Source of the DNA: a virus
Lineage: Duplodnaviria > Caudoviricetes
Virus record (IMG/VR): IMGVR_UViG_3300024268_000035
Location: 1-64,000 of that record
Direction: 5' to 3' (one strand)
Length of the DNA stretch: 64,000 nucleotides
The notes beneath the pieces are model-generated. The model was not told the DNA's origin. It did not search any database and was given only the letters and a program-made list of their open reading frames with translations. Below are positions 1-64,000 of this stretch, piece by piece (position 1 is the first letter of the stretch; each line of letters opens with the position of its first letter). The position numbers were made by a program, and so were the translations under genes.

Positions 1-511
1 TATATCCGTCACGGACAGCCAAAGTGAAAACAGGGTGGATGATAGTATGGATGATTTCCATACTGTTGGGTTTGAATCCTTTTTTCATGATGAGGCTGTT
101 ATAAAACGCCTTGACATCGGAGTATTTGATGCTCGAAATCTTCTTTGTACCTAAGTCATTCTGAATATATTTCCGGTACATATAGAGGTAATTTGCGCGG
201 GTAGATTCTTTCAGCTCCGGTTTGTCTGCCATGTAAAGCTCGAACAGGTCGTTGAGAGTAGCTTTGTTTTCAACGGGAGCTTTGATTCCGTCTTCGAGGT
301 CGCGGATGATTTTGCGCTCTTTTTCTCTAAGGCACAAATCTTCTTTGCAGCCCGGAGGGAGCTTGTCGGTTGGAACAAGACGTTTGCTATAAACATCGTG
401 CCGATTGCCTTCTGCATCCGTGTAAGTAAAACGATATGTTCCGTCTGGTCTTTGGGTTTCACCGTCTTTGAGGATTCGTCCTCTATTGTCGGTGCGTTTG
501 GTACTTGCCAT
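1..511 (-). CDS. int: Tyrosine integrase, Tn916/Tn1545-like, N-terminal part (runs off the window)
   Basis: Manual translation from ATG at 511: MASTKRTDNRGRILKDGETQRPDGTYRFTYTD...LREKERKIIRDLEDGI...LKESTRANY..., typical arm-binding plus core-binding domains. Confidence 0.85.
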   Translation of the reverse strand, partial: MASTKRTDNRGRILKDGETQRPDGTYRFTYTDAEGNRHDVYSKRLVPTDKLPPGCKEDLCLREKERKIIRDLEDGIKAPVENKATLNDLFELYMADKPELKESTRANYLYMYRKYIQNDLGTKKISSIKYSDVKAFYNSLIMKKGFKPNSMEIIHTIIHPVFTLAVRDGY

Positions 512-581
512 ATGAGACTCCTTTCAAGTTTTCTGAAGTACAAAGAGCGTAGGTAGAAATCCCACGCTCTATTTATTCCTT

Positions 582-618
582 CTTTACAACTAACTGTTTT
601 TAAGGATGGAAATTAACC
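582..618 (-). promoter_or_regulatory. Bipartite repeated motif GGTTAATT-N15-AGTTAGTTGTAA upstream of the integrase
   Basis: One of 10 copies with an invariant 15-nt spacer, all upstream of minus-strand starts. Confidence 0.7.
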
Positions 619-635
619 GATTTTGAAAAATATTT

Positions 636-878
636 TTATTTTTTCGATTTTTGTATCAGTTGTCTCCACGCTATTGCTGCATTACGTTTAGCTTCATCAA
701 TAGGTATTTCCATTGCATAATGATATCCGCCCGTATTATGTGTTTGTAAACCGCAACGGGAGCATTCAATCCAACAATCTGTGTAATTAGAATCGGGAAT
801 GACTAACTTCGGTTCCGATCCACATATGCAATTTGGTATATCTATTGATTCGTTAATATTCCGAATGGTTATTCTCAT
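636..878 (-). CDS. Lar-like restriction-alleviation zinc-finger protein
   Basis: CxCG...IECSRCG...AAIAWR pattern. Confidence 0.6.
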   Translation of the reverse strand: MRITIRNINESIDIPNCICGSEPKLVIPDSNYTDCWIECSRCGLQTHNTGGYHYAMEIPIDEAKRNAAIAWRQLIQKSKK

Positions 879-888
879 AATATTCCTT

Positions 889-1779
889 TTATTTCAATAC
901 CATTCTGCCCATTGTAGTACCGCAGTTGGAGCAATAACGGGGAAGATGAGAACCGTAACGCATTCTGTTACAGATGCTGCATTTATACGCTTTTCCGGTT
1001 GCAAGATCTGAGGATGGAACCGGGATCCATTCGCCGGAGCAAAAAGTTCTGGGTGAAAGTTTTCTGATCCGTTCGATTGCTTCAGACGGAGTGTGACCAT
1101 CCCACTTGGGTGCGCGGTCAAGTTCTTTTACATTGAACATATCCCAATACGGATCAATGTCATAGTGGTAAGTAGCCTGTCCATAAGGTGTATCAACGCC
1201 AACGATGAACATCCCATCGAACATAGTTCCTGTATCATGAAGCTTGGATTTCCATGCTATATCCGGATTGGAATTGCAGATGACAGAGAACAGAATGGCT
1301 CTGTGGTGATACAGTTCGTTGAAAGTATGATACCCATCGGATGTTTCGCCAGTAATGTGTTCACAACGAATTTCGTCACGGATTTTCATAAGGATTTTTC
1401 CGAGACGGTTTTCTCCCTCTCCATTACATACACCCCAGACTTTATCACCCCATGTATTTCCTTCGATCAGTTCGGAATCGCCTGTATCAATAAGTAATTT
1501 TGTAAGTTCTGGATTCTGTGTGAATTTAGCTTTGCACACTTCATACATGATAGAGTCTTTTACGGTTTCCCAGTCCGTTCTGAGCTGAATGTGCCGACCA
1601 AGGTGTTTCGCTTCGGAAGGTGAGAGAGGACAGAATTCAGCCATTCTTGCAGGACATTTTGCAGAATGGAATGCTGCTTCGCTGTTTTGGAATGTATATC
1701 CCACATATGTAATCGGAGCGGGGAAGAAATTGCTCAGGAAGTAATACTCACCTGAAAATTCTGTAATTGTATTCATCAT
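889..1779 (-). CDS. NADAR (YbiA-like) domain protein fused to a phage domain and C-terminal zinc ribbon
   Basis: FLSNF..., SEAAFHSAK, KFTQNPEL...LIDTG, LIEGNTWGDKVWG, GENRLGKILMKIR; C-terminal CSIC/CSNC. Confidence 0.85.
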   Translation of the reverse strand: MMNTITEFSGEYYFLSNFFPAPITYVGYTFQNSEAAFHSAKCPARMAEFCPLSPSEAKHLGRHIQLRTDWETVKDSIMYEVCKAKFTQNPELTKLLIDTGDSELIEGNTWGDKVWGVCNGEGENRLGKILMKIRDEIRCEHITGETSDGYHTFNELYHHRAILFSVICNSNPDIAWKSKLHDTGTMFDGMFIVGVDTPYGQATYHYDIDPYWDMFNVKELDRAPKWDGHTPSEAIERIRKLSPRTFCSGEWIPVPSSDLATGKAYKCSICNRMRYGSHLPRYCSNCGTTMGRMVLK

Positions 1780-2279
1780 TTTTCTCCTTCGATTTTCATA
1801 ACGATTGGAAGTAATACTGTTGTGCGTTCGTGGAGCCACCGCTTGTCCGGCGGAGCATATTTTGTTCCATCCATGTCATATTCTGACAATAAAATAAAGT
1901 TTCCAACTTTGTAATGTATTGTGTCTCCATTTTTCGGAGCAGAATTTCGGATATCATAAGTAGATCCGCTAATTACAGTCATAGCGCATTTTTCTATACA
2001 CTCATGGACGAATAATAACGTCCCATCGTGAATTGAAGTTTTTGATGTGAAGTATGTGAAATCAGCTTCAGGATCGAATTCGATTTCGATATTTAATGAA
2101 ACAGTATTCTTCTGTTCATCTAAACCAGTTACCATGAGCCTTCTTGCTCCACGAAGAAAGCGGTCAAATATTGGTGCGGCAGTTATTTCTTGAGCATTAT
2201 CCCAACTACGATCTGCAAAAGATGACCGGGTTGGATCTGCAGCTATATGTTTGCAAAAATTAAATGAATTACTCATCAT
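1776..2279 (-). CDS. Hypothetical protein
   Basis: Long ORF tightly packed with neighbours; start chosen at MMSNSF. Confidence 0.5.
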   Translation of the reverse strand: MMSNSFNFCKHIAADPTRSSFADRSWDNAQEITAAPIFDRFLRGARRLMVTGLDEQKNTVSLNIEIEFDPEADFTYFTSKTSIHDGTLLFVHECIEKCAMTVISGSTYDIRNSAPKNGDTIHYKVGNFILLSEYDMDGTKYAPPDKRWLHERTTVLLPIVMKIEGEK

Positions 2280-2493
2280 CAGATCTCCTTGTTCGATGAA
2301 CTGTACTGCTTGCTGTACGACCTTTAACTTTCTTTTCGCCAAACGCTTTAAGGAAAGATCGATTTGGTTTACAGTTATTGCAGTTATTCTTTTGTTTGCA
2401 GAACCAACAGCCATCTTGCCCAAGCCAATACCAATATGGCATTGCCGGACGTGCTTTTCTCTTTGCTTTACCCATAATTATTCGTCCTTCCAA
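2269..2493 (-). CDS. Small basic Cys-rich protein
   Basis: CWFC..CNNC motif; fills the gap between genes. Confidence 0.5.
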   Translation of the reverse strand: MEGRIIMGKAKRKARPAMPYWYWLGQDGCWFCKQKNNCNNCKPNRSFLKAFGEKKVKGRTASSTVHRTRRSDDE

Positions 2494-3251
2494 TAGCAGT
2501 ACAAACAGTTGTGCGGACAGCGGCGTTTGTGTTCAAGTAGCTCAACTTTACCGGCATAACATAAGCAGTTTTTTCTCTGATAACCTACAGAATCATTCTC
2601 TGTATCATCTTCCAGTCCAAGAAGGTTCAGATCATAACTTGAAATACAACCGCACATGATTGGTTCTTTCAGTTTGGGTTCGGCACAGGATTCGATTCGC
2701 AGAGGATCACTTCCGTCAACACATCTCCAAAATATCTTTGCCTTATAAAGCATTTCATCCACAGAGCGCATTTGAGAATCATTTGCAGAAAAGCTATCAG
2801 GAGCATACGGAAGTTTAATATTGTGTTTTGCAAATCGTTCCCTTACATGGGGATACATATCCAACACGCTGATTCTGTATCTTGAGAATCCCATTTTCAT
2901 GTAGAGCTGCATTGTCTGATATGCGGTATGGATTCCTTTAGGAGTCGGTACTATTGGATCTATGCGAATGACGATTTTCTCCTGTGGGAAACCATCTTTG
3001 ATTAAAGACATGATTGCAATAAATTCATCGCGGGGCGTTGGCACATTCGGCTCTATGACGGTTCCTCCAAAGCCTGTGACTGTAGCATGAAGGATGATTT
3101 TGTCCTGATGTTTCAGGACTTCGGAGATGAAGTCTGGCATTATGTTTTTAGTAATAAGAACTGCGCCATCGACTGAATTAAGTTTATCTACCCAAGACAA
3201 GTCGATTCCTGCATCTCCGGCTTCAGTTATTCCAATTTTGTACTTTGGCAT
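2478..3251 (-). CDS. DUF1848/spore-photoproduct-lyase-like protein with C-terminal CxxxCxYC
   Basis: ITK, IRIDPI, ESCAE, CLC, CPHNCLYCYW. Confidence 0.65.
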   Translation of the reverse strand: MPKYKIGITEAGDAGIDLSWVDKLNSVDGAVLITKNIMPDFISEVLKHQDKIILHATVTGFGGTVIEPNVPTPRDEFIAIMSLIKDGFPQEKIVIRIDPIVPTPKGIHTAYQTMQLYMKMGFSRYRISVLDMYPHVRERFAKHNIKLPYAPDSFSANDSQMRSVDEMLYKAKIFWRCVDGSDPLRIESCAEPKLKEPIMCGCISSYDLNLLGLEDDTENDSVGYQRKNCLCYAGKVELLEHKRRCPHNCLYCYWKDE

Positions 3252-3274
3252 CAGTTTATACCTCTGAAATAATA

Positions 3275-3676
3275 TTATATATAGTTTATTTTGCCATCCA
3301 TAATTGAACCGCAAGATGGACAGTACGGCGAATCGATATAATAAAATCCCCAGTTATTTTTGGATACTCTTAACTGTCCAAAAGTCTTACAAATGCTGCA
3401 AATTCCACTTGCTTTGTCTTGATTTTGCGAGACAGAATGCCAATGTCCGTGCCTGAGGTTTCTCTTTTCTTCTAACTCATTCTCTTGTCTTATGATTCTT
3501 TTGCTCATATCTTCAATTGCATCCGCAGCAAGCAAATCCATTAAACAGGAGTCAAATTCATTGCAGTCTTTATCATATGGGCATCCGCCGCAATGCTCTT
3601 TATTTCTTAACTGTTTAATTAGTTTTTCGTGCATGGTTATCACCGTATATTTTGTGTAAATATGTGATAAGGGCAT
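3275..3676 (-). CDS. Phage zinc-finger protein
   Basis: CGGCPY, CSIC, YCPSCG motifs. Confidence 0.5.
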   Translation of the reverse strand: MPLSHIYTKYTVITMHEKLIKQLRNKEHCGGCPYDKDCNEFDSCLMDLLAADAIEDMSKRIIRQENELEEKRNLRHGHWHSVSQNQDKASGICSICKTFGQLRVSKNNWGFYYIDSPYCPSCGSIMDGKINYI

Positions 3677-4613
3677 TTCCGCAAGTTATCCGGTCATTAT
3701 CCTCTTCTTCGCTTGGAACAAACACAATTACATCCCATCCAGCTTCGACAAGTGGTTGTTCAAACTTTCGATATACATTGAAATCGGAATATTCTGTCGT
3801 AATATTAAAACCATTCTTTACAGCAGAGTTTGTTTTATGGATTGGTGTGATCTTAACAATAAACTTCTCTTTGTCAAATAAAGCAGAAAGCACATTTGCA
3901 TCGAGAATTGATTCCGCAGTAACCGCAAAATTTAACGTGTATTTCCTACCGATAGGTGGCGGAAGTTCTTCTGCGATTTTTGAAATCTCTTTAAGCGGAA
4001 GGCTTCGTCCGGCAAATTGTACAGATCTTTGTATGTCATCTGTTGAATTGATACTGAATTGCAAACCAGCTTCACCACCGTATACTTCATTTTTGATTTT
4101 ACACCATCTTTTAAGATAGTCTTCAAGTAACCAGTTATGAATTGGCAGCATTGTGGATACAACGGGGTGAATGGTGTCAGCTTTCATAAAACGGGATACA
4201 CAGTGTTTTAAGTCAAATTCAGTAAAATTAAGGACTTCAGTATTGAAGGTTGGTTCACCCATACGAGCGTAATGCACGTTGAAACGCTTGGTGTGTTTGA
4301 TCTGCTCATTGCTCAGAATGGTTTCTAACATATAAGCAAGTTCGTAACGACTTACATCGCCATGATAACCATATTTTGGACAATCACAGAATTGGCAGTG
4401 CATGGGACATCCTTTTTGGGTGCTGATGGTGGCAACCCATTTTTCTGTAAGATCAACACTGCGATGTTGTACACCATTTATTTCTTTGTGTAAACCAAGG
4501 AAATCGGCTTTAATATTGTTTTCTTTACCGTAATCACCTACGGTCAAAAATTCGAGTTTACGTTCGCGGTCTACATAAATTTTCCCGGTATGTGTATATA
4601 TTATATCAATCAT
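3615..4613 (-). CDS. Radical SAM enzyme, RlmN/Cfr-like
   Basis: STQKGCPMHCQFC, MGEP, QFSINST, C-terminal ITCG. Confidence 0.75.
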   Translation of the reverse strand: MIDIIYTHTGKIYVDRERKLEFLTVGDYGKENNIKADFLGLHKEINGVQHRSVDLTEKWVATISTQKGCPMHCQFCDCPKYGYHGDVSRYELAYMLETILSNEQIKHTKRFNVHYARMGEPTFNTEVLNFTEFDLKHCVSRFMKADTIHPVVSTMLPIHNWLLEDYLKRWCKIKNEVYGGEAGLQFSINSTDDIQRSVQFAGRSLPLKEISKIAEELPPPIGRKYTLNFAVTAESILDANVLSALFDKEKFIVKITPIHKTNSAVKNGFNITTEYSDFNVYRKFEQPLVEAGWDVIVFVPSEEEDNDRITCGNALITYLHKIYGDNHARKTN

Positions 4614-5121
4614 TATTTCCTCCAATATATGTATCAATTTGACTTTTCAACAGGAACATAAATGTATAGAATTGATAGTGGTTATTGACACCGGCAATAA
4701 ATGTACGATTATTGTCTGTGCTGTATGGGGTTTTGATGATGTACTCATCAGGAAATCCCTGATAAAAGAAGTTATCTGTATTGAGTAATTCAATCGGAAT
4801 ATTTACGGGAATATTGCCGATAACGGCAATTTCGTAATCATAAAAATTATATCGGAAGATTATCTTCACGCTATGATACTCAATTTTCAAAACAGGGTGT
4901 ACGATGCTTTTACTTGTGTGTTCGCCGACTATTTCTGTGTATGAGTCCATGCTTTTGCATTTATCTTCCCAAGATATATTCTTTGTATGGTCTAAGAAAA
5001 GCGGAATGATATGATCTCTCCAGAACACATATGTGTCCCAGAACCCTTTCTTATATAGCATTTCATCTTTAGGCTGATGATCGAGCAGCCAATATTGAAA
5101 AATTGTATCGTCCACACTCAT
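4606..5121 (-). CDS. Hypothetical protein
   Basis: ORF overlapping both neighbours in operon fashion. Confidence 0.5.
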   Translation of the reverse strand: MSVDDTIFQYWLLDHQPKDEMLYKKGFWDTYVFWRDHIIPLFLDHTKNISWEDKCKSMDSYTEIVGEHTSKSIVHPVLKIEYHSVKIIFRYNFYDYEIAVIGNIPVNIPIELLNTDNFFYQGFPDEYIIKTPYSTDNNRTFIAGVNNHYQFYTFMFLLKSQIDTYIGGNND

Positions 5122-5387
5122 TCTCCAACAACAATATAGACTTTCTTTTTGCCCCACTTGACCCATAAGCAATCCGGCTTATCCAGTGTTACTACAAGAT
5201 CTGGACGATTTCTACGAACCTCACTGATAGACGGGACAATCCCGGCATCTTTAAGGATTGCCGGGAGATATCTCGTTTCAGTGAACATGGTTTGCGTTTT
5301 TTCTACGGTCAGCCAATCTTCCATGTTATATGCCAGAAAATGTTCCGGACTCAGAAGCGGCTTTCCGATAACTACGTTCATTATCAT
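5118..5387 (-). CDS. Stand-alone S4-like RNA-binding domain (TyrRS C-terminus-like)
   Basis: LKDAGIVPSISEVRR...WGKKK. Confidence 0.5.
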   Translation of the reverse strand: MIMNVVIGKPLLSPEHFLAYNMEDWLTVEKTQTMFTETRYLPAILKDAGIVPSISEVRRNRPDLVVTLDKPDCLWVKWGKKKVYIVVGE

Positions 5388-5815
5388 AATGTTTACTCCC
5401 ACGAAGTTTCCCATTCCAGATACGCATATCCGAGATAACAGCGGAAACAAGGCATTTGCAGACATTCCTCGTAATCATGCTCTTTCCCGCAATACCGTTC
5501 ACAATGCCCGCACATTTCTTTGAGTATCTTCTGATCTTTAAGATATGGTTTTATATGATTGTAGGATTCTTCGATTTTTCTTTCAAATTTCTTTTCATCC
5601 ATTTCAGCTTCTGTTTTCTTCTTCTGCTTCATAATGCTTTACGATGAGCTTATAAGCTTTCCGCTGGGTATCCAGATCGTCCTGTGTCACATCATCGATC
5701 TGTGCAAGCTGCTTTTTGAGCAGACGATATTGACGGCAGAGCTGGATATGGTTTTGTGTAACACGAATTATCTGAGTTACTACCAGAACTGTTACCATAA
5801 TTGTAAGATAGATAT

Positions 5816-6163
5816 TCATTCGATTGTACCTTCAATCCTGCAGTATTTACCTGATTCATATACAGGCTTCATAGATTCTTTTGCCATATCTTCAAAAAAG
5901 AGTTGATTGGGGTTATGGATGACATATGCTAACCTATTTCCGAAGAAAACGCTATAAAAGCCTTCTTCATAATCTTCAACGATAGTAGTATACGCATTTG
6001 TTATTGCTTGTCCACCAATTCCTCTAAAACCAAGAGCTGTACTGCCCCAAGTTTGCATAAACATTTTCATGGTTGCATCGTGATATGTATACTCTTTGTT
6101 AATGGCACGAACAGCATTTATATGTCGTTCTTGAATGAGAGGTAAACATGGTAATTCTGCCAT
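5816..6163 (-). CDS. Hypothetical phage protein
   Basis: ORF with AAGGAG RBS; QTWGSTALGF..GGQAIT motif. Confidence 0.5.
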   Translation of the reverse strand: MAELPCLPLIQERHINAVRAINKEYTYHDATMKMFMQTWGSTALGFRGIGGQAITNAYTTIVEDYEEGFYSVFFGNRLAYVIHNPNQLFFEDMAKESMKPVYESGKYCRIEGTIE

Positions 6164-6184
6164 AAATGATCTCCTTGAGTATTA

Positions 6185-7295
6185 TTAGTTGTTATCGTCA
6201 AGCAAGTGTTTCCATCTAAATTTCTTGTCACCGGCTATTATTTTGCCATCATCTTCAGCTTGAAATCGTTTATCATAATCGTGTACGGTATGACCATCAG
6301 ATTTGAATGTGGTAGGACTGTCAAGATCCCACTTCAAGAGTATCTGCCAGAGTTCCGGATAATTCTTGCGGAGCAGTCGAAGCTGATCTACGCCTTGATT
6401 ATGACAAAACCAACATCCGCCTCTTGTTGCGGTTGTGTAAATGGGTGAAAGAAGGTCGTTTTCTTCGCACCACTGTCTGCAAAATGCTTCATCCCATCCG
6501 ATATCAACAAGTGGAAGAATTTTTCCGGGGATACTATGTCGTTTGATACGTTCAGGTTCGTCGGCTGCAATGCCAAGATACTGTACAATATTTATTTTTG
6601 CCCCTTGTACAATGGGGCTATTGGAAAACTCGCTGTTTGAGATGTGTACACCAATTCCCTCTCCCGACTGAGATTGGAAACCCGTAGACATCTTGCTTTG
6701 AGGTCGCTGTTGCACCAATTTCCCCTGATGATTGGGAATCCGAGGATCGAATTGGAGTGCTGGTCGTTTGAGTCCCGAATTGCACCACGGGACTCCTTGA
6801 ACTGGGAATCCATTCGGAGCGTTCTCGCTGAATCGCCCCCCCCCGCAATGGCTTTGCTCTTTCGTCTCTTGGGAATATGATAGAATATCTTTTCGTAAGT
6901 CAGCTTCTCGTAATAATTCTGACATTGCCCAGAGCTTGAGCTTTTTGCACCATGCTCCTTTGGTGAGAGGGAAGCCTTTGAGAGTTCCAATGAATCGTCC
7001 TCGTTCAAGTGGTTTATAGAAGAGTGATTCGTAGGATATCTTTGACTGCCCCCCCCCTCATGGCGCAAATATGTTCCACTTGAATTCCATAGCGTTCAAG
7101 TATGATCTTATCTGCTTTCTCCTTAAACTCTACCATGGGCGGCAAGTCTGCTGAAATTGTATCGGTTGCCCACACCTCAGCATGAACAATTCTGTCGAGA
7201 GGGTATCCAAGAAGTCGGATCGCTTCAAGACAGGCGAGACTATCCTTACCATACGAGAGTGAAAGAATATATTCGGTGTTGGGTTGTCTTTCCAT
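6185..7295 (-). CDS. PAPS-reductase/DndC-like protein, frame-broken at G9 tracts, with alternative internal cassettes
   Basis: N-terminal SLSYGKDS PP-loop; C-terminal YLGIAADE..R, PL, RGGCWFC; G9 tracts at 7049-7057 and 6836-6844. Confidence 0.8.
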
Positions 7296-7344
7296 TTTGT
7301 TTCTTCCTTTGGTATAAGTGTGGAAGACTGTCTCCCGCGTATAG

Positions 7345-7548
7345 TCAGTATGAGATCTGGTTAATGTATTCTTTTACCTTTTCTACGTTCCAAAGAACAC
7401 GTCTACCGATCTGTACACGAGCTTCCGCAGATTCCCCAATATGTATTGCGCTATCTCTGCCGCAACTAAGTAAGAATTGTAGTTCTTCTGTTGTAACCGC
7501 AATCTTGAATGGAATCTGAATATCGCTTGATTTTTTTGTTGTTTTCAT
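7345..7548 (-). CDS. Excisionase-like small HTH protein
   Basis: LSCGRDSA...ARVQIGRRVLWNVEKVKEY, a MerR/Xis-like pattern. Confidence 0.55.
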   Translation of the reverse strand: MKTTKKSSDIQIPFKIAVTTEELQFLLSCGRDSAIHIGESAEARVQIGRRVLWNVEKVKEYINQISY

Positions 7549-7572
7549 ACGGAAAACAGCCTCCTAAAATTT

Positions 7573-7890
7573 TTATGTACGATCCTCTGGACAGTTACCG
7601 TCAAATACCTGCAACGGAATCGGAGAGATTATCATAGGTGTAAGGACACACCTTCTGACTTCGTGCCACTTATCAATCCATGTTAAATCTTCCTGAACAG
7701 CAATGAAATGCGCTTTACGTCCTTTTACATTTTCGTGTAACCCTCTTACGCACAGGATCGTCATATAATCATTAGCATAAATTTTCTCATGTCGCAAATT
7801 TTTTAGCGGTTTTTCTGGTATGTCATAAAAGCGTTTAAGATATCTTTCAAGAGCGATTTCATCTTTGTAAAGTATCAAGATTTTGAACAC
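7573..7890 (-). CDS. Hypothetical protein
   Basis: GGAGG RBS before a GTG start. Confidence 0.5.
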   Translation of the reverse strand: MFKILILYKDEIALERYLKRFYDIPEKPLKNLRHEKIYANDYMTILCVRGLHENVKGRKAHFIAVQEDLTWIDKWHEVRRCVLTPMIISPIPLQVFDGNCPEDRT

Positions 7891-8048
7891 GTAATACCTC
7901 CTATGTGAATGAGTTGATTAGCTAAGTCCTATAAATTATTTACTGGATTCCAGTGAAAAATCCAAGAGAAATAGCATTTTATAGCGTTAGGTAAACAAGA
8001 ATACCTATAAGAATAACATCCGTGAAATTAGTGGAAATTCACTGTAAA

Positions 8049-8714
8049 TCAAACAGATTCATCTTCCTTAGCTTTTGGCTCGTAGAAACACTCGCTGCTG
8101 CCATCCTGCTGGATTACCAACGCACACAGATTTCCGTCATAAACACAAGCTGAGTCAATGCAGATATCACCTGTATTAACAATGTATGCACGTTTGTTTC
8201 TGCTGGGCGTATGTCCGAAAACAACTTGTTTTTCTCTGGGTTCTGTTTCAGTTGTTATCCAATTTCTTCCCCAGATAAGATCGTGATCTGTATTGTCTTT
8301 CAGCATTGGGTGGGAAAGACCGGCATGACAGAAAATAATTTGCGGTGTCTCATATACAAGCGGAAGGGATTTGAACCATGCGACAGCACTTGACATACTT
8401 GCGTCATTCTTTTCAAAACTGTATGATGTAGCCATCCCGCCATTGTAATACCACAAATTGTGATTTCCGCTTTCGTGTGCATCAATCGCCATTTGTTCGT
8501 GATTCCCACGCAGACAAATCACTTTATTTTCACCAGCCTGAGTGCGGAGTTTACGTAAAGTTGAAACCACTTCATAACTGTGAAAACCACGATCAATATA
8601 GTCTCCGACAAATACCAGTGTATCTGTTGCACTGGTATACGATATCCTGTTCATAAGATTCAACAGTGTGTGATAGCAGCCGTGGATATCGCCTATTGCA
8701 ATTACTCTTTCCAT
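8049..8714 (-). CDS. Calcineurin-like metallophosphoesterase (Ser/Thr phosphatase family)
   Basis: GDIHG, GDYIDRG, RGNHE, HAG, FGHTP. Confidence 0.92.
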   Translation of the reverse strand: MERVIAIGDIHGCYHTLLNLMNRISYTSATDTLVFVGDYIDRGFHSYEVVSTLRKLRTQAGENKVICLRGNHEQMAIDAHESGNHNLWYYNGGMATSYSFEKNDASMSSAVAWFKSLPLVYETPQIIFCHAGLSHPMLKDNTDHDLIWGRNWITTETEPREKQVVFGHTPSRNKRAYIVNTGDICIDSACVYDGNLCALVIQQDGSSECFYEPKAKEDESV

Positions 8715-8715
8715 A

Positions 8716-8991
8716 TTATGTAATTACCTCCTTTACCGTATTATCTGTGTTGAACACTATACGATCTGTATAGAAGAACTCGGTGTGGCTGCCTACATCA
8801 AACTTTGTCATTGGCTTATTATCCTGTTCTGTATTCCAGATGCGAATATAATATATCTTGAAGTTGCGTTCATTACAGAATCGATGAATATGCCGAATTG
8901 CTTCGGCTCTCGCTTTGGATGCTGTAAGATCATCGCTGATTTGCGCTATTTCACGCATAACGCCTTGACTATTTTTGAAATAAAGATTCAT
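8716..8991 (-). CDS. Hypothetical protein
   Basis: Operonic ORF with a DVGSHTEFF motif. Confidence 0.5.
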   Translation of the reverse strand: MNLYFKNSQGVMREIAQISDDLTASKARAEAIRHIHRFCNERNFKIYYIRIWNTEQDNKPMTKFDVGSHTEFFYTDRIVFNTDNTVKEVIT

Positions 8992-9470
8992 GTGATATTA
9001 CCACCGTGTTCCGGGAGTTTATATATTGTTACGTCCATGTGTCGGAAAGCCATTTCGATCATCTTATATACAAGATCCCAATTCCCATTTGCAAGCCCAC
9101 ATCCGAAATTATAGGGAAAAGCTAACGACTGACCCGGATGTTCATTACGAATTGTACTGAATGCTCTTGCGAGAGCTGGGTAATCCGTATATCGTTTGTT
9201 TTTGTTTCGTCCGTATTCGAGCTGACCGAATATGTTTGCTACACATTGATCTGGCTTGATTCTTACGATTTGCACTTTGCCAAGAAGTTTGTCCGGAGAA
9301 TCAAACTGGTTGCAGAACTTGTGGTATGAGCTTTTTACGATAGGGTATCTTGTGTAGATAGCCTTAGCGACTCCGGATCCCATTGCGTTTTGACAATTTA
9401 CCTGTTGGCAGATAATATCTTCTGTCGCGTGAAGAATATTGTCATTGATAATTTTAATCATATTGAACAC
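8988..9470 (-). CDS. Macrodomain protein (ADP-ribose hydrolase, DarG/TARG1-like)
   Basis: QQVNCQNAMGSGVAKAI, FPYNFGCGLANGNW. Confidence 0.88.
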   Translation of the reverse strand: MFNMIKIINDNILHATEDIICQQVNCQNAMGSGVAKAIYTRYPIVKSSYHKFCNQFDSPDKLLGKVQIVRIKPDQCVANIFGQLEYGRNKNKRYTDYPALARAFSTIRNEHPGQSLAFPYNFGCGLANGNWDLVYKMIEMAFRHMDVTIYKLPEHGGNIT

Positions 9471-9996
9471 CCTTTCGTTCTTCTGGAGGAATCAAAACGA
9501 CTGTGCCGTAATCAGCATGAAAACACGAAATCCGATGCTTTTGGTTCCACTGTTTTGCAAAATTCTCAAATTCCGTATACGCTTCTTTATCAAATGAGAC
9601 ATCTTCGCAATCAAGTTCTTCCTCAATATGAGCCAGAATTTCACTTGGATCAAGTTCCCCGTATTCAATTTGCGTACCATACACATATTCGGGAATCGGA
9701 AAATCGTTATATTCGTAATGTTCAACCAAATCGTCGATACCGTAGAAAAAGCGATCTCCATCATATAACATATGATCCGGGAATTTTTCCTCGTATTCTT
9801 TCAGTGTAAGTTTCTGCGCTTTTTCGTACTGCTCTTTATCTCTGCACGAATCACACTTCAAGATGTACTTTGGGGTTTCACATCCGCATACACTGCAATG
9901 ATATGGAGCGCAGCATTTGTCGGCGGCTTTTTCGTTCAGATATTTCTTACCGCATTTTTCACAGGTGAAAATATCGACTCTTTCTTTTATAGCCAT
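9454..9996 (-). CDS. Cys-rich hypothetical protein
   Basis: CEKC, CSVC, CDSC motifs. Confidence 0.5.
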   Translation of the reverse strand: MAIKERVDIFTCEKCGKKYLNEKAADKCCAPYHCSVCGCETPKYILKCDSCRDKEQYEKAQKLTLKEYEEKFPDHMLYDGDRFFYGIDDLVEHYEYNDFPIPEYVYGTQIEYGELDPSEILAHIEEELDCEDVSFDKEAYTEFENFAKQWNQKHRISCFHADYGTVVLIPPEERKGVQYD

Positions 9997-9998
9997 AT

Positions 9999-10443
9999 TT
10001 ATTTCTCCTTGTCTGGGCGAAAGATTACTACCATACTTGGGAACGGAGCAGAATTCTTTCCATCTCCGAACTTTAATCTTCCACGAATAAATCTAATTTC
10101 CACATTTGGTTTTTGATAGATATAGTCATGAAAATAACTTGTGTCTGTTCGTGCCGGGATCAGCATCACAACAGTTGTATTGGGTTTCTTGGATTCGTCC
10201 GAACACTTTTTCACCCAATCTTTTATCGCTTTACCGTATGGTGGATTACAGAATACGGTCTGCCCCCCCCCAGCACTGTGCAAGTCCATTATCATGTTCC
10301 GTGTAATATGTATCACACTTATGATTCTGGTCATCAGCGCAAGGATCAAGAGTGAAGTGAAATTCGTTATCCAGTGCATCAAAGAAATTCTGGGGTGTTG
10401 CCCAGTTCATTGATTTTGAGGAAAACATTATATCTAAGCTCAT
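9999..10443 (-). CDS. Phage DNA N6-adenine methyltransferase (Dam-like), frameshifted at a G9 tract
   Basis: WATPQ..F..LD.EF.FTLDPCA in one frame; VFCNPPY, MLIPARTDT, GRLKF, APFPS in the next; G8 at 10263-10271 would fuse them. Confidence 0.88.
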
Positions 10444-10649
10444 TTTTGCTCCTTATATGATTCGCGCCATGCGGCGCAATATGGTTCGATATGTCGTGGA
10501 AATTCTAATACTCGCTCACTGTCACGATAACCACACGTCACTTTTACAGTTTTTTTATCTTCTGCAATATGTACTTTATGCAAGCAATTATAACAAGACT
10601 GAGATTTGCTGATACCACACATTCTGCGGTATTTACTCTTATGAGCCAT
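10440..10649 (-). CDS. Small Cys-rich protein preceded by a G9 RBS
   Basis: CYNC...YCAAW; G9 at 10659-10667 lies in the SD position. Confidence 0.5.
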   Translation of the reverse strand: MAHKSKYRRMCGISKSQSCYNCLHKVHIAEDKKTVKVTCGYRDSERVLEFPRHIEPYCAAWRESYKEQK

Positions 10650-10668
10650 TTTAGAAAGCCCCCCCCCT

Positions 10669-11031
10669 CTATGTTATTTGATATCGTTTAATCCTTACAG
10701 CCAGTCCTTTACTTTGGGCTGTTTCGATCATATGTTTCGTTCCAACAGATTTTCCATCCCAAAATGCTACAAGAGCATCTGCATTTTCTGCCATTTTTAC
10801 ATTTCTGATGAATCCGGCTGCTTTACCGTCGATATCCCAGTCAGCAGGGAAGTAGCGGATCTTGTAACCATGTTCTTTTGCATACTGTTCTCCAAGACGG
10901 TCTGCTCCACGTGCCATACCGCAAATAACGACGATTTCATCATTTATGTTTTTCAGGAGATGGTCAAGACTGGCGGCAAGACCATTGTAATTGGTAAAGT
11001 CTCTACCTCCGGCTACGATTACGCGAAACAT
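10669..11031 (-). CDS. SLOG/YspA (DUF2493)-family protein
   Basis: VIVAGGRDF, GMARGAD, AGFIRN..M, AFWDGKSVGT. Confidence 0.85.
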   Translation of the reverse strand: MFRVIVAGGRDFTNYNGLAASLDHLLKNINDEIVVICGMARGADRLGEQYAKEHGYKIRYFPADWDIDGKAAGFIRNVKMAENADALVAFWDGKSVGTKHMIETAQSKGLAVRIKRYQIT

Positions 11032-11801
11032 ATTTCCTCCAATCTTTGTGTGGCGACATCTGCCCATGACATTCCGAAATATTTGCTTTTCTTGTTGTCG
11101 CAATATCCGTTATCCATACCGATATACTGCCTGTTTTCTATCTTTGCAGCAATCAGCGTAGAACCACTTCCGCAGCAGTTATCCAGAACAACAGCTCCGG
11201 GATCTGTGTATGTTCGGATTATGTATCTACATAACTCAATTGGCTTTTCGGTTGAACTGATTGCTACTGAAGGATGCGGTTTTTGGAAAGTCCAAATAGA
11301 AGCTGGATATTTCATTTCGCTTTGGTTATCCATAACTGTATAGGATCCGTAAATACGATTGTTAAGGATATCTTCTGCATTTTCACCTTTGGCTTTCCCT
11401 TTACTATGGCTTGGTAAACCCTTTACCATTTCAGGATGATATACCGGCTGCTTCTTATAGAAGACCATAATATCCTCATGTTCCCGCATCGGCATACGGT
11501 TTGCATTTAAGAATCCGCTTTTCAGCACCTTATTCCAGATGATGTTGTAACGATGGAGTTTTTCATTTGAGAGCATCATTCTGGCAGTGAATTTATCCTG
11601 ACCGAACAGAATAATCGCACCATTCGGTTTTATGATCCGTTCGTACTGTTCCCACAGCTTGTCCGGTGGAATTACCACATCCCATTTTGCTTTGAGTACC
11701 CCGTAGGGGAGGTCACAGAGAATTAGGTCGATAGATTCATCTGCAATCTCCCGCATACCGAGTAAACAATCAATGTTATAGACCTGATTTAATGATATCA
11801 T
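11019..11801 (-). CDS. N4-C/N6-A DNA methyltransferase (beta class)
   Basis: DLILCDLPYG, EKP, VLDNCCGSGST. Confidence 0.9.
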   Translation of the reverse strand: MISLNQVYNIDCLLGMREIADESIDLILCDLPYGVLKAKWDVVIPPDKLWEQYERIIKPNGAIILFGQDKFTARMMLSNEKLHRYNIIWNKVLKSGFLNANRMPMREHEDIMVFYKKQPVYHPEMVKGLPSHSKGKAKGENAEDILNNRIYGSYTVMDNQSEMKYPASIWTFQKPHPSVAISSTEKPIELCRYIIRTYTDPGAVVLDNCCGSGSTLIAAKIENRQYIGMDNGYCDNKKSKYFGMSWADVATQRLEEICFA

Positions 11802-12303
11802 TTATTTCATTTAATACCGATTGCATATCATGTATCAATGATTGTGCATGGTTTAATTCCTCGTAAATTTCTTTTTCAAGATCTTCCTGACTACGGATCT
11901 TACGGAAAAGATCTGTGTCAATAAATGCTGTATGTAAAATCACACTGCCAGCAGCAAGTCCAGTACGTGAACCGAAATATACATTTCCATCTGGAGTCCA
12001 ACACAGTTTCAAACATCCATTTGACAGTGAGCCATTTTGGTGGTCATCTGTGTCATGAACAAAAATTGCACCTGCTGGAACTATACCTTCAAGATCCTTC
12101 TGTAATTCATAATAGTCATAGCGAGCATCCGAAAATGCTCTAATTCCGTCAGACATTCTGCACCTCCGAAGGTAAGGTGTCCTGCCCCATTTCAATAACG
12201 CCCGGAACACTGGTAGATCCGAAACCACCGTTACGAATACCATCTGCGTCATCGTCATATGTAATACCAAAGGGAATGAAGATGCCCTGAACAAAACCGT
12301 CAC
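11776..12303 (-). CDS. Hypothetical protein (true start probably at MSDGIRA)
   Basis: ORF between dut and the methyltransferase. Confidence 0.4.
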   Translation of the reverse strand: MTVLFRASSFPLVLHMTMTQMVFVTVVSDLPVFRALLKWGRTPYLRRCRMSDGIRAFSDARYDYYELQKDLEGIVPAGAIFVHDTDDHQNGSLSNGCLKLCWTPDGNVYFGSRTGLAAGSVILHTAFIDTDLFRKIRSQEDLEKEIYEELNHAQSLIHDMQSVLNEINDIIKSGL

Positions 12304-12721
12304 CTGCCTTGATTGTTACGATCTTATCAGAGTTGGTATCGTTGGTTGCTTTCACGAAAATATGTCCTTCATTATCGGAACCGTAGTAATCGCTGTCGAT
12401 CACTCCCATTGTGTTGTCGAGCTGGAGTCTGTACTTGAATCCAAGACCGCTGCGTGGGAGACAACCGAGCCACCATCCGTTTACGATCTTTACACGAATA
12501 CCGGTAGGGATTTTGATAGAACAGCCGGGACGAAGTACAAAGGGGATTGGGGATTTGAAATCATAACCCGCTGAACCGGATGTGGCTCTTTTGGGAAGCT
12601 GGATATTGTCATAAATTTCACGTACAATACTTTCCGAAAGATCTTTGTATCCGTAAAAATCTTTCATCGCTTCATAAAACTGTTCAAAGCTTACCTTTGA
12701 GAATTCTGCAACTCTGTTCAT
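12149..12721 (-). CDS. dut: dUTPase
   Basis: SAGYD, PRSGLG, GVIDSDY, RNGGFGST. Confidence 0.95.
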   Translation of the reverse strand: MNRVAEFSKVSFEQFYEAMKDFYGYKDLSESIVREIYDNIQLPKRATSGSAGYDFKSPIPFVLRPGCSIKIPTGIRVKIVNGWWLGCLPRSGLGFKYRLQLDNTMGVIDSDYYGSDNEGHIFVKATNDTNSDKIVTIKAGDGFVQGIFIPFGITYDDDADGIRNGGFGSTSVPGVIEMGQDTLPSEVQNV

Positions 12722-13227
12722 GAATTTTCTCCTTCATAAAGAATGATTTTGTTATCAGTTATTGATTTTTGAACATCAATAATCCGTTGATTTTGACTGC
12801 CCTTATAAGCGAGTGTTATGTCGCGCTGTTCCAGCACAAACTCACCATCTACAAGCACATCACATTGTTTCAACAGTTCAGCCATTTCCTCATTTTGTTT
12901 GATTTCTTCATATAGAAATCCTGAGTATATCCAGACAGTAACGCCGACAACCTCAGAACGAAGTTTTTGCACAAACGGGATAAGTTCTTCAGCACTGTAC
13001 ATCGGATCGCCGCCGCTCAATGTCAAACCGGATATAAATGGTGTGTTTTTGATATAGGCAACAATCTTATCCTGTAAGTCCGAAGTGAATGGTTGCCCTG
13101 CTGTGAATGAGTGGGAGGCTGGGTTGTGGCAGCCTTTGCAGTTGTGGAGACAACCGCTTATGAAAACGACAACCCGCACTCCTTCACCATCTGCGATGGA
13201 CTCAAAGTTGATGCCGGATACATTCAA
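12718..13227 (-). CDS. nrdG: Anaerobic ribonucleotide reductase activase
   Basis: DGEGVR, GCLHNCKGCHN, GSQNQR. Confidence 0.95.
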   Translation of the reverse strand: MNVSGINFESIADGEGVRVVVFISGCLHNCKGCHNPASHSFTAGQPFTSDLQDKIVAYIKNTPFISGLTLSGGDPMYSAEELIPFVQKLRSEVVGVTVWIYSGFLYEEIKQNEEMAELLKQCDVLVDGEFVLEQRDITLAYKGSQNQRIIDVQKSITDNKIILYEGENS

Positions 13228-15530
13228 GACTTAATCTCTCCGGTATCGCTTAAAAGATTTGTGTAGTTGCTATGCTTGACACGATCCAAACACTCTTTGA
13301 TTTTTCCAGCATTGAAATTACGATAGTCAGTGGTAAGGTATCCAGTTACACGACGGAGACGCTGGATTTCCGTATTGCCGCACTTTGGACAGTTATAATT
13401 GATCTCACCCTGATATCCGCATTTCAGGCAGGAATCAATCGGGAAGTTGAATGCAAGATATGGGATGTCCAATGACATGGCGTAGTCGATAATATCTTCG
13501 ATTGCCTTTTCATTGTTCATCACAGAGCTTTCCAGTTCAATGTATGTAATGCAGCCACCGGTAGGATACTTACAGAACGGAGCTTCAAGCTCAAGCTTAC
13601 GGTAAATAGATACTTTCTGCCATACGGGAACATGGTGAGAGTTGGTGATATATTCACGGTCTGTTACACGGGGGATTTCGCCGAATTCCTTCTTCAAAGA
13701 CTGAGCAAATGTTTTGCAGAGGTTTTCAGCAGGGGTAGCGTAACAGGAGAAATTCAGGTTATGCTTTTCACTTGCGCTCTTGCAGTATTTATAGATATGT
13801 TCCACAACGCTCAGAGCGAATTTACACACCTCTTCATCTTCAGAGTGATCTTTTCCGAAGAGAGCCTGACACATTTCTGCGATACCGATATATCCAACGG
13901 CAAGAGTACCATGTTTCATTGCTTCATAAATTCCCTTAAAAGATGCTTTATCATAATCTGCTACAGTTCCGTTGCCATACATAAATTTAGCAGAAGCAAC
14001 TGACTGTTTGCAAACATGATAAAATCTATCCACAAGAGAAAGTTCAGTAAGGTAGAGAACTTCATCCAGCTCATCCCAGAATCCATCCAGATCAGGGGTG
14101 TCACGTTCTCCAAGACAGATACCATGTTTGATACCGATCTTGGGAAGATTTATTGTCGTAGGACAAACATTTCCGCGTCCGACTTTGGAATATCCAAGAC
14201 CGTTACGGTCATATCCCATCATGGTACGGCATCCCATTGTTGCCATTTCGGTATCAGGGTTTCCGGGTTCTTCGATGTTCTGAGAGAAGTCGCAGTTTAC
14301 AATATTCGGATAGATTCTCTTACACAGAGACTTGATTGCAAGTTTTTTGATGTCATAGTTGGGATCACCGGGATGTGCGTTCACTCCCTTTTTGTACTTG
14401 AAAATACTGATCGGGAAAATGGGTGTCAGATGATACTGACCGATACCATCAAGGCTTGCGGACATCAGCCAGCGAGATACCAAACGACCACAGGTAGATG
14501 TATCCGTACCAAAATTGATGGAGGTGAAGGGGATCTGTGAACCGGCGCGGCTTTCCAGAGTGTTCAGGTTGTGGTACAGGCTTTGTGCCGCCTGCTTGCC
14601 TTCACACATCATATCGAAATATGCGTGATTGTAGAGAATCTTGTCAAGATTTTCCTTATTATCAAGATGAATATCTTTTTCAGTCAATCCTGCCTTTTTC
14701 AGAACATCAGGTTTAACTCTGTCGATAAATTCATCAACTTCATCGTCCGACATTTCGGAGAAATCTGTATCTGCAAATTCCGGACTTGACTTAATCAATG
14801 CCATAACATATTTTTTGAAAAATGTTTTGGTAACGAACGGAGCAAGGTCATAGTCCAAATGGCAGGATGCAACACCACCATACTGCACTTGGCTCTGAAT
14901 CTGGAAAATAACTGCAATCAACTGACAAGCCGTTGAAAAGCTGTTTGCCGAGCGTACATCACCATTTCTGGTATGGAATCCATTATTCAGAAGCCGTGGA
15001 AGATCTGCAAACAAGCAGTTATGAGAGCCGATATCGTATTCTGAAAGATCATGCAGATAAAGACGGGATTCACGGTGCGCTCTTGCAACCTCAGGGCGAA
15101 TGAACACATTGAGTCCGATGCTTTTATGAATTACATTGGCACTTTCAAACTTTCTGCCGCCGAAGGAATGCTCATCCACATTCGCGTTCTGGTTCTGTAC
15201 ATTGTTACACAGCAGAATGTCTTCGATCTGTTTGTTCAGTATATTATTTCGTTCGCGCTCCTGATTTCTTGCATCACGGTATTTAATGTAGTCTTTTGCC
15301 GTCTTTTTGCAGCGGCTTCCCATCAGACCATCTTCTACCATATCCTGAATCTTCTCCACATCCACAGCTCCGGTAAGCTGGGGAGAGTTTGCAATTTTAC
15401 CTGCGATCCGAACCGCTACGTCTTCATCAACTTCGCCAGCCTGTACCATTGCCTTGGTAATCGCATGAACGATCTTTGCTGAGTCGAACGGTTCGATTCT
15501 ACCGTCACGTTTTCTTACTTCTGTAATCAT
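13224..15530 (-). CDS. nrdD: Anaerobic ribonucleoside-triphosphate reductase with ATP cone
   Basis: VRKRDG ATP cone, TPAENL, TNSHH, CxxC pairs, RRVTGYL. Confidence 0.96.
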   Translation of the reverse strand: MITEVRKRDGRIEPFDSAKIVHAITKAMVQAGEVDEDVAVRIAGKIANSPQLTGAVDVEKIQDMVEDGLMGSRCKKTAKDYIKYRDARNQERERNNILNKQIEDILLCNNVQNQNANVDEHSFGGRKFESANVIHKSIGLNVFIRPEVARAHRESRLYLHDLSEYDIGSHNCLFADLPRLLNNGFHTRNGDVRSANSFSTACQLIAVIFQIQSQVQYGGVASCHLDYDLAPFVTKTFFKKYVMALIKSSPEFADTDFSEMSDDEVDEFIDRVKPDVLKKAGLTEKDIHLDNKENLDKILYNHAYFDMMCEGKQAAQSLYHNLNTLESRAGSQIPFTSINFGTDTSTCGRLVSRWLMSASLDGIGQYHLTPIFPISIFKYKKGVNAHPGDPNYDIKKLAIKSLCKRIYPNIVNCDFSQNIEEPGNPDTEMATMGCRTMMGYDRNGLGYSKVGRGNVCPTTINLPKIGIKHGICLGERDTPDLDGFWDELDEVLYLTELSLVDRFYHVCKQSVASAKFMYGNGTVADYDKASFKGIYEAMKHGTLAVGYIGIAEMCQALFGKDHSEDEEVCKFALSVVEHIYKYCKSASEKHNLNFSCYATPAENLCKTFAQSLKKEFGEIPRVTDREYITNSHHVPVWQKVSIYRKLELEAPFCKYPTGGCITYIELESSVMNNEKAIEDIIDYAMSLDIPYLAFNFPIDSCLKCGYQGEINYNCPKCGNTEIQRLRRVTGYLTTDYRNFNAGKIKECLDRVKHSNYTNLLSDTGEIKS

Positions 15531-16087
15531 TCAATTCCTCCTGTCATTTTTGAGATAATATGATATATTTCGTTCCATGTATTTACACGAATCATTCCAT
15601 TTGATTCCGCATCATAGCTTTGATTGTGATAGCGACTAAACAGCAGCTTTGTACATGACGTTTTCTCAAGATTGTGTACGCCATCATCGATCATGACATC
15701 TCCTTTGATGAGTGACTTATCACTGGCGATAATTACATCTTTCCATTTCAAGAATGGATATGCCCATAACAACCAAGTAATTTTGGGGCTGACAGTATTG
15801 TAGTGAGAAGCAGTAACAATCCTTACTGTGTGACCATCTTCGATTAGGCGTTTTACGATCTTCTGAGCTTCAGGTGTAGGACGAAGTGATTTCCAGAAAT
15901 TTGGGTCATGCAGAGGACTATACACTTCGTTTTGTGTTAAAGCCGGAAAGAAATCTGCTATATTCCATGATGTTATATCTGAAGGAGAAACCGAAGTTGA
16001 ATAAATGCGGTTTAGTTCACTTATCCATGCTTCGGTCAGTTCCTCCAAAACATCATCCATATCAATCAGGATGGTTAGTTTCTTCAT
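15527..16087 (-). CDS. 5'(3')-deoxyribonucleotidase (HAD)
   Basis: IDMDDVL, MIDDGVHN. Confidence 0.88.
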   Translation of the reverse strand: MKKLTILIDMDDVLEELTEAWISELNRIYSTSVSPSDITSWNIADFFPALTQNEVYSPLHDPNFWKSLRPTPEAQKIVKRLIEDGHTVRIVTASHYNTVSPKITWLLWAYPFLKWKDVIIASDKSLIKGDVMIDDGVHNLEKTSCTKLLFSRYHNQSYDAESNGMIRVNTWNEIYHIISKMTGGIE

Positions 16088-16629
16088 ATTGTCCTTCCGC
16101 GTTTATGCCATTCATTGAGCAAGCTTTGAATCTGCTGTTTCAAATTGTTTACCGTACCATCGTTGAGAAGAAAGTGGTCTGGTTCAACAAAATCAAGTGC
16201 GGTTTCAGAAGGATGCTGCTGCTGTTCTTTTGTAAGAGGGCTGATGAAACCATCTCTGCGTACTCTCACATGAATTACATCCAACCCAGCGTCTTTCAGA
16301 TAGTCAATCTCGTTCGGAAATCTTGCATCCGGGATCAAGACGTAATCCCATTCATCATAGAAGAAACGGAGAATATCGGCGATAAATGCAACCCAATAGT
16401 TCGGCTGCTGATTTCGGATTATATCTGTTCCAACACGCTGGAGCAGTGTTCTTCCATATTCATCTTTTATGCCATCCCACCCAAAGAATGTACTGCACAC
16501 ATACTTCACGAGATCTCCGTAATGAGCTACCAGCACAGTTTTATGATTTGCTTCAAGCAGTTCCTTCAGGATTCCTGCTGTGGTATCCTTACCATGCTGT
16601 GCTTTACCAGATATACAGATGATTTTCAC
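16084..16629 (-). CDS. Deoxynucleoside monophosphate kinase
   Basis: GKAQHGKDT, RTLLQRVGT, PDARFPNE, HPSE. Confidence 0.85.
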   Translation of the reverse strand: MKIICISGKAQHGKDTTAGILKELLEANHKTVLVAHYGDLVKYVCSTFFGWDGIKDEYGRTLLQRVGTDIIRNQQPNYWVAFIADILRFFYDEWDYVLIPDARFPNEIDYLKDAGLDVIHVRVRRDGFISPLTKEQQQHPSETALDFVEPDHFLLNDGTVNNLKQQIQSLLNEWHKRGRTI

Positions 16630-16641
16630 GCTTATCTCCGA

Positions 16642-17301
16642 TCAATACTCGATGTCATCGAACAAAACGGGAATGGTTTTCTTGAATTCATCCAGCAGAG
16701 GAATCACAGCCTCTCTCATCTGCGGATGAGCTGCGGTAGCAGTACGGAGCTTGAAGAAATGTCGCCATTCACGCATATTCATGGTGATACAAATTTCGGA
16801 CTTTGTTGAGTTATTTAACACAGATCTTGCAATTTGTGGGGAAGCACCAAGTTCGAGCATTTTGAAATAGTGACGTTCTGCATCAAGGCAAGCATCAACC
16901 CATTCACGGTAGATTTCAGATGCGGTTTCAGCATCAAGTGCAGAAACTTTAGGGTCGAGTTCCATACCGCCCTTTAAGTCGATATAGGTAACTTCACCGC
17001 CGAACTTATCCTGAGCGTAATTGCAATAGCGTGTACTTTCCTGTGCATAGCTTGCAATTCTATGGCGGACAATTTCATGTGTAACGCCACGGTCAACAGT
17101 AAGTTTTACTGTAATATTAAAGTGTTCGATCACTGCTTCGTGACCACGTTTCACGATACCTGAAACGAAATTTACACACGAATCATCAGTGATTCTATCC
17201 TCGCTCTTATAGCACGTTCTTCCCACTTCTTCAATGAGTTTCAAAATATGCTCAGAATCGATAGGGGTAAGAATCTGATATGTAGGTTTCAAATGTATCA
17301 T
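16642..17301 (-). CDS. thyX: Flavin-dependent thymidylate synthase
   Basis: HEIVRHRIASYAQESTRY, AHPQMR. Confidence 0.95.
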   Translation of the reverse strand: MIHLKPTYQILTPIDSEHILKLIEEVGRTCYKSEDRITDDSCVNFVSGIVKRGHEAVIEHFNITVKLTVDRGVTHEIVRHRIASYAQESTRYCNYAQDKFGGEVTYIDLKGGMELDPKVSALDAETASEIYREWVDACLDAERHYFKMLELGASPQIARSVLNNSTKSEICITMNMREWRHFFKLRTATAAHPQMREAVIPLLDEFKKTIPVLFDDIEY

Positions 17302-17322
17302 TGTTCCTCCGGGAATGTTTAG

Positions 17323-17925
17323 TTAATTGCTAAGGTAACAAAAATAAGTGGTAGTATTCAAAATCTCATCGTAGTATTGGCAATGAATACCGGAACCGAG
17401 CTGGAAAGTTGCCTGAAACACCACATTAGCAGGAAGAAGACTTCCGTACTCCAAAAGCTTTTTCGCATTGGCAATAGTACGTTCATCCGGAATGTTATCG
17501 ATGGCACCATTCCATGTTGGAGAATACTGACCTTCCTGATAGATAACATCATATAAAGTATCCGGGAACAATTCATGAGCCATACGATTTAGAACTACGC
17601 TTCCGACATAAAGCTGAACTTCATCCGGAATCCATGCGGAGCCTGCTTCTGCAGTTATAAGACGAGCAAACAAATCAAGGTCTTCATCGGTATATGGAAT
17701 TGCCGGGATGTGTTCTTCTGCGATGATAGGTTGGGATTCACAAGTTTGGATTACGCAGGTTGTTTCTGGAATTCTTGCACATTCTGACGACGGAAAGTCT
17801 GGTGTCAATGTCTTAGAGTCAATCTGGGATTCTGCTGAGGATGCGATAACACAGTTTGTCATAAAGACCAGTGAAAATACAAGGATGAGTATGCACACAA
17901 CACTGTTTTTGTGAATGCACTTCAT
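17323..17925 (-). CDS. SleB-like cell-wall hydrolase with signal peptide
   Basis: ARLITAEAG, VVLNR, FPDTLYDVIYQ.GQY. Confidence 0.85.
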   Translation of the reverse strand: MKCIHKNSVVCILILVFSLVFMTNCVIASSAESQIDSKTLTPDFPSSECARIPETTCVIQTCESQPIIAEEHIPAIPYTDEDLDLFARLITAEAGSAWIPDEVQLYVGSVVLNRMAHELFPDTLYDVIYQEGQYSPTWNGAIDNIPDERTIANAKKLLEYGSLLPANVVFQATFQLGSGIHCQYYDEILNTTTYFCYLSN

Positions 17926-17946
17926 TTTTTTTGTTATCCTTTCGTT

Positions 17947-20900
17947 TTATCCGATTTTTTCATAGTCAAGCAGATACCAATATCCGCTTCTGTTTTTTTC
18001 AAGCTCTTTTGCCATTATGATGTCAAACCTGCGAATAGGGTTTTTATCGAACAGATTGGCACGGATTGTGAGACGAGCTGTTTTTCCGCTGCCGATGGAT
18101 CTGGTTTGAATTGCGTATCCCCACACCGTTCCTTTATCTTTGCTGTTCATAGGATACACGTCGCTTATCAGCAATTTCCGTCTGTCATCCGGATCGTTTG
18201 TTGTAAGGTCAATGTATCCCATTAGTTCAAGCTGAGACTGGATTTTACATTTCAAATCAAGGTCTGGCAGATTCAGAGCTTTAATTGTTGCTTCGCATTC
18301 AAGCAGCAATCCATCCATATCTGTGATGGTAAACGATTTGGCTTCAGAGCCATCCTTGTTTTTATCGGTTGAATACAGACTTACAAGATCATATATTAAA
18401 CCATCCAGCTTACTCTTCGGAATCTTTTTGGCGGTTCCATCCTTAAAGTAGTTGAACATAGCGATAATGCGGGAAAGTTCTGGGATGTTGCCGAAATCCA
18501 TAAAATAGTCAATCTTGACCAGAATATCACGCTGTCTGGTATCGAGACTGGTTTCAGCAGACATGAGTTTCAACAGTTCCATAAAGCTTTGCGGCTTATA
18601 GGTTTTTGATATACGGTAAAGTTCATTTGCCACATCTTTGTTCAGGTACTTGATGGATTCAATTCCTTTGGCAATAACTCCACGCTCCGCATCGTACACA
18701 TATTTATCCTTCGATAAACCGTAACGGGGAGGAACGATCTGAATACCATACAGTTCAGCGAGTGCGCTTCCATTTTTGATATCATCTTCGTTATTGGCGT
18801 TATTCAGATATGCGGTGATGAACTCAGCAGGGTAATAGTAGCGGAGATATGCACAGAGATAACCGATCATGCAGTACCCAATGGAATGGTTATAACCGAA
18901 CTGATAGTTCGAGCTGTCTTCAATGATCTGGATAAACTCTTTTGCCTCTTTCTCTGCGACATCTCGTGGTTGAGACGATTTAGAACAATATCCCTCTAAG
19001 ATTGATGGAAGGGCTTTGTCCAAACGATCTTTCTGTTTACGTCCGATAGCACGACGAACATTATCTGCTTCACTACCACTCAGACCGCAGATTTGCTGTA
19101 AGAATTTGATGGTGTCCTCCTGATAAATCAGGTATCCAAGATTATCTTTCAACAGATCATCAATGATGGGAGATGGATTTGTATGTGGCTTTCTTTGTAG
19201 TAGTTCGTCACGATATGATGCACCAGAAGGGCGGATGCAGGCAGTGACCAGAGACATATCATATATACTGTGTGTTTTGAATTTTCGTAAGCTATCGAAT
19301 GCGAACGCGGACTCAAACTGAAAGATTCCGATAGGAGAACGGAGCATATCTTTCCAGACAGCATCATCGTCCCAGTCAATTTCGTGTGACTTTGGATATG
19401 GTTTACCGATCAGAGCATATGTATCTTTGATGATTTCGATGTTTTTCAGCCCAAGGATATCGTATTTTACAAGCCCAGCTTCATGGACACAATCCATATC
19501 GATCTGAAGGATTTCTTTTCCTTCAGAAATAAAGGTTCCGTAATTGTTACGAAGTGTCAGCGGACTTGCAACGATTCCGGCGGGGTGCATAGACTGAGAG
19601 ATTGCAACATCAAGCAGACCTTCAAAGTAGTAGAAGACATCGGGATATTTTGCAGCCAGTGCTTTATATCCATCGTGATTCAGAAGGAAATCACGATACT
19701 TCTGTGTGCCGGGATTTCCGGCTTCCTTTGCCTGTTCTGCAATGGGACTCAGTTCGTCTTTGATGGTAACAGCGATCTTTCCGACCCACGGATTCTTGGC
19801 AAAAATCGCTTCATTCTCAGCCTTGATACGGTCATATTCGTCTGAGAGACGCTTAATAAGTTCTGCGCGTGGCGATCCACTCATTGAAGATGGAAAGAGC
19901 AGCTTATTGGTTTTCTTATCCCAATAGTATGTAGCGCAGTTATCTCGTGCGTCCCCATAAGTGACTTCAACATCCAATTCTTTCAGAGCTTTCAAGATTT
20001 CTTTCAAGTCTTTCAGATCGTGTTGATGTTCTTTGTTCCAACGTACACCAAGCGCACGACATATTTCATCGATACAGCCTTTGGATTTGATCGTACCAAT
20101 TGCAAGGATAAACGCTGTATTCTCCTGACCGAAACGGTTGATAATGTATTCATACACTTTATCTCGGTCAGAGGGGGAAACGTCGATATCAATATCACCG
20201 ATTTCCTTACGGTCTTCGTTGCAGAATCGGCTGAATACTGTATGCCATGTTTCTGGATTCAGGTCGGTGGTGTTTGTAACATATGCTACACGAGAGCCGC
20301 CGCAAGATCCACGGTTGAATCCAATAGGAATTCCATTGGATTTGCACCATGTTACAAGCTCTGACATAAAGAGCATAAAACCGGACATTTCGATCTTATC
20401 GAATACACGACACTCTTCCTGAATTGCCGATGCAAAATTGGGAATCTGATCCTGTGTTATTGCCCCATCATTGATTTTGGCAAGGAGGTTATTCTTGATC
20501 GTTTCTTCAAAAACTTCCTTATCCCTTGCACCATACAACTTTGGGTATTTGAAACTCATATCAAGCTTGAAATCTTCCACCGAATCAGCCATGCGATTAG
20601 TGTTTTCAATAGCTTCCAGATAAATTTTCGACGGCAGCGCACCCTGTTTCTCGAACATCTGAACAAGCTCTTCGTATGATTTATAAGTCAAATCAAAGCT
20701 GTCTTCATCCTCGAATTCGATATGCTTTGCAAGCTGCATTACGCTTCTGCATTCTGCCTTATAGCCATCCAAGCTATGTGTATCTGTTCCGGCAATCAGC
20801 GGGATTCCATATTTCTGTGACATTTCTGCTAAATGGCAGTTGTACGAAATTTGTTCAGCATGGAAATGGGGCTGGATTTCAAGGTAGTCGTAGTGCGTCA

Positions 20901-21387
20901 TCAGACGCTCATACAGCGGGTGTGAAATTTTCAGTTTGTTCAAAGGTGAAGCAAGACACGCACTGATCTTGATTACATTACTTGAAATTTTGAAAAACTC
21001 ACTGAATGAAATACGGGGTTTGTAATAGAAATGGTCATCTCTTGATGAAACACTGACAAGATCGTTCAGTTCCTGTAAACCGGCTTGATTCTTGGCAATC
21101 AGAATGGTGTGGTAGTTATCTCTCAGGCGACTTTCTTCACCAGTACGAGGATCTTTCCAGACAAATTGTTCCGTAAGGTAACACTCAACACCATGCAGAT
21201 ATTTAATGCCAGCCTTATCACAGCAGAGTTTTTTTGCAACCCACTGATAAACATTTCCATGTTCGGTAAAAGCAATTGCTTTCTGTCCGAGTTCGACTGC
21301 GCGATTTACATAGTCTTCAAATTTTGTTGTACTGTCAAGCAGGGATAATTCCGTATGCACATGGTATGCAGTATAGTTCTTATCCAC
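17947..21387 (-). CDS. dnaE: DNA polymerase III alpha subunit (family C)
   Basis: PHP HVH/TEHG, RGSCGGS, GDIDID, HPAG, KYDILGL, YQE, FGYNHS; GTG start after GGAGG. Confidence 0.95.
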   Translation of the reverse strand: MDKNYTAYHVHTELSLLDSTTKFEDYVNRAVELGQKAIAFTEHGNVYQWVAKKLCCDKAGIKYLHGVECYLTEQFVWKDPRTGEESRLRDNYHTILIAKNQAGLQELNDLVSVSSRDDHFYYKPRISFSEFFKISSNVIKISACLASPLNKLKISHPLYERLMTHYDYLEIQPHFHAEQISYNCHLAEMSQKYGIPLIAGTDTHSLDGYKAECRSVMQLAKHIEFEDEDSFDLTYKSYEELVQMFEKQGALPSKIYLEAIENTNRMADSVEDFKLDMSFKYPKLYGARDKEVFEETIKNNLLAKINDGAITQDQIPNFASAIQEECRVFDKIEMSGFMLFMSELVTWCKSNGIPIGFNRGSCGGSRVAYVTNTTDLNPETWHTVFSRFCNEDRKEIGDIDIDVSPSDRDKVYEYIINRFGQENTAFILAIGTIKSKGCIDEICRALGVRWNKEHQHDLKDLKEILKALKELDVEVTYGDARDNCATYYWDKKTNKLLFPSSMSGSPRAELIKRLSDEYDRIKAENEAIFAKNPWVGKIAVTIKDELSPIAEQAKEAGNPGTQKYRDFLLNHDGYKALAAKYPDVFYYFEGLLDVAISQSMHPAGIVASPLTLRNNYGTFISEGKEILQIDMDCVHEAGLVKYDILGLKNIEIIKDTYALIGKPYPKSHEIDWDDDAVWKDMLRSPIGIFQFESAFAFDSLRKFKTHSIYDMSLVTACIRPSGASYRDELLQRKPHTNPSPIIDDLLKDNLGYLIYQEDTIKFLQQICGLSGSEADNVRRAIGRKQKDRLDKALPSILEGYCSKSSQPRDVAEKEAKEFIQIIEDSSNYQFGYNHSIGYCMIGYLCAYLRYYYPAEFITAYLNNANNEDDIKNGSALAELYGIQIVPPRYGLSKDKYVYDAERGVIAKGIESIKYLNKDVANELYRISKTYKPQSFMELLKLMSAETSLDTRQRDILVKIDYFMDFGNIPELSRIIAMFNYFKDGTAKKIPKSKLDGLIYDLVSLYSTDKNKDGSEAKSFTITDMDGLLLECEATIKALNLPDLDLKCKIQSQLELMGYIDLTTNDPDDRRKLLISDVYPMNSKDKGTVWGYAIQTRSIGSGKTARLTIRANLFDKNPIRRFDIIMAKELEKNRSGYWYLLDYEKIG

Positions 21388-23356
21388 TGTGTCCACCTCC
21401 GTTTTGAATCTGACCAAAGATTTCGTCTTCTTCATTATTTAACTGCTTAGGAGGATATGGCAACCCTCCCGTGTGTTGATGCTTGTCCCACGAATATCTT
21501 CTGTCAAGGTCAAATTCATTGGTGAAGAATCTGCGGGAAGGCTGATCGTAGAACACACCTACGCTTCGTCCTTCAAAACCCATCATTCTGTCTTTCAGAA
21601 TATCGATCAGCACATCTTCCTTAATGGGTTTAGTAACCCATCCGGATCCGTTCAATTTCGGAACACCCTGTTTATCAGTTTCCGAAACACGATAGAGGCT
21701 GATGATACGATGAGCAAGGTCAATAATCGCTGAAATACCTTGTACATCCATCTTATTCAGACGGCGCATTGTGTCAATCTTATGCGGATGAACAACCAAG
21801 AGAATAATCACATTAAACTTGACTGCAAACGAGATAAGCTGCATGATAAGTTCGCTCTGCTTACTGTATTTATTGTCATCACTGCATTCAAGATTGATTG
21901 CGGTAAGGTTATCAAGAATCAGGAGCTTTGTTCCATACTTTCGTACAGAATCTTCCATTGTTGTCAGAAGATCCGTCATACGATTGGAACGTCCATCTTC
22001 GTATATGTAAAGCCTGCCACGATAAAAGTCTTCGATTTCTTTTTTCGCTTCGGGACGAACCTTATAATAGGTAGAGTCTTCGTAGTGCTTTTCTTCGATA
22101 TTTCGCTGACCTGCGAGTACCGAATTCAGCCAGTTTTTTGTCTGGAAGTTGGGAAGCTCTCCTGAGAACAGGAATACGTTTTTATCCTGTTCAAGTGATT
22201 GACAGATGATCTGATTGATGAAGGAACTCTTGCCTGCACCGTTAATACCGGTGATGATATTAAGCGTTCCCTGAAACAGCTTCATTAGATATCTGTCAAG
22301 AGGTTTTATACCGGTTGTTACACCGTCAATCTGATCCAAGTCAACATCCTGAATATCCGAGAAGTCAATTACTCCCGGAACGGGACTGTCTTTGGCGTTC
22401 AGAATAATTTCAAGAACTGTCTCTTTACCGAAATAGTAAAGCACTTCGTTAAGGTCGTTGACAGGAATTGTTTTACCGTCTGGTTTTTGATAGAACTTTG
22501 GAACATCAACCACTTTGGTTCGCCAGCTTCCAAGACGGTAAACAACTTCCTTTTGCATCTTTATTCCGGCTTCGTCATTATCCGAACACACGATTATGCT
22601 GTCAAACTGTTCAAGCCAATCCCAGTTTTCTTCGATCCAATGATAATTTGAACTTCCGAGAGGGACGGATACAACATTACTGAATCCGGATTCTATGGCT
22701 GACAAACAGTCCGGTTCTCCTTCGCAGATCAATAAGGGAGAAGTAACATTGATACGGTTCATATTGAATAACAGATTGCTTGTATCTGCATTTTTCTGAC
22801 ACCAGCACTTGTTTTCACCCTTACGAACTTTACGCGCGGGACGGTATTTCACCATTGTCAGCACATCGTTTGTGTCGTAGTAGTTCCAAGCGATATTACC
22901 ATCTTCGTCCTGTCTTACGTCGGCATAATCCAGTGTTTGAGGACTGATACACCGTGCTTTGAAGTATGAATAGATTTTGGATTTATCGCCTAATGGTACT
23001 TCTTTGGGGTATCTGTATTGATGCTTTGTTTTCACGCCAAGCTCACCAAAGCTGTATTTGATTCCAGCTAAATCAAACAACTTTTGGCAAGCCTGCAAAT
23101 AAGTCATGCCCTTATATATGAATACATCCAAAATGTCGTAGTTCTTCGCACACGCGCCAAAGCAGTGGAATGAATACGTCTTTTTGTTGTAGATAAATGA
23201 TGCGTGGTCTTCTTGATGGAAGGGGCAACAGCATCTAAGATTCTGTTCATCAAAGTCATGAATGTCCAATTCCTGAGCAATGATAAGCGCGTTTTCGTCG
23301 CCAAGCTTTTCTTTTGCTTCAAGAATAATATCACGATCAATTTGCAGTTTACTCAC
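21380..23356 (-). CDS. Primase-helicase (zinc finger + TOPRIM + SF4 helicase)
   Basis: CPFH...HCFGAC, EGEPD, DNDEAG, GINGAGKS, ILDNL. Confidence 0.9.
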   Translation of the reverse strand: MSKLQIDRDIILEAKEKLGDENALIIAQELDIHDFDEQNLRCCCPFHQEDHASFIYNKKTYSFHCFGACAKNYDILDVFIYKGMTYLQACQKLFDLAGIKYSFGELGVKTKHQYRYPKEVPLGDKSKIYSYFKARCISPQTLDYADVRQDEDGNIAWNYYDTNDVLTMVKYRPARKVRKGENKCWCQKNADTSNLLFNMNRINVTSPLLICEGEPDCLSAIESGFSNVVSVPLGSSNYHWIEENWDWLEQFDSIIVCSDNDEAGIKMQKEVVYRLGSWRTKVVDVPKFYQKPDGKTIPVNDLNEVLYYFGKETVLEIILNAKDSPVPGVIDFSDIQDVDLDQIDGVTTGIKPLDRYLMKLFQGTLNIITGINGAGKSSFINQIICQSLEQDKNVFLFSGELPNFQTKNWLNSVLAGQRNIEEKHYEDSTYYKVRPEAKKEIEDFYRGRLYIYEDGRSNRMTDLLTTMEDSVRKYGTKLLILDNLTAINLECSDDNKYSKQSELIMQLISFAVKFNVIILLVVHPHKIDTMRRLNKMDVQGISAIIDLAHRIISLYRVSETDKQGVPKLNGSGWVTKPIKEDVLIDILKDRMMGFEGRSVGVFYDQPSRRFFTNEFDLDRRYSWDKHQHTGGLPYPPKQLNNEEDEIFGQIQNGGGHSG

Positions 23357-23361
23357 CCCTT

Positions 23362-24132
23362 TCAGAACATTTTACTGAACTCGCACTCCTTACACATATC
23401 ACATAGATAGCTGCACCGCCAATACTCTGGTTTCGGTTCCCAAGTGTCATTGCGGGTTATCAATTCAATTTCATTTCCTGCCCACTGTTCTACTTCCTGA
23501 AACCTTTTCAAATTGAATGGCTCCTGAATCATAGTTTGTGATCGGAAACAGTTGAATTCCAGCACATCCGGAAAGCGGTCAAATTTCTGTTTTACTGCTG
23601 CGGAATATACATAGAGTTGTCTGAGATAATCGTCAAGTTCCGCATCTGACTTTGTTTTCTTTGATCTGTTGGAACGGGGTTTAAGTGTTCTGGACTTATG
23701 GTCAGTAATAACAAGCTGGCTATCATCACTGATAACGTCAATAAACCCCATCCACGGTTTTCCTGCGAACATGAATTCTACACTTTCTTCAACTCCAATT
23801 ATCTTGCGATTTGGAAAATTGATTTTGTCCAGATAGTAGAATCCCTGCTTGAAATAGTTGGTATATATCTTATGATTCGGAGCTTTTGAGCGAACATTTT
23901 CTGCGAAGTGAGAAACATAATACGTAGAAAGTTCGCTCTTTTTTAATACGCCGGAAAGGTACATCTGCATGATGAGATGTATGTAGCTTCCGTACTCAGC
24001 GAAGAAACCGCTATGTTTAGGAAGCCGTCTTCCGTTTTTATCACGATATAAATATGTAAGAAACCATTTATACGGACATTCTGAAAATGAAGTCAGGCGC
24101 GAATAACTCCAAGTCATATCGTTAATGGTCAA
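23362..24132 (-). CDS. PD-(D/E)xK / Cas4-like nuclease
   Basis: SYSRL..F..CPY, GFID, DHKS, QL..Y, C-terminal Cys cluster. Confidence 0.85.
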   Translation of the reverse strand: MTINDMTWSYSRLTSFSECPYKWFLTYLYRDKNGRRLPKHSGFFAEYGSYIHLIMQMYLSGVLKKSELSTYYVSHFAENVRSKAPNHKIYTNYFKQGFYYLDKINFPNRKIIGVEESVEFMFAGKPWMGFIDVISDDSQLVITDHKSRTLKPRSNRSKKTKSDAELDDYLRQLYVYSAAVKQKFDRFPDVLEFNCFRSQTMIQEPFNLKRFQEVEQWAGNEIELITRNDTWEPKPEYWRCSYLCDMCKECEFSKMF

Positions 24133-24167
24133 GTCATAACGAATAGCGCATCACCGCCGATGCTTGA

Positions 24168-24623
24168 TTAGAAGGGGCAGTCTTCTTCGTCTTCATCTTC
24201 CTCATCGTCATCATCAGCGAGAGGCGGGGGAGCCGCTTTGTTTTTCTTTGCGGTATTGTTCGATTTCTTATTATCGGACTTGCGCTGTCCGGTTGTTTCT
24301 CCGGTTGAATTCCCGGAACCATCCAGAGGCTCAAAGTCGAACAGTGTAAAGTTGACATATTCGCGCTCCGCTTCTTTATCATAACGATTGGTTACATCAC
24401 AAGAGCCGAGCTTGATTCTGCACTTGCCGTTGTTAAGCATACGCTGAATGATATTCAGCTTCTTATGTGCCTCACCGATCAGACTTACAAAGCCGCTGAA
24501 ATCAGAGATATATTCACCCGAATCCTTATCCTTACGGCTTGTGCCGATTCGCACTTTTGAATAGTTATCGCCCTGATTGGTTACTTCCCAAACAGTAGCG
24601 AATGCACCTTCATGAAATCCCAT
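24168..24623 (-). CDS. Single-stranded DNA-binding protein
   Basis: OB-fold-like N-terminus and acidic tail ending DCPF. Confidence 0.8.
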   Translation of the reverse strand: MGFHEGAFATVWEVTNQGDNYSKVRIGTSRKDKDSGEYISDFSGFVSLIGEAHKKLNIIQRMLNNGKCRIKLGSCDVTNRYDKEAEREYVNFTLFDFEPLDGSGNSTGETTGQRKSDNKKSNNTAKKNKAAPPPLADDDDEEDEDEEDCPF

Positions 24624-24636
24624 ATGTTTTCCTCCT

Positions 24637-25362
24637 TTATTCGATAGGACACTGGGCTGTCAGTTCTTCGAGAAGTTTTGCAGCCACAGTATGATCTGTG
24701 AGATAGTTCGTATAATCTGTTGACGGCTTACTGCCATTGCGGACGTGCTTCTTGATGATGTCAGTGAGTTTCTTTCTCGCTTCATCACTGTTGTCTTTCA
24801 GATCCAGATACGCATGAACATGATCGTCAATCTTGGATACGAGTTCTCTTGTGATAGCCGCATCAGCTTCTGCTTCTGCGTCTTCCTTCTTATTACGCCA
24901 GCTATCAGGATCATCATCCGGCGTAGCGATCTGGAAGAATTTCAGCATGAAATAACGATTAGCATATGTAAGCGCACTGCCGAGTGCCTGCGCTGCGTCT
25001 GCCTGCTGACCAACGAGAACCCAAGGGACATCCATTGTATCGGTTTCGTTGTCGCAGTTGATCCATGTAAATGTAAGCTCCGCATTTACAATCGTTTCAT
25101 AGACCTCCTCTGTGATGAGGTTTCCGGCTTTATCTTTCTTGTTTTTGGTATAATGAACGGGTGTGAGAGAAAGTGTTGCCGGTGTGATACTTGGTTTCAG
25201 AGATACGCCGTATCTTTTCATACCAGCCGCTACACGAGCCAGAATTTCATCTTCTGTAACGTACTTGTAGTTAAAGCCGGATTTATTCTTACGCAGAACC
25301 TCGGTCATTTCGCGGATCTTGGCGAGTTTCTGCACTAAGGTCATAGTTGTTTCTTCTGCCAT
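24637..25362 (-). CDS. ERF-family single-strand annealing protein
   Basis: YKY, QALGSALTYANRY, DDPD. Confidence 0.9.
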   Translation of the reverse strand: MAEETTMTLVQKLAKIREMTEVLRKNKSGFNYKYVTEDEILARVAAGMKRYGVSLKPSITPATLSLTPVHYTKNKKDKAGNLITEEVYETIVNAELTFTWINCDNETDTMDVPWVLVGQQADAAQALGSALTYANRYFMLKFFQIATPDDDPDSWRNKKEDAEAEADAAITRELVSKIDDHVHAYLDLKDNSDEARKKLTDIIKKHVRNGSKPSTDYTNYLTDHTVAAKLLEELTAQCPIE

Positions 25363-25363
25363 A

Positions 25364-25954
25364 TTATTCCTTTCGTTCTTCGATCAGGTAACTTGCAGCC
25401 ATATCAGCAAGATGCAGTGCAACAGCAAGAGGGCAAACCTCATAAACCTTACTGCATCCATAATCTCCGCCTTTGACTGCACTATCAAAACCTCCCATAT
25501 GCCAACGAATTGCGTAGATTTCGTCGTCTGTAAGTTTGATATGCTTCAACAGGAGTATAACTGATTTTTCACCATGACCGACAGGGTATTGATCTTCTGT
25601 TTTATAGTAAGGCTCTTTACTCCACATCCCGGTTTCTTCGTTTTTGACATTTCGGGTAGATATGGTATAGTAATTTGCCTTACACAAATCGTGGAACAGA
25701 GCTGCAATTGCAATGGATTCATCGCTAAATCCACTTAGATTGAATTGATTAGCTAAACGCAAAGTGGATTTATAAACATTCAGAGAATGTTCAAGCAAAC
25801 CATATTGGTGATTCCCATGAAATCTTGTGCTTGCCGGAGCTGTGAAGAAATCGCTTTCATTTTCCATCCAGTCAAGCAGTGAATCTAAACCTTCGCGGCG
25901 AATCTTTTCACGGCAAAGAGTCAGAAATTCATTTTTTAGTGTTTCGTTTTGCAT
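25364..25954 (-). CDS. HD-domain hydrolase
   Basis: APAS.RFH, EHS, HDLCK, GHGEKS, RWHMG, LHLAD. Confidence 0.88.
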   Translation of the reverse strand: MQNETLKNEFLTLCREKIRREGLDSLLDWMENESDFFTAPASTRFHGNHQYGLLEHSLNVYKSTLRLANQFNLSGFSDESIAIAALFHDLCKANYYTISTRNVKNEETGMWSKEPYYKTEDQYPVGHGEKSVILLLKHIKLTDDEIYAIRWHMGGFDSAVKGGDYGCSKVYEVCPLAVALHLADMAASYLIEERKE

Positions 25955-25969
25955 ATTCAGATCCTTTGT

Positions 25970-26245
25970 TTATTTCAGATCGTCAGATATGTTACGAAGT
26001 ATGTAACAACTATCACAGTAGTTTTTACCGTCATCGGTTAATACATATTCGCCGATTATCTCATTACCACACACTTCGCATATTCGTGCATGAACGTATG
26101 TCCCGCCACATCTCGGACAACCTGTGTATAGTTCGTATGGTGGGGTATCGAGGTTGTGTGTTTCTATATATTTTCGTGGGGTGTCGAACACACACCCACA
26201 TTCCACACACACGAACTTATTATTCGTCTTTGGTATGGAATGCAA
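25970..26245 (-). CDS. Zinc-finger protein (start uncertain)
   Basis: CVEC, CPRC, CEVC, CDSC. Confidence 0.5.
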   Translation of the reverse strand: MHSIPKTNNKFVCVECGCVFDTPRKYIETHNLDTPPYELYTGCPRCGGTYVHARICEVCGNEIIGEYVLTDDGKNYCDSCYILRNISDDLK

Positions 26246-26789
26246 TTCCGACTGCGATACTGTCATCTCCTGCAAGTTCTTTGAGCAGCTTATCCAGAGA
26301 GGGAGCTTGACTGCCGCCCTTCTTGACCGGACGAACTGTAGTATCTGCCATCTTAACAGTAGTATCAGCAGATGCAGTCTTCTTGGACTTGCCGGTTTCT
26401 TTCTTTTCCTGAGGGCGATATGCGTCCTTGAGCAATGCCTTGAAGTTTGCACGAGTACCATAGATCTTTCTCATACAAGCCATCGCGTAACCGAACTCTT
26501 CAGAAAAGGCATCGTTATCGCAGCGTACAACGGTCTTGTCACCATCATCCCAGTAAACAATGGTTGCCGGAGGGTTGAAAATGATCTGCTTCGGAGTAAG
26601 ACATACGGCACGAACTTCTGGCATAGAGGTGGGTGCAACAGGGGCGATAGTATCCATTGTGGAGCTGCATCCGTTATCAACAGGATTCACAGTCTTTCTG
26701 GATATGCCGAGGATTTCATTCAGGCTGTCTGCATTGTGAGAGTTGAACATTGTAAATCTCCTTTGATAAAATTGATTAGTTAAAAGCAA
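26220..26789 (-). CDS. Conserved phage hypothetical protein
   Basis: IFNPPATIVYWDDGDKTVVRC motif. Confidence 0.55.
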   Translation of the reverse strand: MLLTNQFYQRRFTMFNSHNADSLNEILGISRKTVNPVDNGCSSTMDTIAPVAPTSMPEVRAVCLTPKQIIFNPPATIVYWDDGDKTVVRCDNDAFSEEFGYAMACMRKIYGTRANFKALLKDAYRPQEKKETGKSKKTASADTTVKMADTTVRPVKKGGSQAPSLDKLLKELAGDDSIAVGIAFHTKDE

Positions 26790-26858
26790 ACGGAATTATT
26801 GAAATCTTATCCTTGTTTTTGCGAATAAGATTGTTTGGTTAATTCCTAATATAGTATA

Positions 26859-27554
26859 TCAGATTTCTTCTGATTTGTCAAGGGGTTTGGATGAAATTTT
26901 TGAAATTTCTGTAACTCGTAATGGATCTTTATAATCTCGTGCGGCAAGTGTCGGCGTGATGCCAGATGTGTAGCATCGCGGCGCACCTTCTCTACCCATT
27001 TGCTTCACATCAAGGATTACAGGGGGGGGCAGCATATACCAACCGGTCTTAGCTCCACCACCGCCAGCTTCAGCTTTCAAAGCACGGGAGACGGTACTGC
27101 CATCATAAATACGATTGGCATCTCCATTATAACCGTTAATATACCCAACTTGCGTCAGCTCCAGATCCTTAATAGCGTCATTACTTTCCGGACGGGAATC
27201 TGGATCCAGTCTGGTTAAGGCTTTTTCAAAAGCTCCAATTCCGCTGAAGAAAGAACCGATCTCCATATCATCAAACAGGTAGGGCATAGCATCATATAGA
27301 TTTTCCATGATATGTACAAGGACATCAACAACGATACTGTTACCGGCTTGCTTATAAAGCTGCGTATTGGAAATACGTTCGATTCTTTCTTCTGATGAAA
27401 ATTCACGTTTTCCTTTGTGTTTAGGGTGTTCTGTCAAAAATGTCATACTCTCTTCGATTGAATAGTATTTGGCGTTTTCAAAATCAATATCATCAAACCC
27501 CATGAGCCGCCAACATTCTTTAGGGGTGAGTTTTCTTACTCGTACTTTTTCCAT
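26859..27554 (-). CDS. C5-cytosine methyltransferase subunit: motifs IX-X, then motif I, then two TRD-like modules
   Basis: RKLTPKECWRLMGF, QLYKQAGNSI, FFSGIGAFE, SRALKAEAGGGG, TPTLAARDYK; C8 tract at 27022-27029. Confidence 0.8.
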   Translation of the reverse strand: MEKVRVRKLTPKECWRLMGFDDIDFENAKYYSIEESMTFLTEHPKHKGKREFSSEERIERISNTQLYKQAGNSIVVDVLVHIMENLYDAMPYLFDDMEIGSFFSGIGAFEKALTRLDPDSRPESNDAIKDLELTQVGYINGYNGDANRIYDGSTVSRALKAEAGGGGAKTGWYMLPPPVILDVKQMGREGAPRCYTSGITPTLAARDYKDPLRVTEISKISSKPLDKSEEI

Positions 27555-27567
27555 AATCCTTACCCTC

Positions 27568-27768
27568 TTATGCTTTATGATCTTCTTTTGATAATTCCAA
27601 CACGCCTGTCATTTGCTGATTACCGAAACCTTTATAATCTCGTGCCAGTAATGTCAGTGCAATATCGCTATATCCATCAAGATGGTTGCCCTGATTGCTC
27701 AGACGAACACCTTTCTTTACAGATGAGCAAGTCCCATGTGTGTCGTCCATCAACGGAACCTCTGCCAC
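27568..27768 (-). CDS. TRD-like module reachable by tract slippage
   Basis: IALTLLARDYKGFGNQ; joins the upstream ORF if the C8 at 27801-27808 becomes C9. Confidence 0.6.
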   Translation of the reverse strand: MAEVPLMDDTHGTCSSVKKGVRLSNQGNHLDGYSDIALTLLARDYKGFGNQQMTGVLELSKEDHKA

Positions 27769-27782
27769 CCGTTCTGATGGTA

Positions 27783-28470
27783 TTACTGATGTTCCGTTGT
27801 GGGGGGGGCGATCATTTCAGCTACTTTTTCATCGCTGAGATAATAATGCTCTTCAACATTGTCTTCCAACATATCACTCAGGGACGCTTTCAGAGGGATA
27901 GGATCCGGGAATTTGAACCTTCCATTATCCAGATCCTTACGGATTATGATACAGTATACGCGCTCTCTGTTTTGTGGAATTCCGTAGTGCTTGGCATTCA
28001 ACACCTGCCAATACACATTATAACCGTATTCTTCCAGTTCAGCGACAAATTTATCGAAGGTTTCCTTAAAACGGCTGCCTACGATATTTTTGACGTTTTC
28101 GTAAATGGCGAATCTGGGTTTCTTTTCACGGAGAAACCGCAGCCACTCAACCAAGAGGGAAGAACGGGTTTTATCAATTTCTGCTGATCCGCATTTCGGA
28201 CAATACGAGCGTGTGGTATAGTGGGTTTCGAGAGGGTTATATGTGTGGCTGCAAGTTTTACATCTCCACGCTGCCCCCCCCCTGTTTACCTGCTATTGAA
28301 AAGTCCTGACATGGACTTCCGCCGAACATGACGTTAAAATCAGGAACTGTCTTTTCATCTGCTTTTGTAATATCACCGATGTTAAGAGACGGATCAACGC
28401 CATGTACTGCACAATAGCTTTCTGCGGCGTACTTATCGAACTCGCAGAACAAGGCAGTTTTGTAATTCAT
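27783..28470 (-). CDS. C5-cytosine methyltransferase catalytic subunit (motifs II-VIII), frameshifted at a G9 tract
   Basis: EFD, GDI, GGSPCQDFS, then ENVK, LNA.HYGIPQNRERVY; G8 at 28274-28282 restores the frame. Confidence 0.85.
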
Positions 28471-28476
28471 TTTATT

Positions 28477-29412
28477 TCATTCTCCTTTTGTTTCAAAAAC
28501 AACATCCTTGGCATGAATATCTGCCAGATGCAGTTTCAGGATGTCAGTATACAATTCTTCGCCGACAAGTTTACGAAACTTAGAAACGGCTTTATCTGAT
28601 TCTGTGCGCTCCAACTCATACGGACGCATATGCCACTGAATCACTGCAGCGATATACACTCTGTCAAGTTCCGGATTTGCATAGAATAAGCTATCGTAAG
28701 CAGAAACGTGCTGGTGGTCATAATAATGAGCGACCTCTGTGGTTTCGCCCTTGGAGTTTACAAAAGATTTTGTAAATGGCTTCCCAATGTCGTGAAGAAC
28801 CGCTGCTTCCTGAAGAGTATCAGACTCATTATTGAGTAAATTGCGAGCTGCAAGACAATGATAACCTACTGTATGGATGTGATGTGGATTGTCATGACTG
28901 ATATATTTCAGACCAGAAATTCCGTCGAACAATTCGTTTGCATCTCTGGTTTTGAACCCTTCCGGATAAATCAGATCGACGTAATCCCACCCTTCGTATG
29001 TATTGGGAATCCATATGTTTCGGTACATTCGTTCCAGAACATCATAAGGAACTACACGCTTACGGTGCTTACTACGTTCTACGCACATATCAAACGGAGT
29101 TGCCATGAAAACACATACTTTTACGCATTCAATTTTGCGAAGACGCTGCAAGGTGTCCATCCGGCGTTTATAATTGATATTTGTTGCATCATAGACAACA
29201 TTTTTTCCGTTTATCAGATCGGAAATGATCCGTTCATGAAGTGTGTCAAACACCAGTGTATTGTTGCTCTGGTTTTCCATGTCGCCGAGAAGTTCAGCAC
29301 GAATATTATCACTGGAATGAATAACAGCATCGTAGGCTTCTTGGAGTTTTTCTGCCTGAAAAGACTTTCCGCTGTATGGTAAGCCTACAAGCATGAAAAA
29401 TATTGGTTTCAT
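28477..29412 (-). CDS. Polynucleotide kinase (P-loop) fused to an HD domain
   Basis: GLPYSGKS, DATN...RR, HDNPHH, LHDIGKP, HLAD. Confidence 0.85.
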   Translation of the reverse strand: MKPIFFMLVGLPYSGKSFQAEKLQEAYDAVIHSSDNIRAELLGDMENQSNNTLVFDTLHERIISDLINGKNVVYDATNINYKRRMDTLQRLRKIECVKVCVFMATPFDMCVERSKHRKRVVPYDVLERMYRNIWIPNTYEGWDYVDLIYPEGFKTRDANELFDGISGLKYISHDNPHHIHTVGYHCLAARNLLNNESDTLQEAAVLHDIGKPFTKSFVNSKGETTEVAHYYDHQHVSAYDSLFYANPELDRVYIAAVIQWHMRPYELERTESDKAVSKFRKLVGEELYTDILKLHLADIHAKDVVFETKGE

Positions 29413-29426
29413 TTTTTTCTTTCTCC

Positions 29427-30233
29427 TTATATACTGCTTTTGAAATTAAACTTGAACAGATCTACAAGAACCTGATTAAGAATAGGGTCTACATCCGGAT
29501 TGATCGAGACAGGCACTTCTGTCATATACTTGTCTTTTCTTGCTTTCATACCGACAACTGTACTGTTTGCAATTTCCACTGCTTCCGATAACGTGTGGCA
29601 TTCACCGCGTTTTACGGATATCAGGTATGTATGAAGTTTTGAAACGAGACAATCTTCATACGGTTCACCCGACAGCCAACGTATCATGAATTCCTCACAG
29701 CGGATAATATGATGGAGCTGTTTGGGATCGTAGCCGTATTTTTCGATCTTGTCACGAATCGTAGGGTATGGGTGACACATTGCTTTCTGTTTTTCCAGAG
29801 CTGTACCAACAAAACAATTTACAGAATTGTAGTTATGGTATCTTCCAATCAACTCACGGGCTTCCAATACCGGTGTGAACAGTGCTTCGTATTTAGGATT
29901 CAGGATACGGTATTTGGTGAACAGAATTTCAACAAAGTTGATATTTTGTTTCCGGAAACACTCAAACATCTGCCGGATATCCTTAACATCAACGTGTTCG
30001 TTGTTCTCCATAATGTGTGTATAACTGTAAGGCTTATTGTTCAGCACAAAATCTTCAAAAGAAGGGAGGACAATCAATTTAGAATCTATGTCGCTCCCTT
30101 CATAATCAAGATTATAGTTCTGAGAGCCTTGCAGAAAGATACCAACCCATTCCGGGTGTGCATCTTTTACTGCATCAAGATGTTCGGAAAGCCGACGCAT
30201 GATTTTTGCGTCACGCTCAGTTAAGTTCGTCAT
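29427..30233 (-). CDS. Pol-beta-superfamily nucleotidyltransferase
   Basis: QGSQNYNL..EGSDID, KQN.NFVE. Confidence 0.8.
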   Translation of the reverse strand: MTNLTERDAKIMRRLSEHLDAVKDAHPEWVGIFLQGSQNYNLDYEGSDIDSKLIVLPSFEDFVLNNKPYSYTHIMENNEHVDVKDIRQMFECFRKQNINFVEILFTKYRILNPKYEALFTPVLEARELIGRYHNYNSVNCFVGTALEKQKAMCHPYPTIRDKIEKYGYDPKQLHHIIRCEEFMIRWLSGEPYEDCLVSKLHTYLISVKRGECHTLSEAVEIANSTVVGMKARKDKYMTEVPVSINPDVDPILNQVLVDLFKFNFKSSI

Positions 30234-30543
30234 CTTTATATCTCTCTTTCATAATGCAATCTCTTACGATATGACTGTAATGCAGGGAATCCACAGATTC
30301 GTAAGATTCCCAACATAACAGCTTTTCGTTATTTATGTATTTATCTGTGACTTCGCCGCGCACATCATAAAATGCGTCGCCGATTTTCTGGATGAAATGC
30401 CCTTCTACTGGCTCATACAATGTTATTCCGCCGAATCTGGCTGTGAGTATATAACAAAACCAGTAACAGCATCCATTCAGAAAGGTGAACTCTGCATCTT
30501 TGAAATGTCGGATGAAGTCGAGAATAGTTTTCTTATCAGCCAA
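30217..30543 (-). CDS. Hypothetical protein
   Basis: NGCCYWF, GHF, YDVRG motifs. Confidence 0.5.
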   Translation of the reverse strand: MADKKTILDFIRHFKDAEFTFLNGCCYWFCYILTARFGGITLYEPVEGHFIQKIGDAFYDVRGEVTDKYINNEKLLCWESYESVDSLHYSHIVRDCIMKERYKDDELN

Positions 30544-30700
30544 AGAATCCGCCCCATTTAAGCAGAAGCATTTCGATGGTACAACTGATGAGTGTTATGA
30601 AGAAATTGTATCTGCCAATATGTCTTTCACCATGTTTGGCAAGATGTAGACCAAGAGACAGCGCATATAATGCGATCAGGATAATTTGTGGTGCGCCCAT
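30536..30700 (-). CDS. Small membrane protein
   Basis: Manual translation MGAPQIILIALYALSLGLHLAKHG...LLKWGGFFG, two hydrophobic segments. Confidence 0.5.
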   Translation of the reverse strand: MGAPQIILIALYALSLGLHLAKHGERHIGRYNFFITLISCTIEMLLLKWGGFFG

Positions 30701-32065
30701 TTACACAACCTCCTGAGCTTCTTCCAAATCAGGGCTGACAGCAGTATCTTTAACGATACCTTCCAGAACCTTGAATGAGAAGTTTTTGTGCTTATACGCT
30801 GTGAACTTAGGACGATTTACAATTCTGACTACAACACCTTCGCGTACATGATCCTTACCTACCGGATCTGCGCCGTCGTAATACTGTTCTGCAATGTTCT
30901 TCACACATTCTCCGACAGAACATTCTTTCGCTGTGCAGGTATCCGCATATGGACAATCCTCACCGCCGATATACCCCTTCCAGAATACGGGTACGGTTTT
31001 TACGCCCATCTGTTCGCAGCGATAGCGCATGAAATCAGGAGTGTATTCAACAACGTCGCCATCTTCGTTCGTCATTGTCATGCGATAAACATAGATATCG
31101 GACTGTGGATGTGTAGGCGCATAACAGTCCTCTGTGAAACCTGCGGGTTCACATCCATAACTGAATACTGTGGTTTGCCCATACTGCTTGATAAAGTCCT
31201 TGTTGTTTACCTTCTTATTATCACAGGAGGACATAATAGGAGTACCGTCCTGTGTGAACCCTACGACTTCATAATAGACAGTCTCGCCCTTATGAAGTTT
31301 TCCTTCAAAGAACTTGCTGTGTTGTTCACGGAATTCGTTACTTCCATAAAAACCGCCGTCGTAATTGTCCAGAACAACACGACGGGTTCCTGTTACATAA
31401 CCCCAGTTATATATCGGTGTACCGTGACGTTTTAAGAGCTTGTCCATGAGAGTTCTCTTGTACCCAGAGAGTGTGGGGAGATAACCTGTTCTCTGAGATG
31501 TTCCGTGCATTTTGAGAGTGATTTCAACCTGATCTCCGTTATGGAATGCGGAAAGATTGTAGGAAAGCTGTTCTGTATCAGCGTGTTCCATAAAGAGTGG
31601 AGCGACTGGATCTTTACGCTTACGAGTGCGATTACCAGACGGATACCCCCCCCTACTATCGCTACGCGGAATATACTTTTCACAGATTGTAATTCCGTTC
31701 AGAACCGTGATTGTGTCTCCTTCGCGGAGCGTAGAAATATCGGTGAAATCTTCCAATGATGACAGCGGCATAAACAAGCCGTCACTCTTTTCGCCACGAA
31801 GCGTCAGAGCTTTGATATTACGCTTTTCGGGATCCAAATATCCTCCGGCTGGCTTACCATTTTCATCCTTACGGCGGAGCAGGTCATGTTTCTGTGCAAA
31901 TTCAAGACCGAGTTTACCATCCACCGGGAAATACACACCAAGTTCGTCAGGCTTTGTGTTAAGCCCAACGATTACGGTGTTACCAAAGCATTCGCCGCAC
32001 AACAGTCTGTCAGCGTTGGAATGTTTTCTTACATTTTTAATTCTTGTGATAAAAGCTGAATACAA
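30701..32065 (-). CDS. ATP-dependent RNA ligase (DRB0094/Rnl-like) with N-terminal OB domain
   Basis: HSNADRL, LRGEKS.G, motif I TLKMHGTS, YYE, EGVV, KHK; in-frame G8 tract at 31646-31653. Confidence 0.85.
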   Translation of the reverse strand: MYSAFITRIKNVRKHSNADRLLCGECFGNTVIVGLNTKPDELGVYFPVDGKLGLEFAQKHDLLRRKDENGKPAGGYLDPEKRNIKALTLRGEKSDGLFMPLSSLEDFTDISTLREGDTITVLNGITICEKYIPRSDSRGGYPSGNRTRKRKDPVAPLFMEHADTEQLSYNLSAFHNGDQVEITLKMHGTSQRTGYLPTLSGYKRTLMDKLLKRHGTPIYNWGYVTGTRRVVLDNYDGGFYGSNEFREQHSKFFEGKLHKGETVYYEVVGFTQDGTPIMSSCDNKKVNNKDFIKQYGQTTVFSYGCEPAGFTEDCYAPTHPQSDIYVYRMTMTNEDGDVVEYTPDFMRYRCEQMGVKTVPVFWKGYIGGEDCPYADTCTAKECSVGECVKNIAEQYYDGADPVGKDHVREGVVVRIVNRPKFTAYKHKNFSFKVLEGIVKDTAVSPDLEEAQEVV

Positions 32066-32076
32066 TATACTACCTC

Positions 32077-32111
32077 TTATAACTTACTATATTCCGTCAG
32101 AGAAATTAACT
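32077..32111 (-). promoter_or_regulatory. Degenerate copy of the bipartite motif upstream of the RNA ligase
   Basis: AGTTAATT-N15-AGTAAGTTATAA. Confidence 0.6.
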
Positions 32112-32130
32112 TGTTTAGCTAATTTCTTTT

Positions 32131-32568
32131 TTAATCATGATAGATGATTTCAATTCCAAGATTACTGTCTGATAACGTGCGAATCGTATTGGAAATGGCA
32201 TCATCTGCATACGCAATGTTTTTGAATAAAACTCTTTTACCACTACTTATGGCTTGCAGAGCTTTATCGTAAATATCTTTAAGGTTGGAATCTTTTTCAA
32301 GGATTTCATCCAATTCATTGTCTTCGTCGTCCGCGTCGTAGCAAAACAACTCTCGGATGCAATATTCCAAGCAATCCTGAGTATCAACGAGATCGCCCAC
32401 TTCGGTATATTCTGATTTCCAGAACAGAACCATATGAACTAAATCATTCAAAATGGCGAGAGCTGGATATTTTGAAAGTGCTTCCGGATCGAGCACAATC
32501 GGATTGCTATATGCAATAACGTAACTGGAGCTACTGCTATTGGTTACAAAGTCATTTCTTATTTTCAT
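32131..32568 (-). CDS. TNSSSSS-leader protein 7
   Basis: MKIRNDFVTNSSSSSYVI. Confidence 0.85.
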   Translation of the reverse strand: MKIRNDFVTNSSSSSYVIAYSNPIVLDPEALSKYPALAILNDLVHMVLFWKSEYTEVGDLVDTQDCLEYCIRELFCYDADDEDNELDEILEKDSNLKDIYDKALQAISSGKRVLFKNIAYADDAISNTIRTLSDSNLGIEIIYHD

Positions 32569-32924
32569 CCTCTGCTGATTTCTCCGTAATCGAATGAAAT
32601 ATCGTTATCGGTAAGATCCAAACCATACGATTCTTTCAAGACCTCTTTCAGTTGTTCTCTGAGTTGGGTTAATGTATACTGGAAAAGATCTTTTGTCATC
32701 AAAGTCCATCCAATATAACAGATATAATCCTCGCCAAAGACAGCCTGCATTCGTTCGCCCTGCAGATCCATTTTATCTGCCCACTCTTCACTTGCCCATT
32801 CTACAGCTTTTGCTTCGGTCGTTCCGTTCGCACTGAGAATCTTTTCGTGGTAAGAGGGGTCGATTTTCAGACACATGAAAGAACTACTGCTGGAGTTTGT
32901 AACAAAATCGGTACGAATTTTCAT
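32565..32924 (-). CDS. TNSSSSS-leader protein 6
   Basis: MKIRTDFVTNSSSSSFMC. Confidence 0.85.
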   Translation of the reverse strand: MKIRTDFVTNSSSSSFMCLKIDPSYHEKILSANGTTEAKAVEWASEEWADKMDLQGERMQAVFGEDYICYIGWTLMTKDLFQYTLTQLREQLKEVLKESYGLDLTDNDISFDYGEISRG

Positions 32925-32926
32925 AG

Positions 32927-33493
32927 TTAGGACTCCTTGTCATTCAGATAATCCATAAACTTTTTGTATGTACCGAACTCTTTCTTCCATCCGGCAACAA
33001 TTTCCGTAGGATTCAGGTTAAAACGGCTGCATACTTCTGTTATATATTCACTGTCGTAAAGTTTCTTGCGCCGCTTGTTGAACTGCTTTACTTTGGCGAA
33101 AACTTCTTCACGACTTACGCCGTATTTCTTTCCCAAGTAACGTGCAAGATCATTGTCTGCGTATTCAATAAACTGACAGATAGGGCAGAAACATTCGGGC
33201 ATATTGTAACGAATTTCATTTTCATGATCGTTTATCATACTGTAAAACAGATCCTCATCTGATTCATCCTTGAGAGAATCCGGATCTGCATCATAGTCGT
33301 TTACCATCATTGCGATCAGGTCATCTCTGGGGATGGAAAGTGTTTCATTTTCGCATATCACATGACCATTTACGCATTCTACCATTTCACAGTCGTACAG
33401 TGAAAAATCCATGCCGCTTACTGTTTCACCACAGATAGCGCAGATATAACATGAACTACTGGAATTGGTCACAAAGTCTTTTCTATACTTCAT
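32927..33493 (-). CDS. TNSSSSS-leader protein 5 (Cys-rich, Zn-binding)
   Basis: MKYRKDFVTNSSSSCYICAICG; CVNGH, CPIC. Confidence 0.85.
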   Translation of the reverse strand: MKYRKDFVTNSSSSCYICAICGETVSGMDFSLYDCEMVECVNGHVICENETLSIPRDDLIAMMVNDYDADPDSLKDESDEDLFYSMINDHENEIRYNMPECFCPICQFIEYADNDLARYLGKKYGVSREEVFAKVKQFNKRRKKLYDSEYITEVCSRFNLNPTEIVAGWKKEFGTYKKFMDYLNDKES

Positions 33494-33502
33494 TAAACCT
33501 CC

Positions 33503-34018
33503 TTAGTGGTGGCTGAATCTGCGAACGGTAAATTCGCAATCGGGAAGAATGGTATGTTCGAGTTCACAACCGATAATGGAATGATCTTCATATTCTACTT
33601 CCACAAGATAATGGCGTTCTCCAATTTCCGCAAGGATTTCTTGGAATAATCTTTCCATGACCCGTTTCTTCTCAGCCTTATATTCATCCGAATCGTAGAA
33701 ATCCATATGAGATGCGTCCGGGTGAGCATCGTACCATCTTTTCTGGAAAGTATCCTTATCGCTGCTATACCAGTTTCCTTTACCGTAACAGATTTCCATA
33801 TAAGCATCTGATTCCAGATCGCTTTCAACCATCTGATAAAGTGCATCATACGGAATCTGTTCTGCCTTATCGAATTCCTTCAGCAAATCGGCAATACAAT
33901 CGCTGTTGTAACGGGAAGTCATAGCAGCGATCTTCTTGAGTCCGTCCTGCTTATTCTTAAAGGCAAGAAGAAAACTGCTTGAAGAACTGTTTGTAACGAA
34001 ATCTGTTCTTACTTTCAT
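33503..34018 (-). CDS. TNSSSSS-leader protein 4
   Basis: MKVRTDFVTNSSSSSFLL. Confidence 0.85.
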   Translation of the reverse strand: MKVRTDFVTNSSSSSFLLAFKNKQDGLKKIAAMTSRYNSDCIADLLKEFDKAEQIPYDALYQMVESDLESDAYMEICYGKGNWYSSDKDTFQKRWYDAHPDASHMDFYDSDEYKAEKKRVMERLFQEILAEIGERHYLVEVEYEDHSIIGCELEHTILPDCEFTVRRFSHH

Positions 34019-34308
34019 GAGAGTCTCCTGTTAATCTTATAGCCAAGTTCCCTTGCTTTTCTGAGAGCAAGTTTGGCTTCATACAGTGAAAGTCCGATGG
34101 AGTTATTTAAGCCGGATTTGTTCAGCTCTTTTTCGTAAGAGTGGATCAGGTGTTTTCCACTTGATTTATGGGTGATTGCAAGCACCTGTGTATACCCATA
34201 TTTTGCATGATATTTTTCGTAGTAGGCTCCATATTGGTCTTCGCTTACTTTTACAAAGCTGAGTTCTTTCAGCTTTTCATCTGTACTTTTCCACAACATC
34301 TTTATCAC
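34015..34308 (-). CDS. Hypothetical protein within the cluster, lacking the leader
   Basis: Operonic ORF. Confidence 0.55.
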   Translation of the reverse strand: MIKMLWKSTDEKLKELSFVKVSEDQYGAYYEKYHAKYGYTQVLAITHKSSGKHLIHSYEKELNKSGLNNSIGLSLYEAKLALRKARELGYKINRRLS

Positions 34309-34314
34309 CTCAGA

Positions 34315-34734
34315 TCAGCCATTACGTCCTGCGCCACATTCACAGTAGGTTTCGGCAAAACCGTTTTCCTCTGTGATTTTGTCGATGATTGCGGATTCAT
34401 CGAAATCATCATAATACACACTGTAATCCGGATATCCATCGCCATCTTCATAGATTTCAAATCCACCTCTGATAACGATAAAGGAATCATCCATGTGTTT
34501 TTCGATATAGCTTCTTTCAGGCGTACAGTTTACACCAGCCCAGTAATATTCAAGCCAATCAGACCATTTACTGTCGCCGAGTGCCTCCAGAACTTCTCTG
34601 GCGGTATAGATTTCGATATCGTTCTTATGTTCATCAAGGATCGGCTGTGCTTTTTCGCGGTTTGCAATCCGGGCAAAACAGCAGATGAAGCTGCTTGATG
34701 AACTATTCGTAACAAAGTCTGTACGTATCTTCAT
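34315..34734 (-). CDS. TNSSSSS-leader protein 3
   Basis: MKIRTDFVTNSSSSSFIC. Confidence 0.85.
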   Translation of the reverse strand: MKIRTDFVTNSSSSSFICCFARIANREKAQPILDEHKNDIEIYTAREVLEALGDSKWSDWLEYYWAGVNCTPERSYIEKHMDDSFIVIRGGFEIYEDGDGYPDYSVYYDDFDESAIIDKITEENGFAETYCECGAGRNG

Positions 34735-34736
34735 GG

Positions 34737-35162
34737 TTATTCTCCGTCGTCGATAATGATAAAGTTTTCGTTTTTACTGCTTGCAATACGGATAAAATTA
34801 CGGAGTGACTGGTCGCAGTAGTCAATCCTTTTCTGAACAATGGAGTACCCTTTGTCCAAATATTCGAGAATCGTGTTATATTTGCTGAGATATCCATCGG
34901 ATTCGATGCTTTTTCTCATTTCTTCCACATTGCTGTAGCAGAAGTAGTCTGCAAACCATTTTTCAAAGTCTTCCTTTGTGTCAAACGCTTTCGCTTGGTT
35001 GGTTTCATCAGCACCTTCGCACAACATAAATGCGGCAAGCATTTTGTTAAAAGACTCCACAAAGGAACTAAGCGGATTGTCTGGGTCTGTTTTTACTGCT
35101 CTCGCAGCAATTACATAGCTCGAAGACGAGCTGTTGGTAACAAAATCCTGTCTGATTTTCAC
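34737..35162 (-). CDS. TNSSSSS-leader protein 2
   Basis: MKIRQDFVTNSSSSSYVI. Confidence 0.85.
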   Translation of the reverse strand: MKIRQDFVTNSSSSSYVIAARAVKTDPDNPLSSFVESFNKMLAAFMLCEGADETNQAKAFDTKEDFEKWFADYFCYSNVEEMRKSIESDGYLSKYNTILEYLDKGYSIVQKRIDYCDQSLRNFIRIASSKNENFIIIDDGE

Positions 35163-35519
35163 TTAATTTCCTCCGTCATAAATTTCTGTCATATATTCCT
35201 CTGGAATATTTCGATAAAGGAATGCGTCGTCGCCTTCTGTATCTCCGTCGTTTGTCCATGCGATAAACGAAGCAGTCAGGTAATATGTGTCATCTTCCAG
35301 TTCTTCCATAAACTCTTCATCAAGTTCGTTCGTAATCTGATGATATTCAGCGTTCTTAATTTCTGCGCCGGTTTCAAGCATTTCATTAAGAAGACGTTCG
35401 CCGAATCTTCCGAATTCCTCTTTCATGTATGTACGAAGCTCATCTGTAAGGTTTATCTTTGCAACACAGATATAACTGCTGGATGAGCTGTTCGTAACAA
35501 AGTCCTGTCTAATTTTCAT
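35163..35519 (-). CDS. TNSSSSS-leader protein 1
   Basis: MKIRQDFVTNSSSSSYIC. Confidence 0.85.
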   Translation of the reverse strand: MKIRQDFVTNSSSSSYICVAKINLTDELRTYMKEEFGRFGERLLNEMLETGAEIKNAEYHQITNELDEEFMEELEDDTYYLTASFIAWTNDGDTEGDDAFLYRNIPEEYMTEIYDGGN

Positions 35520-35529
35520 CCATTACGCC

Positions 35530-35790
35530 TCAATTCTTAATCAAAGCAATGTTGGATGAATGAACAAGGTAGGTCTTTCCGTCGATTACGACCTGAATCT
35601 GATCTCCGTCTTCAAAGTCTGTCCAAGATGAAACAGAACCATTGACAACCGATCCGTCCGGCAGTGAAATGATTGCAGTGTCGAAAGTGTATGTAAGATC
35701 GAATAACTGCTTGTTGCCCCATCCTAATAAAGAACACAGGATGAGAAATACCATTGCGGCTGCCAGAGCCAATGTGATGTACCTCTTCAT
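35530..35790 (-). CDS. Small exported phage protein
   Basis: Signal-like N-terminus; GNKQLFDLTYTF...DGDQIQV...YLVHSSN. Confidence 0.6.
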   Translation of the reverse strand: MKRYITLALAAAMVFLILCSLLGWGNKQLFDLTYTFDTAIISLPDGSVVNGSVSSWTDFEDGDQIQVVIDGKTYLVHSSNIALIKN

Positions 35791-35993
35791 TTCTTTTCCT
35801 CCATTTGATTCTGAAATGTGTTTTGGAAACGCTTTAACATTTCCTCATCTTCAATATAAAACGGGTCTTTCCCCATCTTATCGAATACGATAGTTATAAG
35901 CTGCCCAAACCGAAGATCGGGACAGCATTCCCAGATTTCTGCAAGTCGATTGCAAAACTTCCGGATTCTTTTAGGATCACGCATTACATCCAC
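35787..35993 (-). CDS. DUF1040-like small protein
   Basis: MRDPKRI...W...PDLRFGQL...DPFYIED. Confidence 0.6.
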   Translation of the reverse strand: MDVMRDPKRIRKFCNRLAEIWECCPDLRFGQLITIVFDKMGKDPFYIEDEEMLKRFQNTFQNQMEEKK

Positions 35994-36253
35994 CCCGGAA
36001 TTACATCGCCTTCGCCGATACCAATGTAAGCATTTAATACAGCTATAGCTTCTGGATTATAAATATACTTGGTTTTATCCAACAGCAAATCCCGTATCTG
36101 AGAGATTGTAAAATCGGGATGCTCTTCATGAATGATAACAAGGAAGTCATTTGTTGCTGTTGTAGAACCGGCGACCTTCCTGATTTTCTTTCCTTTGGGT
36201 CTTATATGCGGATAATAACTTATATCTGTGTGACCTTTAGGATATTTCGGCAT
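35984..36253 (-). CDS. Hypothetical protein
   Basis: Operonic ORF. Confidence 0.5.
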   Translation of the reverse strand: MPKYPKGHTDISYYPHIRPKGKKIRKVAGSTTATNDFLVIIHEEHPDFTISQIRDLLLDKTKYIYNPEAIAVLNAYIGIGEGDVIPGWM

Positions 36254-37329
36254 TACACAGTTTTCTCCGTACTGTCACAAATTACAATTTGAGGACGAAT
36301 CGGACATCCGCCCATACACGAAAGACGTTTACTACATCCGGGACAAGCTGTATGGAAGTGGTTGCGGAAGTCTTCAAACTGTTCGCTGTTCCATGCGTTC
36401 TGAATAGTATCATTGGAAATGTCGTATGCCCAGCGAAGTTCCTGATTGTCGAAGGAGCAGGGGAGAGCTTTCATATCGCTTGTGATATACATACTCCATC
36501 TGCCGACCTCACAGGTATCTACACTGTCGTTGTCGATATTTTCTGTGAAATTCAATACAGCCGGAATAGAGCAGGAGTCAAAGCCGATTTTGAAATTGAA
36601 CTGCTGTGTATCAACAATACTGAAAAACTCTTTTACTCTGGGATCATTGACCTTCAGCACGTTGGATTCGCTTCCAAGTCCAACCGGCTTGTGTAAAAGG
36701 AAGATAACAGCATTGATTCCTGTTGGGAAATCATTCGTTTTCAGACGGCGAATGGCTTCATCAATAGAATTGTCACCGAGAACATAGTGAACATTGGTTT
36801 TTACCCCGGCATCCAGAAGCATTTGAATAGCGCGGATGGTATGTTCCTGACGATACCACGAAATTGCAACGGCTCCGCAATATCTTTTACAGAGCTGCAC
36901 AATCTGGTCAGTGAAACCAAGACCGGAACTGGTAAAGTTGGGCACGATGTCGTTTTCGCGGCAGTATGCGAGGATTTCTTCAAAGTTTTCATGCTGATCC
37001 ACGTCGCCGCGTCCACCAAGAGCAAGCTGGAAGGTTTTGCCCTTGCATTCATCCACGATACGCTTGAAGTTTTCAAGTGTCATGTTAGGATGTTTTGTTT
37101 TTAAGCCGTTTTGGTAGCACTGAACACCGGATTTAATACAAAGTCCACTGGATCCGTGGACGCAGTGTCCCATAACACCTACGTCAATCAACTCCGGATA
37201 AGAAGTCATAAATGGATCTACACCGGTATCTTTGCCATCTTCATCGAGAATGCCGCTTCTTGCATAGAAACCAGTCTTCGGATTAAACATGGATACGAAG
37301 TGATTTCTGCGGTCAATTTTTGTAATCAT
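36253..37329 (-). CDS. Radical SAM enzyme with SPASM domain and non-canonical Cys spacing
   Basis: CVHGSSGLCIKSGVQCYQ (CX7CX6C), ALGGRGD, TCEVG...PCSF, CPGC...CMGGCP. Confidence 0.85.
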   Translation of the reverse strand: MITKIDRRNHFVSMFNPKTGFYARSGILDEDGKDTGVDPFMTSYPELIDVGVMGHCVHGSSGLCIKSGVQCYQNGLKTKHPNMTLENFKRIVDECKGKTFQLALGGRGDVDQHENFEEILAYCRENDIVPNFTSSGLGFTDQIVQLCKRYCGAVAISWYRQEHTIRAIQMLLDAGVKTNVHYVLGDNSIDEAIRRLKTNDFPTGINAVIFLLHKPVGLGSESNVLKVNDPRVKEFFSIVDTQQFNFKIGFDSCSIPAVLNFTENIDNDSVDTCEVGRWSMYITSDMKALPCSFDNQELRWAYDISNDTIQNAWNSEQFEDFRNHFHTACPGCSKRLSCMGGCPIRPQIVICDSTEKTV

Positions 37330-37359
37330 TCAGATATACTCCTTTTTACTTTAAGGCTG

Positions 37360-37866
37360 TTATTCAGCCGAATTTTCAGTGTATTCCAGTGAATTATTTA
37401 TGTTGGACTGCCTGTCTTTTGCTTTTTGTACTTGCAGCTTATCCGCTAAGTCATAGAATTTGTGTGGGAGAGGGAGAATTGTTATCAGACGGTTATCACG
37501 AAACAAATAGACATAGCGGTGATATATCCGCATATTGTTTGCGTTACCGTTTGAAAGATACAGTCCATCCAGATACCGTTTAAGACCCGCTTTGCATTCT
37601 GCATGAGTAATACCGAATTCCAATGCTTTTTGAGCATTTTTGTCTGCAATCTTTTTACTTAGCCCAACACGGTCTTTGGTACGTTTGATACTATGGTTTG
37701 TCATAATTACATCACTCATCGTATCCATCATTATCTTCCTCGCAAACACATCTGTAATCCGGAAATTGCTTCTTCCATTGAACGAATGCGCCCCCGAAGC
37801 GAATCGATTGTTTCTTGGATTTCTGTTACATCCTGAGCGATATAGTATCCCTTTGCATTGGAGCAA
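37360..37866 (-). CDS. Hypothetical protein (true start probably at MMDTM)
   Basis: TNHS.KR..DR pattern. Confidence 0.45.
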   Translation of the reverse strand: MLQCKGILYRSGCNRNPRNNRFASGAHSFNGRSNFRITDVFARKIMMDTMSDVIMTNHSIKRTKDRVGLSKKIADKNAQKALEFGITHAECKAGLKRYLDGLYLSNGNANNMRIYHRYVYLFRDNRLITILPLPHKFYDLADKLQVQKAKDRQSNINNSLEYTENSAE

Positions 37867-38066
37867 ATGGGATCGCCATTGTTTCTGGCATGATTGATGA
37901 GTTTTCTGACTTCTACCCCTGAGACACCAAGTCCCGCTGCGATAGCAGAGCCGCAGATTGGATTATGTCTGCCGTCAGAATGAGTCATGATATACTTTGT
38001 AATGGGATCCATAAGCACCTTCCATGTGCAAAAATATAGCGGCGGAACCGAAATCCCGCCGCACAA
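37731..38066 (-). CDS. Winged-HTH protein
   Basis: IAAGLGVSGVEVRKLINHAR..G.PICS...GYY. Confidence 0.65.
   Translation of the reverse strand: MCGGISVPPLYFCTWKVLMDPITKYIMTHSDGRHNPICGSAIAAGLGVSGVEVRKLINHARNNGDPICSNAKGYYIAQDVTEIQETIDSLRGRIRSMEEAISGLQMCLRGR
38039..38062 (-). terminator. Putative intrinsic terminator after the TROVE-like gene
   Basis: GCGGCGG/CCGCCGC hairpin followed by TATATTTTT on the minus strand. Confidence 0.55.
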
Positions 38067-38071
38067 AATGT

Positions 38072-39622
38072 TTAGATATTCTTCAGAACCTCACCAATGG
38101 GAGCATAACGATCAGTGTTCAGAGTTTCCAGCAGACATTCATAAGGATCAGTTTTTCCACTCATAACAAGTTTTACGATGTTTGTGCTGAATCCGCTGAC
38201 AAGAGCAACGCCCATATCATTTTCAATAACAGGGATTGTTGCTGTACGACTATTTACATTCCAGAATACAAGGCGGGGGAGCTTGTAACCGGCATTTTCA
38301 TAACGCTGAGAAATAATCTCGAACAGACGAGCGTTGGGACGATTACGATTCCATCTGTCAGAGGATCTGCCGCAAGTAGCACAGCTATCAAATTCCATGT
38401 CGGAGATGATAAGGATATTCTGAGGAATATCTTCCTGTGCCATGTTGTTATGGACGGCTGTATCCAAAATCAGATCGAATACCGCTTCGATATTGGTGTT
38501 TGCAACTTCATTGTGTGCGAGAGCAATCTGAAGTTTGTCACGAAGGTTCTTGCCTCTGCTCAGATCTACCAATTTCGGAGATTCCGAGAAGGTAATGTAG
38601 TTGTTTTTGAACTGACCAGAAGATCTTTCGGCGAAATAGATTGCAAGTGCGTTGGCTACACTCAATGCGCTAACGCTGGATCCGCCAACGGTACTTGTCA
38701 TACTTCCACTTCCATCAGCGACAACGATAGTATTTCCGCAGCCTGCTACAGTATCGGGAAGGGAATCCCACATTGCTTCCAGTGCAGAATCAACGATACC
38801 CTTCACATTGTAGCTGTTCGACATATACTTATGTACAATATCGTGCGGATACAGTGTTCCGGCGTTGATTTTTGTTTCACCCTTTTCCAGTCTGGAAAGG
38901 TAATTGCGGCGACGTTCTTCATCGTTGCGAAGGAAGGCTGAATTGTAGATCAAGTTTGCACGGGAAGGAACAGTTTCATAAATGATTTCGTTCCAATGCT
39001 TTGCGGACATCTTCTTTTCCACCACATTCAGCTTGGTACGCAGTCTGGAAAGAGCTTTGCGATAGTCGCGTTCTGTAACCCCCATATGCTTATAAATAAG
39101 CTTTGCATAACGCTTGGTTTCCTTAGAAGAGGCGTTTACAGAAGGAAGCCACTTTGCCAGAAGGGAAATGCTGCCATTCTTTTTAAGATTCTGAATATCC
39201 TGTGTAAGCTGAACGGAAACAAGGTCAAGTACGTTTATCTGAAGGTTGGTATCCAGCAGACACCACAGATCATCATAACGTCCATATTCAGGAATCAGGT
39301 TCAGAAGGGGGATGATGTATTCCGGATTGTGTTCAGCCATATTGGAAAGGATGATTCTGAACAAACGACGTTCACCAAGACCACCACGGATATCTCTTGC
39401 GAAAAACAGCCACTTCATTGCTGTCACCTTGTCTTCAAAGAAAGCCTTAGTGAATCGTTTGGCAATATCGTCCGGGGATGCGGAACGAAGAGATGCAACG
39501 GCGAAGTTCAGATCCAACAGTTCTTTACCAGTGGTACGATATCCCATAGCACCATTTTCGGTCATAGAGTAATTGTTATCTGCGAGCATGGTTTTCTTCA
39601 TGTTTGAAACAAAGTTACTCAT
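38072..39622 (-). CDS. TROVE/Ro60-like helical protein with C-terminal vWA domain (DUF2828-like)
   Basis: TENGA, ARDIRGGLGER, YGRYDDL, AKWLPS, MIDAS DGSGS, ISDMEFD, VFWNV, VSGFS. Confidence 0.85.
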   Translation of the reverse strand: MSNFVSNMKKTMLADNNYSMTENGAMGYRTTGKELLDLNFAVASLRSASPDDIAKRFTKAFFEDKVTAMKWLFFARDIRGGLGERRLFRIILSNMAEHNPEYIIPLLNLIPEYGRYDDLWCLLDTNLQINVLDLVSVQLTQDIQNLKKNGSISLLAKWLPSVNASSKETKRYAKLIYKHMGVTERDYRKALSRLRTKLNVVEKKMSAKHWNEIIYETVPSRANLIYNSAFLRNDEERRRNYLSRLEKGETKINAGTLYPHDIVHKYMSNSYNVKGIVDSALEAMWDSLPDTVAGCGNTIVVADGSGSMTSTVGGSSVSALSVANALAIYFAERSSGQFKNNYITFSESPKLVDLSRGKNLRDKLQIALAHNEVANTNIEAVFDLILDTAVHNNMAQEDIPQNILIISDMEFDSCATCGRSSDRWNRNRPNARLFEIISQRYENAGYKLPRLVFWNVNSRTATIPVIENDMGVALVSGFSTNIVKLVMSGKTDPYECLLETLNTDRYAPIGEVLKNI

Positions 39623-39677
39623 TGTTTAATTCCTCCTTGGTTTGTTTAGTTAATTTCTAAAGTGTTTGTTTATCCTC

Positions 39678-39791
39678 AAGACACACAAAGAACGCGCAGA
39701 AGTGTGGAGTCGAACCATCATCACTGTTTTCAGTTGTCCTAAACCAATTAGACGAACCTCTGCTACTATGTAACATTGCTGATCGTGTCTT
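39678..39791 (-). ncRNA. Y-RNA-like element: terminal stem + TCAGCAAT enclosing a tRNA-like domain
   Basis: AAGACAC/GTGTCTT outer stem; inner GCAGAGG/CTTCTGC stem, TAATTGG D-like loop, GGTTCGACTCC T-loop. Confidence 0.65.
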
Positions 39792-39802
39792 TAAGGAGGG
39801 AA

Positions 39803-39915
39803 ACGGTGGGCAGGAATCGAACCTGCGCTTGCAGCTTGGATTTTTACATTGCTGTCAGTGAACCTTACGGATCACACGAAGGGGAGCCGCCGTCTTCCCG
39901 CTTGACTACCACCGT
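39803..39915 (-). ncRNA. tRNA-like RNA with the anticodon loop replaced by hairpin+ACAGCAAT
   Basis: ACGGTGG/CCACCGT acceptor, D-arm, GCGGCT/AGCTGC stem, GCAGG-TTCGATT-CCTGC. Confidence 0.7.
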
Positions 39916-39920
39916 ATGTG

Positions 39921-40037
39921 CGTCAGGGGTGGGACTCGAACCCACGACCTCGGGTTTAACAGACCTTGAATAAATTTGCTGTAAATGTCTCACACAAGAC
40001 ATATTATACGCGCTCTATCCAACTGAGCTACCCTGAC
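39921..40037 (-). ncRNA. tRNA-Asn(GTT)-like RNA interrupted by a 43-nt insert
   Basis: Removing 39966-40008 gives a complete cloverleaf with CGGGT-CTGTTAA-ACCCG. Confidence 0.75.
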
Positions 40038-40044
40038 ATTTGAC

Positions 40045-40115
40045 TCGTGCAACCGGAATCGAACCGATATTTACCAATCGCATCCACAGTGTACTTTTGC
40101 AGGTGTTACGCACGA
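40045..40115 (-). ncRNA. Degenerate tRNA-like element (acceptor + T arm) with a CCTGCAA variant motif
   Basis: TCGTGCG/TGCACGA, ATCGG-TTCGATT-CCGGT. Confidence 0.45.
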
Positions 40116-40238
40116 ATATTGAATCGGATTCATCGGTTTTTCCGAAATGCTGAAATCTGGCAAGTGAATTTCAAGCACGACCCTTATCCGATATGGGTCA
40201 GCAGAAAGGAGTTATATGAAGCGTATTATGTACGCTGA

Positions 40239-40357
40239 AGCGGAAGGAAGGAATCGAACCTTCGACACGTGAACCCATTTCAAAGAACATTGCTGTTAAT
40301 GTCAGCATACGCGACACCATATCTTTTTCATTGCTCTGCCGACTGAGCTACTTCCGC
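40239..40357 (-). ncRNA. tRNA-like RNA with an expanded anticodon loop carrying hairpin+ACAGCAAT
   Basis: GCGGAAG/CTTCCGC, GCTC-AGTCGGCA-GAGC, GAAGG-TTCGATT-CCTTC. Confidence 0.7.
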
Positions 40358-40374
40358 ATAATGACGGCTGATTG

Positions 40375-40488
40375 TGGGAACTGTGGAATCGAACCACAAG
40401 CATAAGATGTACCAGATCTCAAAGGTAAATTTGCTGTTAGTGTACGCCGTCCGTTACACTTTATAACGCTGCCTCCCAGACGTTCCCA
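40375..40488 (-). ncRNA. tRNA-like RNA (GGT anticodon arm) with hairpin+ACAGCAAAT inserted 5' of the anticodon arm
   Basis: TGGGAAC/GTTCCCA, GAGAT-CTGGTAC-ATCTT, TGTGG-TTCGATT-CCACA. Confidence 0.6.
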
Positions 40489-40495
40489 GAATAAA

Positions 40496-40578
40496 TGCCG
40501 GAGAAGGGACTTGAACCCATACGCGCTACGCGCATCAGGGCTTAAACCTGATGTGTCTGCCAATTACACCACACCGGC
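40496..40578 (-). tRNA. tRNA-Leu(TAA)
   Basis: Cloverleaf, TCAGG-TTTAAGC-CCTGA, long variable arm. Confidence 0.88.
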
Positions 40579-40583
40579 ATATC

Positions 40584-40725
40584 AAGCAAGGTATGGGCTA
40601 TTCTCCCATACAATAGATGGTCTATTTTGTATCTTACGACAAACAGGCAGGAGGGAGGTTGAAAAGAGAAGGGAGGTTCAGTTATTGTTTGTCGTTTGAT
40701 AGGCTTTCTCTTTGCCTACTTGCTT
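40584..40725 (-). ncRNA. Multi-stem candidate sRNA with two CCTCC anti-SD motifs
   Basis: Outer AAGCAAG/CTTGCTT stem, four internal helices, AACCTCCC twice. Confidence 0.45.
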
Positions 40726-40749
40726 TTAAGTTTCCAAAGGAATACTTGA

Positions 40750-40837
40750 CGGAGCAGACAGGACTCGAACCTGCACATCCTTACGAATTACTGACGGTTT
40801 AGCAAACCGCTGCCTTACCAATTAGGCTTACTGCTCC
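40750..40837 (-). tRNA. tRNA-Ser(GCT)
   Basis: Cloverleaf, GCGGT-TTGCTAA-ACCGT, long variable arm. Confidence 0.9.
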
Positions 40838-40861
40838 ACATGAGAAGCAAAGCTTCTCTGT

Positions 40862-40920
40862 AAAACGCTTTCGATAATCAGTCGATGAATGGCGATTAGT
40901 GATATTGCTGTAAGCGTCTT
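40862..40920 (-). ncRNA. Minimal stem+ACAGCAAT unit
   Basis: AAGACGC-TT-ACAGCAAT...GCGTTTT. Confidence 0.6.
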
Positions 40921-40931
40921 TATTTTTTGTC

Positions 40932-40989
40932 ACGGCACATATACATTCATAACCCCAAATTATGCGTATCAAATTGCTGTAAGTGCCGT
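40932..40989 (-). ncRNA. Minimal stem+ACAGCAAT unit
   Basis: ACGGCAC-TT-ACAGCAAT...GTGCCGT. Confidence 0.6.
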
Positions 40990-41012
40990 TGTGTTGTTCA
41001 GAGTTTTAAGCT

Positions 41013-42596
41013 TTAACCTTCCACAGTCTTAAAGAACACATCTGTACGGCGGTTCTTTTCACTGTCTTGTGCGGAAGGGTCTACGATCATTTTTGTATTG
41101 CCGTTACCAACAACGATAATACGATTTACATCAATGCCATTCGCCACGAAGAAATTCTTTACGGTCTTGGCACGTTCTTCGGAGAGCTTACGTCCGGCAT
41201 CAGTATCATCATAAGAATTGATGTTACCTTCGATCTGAATTACAGTGCCGTCCAGAGTTTTTGCGATTTCCACGAATTCACTGAGAGTTGCATTTGCTTC
41301 TGCATTGTCAAGGAACTTTGCGGTATTGATGACAAAGTTTACGGTTGCAGACTTGGAAAGCAGTGCCTGTGCATTCTTAATGGATTCCTTCTGTTCTTCT
41401 GTGATCTCAAAGGCTTCCTTCTCTGTGATAGAAGAATAATTATCGGAAAGCGTCTTGATATAGGAAGTATCGAACAGGGTTGCTCCAAGGGTTCTGTCTA
41501 CAGTTTCACCGATGCTTTCCCAGATGGTACACATATCAGCATAAACAGTGGGGCAGTCATTTTCCAGAGCGGAGAGATTTTCTGAATATCCCATCAGACC
41601 GGCATCGCCGCACATGGAGAGGATTTCTTCATCAGAAGAGTCAGCGAACATGGGCATAACCTTACGGATGTATTCAAACTCAGTGGTGTACATATCTTCG
41701 GCTTGGAAGATACCATCAATAAACTTGGACACTACATCCGGATGTGCCGATGCGAAATCGGAACGGAAGAGGATACCGTCCATGATGAGTTTGTTGGAAG
41801 CGGTAGTGTCAAACAAAATGTGAGAATTGGTACTGTTTTCGGCGTTGGAAAGATACGGCTGCCATGTTGCTGCAACATCAAGGCTTCCGGCAAAGAACGC
41901 CTGACCAGTTTGTTCTGCGTCTTCCAGCAGAATAAGGTTGTCGATGATCTTCTGCTTATCTGCGTCGGGGAGGTCTGATTTATTGACAAACCAGATAACA
42001 AGAGACTGGGCTTCACTGAATTTGGGAACACCAATCTTGGCATCTACGAGACTTTCGATGGATTTGAACTTGCTGAGTGCGATGATGCCATCACCACCGT
42101 CAGAGAAGTTAGTGTACACAGGAATTACTACATCCAAACCGGCATCGGTGAACTTTCCGGAAAGGAATGCTGTACGGTTGAGAGTATATCCGGCTGCGTT
42201 AAGATCACCCTTAATCAGCGCATTACTGGATGCTTCTGCATCGTTGATAATATTGATATTGACGGTGATTCCAAGTTTATCAAAAATGGAACCGGGCTGA
42301 GTGGTCAAACCACCATTTGCGTCGATGATCGGCTTCCAACCAATCCATTCATCCAGTGAAAGATTGATAGTCGGATCTGCGGTATCCGTCTTGTTTACTG
42401 CGGGAGTGTTTGAAGTCTTATTGTCAGTATCGGATGTGCCGATAATGGAGTCCAATGTATCGCTTCCGAAACTGGGGATAAGATCGGGCTTATGTTCTTC
42501 AATGTAGCGATAGCCGAAGAATCCGGCGACACAGAGAATAGCGATGATGATTACGAACAGGACGACGCGACCAGCGGTGGTCAACTTGAGTTTCAT
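41013..42596 (-). CDS. Membrane-anchored ABC substrate-binding protein (NMT1/SsuA-like) with C-terminal OmpA-like domain
   Basis: TM helix, SDGGDGI, ATWQPY, LSEERAKTV, NRRTD. Confidence 0.85.
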   Translation of the reverse strand: MKLKLTTAGRVVLFVIIIAILCVAGFFGYRYIEEHKPDLIPSFGSDTLDSIIGTSDTDNKTSNTPAVNKTDTADPTINLSLDEWIGWKPIIDANGGLTTQPGSIFDKLGITVNINIINDAEASSNALIKGDLNAAGYTLNRTAFLSGKFTDAGLDVVIPVYTNFSDGGDGIIALSKFKSIESLVDAKIGVPKFSEAQSLVIWFVNKSDLPDADKQKIIDNLILLEDAEQTGQAFFAGSLDVAATWQPYLSNAENSTNSHILFDTTASNKLIMDGILFRSDFASAHPDVVSKFIDGIFQAEDMYTTEFEYIRKVMPMFADSSDEEILSMCGDAGLMGYSENLSALENDCPTVYADMCTIWESIGETVDRTLGATLFDTSYIKTLSDNYSSITEKEAFEITEEQKESIKNAQALLSKSATVNFVINTAKFLDNAEANATLSEFVEIAKTLDGTVIQIEGNINSYDDTDAGRKLSEERAKTVKNFFVANGIDVNRIIVVGNGNTKMIVDPSAQDSEKNRRTDVFFKTVEG

Positions 42597-43342
42597 TACT
42601 TAGATCCTCCATATTTCTTTTTGAGATTTTCAAGATATTCGTCATTGGCGAGTTTGGCTGCTTGCTGTTCGGCGCGTTCCACCTTGGTGGAGGTACGGTT
42701 TTCATGAACAATCCGTGCGCCGTCCACTTCCTTCTTCAAGTCACTGGAACCTTCCATGACGGAATCCAGAAGTTTCTTGGTGGCTGTATCCTTTTTGAGT
42801 TCATCCAGATCTCCGAGGATGTCTTTGAGCTGGTCGTTCATACGCATTCCGTTGACGGTTTCTTTCTTGAGACGCTGAGTTTCACGAAGTTTCTTGCCGA
42901 GTGTGTCGTATATCTGCGTAGCATCAGCTACCATCGGCTTCAGACGAGCGATACACTCCCTCTTTTGTGCGAGTTCCGTCATGAGTTCTGAACGGCTTTC
43001 AGCATAGATTTCAGCTTCCTTCATCTTGCCGTTCCTTACAAGGTTTTCACAAGCGGCTTCCGCTTCCTTGATTTTGTTTTCAAGAATTTTGGCGGCATCT
43101 TCCGCGTGTTTCAATTCTCCTGAAAGTTTGTTTAATGTATCGGAAGCGCGGTTGTATTTTGCGCGAATTTCTTCGATTGCTTCACTAAAGATTGCCGCCG
43201 CGCCTTCAGGAGTTTTGGCGGCATCTTCAACGAAAACATTCAGAAATCCGCTGACAAGTACCTTTAACTTCTTGCGGACTTCCGGGAAGAGAATAAGAGC
43301 GAGAAGGATAATAGCAAGGATAATTCCGAGAATGATTTTCAC
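42596..43342 (-). CDS. PspA/IM30-like coiled-coil protein with N-terminal TM segment
   Basis: Hydrophobic N-terminus, long heptad region. Confidence 0.65.
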   Translation of the reverse strand: MKIILGIILAIILLALILFPEVRKKLKVLVSGFLNVFVEDAAKTPEGAAAIFSEAIEEIRAKYNRASDTLNKLSGELKHAEDAAKILENKIKEAEAACENLVRNGKMKEAEIYAESRSELMTELAQKRECIARLKPMVADATQIYDTLGKKLRETQRLKKETVNGMRMNDQLKDILGDLDELKKDTATKKLLDSVMEGSSDLKKEVDGARIVHENRTSTKVERAEQQAAKLANDEYLENLKKKYGGSK

Positions 43343-43932
43343 TTGGATTCCTCCATTCCTTTACAGAATTCTATGAGATTTGTGATGGACTTTACCTCAT
43401 CTGTAATAGAGGACTGAGCGGCAGAAATGATATCTTCTGCTTCCTTGATCTTGATGTTGGCAGATTCGATTGCCTGTTTCAGTGCTTCAATATCCATCTT
43501 GGCGATTTCGATTTCTGCTGTACGTTCTCTGGTAATCTTAGATTCTGCAGCTTTCAGCATCGACATTCTGGTATCACCATCAGAAAGCAGTGTTTCTACC
43601 TTGATACCAGACACCGCCAGAATTCCGGCGATAGTAGCCTGTTTTGTTGCCGTAGGCATTTCCGGCGGGAGCGTTGCGATAAGAGCCTGTACGGTAAAGA
43701 TAGAATTTGTCTTATCTGACAGGTCATTTTGATCGTAGATTTCGTCGATAATATTTGCAGGAGACTCGATATCCGCATCAACTGCAATCGGGACTTCTTC
43801 TGTCGGTTCTTCCTGTACGGGAACAGGTACGGTAGTCTCCGCTTTATCGTCTTCAAATACGATAAGCTTCTTTAATAATCCCATTTTCTTTCCTTTCCTT
43901 TCCTTTATGAGAGCTTGATTATATGTTCGCAC
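43339..43932 (-). CDS. Coiled-coil hypothetical protein
   Basis: Operonic ORF, likely start at MGLLKK. Confidence 0.55.
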   Translation of the reverse strand: MRTYNQALIKERKGKKMGLLKKLIVFEDDKAETTVPVPVQEEPTEEVPIAVDADIESPANIIDEIYDQNDLSDKTNSIFTVQALIATLPPEMPTATKQATIAGILAVSGIKVETLLSDGDTRMSMLKAAESKITRERTAEIEIAKMDIEALKQAIESANIKIKEAEDIISAAQSSITDEVKSITNLIEFCKGMEESK

Positions 43933-44492
43933 ATCCTCACAGCTTCCTCTTCGCTGTGTGTTACCATGAGGATTGTGTTTGCGGTTTCATGATGGACTTC
44001 CATGATAAGGTTCTGCATCTTTGTTCTGGTTACATCATCCAGTGCGGAAAGCGGTTCGTCCATCAGCAGGTATGTAGGCTTGACAAACAGGACTCTGGCA
44101 AGAGCCAATCTTTGCTGCATACCGCCGGAGAGTTCCGTTGGATATCGATCAAGATAATCACCAAGACCAACTTCTTGCAGGATTCGCTCTGCTGTTGGAA
44201 CAAGTGACTTGCGTTTGCTGCGAGTTCTTTCAGCAATCAGGATGTTGTCTCTGCAGGAAAGCCAATCGAAATTGGTGTATCTCTGGTGCATCATATAGAT
44301 AAGCTGTCTGTCTTTTCTGATGATTTCGCCTGAGAGTGGTTTATGCAGTCCAGCAATGGTTTTCAGCAATGTGCTTTTTCCACAGCCAGATTTTCCGAGT
44401 ATTCCGTAAATCTTCCCATTCTCAAATGTGAAATTCAACGGATCGGTGAGAGGGTGATCGTACCCAACCGATAGATTATTCAATGTTATCAT
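43905..44492 (-). CDS. ABC transporter ATPase (TauB/SsuB-like)
   Basis: GKSGCGKST, LSGGMQQR, LLMDEP, VTH. Confidence 0.93.
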   Translation of the reverse strand: MITLNNLSVGYDHPLTDPLNFTFENGKIYGILGKSGCGKSTLLKTIAGLHKPLSGEIIRKDRQLIYMMHQRYTNFDWLSCRDNILIAERTRSKRKSLVPTAERILQEVGLGDYLDRYPTELSGGMQQRLALARVLFVKPTYLLMDEPLSALDDVTRTKMQNLIMEVHHETANTILMVTHSEEEAVRMCEHIIKLS

Positions 44493-45249
44493 CTTTGTAT
44501 CTCCACTGAAATGTTTTCCGGATCAGCATCTTTCCGATACGATCAAACAGATAACTGAACACCACAATCGTGAGGATTGCTGCAAACACAATGGCGGTTT
44601 TACCTCTGGCGGCTCCTACATTGATGATGAAGCCAAGACCTTTTATGGCGTTCACTTCTTCCACAACAGCAACATACGTCCATCCGATTCCATACATCAT
44701 CAGGAACGAATTCATAATAGAGGGCAGTGCGGCTGGCAAAAGAATTTCTGCAATAATTTCATGTGGTCGCATTCCGATTGACTTCCCGGTATCAATCAGA
44801 TCCTGCGGCACATCTTCCATGCACAGTATGGTTGATGGGAGAAGATACACAAAGGTTGCAAGGAACAGAAACGAAATTTTCATAGTCTCATCTATTCCAA
44901 ACCACAGGATCAGAAGGGGCGAAAATGCTGTAACTGGAATGTACCTCATTGCAGATACGATTGGTGTGATCGCATCTTTAACAGGTTTTACTGCACAAAT
45001 CAGTAATGCAAGGGGAATTGCTACTGCCATCGACAGAATGGCGGACACAGATATACGAGCGAAAGAGTAAAGCAAACCGGGAAGTAGTTGATTGGTTTTA
45101 ATAAGTCCAACCAATGCAGATACAACGGATAACGGGGAGGGGATAAAGAGCGGCGTTGTCATGGCGGATCCAATCTGCCATATTATCAGAAGAATAATAA
45201 CTCCCATTGTTTTCTTCAAGATATTGCAGCCGCTTTTACCGCCGAGCAT
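44476..45249 (-). CDS. ABC transporter permease (TauC/SsuC-like)
   Basis: Multiple TM helices, RYIP, LWFGIDE, GWTYVAVVE. Confidence 0.9.
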   Translation of the reverse strand: MLGGKSGCNILKKTMGVIILLIIWQIGSAMTTPLFIPSPLSVVSALVGLIKTNQLLPGLLYSFARISVSAILSMAVAIPLALLICAVKPVKDAITPIVSAMRYIPVTAFSPLLILWFGIDETMKISFLFLATFVYLLPSTILCMEDVPQDLIDTGKSIGMRPHEIIAEILLPAALPSIMNSFLMMYGIGWTYVAVVEEVNAIKGLGFIINVGAARGKTAIVFAAILTIVVFSYLFDRIGKMLIRKTFQWRYKDDNIE

Positions 45250-45518
45250 TAGGACTCCTTTTTCTGTTCCTTCTGCTCCGCCTGTTCTTTCTTGTATGTA
45301 CAGTCGGCAGGTTTCAGGACAGCTACATAGTTGTCTGCGTTTACATAGGTGGACAATGGCTTAACTTTGCCCTGAGGCTGATTTCTGCGGCAGCCGCGTT
45401 TGTGGAAATTCAGAAACTTACAGCCGTTACAGGTAATGGACTTGTCCACCCAGTAACTACCCGTTTCTGTTTTTGCCTCGATTTTGGGTTCATTCTTGAT
45501 CTTTTCAGTCTTTTCCAT
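45249..45518 (-). CDS. Small Cys-containing protein
   Basis: CNGCKF motif, GGAG RBS. Confidence 0.45.
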   Translation of the reverse strand: MEKTEKIKNEPKIEAKTETGSYWVDKSITCNGCKFLNFHKRGCRRNQPQGKVKPLSTYVNADNYVAVLKPADCTYKKEQAEQKEQKKES

Positions 45519-45971
45519 GATTGTTTACTCCTTGTTCAGAGATTATGATGTTACTTCTTTGAGTTTTCCTATTCGGAAAAAGTACGGCAAGGATGTTGAC
45601 CCTACCCCCCCATTATCAGGCGGACTCGGTAGCGGCTTTCCGCACATTGGGCAGTATTTGAACTGAATATGATTACCAGCAGTATCAGAGAAAACATTGG
45701 TTCCAAGGCGAATAAACGCTTTTTTAGGAGCATTTACTGACACAGACGATTCTACCCAAAAGCCTCTCTGCCATTGGCAATATCCGCATCCAATCAAATC
45801 GCATCACCTCCCATTCATAGAATTAACATAGCAAGTTTTCTGCATTTGTTATCCGTTCGGGAGTTAAACCCGCTCTCCGTTAAGGCGTTCCACCGGGAAC
45901 TGTGCGGACAAATAGGGTTGATTAGTTAATTCCATAGGTGTACTTAAAAGGCTTGCGCCTTTGTAAGTATG

Positions 45972-46922
45972 TTATCTTGTCGGGAAGAAGTAATCCACAA
46001 ACTTTCGATAAGACTGTAAGCGTTTATTTGCCACAGAAACATTGATGTATTTTTCGTTAAAAACCTTGCTGATAGTTTCCATATCACCTTGACGGATTGT
46101 TCCGTTTGCACATTCATACAGATACGCTCTGTGATATATCCCAGACCAATATACCTTATCATAATGGAATAGGTTAGCGTCCTGATCCGGGTCGCTTTTA
46201 CCGAAATTCCTTATAAAGATTCGCATGACCTTAGGTTCTTCTATTCTTGCGGATCTTACGGTTCGTAAAAGATAACTGGATTCGACATATTTCAGAGTGA
46301 TTATTCCTCTGGCAGAAGATCTATATTCGGTGGCATCCTTATACTCAGTCAAAAAACTCATGATTTTCTGGTTTGGGTATATGTTTTTGTTTCCAACAAC
46401 AATATGATCGTCCTTGACATCCGATTTCAACATGGCGATAGCATCTTCTAATTGAACTCCACACCATGCCATATAGATAGCGGCAATTTGTGTAGCAAAA
46501 ATAGCATCATCTATTCTATCTGCTGCGTCCAAAGTTGCATCAATGGCATTCTGCAATTCCTGAAAGTTCTTGAAAAAGTTTGCTTCGTAGACCTGACTTG
46601 TATCAATATCGTCATATTTTATAGATACGAGCAGTTCAATGTTGTCTTCGTTTACGATACCGTATTTCAAAAGGAACTCAAGGTATTTTTTGATACGGCT
46701 TTTGTCTGCAAGGAAACCTTGAATATTGCTTGTGTTCAGATCGGAGATCAGACGAATGAACTCATCTTTGGTATAGCCTTGTTCCAAGGTTTTTTGGTAT
46801 TTTTGTTCAAAGCGATGCAGGCGCATCCAGAAATTTTGAACCGTTCGTGCAGATGCTTCGGAATGTGCATTTCCGTTCAGAAGCTTTTCGATATAAAGGT
46901 CACGGTAACTACTGTTATCCAC
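45972..46922 (-). CDS. Tyrosine-recombinase-fold repressor, SPbeta MrpR/YopR-like
   Basis: AIYMAWCGV...AMLKSDV and VYWSGI motifs, no catalytic Arg; GTG start after GGAGG. Confidence 0.6.
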   Translation of the reverse strand: MDNSSYRDLYIEKLLNGNAHSEASARTVQNFWMRLHRFEQKYQKTLEQGYTKDEFIRLISDLNTSNIQGFLADKSRIKKYLEFLLKYGIVNEDNIELLVSIKYDDIDTSQVYEANFFKNFQELQNAIDATLDAADRIDDAIFATQIAAIYMAWCGVQLEDAIAMLKSDVKDDHIVVGNKNIYPNQKIMSFLTEYKDATEYRSSARGIITLKYVESSYLLRTVRSARIEEPKVMRIFIRNFGKSDPDQDANLFHYDKVYWSGIYHRAYLYECANGTIRQGDMETISKVFNEKYINVSVANKRLQSYRKFVDYFFPTR

Positions 46923-46974
46923 GTTCACCCCTCCATGCCTATGAAGTTGTTTAGTTTGCTCCTCGGATGATGTT

Positions 46975-47003
46975 ATTATACCACACAGAAAACGATTTGT
47001 CAA
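46975..47003 (-). promoter_or_regulatory. Consensus sigma-A promoter for the MrpR-like gene
   Basis: TTGACA-N17-TATAAT exact match. Confidence 0.85.
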
Positions 47004-47023
47004 TAGGAGTTAGCAAAATAATT

Positions 47024-47500
47024 TTAATTTTTTTCGTATTTTTTCCAAGTAAGATACATGGAGATGAAATACTCTGCAAACTCCGGAGATACACCATGAC
47101 AATTGTTGGCAATAACATGATCGAGAATGTTAGCTATTTCTTCATTCTTTGCACTTACAGGGAAACGCTTGCTTACAGATTCACCGGATACTGTTGTAAC
47201 AAATAAATCTGCATAGGGGCGGACATACTTTTTTTGGATATGAAATCCAATATGTAATTCGGCATCAGAGACTATTTCTTCGTACACGTCGGTATAGATG
47301 TTCGGTACGGTTCCGCTGGCAAGAGCCAACTGTACTGCTTCATACAGTACATCATCCCAGAGTTTTTTATGACATTTGAATACGAATCGCTTGGGATTAA
47401 CGCTGATCGTATCCAAGTCAACCGCTGAGATCGGTTCGTCCCTCATACCATTATTGATTATCATGGTTCTGCCTCCAATTTCATTATTATGTCTTGACAA
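47024..47500 (-). CDS. Hypothetical protein (likely start MIINNG)
   Basis: First gene after the leftward promoter; GGAGG RBS. Confidence 0.55.
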   Translation of the reverse strand: MSRHNNEIGGRTMIINNGMRDEPISAVDLDTISVNPKRFVFKCHKKLWDDVLYEAVQLALASGTVPNIYTDVYEEIVSDAELHIGFHIQKKYVRPYADLFVTTVSGESVSKRFPVSAKNEEIANILDHVIANNCHGVSPEFAEYFISMYLTWKKYEKN

Positions 47501-47522
47501 AAGAGAAAATATGAGTTATAAT
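47494..47522 (+). promoter_or_regulatory. Consensus sigma-A promoter for the XRE/ImmA operon
   Basis: TTGACA-N17-TATAAT exact match. Confidence 0.85.
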
Positions 47523-47558
47523 ATATCCGAAAAAGATAATATATTCTCGGTTGCTCTT

Positions 47559-47587
47559 ATTATAGCACACAAAAGTGTTGCTGTCAA
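47559..47587 (-). promoter_or_regulatory. Consensus sigma-A leftward promoter
   Basis: TTGACA-N17-TATAAT exact match on the minus strand. Confidence 0.85.
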
Positions 47588-47629
47588 TAGGAAAACGATA
47601 AAATATTATCGCAAATTGCGGAGGTTTTT

Positions 47630-48007
47630 ATGGATTCAATTTTATTTCAGAGAATACGAAAATTATGTAAGGATAGAAATATCACAATCAAGAAAATGTC
47701 AGAAGATCTTGATATTGGCACGTCTCTGATCCGAAAATGGAAGACTACAACATCTCCATCCATTGATAAAATAAAAACTATTGCTGAATACTTTGATGTT
47801 TCGATTGACTATTTGATTGGACGTACCGATATCGAACAGCCGCTTGAAAAATTCATTGGCGATAAAGATATCATATCTATCCAAAGAGCAAGGAACAGAA
47901 TGTCTGATGAAGATCGTAGCCGTATGATGAATAGTTTACGTGCTACATTTGATAAAGCGTTCAGTGAAGAAAGTGAAGAATCAAGCGGAGACGACGAAGA
48001 AGAATAG
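47630..48007 (+). CDS. XRE-family HTH repressor (ImmR-like)
   Basis: IRKLC...SPSIDKIKTIAEYFDVSIDYLIGRT. Confidence 0.9.
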   Translation: MDSILFQRIRKLCKDRNITIKKMSEDLDIGTSLIRKWKTTTSPSIDKIKTIAEYFDVSIDYLIGRTDIEQPLEKFIGDKDIISIQRARNRMSDEDRSRMMNSLRATFDKAFSEESEESSGDDEEE

Positions 48008-48037
48008 TATATTGTATTTATCCAAGAGATATTTAAG

Positions 48038-48712
48038 GTGCGAATAATGATTAGATATCAGTATATTTATAATCAGGTGCTACAGATTTATAAGCAAATG
48101 GAAAACATTGAGTTTCCGATTGAACCATCCGACATTATTGCACGACTTCCGAACTGCAAGTTAATGACATATGCGAAATTTGCAAAACTGAATAATTGTT
48201 CCGTTGAAGATGTTGCGGCGTTATGCGAAAGCAGTTCTGGATGTACACATTACGATATTGCCAACGACAGATATTTGATTCTGTGGAATAATGATCGATC
48301 TGATAACAATGTCTCTGGAAGACGACGCTGGACAAAGGCACATGAACTTGGTCATGTAGTCCTCCGACATCTTCCTCTTATGACAGAACCTAAGATCGCA
48401 GAAGAAGATGAAGATTTCTTTTGGGATGAACGTCCAACAGAAAACTTAAATCATATTTCTACCGCTGCTTTTGAGCAGGAGGCAAATGTATTTGCAGCAA
48501 CGCTCCTGTGTCCGATGCCATTTTTTGAAATGATGGAAATTGAATCGCCGGATGATATTCGCAGTGTGTTCGGTTTGTCCGTATCTGCGTCAGAAAACCG
48601 GTGGAACGAATATCAGAAATGGAAACGCTCTCATGTAAAAACTGCATGGGAAAGTAATATGCGTAAAATTCTCACACAAAAGGATCCGCTGTTCCATATG
48701 TACAAATCGTGA
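48038..48712 (+). CDS. ImmA/IrrE-family metallopeptidase (anti-repressor)
   Basis: RRRWTKAHELGH, EQEANVFAATLLCP. Confidence 0.9.
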   Translation: MRIMIRYQYIYNQVLQIYKQMENIEFPIEPSDIIARLPNCKLMTYAKFAKLNNCSVEDVAALCESSSGCTHYDIANDRYLILWNNDRSDNNVSGRRRWTKAHELGHVVLRHLPLMTEPKIAEEDEDFFWDERPTENLNHISTAAFEQEANVFAATLLCPMPFFEMMEIESPDDIRSVFGLSVSASENRWNEYQKWKRSHVKTAWESNMRKILTQKDPLFHMYKS

Positions 48713-48724
48713 GCCTACAAATCT

Positions 48725-48751
48725 GCTCCCCATTTAAGGGGAGCTTTCTTT
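48725..48751 (+). terminator. Intrinsic terminator
   Basis: GCTCCCC-ATTTAA-GGGGAGC followed by TTTCTTT. Confidence 0.7.
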
Positions 48752-48944
48752 GTTTGCGGGAATGGGTTTAAGCGTTACGGATCCGTCCTTGGTATTGAAT
48801 TCTACGATGATATGGTCACGGCTGGCAAGTTCGCGCAGCTTTTTTAAGATTCTGTATGTTTTAGAATCCCACCGACCATCTTTCCGGCGTTTTCCGATGA
48901 TACCGCATCCATCAAGACACAGTTCGTCGTAGATAAGTAAAATT

Positions 48945-49283
48945 TCATTCTCCATCTGTATTACCACTCTGAGAAATGATATTACCGTATTTGTCGATAG
49001 TCACAACGTCAACCCCTTTACAGAACATACCCCATCCATTATTTGTCCATTTATAAATATAGACGATAGTTGTGCCGTAGGCTTTATTATATTCGGAGCG
49101 TTGGATCAGACGATCTCCATCATATATTTCTGTAACATATCCATTGGTTGTTGAGAGAGACGAGGCGGTATTACTATCCACTGCGTTTTCTGATGTATAG
49201 TTATTGACAGAAACATTATTCTGTGATCCGCAACTGCTGAAAGCAAACAGTGCAATCAGCAGGCAGATAAGTATTCTTTTCAT
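48945..49283 (-). CDS. Lipoprotein
   Basis: MKRILICLLIALFAFSSC lipobox-like signal. Confidence 0.7.
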   Translation of the reverse strand: MKRILICLLIALFAFSSCGSQNNVSVNNYTSENAVDSNTASSLSTTNGYVTEIYDGDRLIQRSEYNKAYGTTIVYIYKWTNNGWGMFCKGVDVVTIDKYGNIISQSGNTDGE

Positions 49284-49294
49284 GTTGTGTCTCC

Positions 49295-52200
49295 TTATGA
49301 AATATCCTGATTGCCCCAGCGGATGTGGAAGTTGCCGTTTTCATCCGCTTCACGGGACATGAGTACGGAAAGAAGATCGTAGTCAACACCAAACTTGTCG
49401 TAGATTTCATCCAAATCTGCGTCCTGACCACGCATGAACAGATTCAGTTTTTCCTTTGCGAGAACCATTTGCATCTGGTTGGACTCGATACTTCCAAGAT
49501 AGGTAACAAAGTAGATATGCTTCTCGTTTGTGGAATTGTATCGGATAAAACGGTGATAAAACTGGCTCATCCGGGAATTGTTGTAGTGCAGTTCGGGGAT
49601 GATTACGTTATCCACAAATTCAAAGTTTACACTGGACGGAAGGCTTTGCTGCGTACAGAGAAGAATTCCGTTCTTGCTTTCTTTCAGGGTTTTACGGAGC
49701 GCACGTCTCTTTGCAAGTGTGGTGGTAGAACCAGTGACGATAAACAGAGGGCGATCCGGCATAGTTTCCTTGATTGCCTGTGCATAGGCATCCACCACAT
49801 TTTTATGACGCACACCGATTGCTACGATCTGAGTGTCCATAGACTGACAAAGTTCCAGTACGGTTTTTATTTTCTCTGGTGTTCCTCCTTGGTATTCCAT
49901 AACGGTATTAGGAGCTGCACTGATTCTGAGAAGCAATGTAATCTGCTGAATCAAACGCATCATGGAATCCTTACGGGAGTTTCCGGTGGAAGCGAAGTAA
50001 TGACTACGCATCGCATGGAATTCGTTGATCGCTTTCTGATATACAGCGCGTTCCGCATCCGCAAATCGAACGGGAATCTGATGAATCTGCTTGATATTCT
50101 TGCCGGATACTTCTTCAAAAGTTCGAGTGATTACGAAACGTCCGAGAATCTGCTGAAGTTCTTCAGCGTTATAGATATCCTGTGTTTTCTGACCTACGCC
50201 GAATACAGTGATCCGTTCCGGCAAATGACTTGCTGAGAACAGGGCATATCCTGCCTTGTATGCGGGGATCGGTCTGCCGTAATGGGGATTGCCTTTACAG
50301 GACAGTCCGGCTTCCGGATTATCCTTGGTGGCGCGTTCATAATGGTAAATGGTATCGCACCATGAAATCATATTCGCAGAGTTGTTATATGCAAGCTCCA
50401 ACTGCGGCGCAAATTCTCCGATGTTGTTTCTTGTGCTGGTTCCAGTCATAAGCAGTTTATACTTACATCTTCTGAAAGCGTTCAAAACTGCCTTAGCACG
50501 AACACTGGAAGGGTTGGACATTTCATCACTTTCATCGAAGCACAGAGCGATTTTCTGTCCATGCTGTCTGACCCAGTTCTTGATCTGTTTGTGGTATGCG
50601 GACAGTTTATTCAGGGTAATAAGAACGAAGTCGCCCTGTTTGATTCTGTTCAGGTCATCCACTTTATCAATGACAACATAAGAAAGATCGTAGTTAGGCA
50701 GTACCACATCCCAGTTGTTCTTGATGGAAATAGCAGGGGAGACAACCCATGTACAAAAAGCGTTCTGCTTCTCCATCCGATACAGACCGGCGGCAATCCC
50801 GGCAAGTGTTTTACCGGAACCCTGTTCCCACTGCAAAAGCATATAGCGTTTCTGCAGTACAAGATTCAGGTCGTGTTTCTGGATGTCATTCAAACGAATT
50901 TCTTCTTCATTTTCCTTATCGTAAAGGGTGAATTTATCCAGCCATGCAGAGAGCTTGGGATCCTGTTCCATATCAAGAAGCTGCATCTGTTCAATCTGGT
51001 ATTCTCTTTGACGGCGACGGATCATTCTGGCATAATTCCCGAACGCAGAGGAATCCATTTCTTCGGAAACGATCTGATAGAAAGGTTTGATTTCTTTCAT
51101 TTCATCTGTGAGCTGACGGGCTGCCTTGGGGCTGTATGCCTTATATCCGATGGAATCGTCGTGCTTTACCATCCGAATTATATCTTCGTACTTCTGCGGA
51201 TGCTGTTTGCGGATTGTATTGCGGAGATATGCAAGCACCTTGGCTTCAGTAATGCGGACTCTGCACCATTCCTCATCGGACATATCATCCGGCTGTTTCT
51301 GGGTATAGAAACGATTTAGATATTCACAGCATTTGACATACTTTTCACGCAGGAGAGGGTGGGACTGGATGTGGTACAGATATTTCTTTACTTTATATGT
51401 AAAGTCATCGGCTGCGTTCTCGCTTCTTGCTATTTCCAACAGGATGTGCGAATGATTTTTGCGGAACTGTTCCTGTGCGGTATCCAGAAAGTTAGAACGA
51501 ACAAACTGTCTGCCGGATTCATCCAAACTAACAGTATCGTAGGTCTGAACGGAATAGTGGTTTGCATTCCATCCGTCCATTTCGCTGTTTTTCTGCCAGA
51601 ACTGAACCTTGGTAGTATAACCTGTCACGCCGAGAGAGGCGAACGTATTTTTGTCCAGTGAGAACTGACCGAGGAAACTGAAGTGCTTTTCCATTTCCTT
51701 AATCAGTCCGCCGTCAGAGAAGTCATCCGCAAGGAACGACTGGGGAACAACAAGAGCCATAATTCCCATAGGTTTCAAAAGCTCTGCCGCTTTCTGGCAG
51801 TAGTAAAGCTGGGACAGAATCTGTGCGCCATCCACCCACCAATACAGATTGAACGGAGGATTGCCAACAACGTAATCCAGCTTAATACCCGGAGTGTATG
51901 TACGGATGTCTCCACAGGTAAGGTTTGCTTTCGGATACAGATACTTCGCAACTTTATAGGCTTTTACATCCAACTCACAGCCGTACACATTGCTTTCCAA
52001 AGGAGCAAAGTTAAAGAATGTACCCATTCCGCAGGTCAGGTCAGCCACGATTTCCGTGTTGTTCAGGGCAAGGCAATCCATGATAAATTCGCAGACTTTA
52101 TGAGGGGTGAAAAACTGTCCGTTTTCGATCTCCTTCTTGGCTTCCGAATATGCGTGGTAGCTGTCGAAGTCACTGAACTTCAGACCGTGTAATCCGCCGT

Positions 52201-52342
52201 CACCGGTGTACGCATTGTAAATATCTTCACAGGTGATCCCGGAAGATTCCGCCAAATCGTTGTCAATCAGGTACAGTATTTTATCGTTCAATCCCTGACG
52301 GCTTTCCTGCGGTATCGTTTGCTGTAAGTTTTTGTATTTCAT
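49295..52342 (-). CDS. N6-adenine methyltransferase-SNF2-like helicase fusion (DarB-like)
   Basis: GQFFTP, DLTCGMG, GNPPF, QGSGKT, DESD, TGT, RFIR. Confidence 0.85.
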   Translation of the reverse strand: MKYKNLQQTIPQESRQGLNDKILYLIDNDLAESSGITCEDIYNAYTGDGGLHGLKFSDFDSYHAYSEAKKEIENGQFFTPHKVCEFIMDCLALNNTEIVADLTCGMGTFFNFAPLESNVYGCELDVKAYKVAKYLYPKANLTCGDIRTYTPGIKLDYVVGNPPFNLYWWVDGAQILSQLYYCQKAAELLKPMGIMALVVPQSFLADDFSDGGLIKEMEKHFSFLGQFSLDKNTFASLGVTGYTTKVQFWQKNSEMDGWNANHYSVQTYDTVSLDESGRQFVRSNFLDTAQEQFRKNHSHILLEIARSENAADDFTYKVKKYLYHIQSHPLLREKYVKCCEYLNRFYTQKQPDDMSDEEWCRVRITEAKVLAYLRNTIRKQHPQKYEDIIRMVKHDDSIGYKAYSPKAARQLTDEMKEIKPFYQIVSEEMDSSAFGNYARMIRRRQREYQIEQMQLLDMEQDPKLSAWLDKFTLYDKENEEEIRLNDIQKHDLNLVLQKRYMLLQWEQGSGKTLAGIAAGLYRMEKQNAFCTWVVSPAISIKNNWDVVLPNYDLSYVVIDKVDDLNRIKQGDFVLITLNKLSAYHKQIKNWVRQHGQKIALCFDESDEMSNPSSVRAKAVLNAFRRCKYKLLMTGTSTRNNIGEFAPQLELAYNNSANMISWCDTIYHYERATKDNPEAGLSCKGNPHYGRPIPAYKAGYALFSASHLPERITVFGVGQKTQDIYNAEELQQILGRFVITRTFEEVSGKNIKQIHQIPVRFADAERAVYQKAINEFHAMRSHYFASTGNSRKDSMMRLIQQITLLLRISAAPNTVMEYQGGTPEKIKTVLELCQSMDTQIVAIGVRHKNVVDAYAQAIKETMPDRPLFIVTGSTTTLAKRRALRKTLKESKNGILLCTQQSLPSSVNFEFVDNVIIPELHYNNSRMSQFYHRFIRYNSTNEKHIYFVTYLGSIESNQMQMVLAKEKLNLFMRGQDADLDEIYDKFGVDYDLLSVLMSREADENGNFHIRWGNQDIS

Positions 52343-52587
52343 GTTTCATCCATCCTGCTTTATGATCTCATTAGTATCCGGTATATGCTTCATGAAATGG
52401 AACAGCTCACCGCCGTAATGCTGAACTGCCCATTTCACTCCGGTTATAAAGGCTTTGGCTTCGTCTTGCGTTTTGAATTCAATCGGATAATCGGCGATCC
52501 GACTGCTGCATATATGAACGACGTTCCCCATCTGGTATAACTCCATGATGGGGAAGCCGTCTACTTTCAGTATATCGGTCAGAACTT

Positions 52588-53076
52588 TCATACGGCTTTT
52601 GCTTCCAGAGCTTCCACAGCTTCTTTGTAGTATCCGATCTTAGCACGGATGTTGTTCAGTTCTTCTTCCGTGACACCGGAGCGGGAAGCTGTCTTTTCAA
52701 GGCTTCTGGTGTGTTTTTCGATCTGTTTCTTCATGTATTCGACGGATGCCTTATCTGCCTTACCTTCCGGATTTGCTTTAATAACATCCGGTTTTTTGTA
52801 TACCGAGAGATAATAGACAGCCTCATATTCTTCTTTTGAAATTTCTGTGAAATTGTTTTCATCAACCATTGAGCAAGTCATCCTTGTGATTTCTACAATG
52901 GCGTTACCCAGTGTAAGATAACAATATTCAACTAAAAATTCCTTATCCTTAAAGTCAAGGATCTTTATAGCAACATGATCGCACTCAGTTTTTGTAATTC
53001 TTTTGAAATACTTTCCAACATACTGGAGATAGTATTCATCACTCTTATAAAGATATTCCATTTTTTTATCCTCCAT
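52588..53076 (-). CDS. Hypothetical protein
   Basis: Operonic ORF. Confidence 0.45.
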   Translation of the reverse strand: MEDKKMEYLYKSDEYYLQYVGKYFKRITKTECDHVAIKILDFKDKEFLVEYCYLTLGNAIVEITRMTCSMVDENNFTEISKEEYEAVYYLSVYKKPDVIKANPEGKADKASVEYMKKQIEKHTRSLEKTASRSGVTEEELNNIRAKIGYYKEAVEALEAKAV

Positions 53077-53093
53077 TGTTATATAGATTTTAT

Positions 53094-54014
53094 TTATACT
53101 GCATCTCCCAGATATTCTTCGGCAAACTGACGGGCGTAGGCTTCACTGGTAAAACGGACATCCACACGTCCGTTCTTGAAACACTTGATACTCTTGAGCT
53201 TATCCAGATGGAAGGGTATTTCGGTTTCTTCCGTTATCCAACGATAACTAAGCAGTACGGAAAATTTGTACGGGAAATCGCTCATGATACCGAGATCGAA
53301 ATGAGCAAGCGCACGGATGACCGCTTTCATACTGTCGGTCAGTTCGATCTGATGTTCACCCTTATGGTATTCCTCATACCATCCATCGAAATGGCAGGCG
53401 TAACCGGGGAAGGAGAGAACTGCTTTCTTTTGTTCGTATGCTTTCTTGCCATTGTAGCTGTTCCATCCAGCTTTGTGTGCTGCGTCTTTGAGTTCCTGAA
53501 CTGCCTTATCCTTGAAGGTGAATCCGCCAAGCTGAATGAACACCTGATCCAGAATGTCGCTGTACTTCAATGCCAGATTGTTCAGGGATTCATTGTAGGC
53601 TTTTGTAGCTTCGGTAAGAGCCTGAATTTCTTCCTTTGTGTAAGCTCTGGAGCCATCAGGTTTTTTCGGAAGCAGCACTTCCTTAGCATCACTTTCCGAA
53701 ATTGTAACCTTGTAGGTCTGGCGGAAGTAAGAGAAAATTCTGCCGATGAACAGGCTGTGGGAGTTTTGCAGGTCATCGACAAATCTGTTCGGCTTGAAAT
53801 CGCCGAGATAGGTAGAGTAAACTTCCTGTTCGCTTTGATTAAGCAAGCGAGTCTGTTCATCCAAATCTGCCTTACTACGTTCAGCCATCACTTTCAAAAC
53901 ACCTCTTGCATGGTCGTATGCTTCCTGCTGTGTCTGGCAGTACACACGATCCTCTTCGGAAATTCTGGTGTCGGCTGCAATTTCGACTGCGTTGAATTTA
54001 TTGAGAAGATTCAT
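53094..54014 (-). CDS. DUF4942-like protein (often associated with methyltransferases)
   Basis: C-terminal IKCFKNGRVDVRF. Confidence 0.55.
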   Translation of the reverse strand: MNLLNKFNAVEIAADTRISEEDRVYCQTQQEAYDHARGVLKVMAERSKADLDEQTRLLNQSEQEVYSTYLGDFKPNRFVDDLQNSHSLFIGRIFSYFRQTYKVTISESDAKEVLLPKKPDGSRAYTKEEIQALTEATKAYNESLNNLALKYSDILDQVFIQLGGFTFKDKAVQELKDAAHKAGWNSYNGKKAYEQKKAVLSFPGYACHFDGWYEEYHKGEHQIELTDSMKAVIRALAHFDLGIMSDFPYKFSVLLSYRWITEETEIPFHLDKLKSIKCFKNGRVDVRFTSEAYARQFAEEYLGDAV

Positions 54015-54181
54015 TTTCTGTTCTCCTTGTGATTATTCATGTGTTTTCTGTATTCGATATAGGGATTGTAGGATGCGGCGGCTACCTGTGCGAAAAATGA
54101 TGTTACCCCATCATAAATGAGCTTGCCAATCAAAATGGCGGCAAGGATCATGGTCATGCAGATTCGTCCTCCTGTTTTTAT

Positions 54182-54886
54182 TCAGGCTTCCATCTTCCAA
54201 CTGATCCGAAGGATGTCCGTATCAGTCAGGCGATACCCTTTGGTTCTGGCGTATTTTTTCATGAAGAATACACCATTTGCGGTCTGGACGATCTTACCTT
54301 CCATTCTGCCATAAGTACACCTTTTGCCAAGAAGACCGGGAAGGACGGCTTTTGCATCTTCTGTGAGCTTTTGTTCATCCGTTGTCGTTGTGTACTGGAC
54401 AGTGACGCACAGGTGAATCATATCGGAGAAGTTTTCTGTCAGGAACGCAAGGACGCGATCCCGGATTTCCATCCTTTGCTGGGTGGTCATACGCTCATTG
54501 AAAGAGAGGGTGAAGTAGGAAAAGTCTCTGCCGGATTCTTTGCCGTCCGTCTTATTGTAGAGATCACCGCACCAGAAATACAGCTCCCAGTCGGTACTGC
54601 GGTATGGGATGGGACAATCCGGTTCGTACTGATAACAGACAAACTTTTCCGCAATCGCTTCCATAACGGGCTGGATTTCATTACTTCTCTCGATACCCCA
54701 CTTGATACATTCAGTTGTCCATTCATCCTGTGAATGTTGATCTGCGTACTCTTTGTTGGCTTTCATTTCGTCTTCTGTGTAGCGGAACTCGATCCGAAAG
54801 GAATGCAGGTCTTCTACTGCGTATCCACGTTCCAGAAGGAGCATTTCGGAATCTGTGATATATGTTTTATCATGGTTGATTGTCAT
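54182..54886 (-). CDS. Hypothetical protein
   Basis: First gene after motif copy 54910; GGAGG RBS. Confidence 0.6.
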   Translation of the reverse strand: MTINHDKTYITDSEMLLLERGYAVEDLHSFRIEFRYTEDEMKANKEYADQHSQDEWTTECIKWGIERSNEIQPVMEAIAEKFVCYQYEPDCPIPYRSTDWELYFWCGDLYNKTDGKESGRDFSYFTLSFNERMTTQQRMEIRDRVLAFLTENFSDMIHLCVTVQYTTTTDEQKLTEDAKAVLPGLLGKRCTYGRMEGKIVQTANGVFFMKKYARTKGYRLTDTDILRISWKMEA

Positions 54887-55205
54887 AAATGACCTCCGTG
54901 TTTTTCTCTTATTACAACTAACTATTTTGCGGAAGGGAAATTAACCGAATTTCTGAAATTTCTGCAAAAAAAAAGAACGCCGGGTTCATCCAGCGTCTTT
55001 ACTCATTCGTATATAAAATTTTCTCTGCCGACATATTCGCCATCGACATAATCTTCATCGTTTACTCCGGAATACCATGTCAGTTCTCCATGCTTTTCCT
55101 GCTTGGCAATCAGCTTCATCATGCAGTCTTCTTCATCGAAGCCGCCTACTGTGATTTCTTCATCGTCTGCATATCTTCCGACCATCATCCACGGGAAGCA
55201 TAATT

Positions 55206-55712
55206 TTACTTTTCCCATACGCCCTCCAGACCGAAGGTAAAACGGATTGCGGAATCCTTGATACCGGACATGAAGACGGAATCTGCAAGAATGTTCATGG
55301 CAGAAAATACCCGCAGTTCCTTACCACGAAGGGAAGCCAGACGGCGGATTTCGATGGTGATAACGGCATTGGGACGGTTCTTTGACAGCGGTTCGATTTC
55401 GATACCGGTGACTTCCATGCTGTTTGCTTCCAACCACTGTGCTGCCTGCTTGACCTTGTTATATCTCTGCATAACGGAGAGGTTGGCTACCTTGCCGCTG
55501 AAATAATCGTCGGAGAGAATCCGATCCAGTTCTTCCGGGGTGAAGAAGTCACGAACGTCTACGTCCGCTTCGCGGGATTTATTGATTTTGTCGTTGTAGT
55601 CTGCTTCTGCTTTCTGTTTGGCGGCTTCGATCCGCTGACCCATGTTCATGTTGTTCTTAGAAAAATCCACTGCAAGCACCTTGCCTCTGTTCATATTCAT
55701 TCGCAACTCCAT
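55206..55712 (-). CDS. Hypothetical protein
   Basis: Long ORF in the early region. Confidence 0.55.
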   Translation of the reverse strand: MELRMNMNRGKVLAVDFSKNNMNMGQRIEAAKQKAEADYNDKINKSREADVDVRDFFTPEELDRILSDDYFSGKVANLSVMQRYNKVKQAAQWLEANSMEVTGIEIEPLSKNRPNAVITIEIRRLASLRGKELRVFSAMNILADSVFMSGIKDSAIRFTFGLEGVWEK

Positions 55713-55988
55713 TATATCATAAATTTAATTTGATTTCAATGTTTTGTCTGCATTCTCTGTTTCCGGAATGCTTCTCTGCGGTTGGCTTCCGCTTCGATTT
55801 CGTACAGTTTTCTTTCGATAACAGCAACGGAGCCATATCGCTCCAGACTGTTATTTCTCCACCAATTCTGAAAATCCTTCTGGAATACTTTACACGTTTT
55901 TCCATCCGTAAAGACAGCGACCTGACACGGTGTATTATACATGGTCGGTATCCGAATCTGATATATCTTATGTAGTTTCATGATTCCC

Positions 55989-56426
55989 TCACAGTCTGTA
56001 TGGAGCTACTGCCTGCAAAACTTTTGCTCTGGGGTTATTCTTGACTGGCGTATAAACCGCTTCGCCATTGCTGAATACAGCACTGCAGAATACTTCTTCA
56101 AAACCGTACTGGTCAGCCATCCGACTCAGAATTCGATTGATCTTGTTTGTCTCACTGGTATGACGGCGGATTGCAACGCTGCGAAACATATCGAAGTAGT
56201 ACCGGCAATCATCGTTATCCAGTTCATCCAGATCGTAGTTTTCTTCTACATAAAACTGGATACCATAATAATGACCACTCTCTACCGAAATCTTGTGAAA
56301 GAGAAAAGAGTGATTCAGTTCTTCCAGAGCTTCCTCTATATCGCGGACAAGGAAATAGTCTTCCTCATCGTAATCACGAATGAACAGATTGAAATTGTCC
56401 ATCTTTTTGAAATTTGCACATGACAT
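55989..56426 (-). CDS. Hypothetical protein
   Basis: First gene after motif copy 56440; FSNGEAVY motif. Confidence 0.6.
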   Translation of the reverse strand: MSCANFKKMDNFNLFIRDYDEEDYFLVRDIEEALEELNHSFLFHKISVESGHYYGIQFYVEENYDLDELDNDDCRYYFDMFRSVAIRRHTSETNKINRILSRMADQYGFEEVFCSAVFSNGEAVYTPVKNNPRAKVLQAVAPYRL

Positions 56427-57169
56427 AATATCACCTCTCTATTACAACTAACTATATTTCTGCGGAACAATTAACCTGTCCGGAAGAATATTTTCTTACC
56501 CGCGATGGAGTTCAGAGGAATCAAAATAGACGATGATTCCATCGTCTGCTTCCATTTTTGCGGTAGTATGAGAAACGCTGCGGATGATCCCGGTGATGAA
56601 TTTTCTGCGTCCCAGAATCATCATTGCCTTTTCACGGGAAATAGGTTCGCCGTGCAGTTTATAGGTTGTCTGTCTTTGGTGTAAAGCGTCCTCCATAGGA
56701 TGTTGGCTGATTTGTTCTTCACTTACCATACCTGCTTCCAGCCTTTCTGCTTTACAGTTTTGTTCAGTTCTTCTTCACGCTTGTCTGCGGCTTCCTGTTC
56801 GCTATCGTCCGGATAATCGGAAACATCCAGATCGACAACATCTACTTCGATTTCACAATCGGCATACACAGCCTGTACCATGCCGCCTTCCACCTTGATA
56901 ATAATTTTCATTTTGCACCCTCCTGATTTTGCTTTTTATATAATTCGATATACAGTGGCGAATCTTCACCAGCACAGTTGAGTTCAAGTTCGTCAAATAC
57001 CTCTCCGTCAATTATGCCTACAACATCCATATCTCCGTTATAAGACATCGTTTCTTTTAGGATTTCGATCAACTTGCTTAATTTCATAATTATAACTCCT
57101 TTGGATTGACAGATAACAGAATACCGCCCATCGTAGATTCCGACAGGCGGCGTTCTGTTTTACTTCTGT

Positions 57170-58096
57170 TTACTTTACTCCGACCAGTTCAGCGGTACGA
57201 TCCAGCAGTTTGTGACCGTCCATGATCCGGTTCCAGTTGTTTGCGCGGTAGTCCTGCGTCTTGCGGAGCGGTTCGGAGTGTGTTACCATATCACTCATGG
57301 CATTGACAACACCCCATGCAGTGTTCAGGTACATAGCGATGTCAGGACGAAGGTAGCATACCATAAATTCTTCTTTTGCTTTCTGGGCAGTAGTCTTCCT
57401 GCGTTCGGTATCGTTTTCATCAACCGGGAACATTTCATCCAGAATTTTGTTCAGCTCATCGTCGGTGACTCTCTTGTTAGCGAGTTTCTCTGCGTATTCG
57501 GAAAGCTCATCCATATAGGTATCTGCCAGTTCCAGACAGATTCTTGCTTCCTGCATCTTCTGGTTGATGTCGCCGACGTGTTTGGTAGACCACTGACGAC
57601 GGGCGGTATTCAAGGCAAGATTCAGGGTATTATTGCATACCACTCTGATGGGTGTCATACAGACGCGGATCGCACCGGAACCGTCGTGCGTATTGGAGAA
57701 ACAGAGGTAAGGTTCCACTTCATCGTCGATCACCTTGCGGGTAGGCATCTTGGCAAGGAGCCAGATTTTTCTGCCGTCCTGTAGGCTGCCTGCGGTTTCG
57801 TATCGAACGTCTCCGCCGACAAGTTCATCAGTGAAGCTGAAGGCTTCGGTATTCTGGACGATCTGGTATCTGTCGCTGACCACGCCCAGCACCTTGCCAT
57901 CCGTGCTGCGGACGTTTGCCTTGAAGTTTTCGATCTTTGCGCCACCGCACACCTGAATGCTGCGCTGCTTTACTTCCCAGTCCAGACCGGCAAGACGGAG
58001 AGCGTCTGCGCTGGTGGGAGCTTCCTGCACCATCGTGCCAAGACCGTGCCACGGAACCTCACGAACATAGAACATAGATTCAACATTTGCTGCCAT
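57170..58096 (-). CDS. DUF932/DUF945-family phage/plasmid protein
   Basis: PWHGLG, ETAGSL, NTHDGSG, TPIRVVCNNTL. Confidence 0.88.
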   Translation of the reverse strand: MAANVESMFYVREVPWHGLGTMVQEAPTSADALRLAGLDWEVKQRSIQVCGGAKIENFKANVRSTDGKVLGVVSDRYQIVQNTEAFSFTDELVGGDVRYETAGSLQDGRKIWLLAKMPTRKVIDDEVEPYLCFSNTHDGSGAIRVCMTPIRVVCNNTLNLALNTARRQWSTKHVGDINQKMQEARICLELADTYMDELSEYAEKLANKRVTDDELNKILDEMFPVDENDTERRKTTAQKAKEEFMVCYLRPDIAMYLNTAWGVVNAMSDMVTHSEPLRKTQDYRANNWNRIMDGHKLLDRTAELVGVK

Positions 58097-58340
58097 AATT
58101 TTATCCTCTCAATTCTGCTTTTTTTGATTTGGGATTCGATCCCCTATTACAACTAACTGTTGTCATACGGTTTAATTAACCGGATTTTGAGATTTTTTGA
58201 AATTTATTTTGCCAGCCAGAAATTCTCACCCAGCTTTACAAGGTTGTACTTTTTCTGCATCTGACGGAATTTCTTTTCAGTCGTACAGATGTACGGGTTG
58301 CTTCCGTCTGCGAATTTGATATGCTGCCAGTTAAAAGGTT

Positions 58341-58829
58341 TCATCCGAAGTCCACATCCTCCTCACACAGAATCATGGAGTAGCTGATAGATGTGATGTA
58401 CTTGATGTCTGCCATTTTCATGAATTTCAGCATCATGTCATTGGCATCGACAGCGGAGATCATGTAACCGCGATTGGTTCCGTTCTGAAGGGTAGCGATT
58501 ACTGCGAATTTTTCCAGACGGGGTACTCCTAACTCTGCCAGTTTTTCCGTCAGCTCATCTTCGGAGCATCCAGAAAATATATCGCCTTTACAATACGGGC
58601 AAGTGCAAAAGGTATGATATGCTGTGACTTTCTTATTGCAGAGCTTATCATTGGTGAAATAGTTGCCGCAGGCTTCACACTGGACAATCTTACCTTTTTC
58701 AATGGCGTCATCACAGCACGACTTACACAGTATGTATTTATCTTCCATACCGGGATTGATTTCGCAGTAACATTCAAAGTTTGCGTCCCTGATGATTCTG
58801 CGACAGGTCTTACAAATAAGATGGTTCAT
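58341..58829 (-). CDS. Cys-rich zinc-finger protein
   Basis: Several CxxC pairs. Confidence 0.55.
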   Translation of the reverse strand: MNHLICKTCRRIIRDANFECYCEINPGMEDKYILCKSCCDDAIEKGKIVQCEACGNYFTNDKLCNKKVTAYHTFCTCPYCKGDIFSGCSEDELTEKLAELGVPRLEKFAVIATLQNGTNRGYMISAVDANDMMLKFMKMADIKYITSISYSMILCEEDVDFG

Positions 58830-59416
58830 CTTTTACCTCGCTTATTTTTCATAAAGGTAATTGCCTTTTGCGTCTTCGACGATGATGATTTCGCCTTCGA
58901 TGTTTTCCGCTTCACCAAAGTCTGCGCTGTCCCATTCTTCTTCGGCTTTTTCCTTTGCTTCTTCAAGGTCTTCGGCTTCAACCTCAGCCACATATCTGGC
59001 TTCGATTTTATAGGTAACATAGAATTTCTTTTTCATGATGATTTCCTTTCTGGTTTTGTTTCTATTATAACTAACCGCTGAACGATCCGATAATTAACCG
59101 GAATCTGAAATTATTTTTCTTTGATTTCGATATGGAGAACGCCGTCCTTGACGGAAAGTTCCGATACCTTACGGTGGTCAAGTCCGGTATAATCCAGAAG
59201 CTCCATTGCCGTACCTTCAAACATGATACGGCGGGATTTCTTGTTGATAAGTACGACTTTCTGATCCGGGTTCCCAAGGATCATTGTCAGATCATAAAGT
59301 TTCATAGGGCAACCTCCATTTGTAGTTGTATTTATGGGGTAGGGTTTTTGATAACGGAAGCCCTCCAAAACCGCAATAGCTGCATCTCTGGCACCTCCCA
59401 TCAGGATTTGATGTTG

Positions 59417-59722
59417 TCAGGCAAATATCATCTTGTCACCGCGCTCCGTGATTTCACCACGGAAGCAGTTGCCGCAGTACATCCACACACCGGGAGCGAT
59501 CCGGGTGAAGGTCAGATAGGTATTGCGGTAGTTGCCTGTGTCCGGGTCTTTCCGCATAGAATAGGGTTCGCCGAGCTGGGAACATCTGCTGCTCATACAG
59601 GCAGGCGGCATACAATCCATGAAGTCATCCACCACAGCCTGCGAAACATAGTCGCCGATTTTTGCGGTACTGGTATCAAATTCGCCCTCCTGAATAACGG
59701 GCTTATTGTTGTAGGTAGTCAT
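59417..59722 (-). CDS. Hypothetical protein
   Basis: First gene after motif copy 59752; QLGEPYS, TYLTF. Confidence 0.6.
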   Translation of the reverse strand: MTTYNNKPVIQEGEFDTSTAKIGDYVSQAVVDDFMDCMPPACMSSRCSQLGEPYSMRKDPDTGNYRNTYLTFTRIAPGVWMYCGNCFRGEITERGDKMIFA

Positions 59723-60233
59723 TGTAAATCCTCCTTGATGTGTTGTCCACCTATTACAACTAACTGCCGATCATGGCGGAAATTAACCTTGATGAACGAA
59801 ATTTTTGAAGTTTTCTTCTGCGCGAATAGATTGGATAAATGCCTTATAGCTGTCAATTTCTTTGGTACTTTCATCCATCTGCATTCGCAGGTCATTTACT
59901 TCTCGTATGGATTCATCACGAAAAGTCGTTCGCAGGGAATGAAGTATGGTGTTTACCGGTTCGATCCAGCTTTCGCGGATGACTTCGCCATCCAGAACGA
60001 CCTGCTCAAACAGCTTCACATCGTTGATACAGTCAGGATCGTTCGTGCTGCACATCCGGAAAAACATAACCAGATAGAAAGAAAGAGCTTCATCCAGTGA
60101 AGGGAAGCTCTTAATTCTTTCTTCTTCTCGTTCAGTGTATTCTACCTGATACCGGGTTTCGATCTTTACGCTTTCTTTCTGGTATGAAATCATGGGTATC
60201 TCCTTATGTATAAATATACAGTATTTATGTATA

Positions 60234-60917
60234 TCAGGTATTTTCGGTGGTTTTGGGGCGGAAATTGCGGTTAAAGGTATTGCTATAGGCGCATACGCCA
60301 TTCCAGTCGTTGTAGGTAACTTTTTCCGTCTGGTCGCCGTTCTGAAAAATCAGATTTGCTCTGGGCGGGTTTCCGTCATCCGTTCGTCTTCTGGTTCCGC
60401 AGATAAGCCACTTTGCAAAGTCTTCACGACGGGAGACTTCACGCAGATAATAGTTTTCGGATTCGGTTCCGCGATATACTTCCCGTCCGGTTCCGCATTC
60501 GATTTCAACAAACTCCACGGGGATGATCTTTTCGGGATTTCTGGTCAGATCGTTGTGATAGTCGTTCTGGGGGATTTCTACGAAATAGGTATTTAATCTG
60601 CGAATGAGTACAGCATGATCCTTGATATACTCTACGCCCAGCATCTCAAATTCCTTTTTGGGAAGAAAAACATAGTCCTGAACATCTCTGCAGGAGCATA
60701 TCACCTTGATCCAGTCATCCATATTGATGTTGAACTCGCTGTACTCGCGGCGGTCTTCTTCGGTAGGTTCAGTGAATGTGGTTACAAACTCCGCAGCTTC
60801 GATGGAATAGAAATCTTCGTCGCAGTCGAAGCACTGATAGGTATATTCCGGATTGTCAGACTTTGCAAGCACTTTACCGCATTTCGGGCAGCGGTAGGAT
60901 ATGTGTTTTTCGTTCAT
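60234..60917 (-). CDS. Hypothetical protein with N-terminal zinc ribbon
   Basis: CPKCG...CFDCDEDF. Confidence 0.55.
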   Translation of the reverse strand: MNEKHISYRCPKCGKVLAKSDNPEYTYQCFDCDEDFYSIEAAEFVTTFTEPTEEDRREYSEFNINMDDWIKVICSCRDVQDYVFLPKKEFEMLGVEYIKDHAVLIRRLNTYFVEIPQNDYHNDLTRNPEKIIPVEFVEIECGTGREVYRGTESENYYLREVSRREDFAKWLICGTRRRTDDGNPPRANLIFQNGDQTEKVTYNDWNGVCAYSNTFNRNFRPKTTENT

Positions 60918-61439
60918 GATTTTTCACTCCATTCTTGAGCTTTCAGCTCATCATTGACTTGTTTGTAATTTTTGTTTCGCCAGTCGTTGATGTGCTTACA
61001 TATCCAACGACCTTTTCTCCATTTATGCACGGTCATTCCGTAGGTTCCGAAAACAATGTAACCGCCCGGAATATCCCAGTCGAAACTTTCTTCTCGCTGA
61101 CCGATCTGACGGAGTTCTTCCCATTCAGTTTTCGTGAACATTTTTGTTTTCCTTTTTCAGAAATTCTTTGGCACAGTCAGGGCATCGGATAAGATCACTT
61201 TCCTGCATGATCTTCCGGTATCCATCCTCTCCCACGGCATCTTTCAGGCATTTGGAACAGAATATACTTCCGCAGACCTCGCAGCCCCACATTTCACCGT
61301 GGATTTCATCGGTTTTGTCCCATTCGATTTCCGTCTCACAGAAATCACATGAGTAAAGGTTTTCGTTGATATACGGCATCCAGTATCACCTCCTATTATA
61401 ACTAACTGCCGTCAATACAGATAATTAACCAGAAAACAA

Positions 61440-61468
61440 AAAAGCGGGAAAGATTTTGCCTTCCCGCT
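61440..61468 (-). terminator. Intrinsic terminator
   Basis: AGCGGGAA/TTCCCGCT hairpin with a T-run on the minus strand. Confidence 0.6.
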
Positions 61469-61703
61469 ATTCTTAATCTGTGATGATATAAAGAACCAGA
61501 GAATCCATACCGGATTTCTGATCGTAGCTTGATGTGATACGGTCAATCCTGTATTCTCCGTATTCATTTACAGCATACTCAATAGAACATCCGCTGTCCA
61601 ATGTTCTTTGCTTTGTTTGATCCCAGACAATAGCCCACTGAAGATTGCCGGTTACACTGCGAAGGATCGGCTTCAGGTCTTTGAGCTTCATATATACCTC
61701 CTG

Positions 61704-62102
61704 TTATACAGCGTAAATCAGTTTTACGCCGTCGCGTTCTGCGTGGAATGCTTCTGCCACAGGGCAGTCATAGCACAGTGCGGTGTTGCATTTTCTGGGG
61801 CTTCGGCAGGCTCGTCCATCCACTCCGCAAATCACAGGCACTTCTTTCTTTGCATGGAGGACGATCCGGCATCCGGTCAGCTTTTCGGAAATCAGGGTTT
61901 TCAGATAATTCAAGGCATATTCATCCTTATCAAAATACTGGCTTTCGATCTTCCAACGCCAGATGCTTCCTTTATCATCCTTCGGAAGCTCCGTAATCTT
62001 GATTTCTTTGCCGTTTGTCAAGTGGATGATGTATCTGTTATCGCTGACCTGCTCTGCATTCAGATACAGGCTGTCAGTGATGTACATTTTCATTTTACTC
62101 AT
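61704..62102 (-). CDS. Hypothetical protein
   Basis: GGAGG RBS; Cys cluster. Confidence 0.5.
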   Translation of the reverse strand: MSKMKMYITDSLYLNAEQVSDNRYIIHLTNGKEIKITELPKDDKGSIWRWKIESQYFDKDEYALNYLKTLISEKLTGCRIVLHAKKEVPVICGVDGRACRSPRKCNTALCYDCPVAEAFHAERDGVKLIYAV

Positions 62103-62442
62103 GTGTTTCCTCCTATAATACGCCCAGCTCTTTCAGGGCGGTTCTGCCGAGAGTGTAGATATGAGAATCTCCGCAGTTATACTTTCTGTACCATTCGCAG
62201 ATGGTATTTGTACCGATAAATGCTCTCAGGCATTCCCATGTCAGACGCTCATCGTAATTGATGTATTCATGACTCTTTTTCAGGCGAGGTGCGTACTCCT
62301 TGATTTTTGCAAGGTTCTTTGAAAAAGCGGATTTCACTTCGGGAAATTCATCCGCCAGTTTCATTCTGGGCATTTGTTTTGCTCCTTTGTTGTGTTTGAG
62401 TTCCTATTATAACTAACTGTCCGGAAACGTGAAAATTAACCG

Positions 62443-62856
62443 TTAGCCGTAAATTACTTCATTAAAAACGGCAAACTGGAGAATCTGATCTGCGGCTTCT
62501 CCGTCCATATCATCAATGCCGGTACGTCCATCCGACGCAACGAGCTTCATATAGTCACGGAAGCCATTCAGAAGGGAAGACAGGGGGAGATCATAGTCTT
62601 CGTCGTCCTCTCTGTCGTAGACTTTCAGAATTCCGCCGTGTTCCAGAATTTCGGCGCATACATCTTCATAGCAGATGTCTTCTGGATTCTTCTTTTCTTT
62701 GGTCATCCGATCCACAAGGCGCAGTCTGGCAGCTTCATAATCATTTTCATCCCAGCAGATTTCCGCCCAGTAATCAAATCCGCCGCCCTCCATTGCAAGC
62801 AGGTTTACGATGTCGTCCGTAGTGATAACAGTTTCGATAATGATTTTATGTTCCAT
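62443..62856 (-). CDS. Conserved phage hypothetical protein
   Basis: EGG..YWA...ADQILQFAVFNEVIYG pattern. Confidence 0.6.
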   Translation of the reverse strand: MEHKIIIETVITTDDIVNLLAMEGGGFDYWAEICWDENDYEAARLRLVDRMTKEKKNPEDICYEDVCAEILEHGGILKVYDREDDEDYDLPLSSLLNGFRDYMKLVASDGRTGIDDMDGEAADQILQFAVFNEVIYG

Positions 62857-63079
62857 TTTTTATTCCTCCGATATGCTATTTATCGCTGTTAAACCGAACA
62901 AACTGCCATCTGATTCAAGTGATCCGACAAATTTGATCCAGTTTAGATATATCCTTTTCCATTTTTCGATCTCTTCTGGGCTATTTGATTTTGCGGCACT
63001 TTTTACTTTTTCTACCAGCAAATTTGTTATCTCAGAAGATGTTTCTCCATAAAGAATTACTCTTTCCATTGGTTTTCAC

Positions 63080-63361
63080 CTACACTTCCGATTCATCCAT
63101 TTCGCTGGATTCTTTTTCGTGCTTTTCGATGATCCGCTTATACTTTTCCGGCATTTTATGATACATCCGGATTTTATGTGCGCTGCTATACATATCCAGA
63201 TAAACCTCCGTCACGACGGTAGTTTTCAGTCCGTCGCCATACATCAGGATGTCGCCGCATCCGAGAACGGGATCACGCATCTGGATGATCTCGCCGCCTT
63301 TTTCGATGTACTCATTCATGAGCTTATCCACGGCGGAGCTGGTATATAATGATTGGGTCAT
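63080..63361 (-). CDS. Hypothetical protein
   Basis: First gene after motif copy 63398. Confidence 0.55.
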   Translation of the reverse strand: MTQSLYTSSAVDKLMNEYIEKGGEIIQMRDPVLGCGDILMYGDGLKTTVVTEVYLDMYSSAHKIRMYHKMPEKYKRIIEKHEKESSEMDESEV

Positions 63362-63469
63362 GGTGTGTCCTCCGTTTTGTTCGTTTTGTTTTCCCTCTAT
63401 TACAACTTACTGCGTAGAACGGGATAAATTAACCGGTAAAATAAAAAAATGCAGAAAAATCTGCATTGG

Positions 63470-63499
63470 TTGACTTTGGTTGGTATTGTGTGGTATAAT
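63470..63499 (+). promoter_or_regulatory. Sigma-A-like promoter with extended -10
   Basis: TTGACT-N18-TATAAT with TG upstream of the -10. Confidence 0.6.
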
Positions 63500-63548
63500 G
63501 TGAATGGTTCGGTATATTCAAAATTCTACATAAAAGGAAGTATAATAT

Positions 63549-63947
63549 ATGGCACTCATAAAATGTCCGGATTGCGGAAAGGAAGTCAGCGACAGAGCGA
63601 AAGCCTGCATCCACTGCGGCTGTCCTTTGGATGAAATTGTAACAAGCGGAGTTGTACGCATTAAGATTCCGAACAATATTGTCACCGGATGGGCAGGGCT
63701 GTTCTCATCCCGCAGAGCAGTGATAACCTCCGATGGTGGTGAAACAGTTTGGGAAGGCAGCCACGGAGACAATGCCAGCTTTACGATTGATAAACCGATG
63801 AACATCCAGATTGATCTTGGCGGCTGGGCAAATCCGGTTATGGGAACCGTAGAGCCTAAAAAGAAATATTCCTGTGTTCAGGATATGGGCGTTCATATGC
63901 TTGCAACATATCGACTGACGGAAGTTGATGTGATTGATGCAGACTGA
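63549..63947 (+). CDS. Zinc-ribbon domain protein (moron-like, own promoter)
   Basis: MALIKCPDCGKEVSDRAKACIHCGCP. Confidence 0.8.
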   Translation: MALIKCPDCGKEVSDRAKACIHCGCPLDEIVTSGVVRIKIPNNIVTGWAGLFSSRRAVITSDGGETVWEGSHGDNASFTIDKPMNIQIDLGGWANPVMGTVEPKKKYSCVQDMGVHMLATYRLTEVDVIDAD

Positions 63948-64000
63948 AGGTGATAGAGGTGTTTGACAGAAAAGCAATACTTGAAATGGCAAAAGAAAAT

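What the first reader, a model, noticed from the sequence alone, without database searches (positions are those of the whole stretch)
39921..40037. Complete tRNA-Asn(GTT) cloverleaf split by a 43-nt intron-like insert in the anticodon stem
Seen: deleting 39966-40008 yields GTCAGGG TA GCTC AGTTGGATA GAGC G CGGGT CTGTTAA ACCCG AGGTC GTGGG TTCGAGT CCCAC CCCTGAC G, a fully paired cloverleaf with a G discriminator. The insert lies between the 2nd and 3rd bases of the anticodon stem and consists essentially of the hairpin+ACAGCAA module. It is far too short for a group I or II intron. Inference: either a protein-spliced tRNA intron (the window encodes a kinase-HD protein and an RNA ligase) or a tRNA carrying a protein-docking appendage. 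The 40375 element similarly keeps a GGT anticodon arm behind the insert.
Basis: partly seen in the sequence, partly recalled or inferred. Interest (0 to 1): 0.78.

Follow-up and report, generated by a model that had tools for sequence, protein, structure and literature searches.

The report
tRNA-shaped partner RNA of phage Ro60-like protein
The "split tRNA-Asn" is real, but it is most likely not a tRNA with an intron: it looks like one of a family of tRNA-shaped small RNAs carrying a conserved "helix + ACAGCAA" tag, encoded next to a phage Ro60-like RNA-binding protein, and this protein-RNA system appears undescribed.

Summary
Window 40037..39921 is a full tRNA cloverleaf (Rfam tRNA 45.3 bits). 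Its anticodon stem is interrupted after base pair 2 by 43 nt (40008..39966), made of an A-rich linker, a 6-bp hairpin and ACAGCAA.

The intron reading is not supported.
- The same module sits in neighbouring tRNA-like genes at positions that cannot be spliced into a normal anticodon loop.
- It also occurs as free-standing stem-loops.
- It lies next to the same protein family in Listeria, E. coli, Mycobacterium and Enterococcus phages.
- That protein (Pfam DUF2828/DUF7788/vWA) has a predicted fold that matches Ro60/TROVE structures.
- Metatranscriptome contigs carry the unspliced form. No splicing endonuclease gene was found.

An ortholog of this element occurs in 82 of 89 related sources, with strong covariation. 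In 55 distinct orthologs U33, A37 and A38 are invariant, while positions 34 and 35 take nine different anticodons, even between copies 98-99% identical.

Best reading: a Y-RNA-like tRNA mimic that docks the Ro60-like protein through the module and displays an anticodon loop, possibly as bait for anticodon nucleases.

First-stage notes of this scan flag the same system in at least 11 other genomes. I found no paper describing it.

The parts
39921..40037 (-). Type A tRNA-scaffold RNA, the finding itself: a complete cloverleaf whose anticodon stem is interrupted by the module; displays an Asn-type loop CUGUUAA
   Evidence: Rfam tRNA 45.3 bits; model R1 124 bits; covariation on 55 orthologs
39966..40008 (-). 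43-nt insert: A-rich linker, hairpin (40002-39997 with 39990-39985), TT, ACAGCAA (39982-39976), U-rich linker
   Evidence: Sequence; hairpin pairs covary (helices 4 and 5); ACAGCAA nearly invariant
39951..39965 (-). Distal 3 bp of the anticodon stem, the 7-nt loop (anticodon GTT 39960-39958) and the 3' strand of the stem
   Evidence: All 3 distal pairs covary, 97.6% paired; U33, A37, A38 invariant in 55/55, positions 34/35 variable
40239..40357 (-). Type B tRNA-scaffold RNA (Pro-like body): 5-bp anticodon stem, with the module replacing the 5' part of the loop
   Evidence: Rfam tRNA 46.9 bits with a 53-nt insertion; orthologs with covarying stems
39802..39915 (-). Type C tRNA-scaffold RNA (Gly-like body): module inside the anticodon loop, whose 3' end reads AATCCAA (position 33 is A)
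   Evidence: Rfam tRNA 44.6 bits; orthologs
40375..40487 (-). tRNA-like RNA without a D arm: acceptor, module (ACAGCAA 40437-40431), 5-bp anticodon arm with GGT (40420-40404), T arm
   Evidence: R1 38.2 bits; sequence
39678..39792 (-). Element with YrlA-like topology: closing stem AAGACAC (39791-39785) with GTGTCTT (39684-39678), TCAGCAA (39782-39776), tRNA-like body inside
   Evidence: Sequence; read by eye, not modelled
40042..40110 (-). Short tRNA-like element (7-bp acceptor, T arm) with a CAC-CTGCAA variant of the motif
   Evidence: Sequence; T loop found; read by eye
40862..40989 (-). Two free-standing modules. The first is ACGGCAC-TT-ACAGCAA...GTGCCGT (40989-40932). The second is AAAGACGC-TT-ACAGCAA...GCGTTTT (40921-40862), with an inner TCGA-CTGATTA-TCGA hairpin.
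   Evidence: Sequence
38072..39622 (-). Ro60-like protein, 516 aa (DUF2828 + DUF7788 + vWA), immediately downstream of the RNA array
   Evidence: Pfam; PHROG 850 'RNA-binding protein', E 2.6e-140; AlphaFold2 model with Foldseek top 13 hits all Ro60/TROVE
40495..40579 (-). Canonical tRNA-Leu(TAA) within the array
   Evidence: ARAGORN and Rfam
40748..40838 (-). Canonical tRNA-Ser(GCT) within the array
   Evidence: ARAGORN and Rfam
28477..29412 (-). Polynucleotide-kinase-like P-loop domain fused to an HD phosphohydrolase (RNA end healing)
   Evidence: Pfam AAA_33 6e-16 and HD 2.7e-5
30701..32065 (-). ATP-dependent RNA ligase
   Evidence: PHROG 968 'RNA ligase' 1.8e-64; Pfam RNA_ligase 26.8 bits, just under its 27-bit cut-off

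Best explanation
The element is a stable, unspliced, tRNA-shaped non-coding RNA. It is one of at least seven RNAs in a head-to-tail array that RNase P and RNase Z would release like tRNAs.

The 43-nt insert is a functional module, not an intron. The module is a short helix flanked 5' by an A-rich strand and 3' by NN-ACAGCAA. It is the family-specific docking site for the Ro60-like ring protein encoded directly downstream, in the way that Y RNAs dock Ro60.

The intact acceptor, D and T arms keep the L-shaped tRNA body, so tRNA-handling enzymes can recognise it. The module projects from the anticodon stem, the same place where the Ro60-binding stem leaves the tRNA-like domain of bacterial YrlA.

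Beyond the module the RNA still presents a canonical 7-nt anticodon loop. Its positions 34 and 35 change quickly between related phages.

The most likely use of that loop is as bait or decoy for host enzymes that read anticodon loops, such as anticodon nucleases. This would work together with the RNA-healing and sealing enzymes that these phages encode.

Shown here:
- the structure and its covariation
- the linkage of the module to the protein family
- the predicted Ro60-like fold
- the variability of the anticodon
- the presence of the unspliced form in RNA libraries

Inferred:
- physical binding of the protein to the module
- processing of the array by RNase P and RNase Z
- the decoy role
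For: 1. Structure. On 55 distinct orthologs 96.6% of cells are paired, against at most 48.7% in slid controls. Twenty-one of 28 pairs change on both sides, including the insert hairpin and the distal anticodon stem. The tRNA elbow residues (T8, A14, G18G19, GTTC.A) are invariant or nearly so.

2. The module is a unit of its own. It occupies the anticodon stem (type A), the anticodon loop (types B and C) and the D-arm position (40375 element). It also forms free stem-closed loops in this window and in the phage's main tRNA array at genome 85564, 86225 and 87557.

3. Linkage to the protein.
- Sense-strand ACAGCAA runs at 2.7 per kb in the 2 kb upstream of the gene, against 0.13 per kb elsewhere, in 73 loci. 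Only 7 antisense copies occur in the same 2-kb regions.
- The protein occurs in 701 cultured-phage records.
- In all four records inspected, ACAGCAA modules with covarying closing stems lie within about 1 kb of the gene: 3 in Listeria phage List-36, 4 in Escherichia phage skuden, 3 in Mycobacterium phage Halena and 1 in Enterococcus phage VRE9_2.

4. The protein is Ro60-like. The 13 best Foldseek matches in the PDB are all Ro60/TROVE chains aligned over the full length. The best is Thermus phage phiLo Ro60 (9kop), E 1.5e-7.

5. Bridge to YrlA. In Halena, the RNA that follows a GCAGCAA module matches Rfam YrlA over the whole model at 39.8 bits, E 1.7e-7 for the 401-nt stretch searched (1.3e-5 in the 30-kb search), below the 69-bit threshold. 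It has the T arm, closed acceptor and D arm in YrlA order.

6. Not an ordinary tRNA-Asn.
- Nine anticodons occur among the 55 orthologs: GTT 31, TGT 9, TTT 6, GCT 3, TGA 2, and GGT, ATT, TCT, TAT once each.
- Switches occur between copies 98-99% identical elsewhere (TGT/TGA, GTT/TCT).
- All four discriminator bases occur with GTT.
- The phage has a canonical tRNA-Asn(GTT) at genome 85733-85809.

7. Anticodon display is general. Among 410 distinct ACAGCAA contexts, 128 have a stem of at least 5 bp with a 7-nt loop (U at loop position 2, a purine at position 6, T loops excluded) within 45 nt downstream. The upstream control gives 10 and shuffles give 21 +/- 4.

8. Unspliced RNA. Metatranscriptome contigs of two runs of one study cover 39500-40107 (depth 11) and 39808-40134 (depth 13.5) without a gap.

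9. Repair context. PNK-HD and RNA ligase genes lie in the same transcriptional direction. In List-36 an HD phosphohydrolase and an annotated 'tRNA splicing ligase' lie beside the gene.
Against: - No binding data exist. The protein-module pairing rests on genomic linkage and a medium-quality model (pLDDT 68.8, TM about 0.45).
- The RNA evidence comes from assembled contigs of RNA libraries. These may contain DNA, they drop rare variants, and they capture mature tRNAs poorly. A spliced minority form is therefore not excluded.
- Type A is the one class whose precise excision would give a perfect tRNA, and its loop keeps U33, U36, A37 and A38. That is also what a decoding tRNA would keep.
- The phage does encode the healing and sealing half of a protein-splicing pathway.
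- The decoy role is inference only. No anticodon nuclease or host is known for this phage.
Confidence: 0.68

Rival explanations
1. It is a genuine tRNA-Asn gene with a new kind of protein-spliced intron. An endonuclease cuts at G29|U and A|G, the PNK-HD enzyme heals the ends and the RNA ligase seals them. The Ro60-like protein would act as a splicing chaperone that recognises the ACAGCAA module.
For: - Precise removal of 39966-40008 gives a perfect cloverleaf with a canonical loop.
- The distal stem and the loop residues U33, U36, A37 and A38 are conserved.
- The phage encodes a kinase-HD protein and an RNA ligase.
- The 5' junction G|UA is conserved.
Against: - The same module in types B and C cannot be excised to give a canonical loop; type C always has A at position 33.
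- The module also occurs free-standing, without exons, including in distant phages.
- No splicing endonuclease (PF01974) and no RtcB were found in the record, which is 76% complete.
- No spliced joint appears in the RNA contigs, while the unspliced form is assembled at depth 11-13.
- The anticodon and the discriminator vary in ways unlike a decoding ortholog. GCT and TGA (Ser) anticodons sit on a body without the long variable arm.
- A canonical tRNA-Asn is already present.
- No insert-less allele exists among 2.9 million viral contigs.
Confidence: 0.1
2. It is a working tRNA that decodes Asn codons without splicing, and the module is an extra arm tolerated by the ribosome.
For: All tRNA identity-neutral core features and a canonical anticodon loop are kept.
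Against: - A 43-nt branch leaves the anticodon stem between pairs 28:42 and 29:41. From established knowledge of tRNA-ribosome contacts, that region is packed against the small ribosomal subunit in the A and P sites, so a clash is expected. This is inference, not a test.
- The anticodon and discriminator are unstable.
- Types B and C lack any anticodon loop.
Confidence: 0.04
3. The module is a processing or cleavage signal. The RNAs are precursors that are cut at or near ACAGCAA into tRNA halves or small regulatory RNAs, and the Ro60-like ring threads the new 3' end.
For: - Ro60 is known to thread single-stranded 3' ends through its central hole (established knowledge; see structure titles 2i91 and 9nep).
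- The motif is single-stranded and sequence-conserved.
- Repair enzymes are linked to the locus.
Against: RNA contigs run through the motif uninterrupted. There is no evidence of ends at the motif, although contigs cannot show ends.
Confidence: 0.12
4. The insert is a selfish mini-element that has invaded tRNA genes, and the interrupted genes are decaying pseudo-tRNAs.
For: The module is found at several different positions in different tRNA bodies.
Against: - Position and structure are kept in 82 of 89 related sources, whose partner proteins are 53-79% identical to the window's protein.
- Compensatory changes occur in every helix, which would not happen in decaying genes.
- The module is strictly strand-specific and linked to one protein gene.
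- The 17 canonical tRNA genes of the main array are uninterrupted; the ACAGCAA modules found there lie in the gaps between them.
Confidence: 0.04

Closest known systems
Bacterial and phage YrlA Y RNAs with Ro60/Rsr (Rfam RF02553; Chen et al. 2014, PMC4201824; Thermus phage phiLo Ro60 with Yrl1/Yrl2, PMC12135203)
   Same: - Small RNAs lie on the same strand and within a few kb of a ring-shaped Ro60-type protein gene.
- The RNA combines a protein-binding stem carrying a short conserved single-stranded motif with a tRNA-like domain (T arm, D arm, acceptor).
- The binding module leaves the tRNA body at the anticodon-stem position.
- There is genomic linkage to RNA repair enzymes.
- One module RNA of Mycobacterium phage Halena scores 39.8 bits against the YrlA model.
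   Different: - The motif is helix + NN-ACAGCAA with an A-rich 5' flank, not GNCGAAN0-1G.
- Window hits to the YrlA model reach at most 17.8 bits against a threshold of 69.
- Type A is a complete, unpermuted tRNA with open acceptor ends, and it retains a canonical anticodon loop.
- There are many paralogous RNAs per phage: at least 7 here, plus at least 3 in the main tRNA array.
- The protein belongs to Pfam DUF2828/DUF7788, not TROVE (PF05731). It was therefore outside the set of genomes searched by Chen et al.
Intron-containing tRNA genes (archaeal/eukaryal bulge-helix-bulge introns; bacterial group I introns in tRNA anticodon loops)
   Same: An intervening sequence lies in the anticodon arm, and its exact removal restores a cloverleaf.
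   Different: - At 43 nt there is no group I fold and no Rfam intron hit.
- The position is inside the stem, between 28 and 29.
- No bulge-helix-bulge motif is evident and no endonuclease gene was found.
- The same sequence occurs without exons, and in places where excision cannot restore a tRNA.
Phage tRNAs that counter anticodon nucleases (T5 tRNA-Lys against PARIS, summarised in PMC11455837; van den Berg et al. 2023, PMC10264068) and T4 Pnk/Rnl1 tRNA repair
   Same: - Phage-encoded tRNA-type molecules whose anticodon-loop region evolves under host-defence pressure.
- Co-occurrence with RNA end-healing and sealing enzymes.
   Different: Those are normal decoding tRNAs with point changes. Here the molecule carries a 43-nt protein-docking module and its anticodon identity is unstable. 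No defence system has been tied to it.

Membership tests
tRNA (Rfam RF00005) | Cloverleaf with 7-bp acceptor, D arm, T arm with GTTCRA loop, scoring above the gathering threshold | tested here: met
   45.3 bits against 29; the elbow residues are conserved in orthologs
tRNA (Rfam RF00005) | Contiguous 5-bp anticodon stem closing a 7-nt loop in the gene product | tested here: not met
   The stem is interrupted by 43 nt after pair 2. Only the unspliced form is seen in RNA-library contigs.
tRNA (Rfam RF00005) | Stable anticodon and aminoacylation identity among orthologs; charging and decoding | tested here: not met
   Nine anticodons occur among 55 orthologs, with switches at 98-99% identity, and all four discriminator bases occur with GTT. 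Charging itself cannot be tested with these tools.
Protein-spliced tRNA intron (bulge-helix-bulge type) | Splice sites in two 3-nt bulges separated by a 4-bp helix | tested here: inconclusive
   Neither the consensus structure nor the minimum-energy fold shows such a motif. No dedicated bulge-helix-bulge scan was run.
Protein-spliced tRNA intron (bulge-helix-bulge type) | A splicing endonuclease (EndA/Sen, PF01974) available to the genome | tested here: not met
   No match in the 101.5-kb record, while the control search matched 6 of 14 control genomes, among them all four archaeal ones. The record is 76% complete and the host genome is unknown.
Protein-spliced tRNA intron (bulge-helix-bulge type) | Spliced junction present in RNA | tested here: inconclusive
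   No 40009->39965 joint appears in 4 runs. The joints listed there carry foreign anticodon arms. Contigs cannot prove absence.
Group I intron in tRNA | Catalytic core of about 200 nt or more (P3-P9), inserted in the anticodon loop | tested here: not met
   The insert is 43 nt and lies in the stem. No Rfam intron family hit even at E <= 10.
YrlA Y RNA (Rfam RF02553) | Score at or above the 69-bit gathering threshold | tested here: not met
   Window hits are 16-17.8 bits and straddle neighbouring genes. The Halena relative scores 39.8 bits.
YrlA Y RNA (Rfam RF02553) | GNCGAAN0-1G motif in the Ro60-binding stem (PMC4201824) | tested here: not met
   The conserved motif here is ACAGCAA
YrlA Y RNA (Rfam RF02553) | tRNA-like domain; encoded within 4 kb of, and on the same strand as, the Ro60 gene | tested here: met
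   with the caveat that the protein is Ro60-like by predicted fold only
Ro60/TROVE protein (for the partner, 38072-39622) | Pfam TROVE (PF05731) match | tested here: not met
   Pfam reports DUF7788, DUF2828 and VWA_2 only. phmmer against PDB sequences finds nothing.
Ro60/TROVE protein (for the partner, 38072-39622) | Helical-repeat ring closed by a vWA domain (Ro60 fold) | tested here: met
   The top 13 Foldseek hits are all Ro60 chains aligned over 506-578 columns, E 1.5e-7 to 4e-3, TM 0.34-0.49. The model is of medium quality.
Ro60/TROVE protein (for the partner, 38072-39622) | Binds its neighbouring small RNAs | not testable with these tools
   Needs RNA immunoprecipitation or gel-shift assays

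The most novel reading that the evidence does not exclude
A very widespread phage Ro60-like protein family (DUF2828) is present in Felixounavirus phages (E. coli, Salmonella), Listeria Pecentumvirus (P100-related), Campylobacter, Vibrio, Staphylococcus, Enterococcus and Mycobacterium phages. It would assemble with a so far undescribed class of 'ACAGCAA-tagged' RNAs. The tRNA-scaffold members would act as programmable anticodon-loop baits. Positions 34 and 35 evolve rapidly to match whichever host anticodon nuclease or other anticodon reader the phage faces. The RNP would sequester the enzyme, or capture the cut bait and hand it to the phage's healing and sealing enzymes. That would make it an RNA-based counter-defence organised by a Y-RNA-like particle.
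Probability: 0.3. Interest if true: 0.9.

Novelty: new variant of a known kind. Interest (0 to 1): 0.76.

Why it matters
Ro60 and its Y RNAs are known from animals, about 5% of bacteria and a few phages, and their bacterial function is still only partly understood.

This work points to a second, much larger phage branch. The protein is found in 701 cultured-phage records. It comes with its own RNA signature, helix + ACAGCAA, in place of the known GNCGAA motif. That makes the partner RNAs easy to find and the pairing directly testable in well-studied phage-host pairs such as Felix O1-like phages (genus Felixounavirus), Listeria phages related to P100 (genus Pecentumvirus), and cluster L mycobacteriophages.

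The tRNA-embedded members add something not seen in YrlA: a real anticodon loop with fast-changing positions 34 and 35. This links Ro60-type particles to the current question of how phages cope with tRNA-cutting defences.

For annotation, these genes should not be called intron-containing tRNAs or pseudo-tRNAs. Several short 'hypothetical protein' ORFs laid over them in public records are probably spurious.

Tried and rejected
- blastn of the 1.2-kb RNA array against cultured phages found only the canonical tRNA-Ser, so there is no close cultured relative.
- phmmer of the protein against PDB sequences found nothing. Only the fold comparison showed the Ro60 likeness.
- The single-sequence minimum-energy fold of the 117-nt RNA gives a non-cloverleaf structure. 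This is usual for tRNAs, so I disregarded it in favour of the covariation.
- ARAGORN's intron parses (Arg-tct, Ile-aat, Gly-ccc) conflict with the covariation and were rejected. Its relaxed mode gives 206 mostly spurious calls.
- The weak YrlA hits in the window span the T arm of one gene and the D arm of the next. They are artefacts of tandem tRNA-like genes.
- The joints 39948->40004, 39950->40011 and 39827->40011 carry unrelated anticodon arms between the two sides. They come from foreign tRNAs, not from splicing.
- Coverage of run X20 confined to 39770-40147 could hint at a stable small RNA, but contig depth cannot rank expression, so I did not use it as evidence.
- A search for an insert-less allele of the type A anticodon arm in 2.9 million viral contigs found none.
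- I considered pairing between the A/U-rich flanks of the insert, and a pseudoknot between the hairpin loop (UUGU) and GCAA. Neither is supported consistently across orthologs.
- Literature searches for DUF2828, ACAGCAA, 'Ro-like RNA binding protein', and phage tRNA decoys found no description of these RNAs.
Full report
**What is there.**
The window is the first 64 kb of a 101.5-kb IMG/VR viral record. All genes around the finding run on the minus strand.

Read on that strand, 40037..39921 is a textbook cloverleaf:
- a 7-bp acceptor
- D arm GCTC/GAGC with an AGTTGGATA loop
- a T arm with GTTCGAG
- discriminator G

The anticodon stem is broken after its second pair by 43 nt (40008..39966). After this insert the sequence resumes with GGT-CTGTTAA-ACC-CG.

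Rfam's tRNA model scores the interval at 45.3 bits with the insertion placed in the anticodon arm.

**The neighbourhood.**
The element is not alone. On the same strand, between 40990 and 39678, lie:
- two canonical tRNAs, Ser-GCT and Leu-TAA
- at least seven RNAs that carry a short helix followed by two nucleotides and (A/T)CAGCAA

Two of these also pass the Rfam tRNA threshold, with long insertions: 40239-40357 and 39802-39915.

Directly downstream is a 516-aa protein (38072-39622) with Pfam DUF2828, DUF7788 and a weak vWA match. PHROGs label it 'RNA-binding protein'.

An AlphaFold2 model built on 11 homologs (pLDDT 68.8) was compared with the PDB. The 13 best Foldseek matches are all Ro60/TROVE chains aligned end to end. 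The best is the Ro60 of Thermus phage phiLo.

Further along the same strand are a kinase-HD fusion (28477-29412) and an RNA ligase (30701-32065).

**Relatives.**
The protein retrieved 18 and then 80 loci from viral contigs, out of 269 confirmed matches. All show clusters of sense-strand ACAGCAA and T loops in the 2 kb upstream of the gene.
- Density is 2.7 per kb there against 0.13 per kb in the rest of the loci.
- Only 7 antisense copies occur in the same regions.

The Rfam tRNA model finds many 'long tRNAs' of 111-123 nt in these loci. They fall into three orthologous classes:
- Type A (the finding): the module sits in the 5' strand of the anticodon stem, and a 3-bp distal stem plus a 7-nt loop are kept.
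- Type B (Pro-like body): a covarying 5-bp anticodon stem encloses the module plus a 3' remnant such as TGGGA.
- Type C (Gly-like body): the same arrangement, ending in AATCCAA or AAGCCAA.

**Structure test.**
A covariance model built from 11 type A sequences found a type A ortholog scoring at least 76 bits in 82 of 89 sources.

On 55 distinct orthologs (alignment A4):
- 96.6% of cells form standard pairs, against at most 48.7% when partners are slid by one to three columns.
- 21 of 28 pairs show changes on both sides.
- The insert hairpin and all three distal anticodon-stem pairs covary (GGT/ACC, GGA/TCC, GCT/AGC, AGA/TCT, TGC/GCA and others).

The RNA, insert included, is therefore under selection for this fold.

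**Why it is probably not an intron.**
1. In type C, position 33 is A in every ortholog. In type B it is A in about half of them. No excision can turn these into normal anticodon loops, yet they carry the same module in the same array.
2. The module exists without any exons. There are two stem-closed copies at 40989-40862, and three more between canonical tRNAs in the phage's main tRNA array, at genome 85564, 86225 and 87557.
3. The protein occurs in 701 cultured-phage records. In all four that I opened, covarying stems followed by NN-ACAGCAA lie within about 1 kb of the gene:
   - List-36: AGGAATC...GATTCCT
   - skuden: AGACCA/TGGTCT, changing to AGACCG/CGGTCT in another copy
   - Halena: TGAGCGC/GCGCTCA
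   - VRE9_2: AAGAATCT/AGATTCTT

   In each case an A-rich run precedes the 3' strand. The hairpin form in types A-C is the same motif circularly permuted: A-rich strand, helix, NN-ACAGCAA. The conserved UAAUAA at the '5' splice site' of type A is thus simply the A-rich flank of the module.
4. Neither a splicing endonuclease (PF01974) nor RtcB was found in the record.
5. In two metatranscriptome runs of one study, contigs run straight through the element: 39500-40107 at depth 11 and 39808-40134 at depth 13.5. None of the four runs laid shows a 40009->39965 joint. This is weak evidence. Contigs may derive from DNA and they miss rare forms. But it points the same way.
6. No insert-less version of this anticodon arm exists in the viral collection.

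**Why it is probably not an ordinary tRNA-Asn either.**
- The phage already has a canonical tRNA-Asn(GTT) at 85733-85809, among 17 normal tRNAs and a tmRNA. That gene matches the 'spliced' type A at only 56 of 77 positions.
- Among the 55 orthologs, loop positions 33, 37 and 38 are invariant (U, A, A) and position 36 is U in 53. Positions 34 and 35 vary. Nine triplets occur: GTT 31, TGT 9, TTT 6, GCT 3, TGA 2, and GGT, ATT, TCT and TAT once each.
- Copies that are 98-99% identical elsewhere differ in the anticodon, for example TGT against TGA and GTT against TCT.
- Ser-type anticodons sit on a body without a long variable arm.
- All four discriminator bases accompany GTT.

This pattern fits a displayed, fast-evolving loop better than a decoding tRNA with a fixed aminoacylation identity.

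The display seems general. Within 45 nt downstream of 410 distinct ACAGCAA sites, 128 have a stem of at least 5 bp closing a 7-nt loop of anticodon type, with T loops excluded. The upstream control gives 10 and shuffles give 21 +/- 4. The loops are recognisable anticodon loops such as CTGCAAA, CTTGAAA, CTTTTAA, CTGTTAA, TTTGGGT and CTCATAA.

**Relation to known systems.**
The closest known system is Ro60 with YrlA-type Y RNAs. These are tRNA-like RNAs encoded beside the protein gene, with a binding stem marked by GNCGAAN0-1G (PMC4201824). A phage example was characterised structurally in 2025 (PMC12135203).

The present RNAs fail the YrlA membership tests:
- Window hits reach at most 17.8 bits against the 69-bit threshold.
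- The motif is different.

They are built on the same plan, however. One Halena RNA following GCAGCAA matches the whole YrlA model at 39.8 bits, with T arm, closed acceptor and D arm in YrlA order. Window element 39792-39678 has the YrlA topology too: a closing stem plus TCAGCAA around a tRNA-like body.

Chen et al. searched only genomes annotated with a TROVE domain, which excludes this protein family.

I found no paper describing RNA partners of DUF2828 proteins or the ACAGCAA motif. First-stage notes of this scan flag the same system in at least 11 other genomes, and one earlier follow-up covers an Enterococcus phage. Those are unverified AI notes, not independent evidence.

**Mechanism proposed.**
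Step 1, inferred from the array layout: the array is transcribed with the protein gene and cut into units by RNase P and RNase Z.

Step 2, inferred from linkage, predicted fold and analogy: the Ro60-like ring binds the helix with its A-rich and ACAGCAA flanks.

Step 3, shown as conservation only: the tRNA body and the anticodon loop remain exposed.

Step 4, speculative: the loop engages host anticodon-reading enzymes, most plausibly anticodon nucleases, and the particle cooperates with the phage's end-healing and ligation enzymes.

My confidence that the insert is a functional protein-docking module of an unspliced Y-RNA-like molecule is about 0.68. For the bait or decoy role it is about 0.3.

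**Verdict.**
Of the two readings offered, the 'protein-docking appendage' half is supported and the 'intron' half is not.

It is a new variant of a known kind, the Ro60/Y-RNA type RNP. It has a distinct RNA signature, a tRNA-embedded form and a hypervariable anticodon display.

Noticed in passing
L099:1468-2019 (Listeria phage List-36, NC_024364.1 102304-102855): Near-threshold match to ROOL RNA (RF03087): 91.5 bits against a gathering score of 99.1, E 1.7e-17. It lies about 1 kb upstream of the Ro60-like gene, between tRNAs and the ACAGCAA modules.
   Followed up: no
L101:4544-4652 (Mycobacterium phage Halena): Sub-threshold, full-length match to Rfam YrlA (39.8 bits, threshold 69), directly after a GCAGCAA module and just downstream of the 'Ro-like RNA binding protein' gene. 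It links the ACAGCAA RNAs to YrlA architecture.
   Followed up: partly
G000:C1:83339-88438 (same phage, outside the window): Main array of 17 canonical tRNAs plus a tmRNA (85059-85467). Three or more free-standing ACAGCAA modules lie in the gaps between tRNAs (85564, 86225, 87557; an ACTGCAA variant near 85640).
   Followed up: partly
window 39678-39792 (-): Closing stem AAGACAC/GTGTCTT plus TCAGCAA enclosing a tRNA-like body whose anticodon arm is reduced to ACTG-AAAA-CAGT. This is the YrlA-like topology, and its 3' strand lies just upstream of the protein's ribosome-binding site.
   Followed up: partly
L088:2963-3080: This type A ortholog appears to have an 8-nt anticodon-type loop (GGA-CTTTTTAA-TCC) instead of 7 nt.
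   Followed up: no
L100:5355-5585 (skuden_68) and L102:2856-2972 (VRE9_2 CDS0134): Short annotated 'hypothetical protein' ORFs overlap ACAGCAA module RNAs and are probably spurious gene calls.
   Followed up: no
window 32131-37329 (-): A radical SAM/SPASM enzyme (36253-37329) is followed by a run of small ORFs.
   Followed up: no
window 41013-45249 (-): Phage-borne ABC transporter genes (permease, ATPase) and a substrate-binding-like protein fused to an OmpA domain lie immediately upstream of the RNA array.
   Followed up: no
window 39770-40147: In RNA run X20 only this part of the 1.6-kb stretch, plus the tRNA-Ser region, is covered by contigs. That could reflect stable small RNAs, but contig data cannot establish it.
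   Followed up: no
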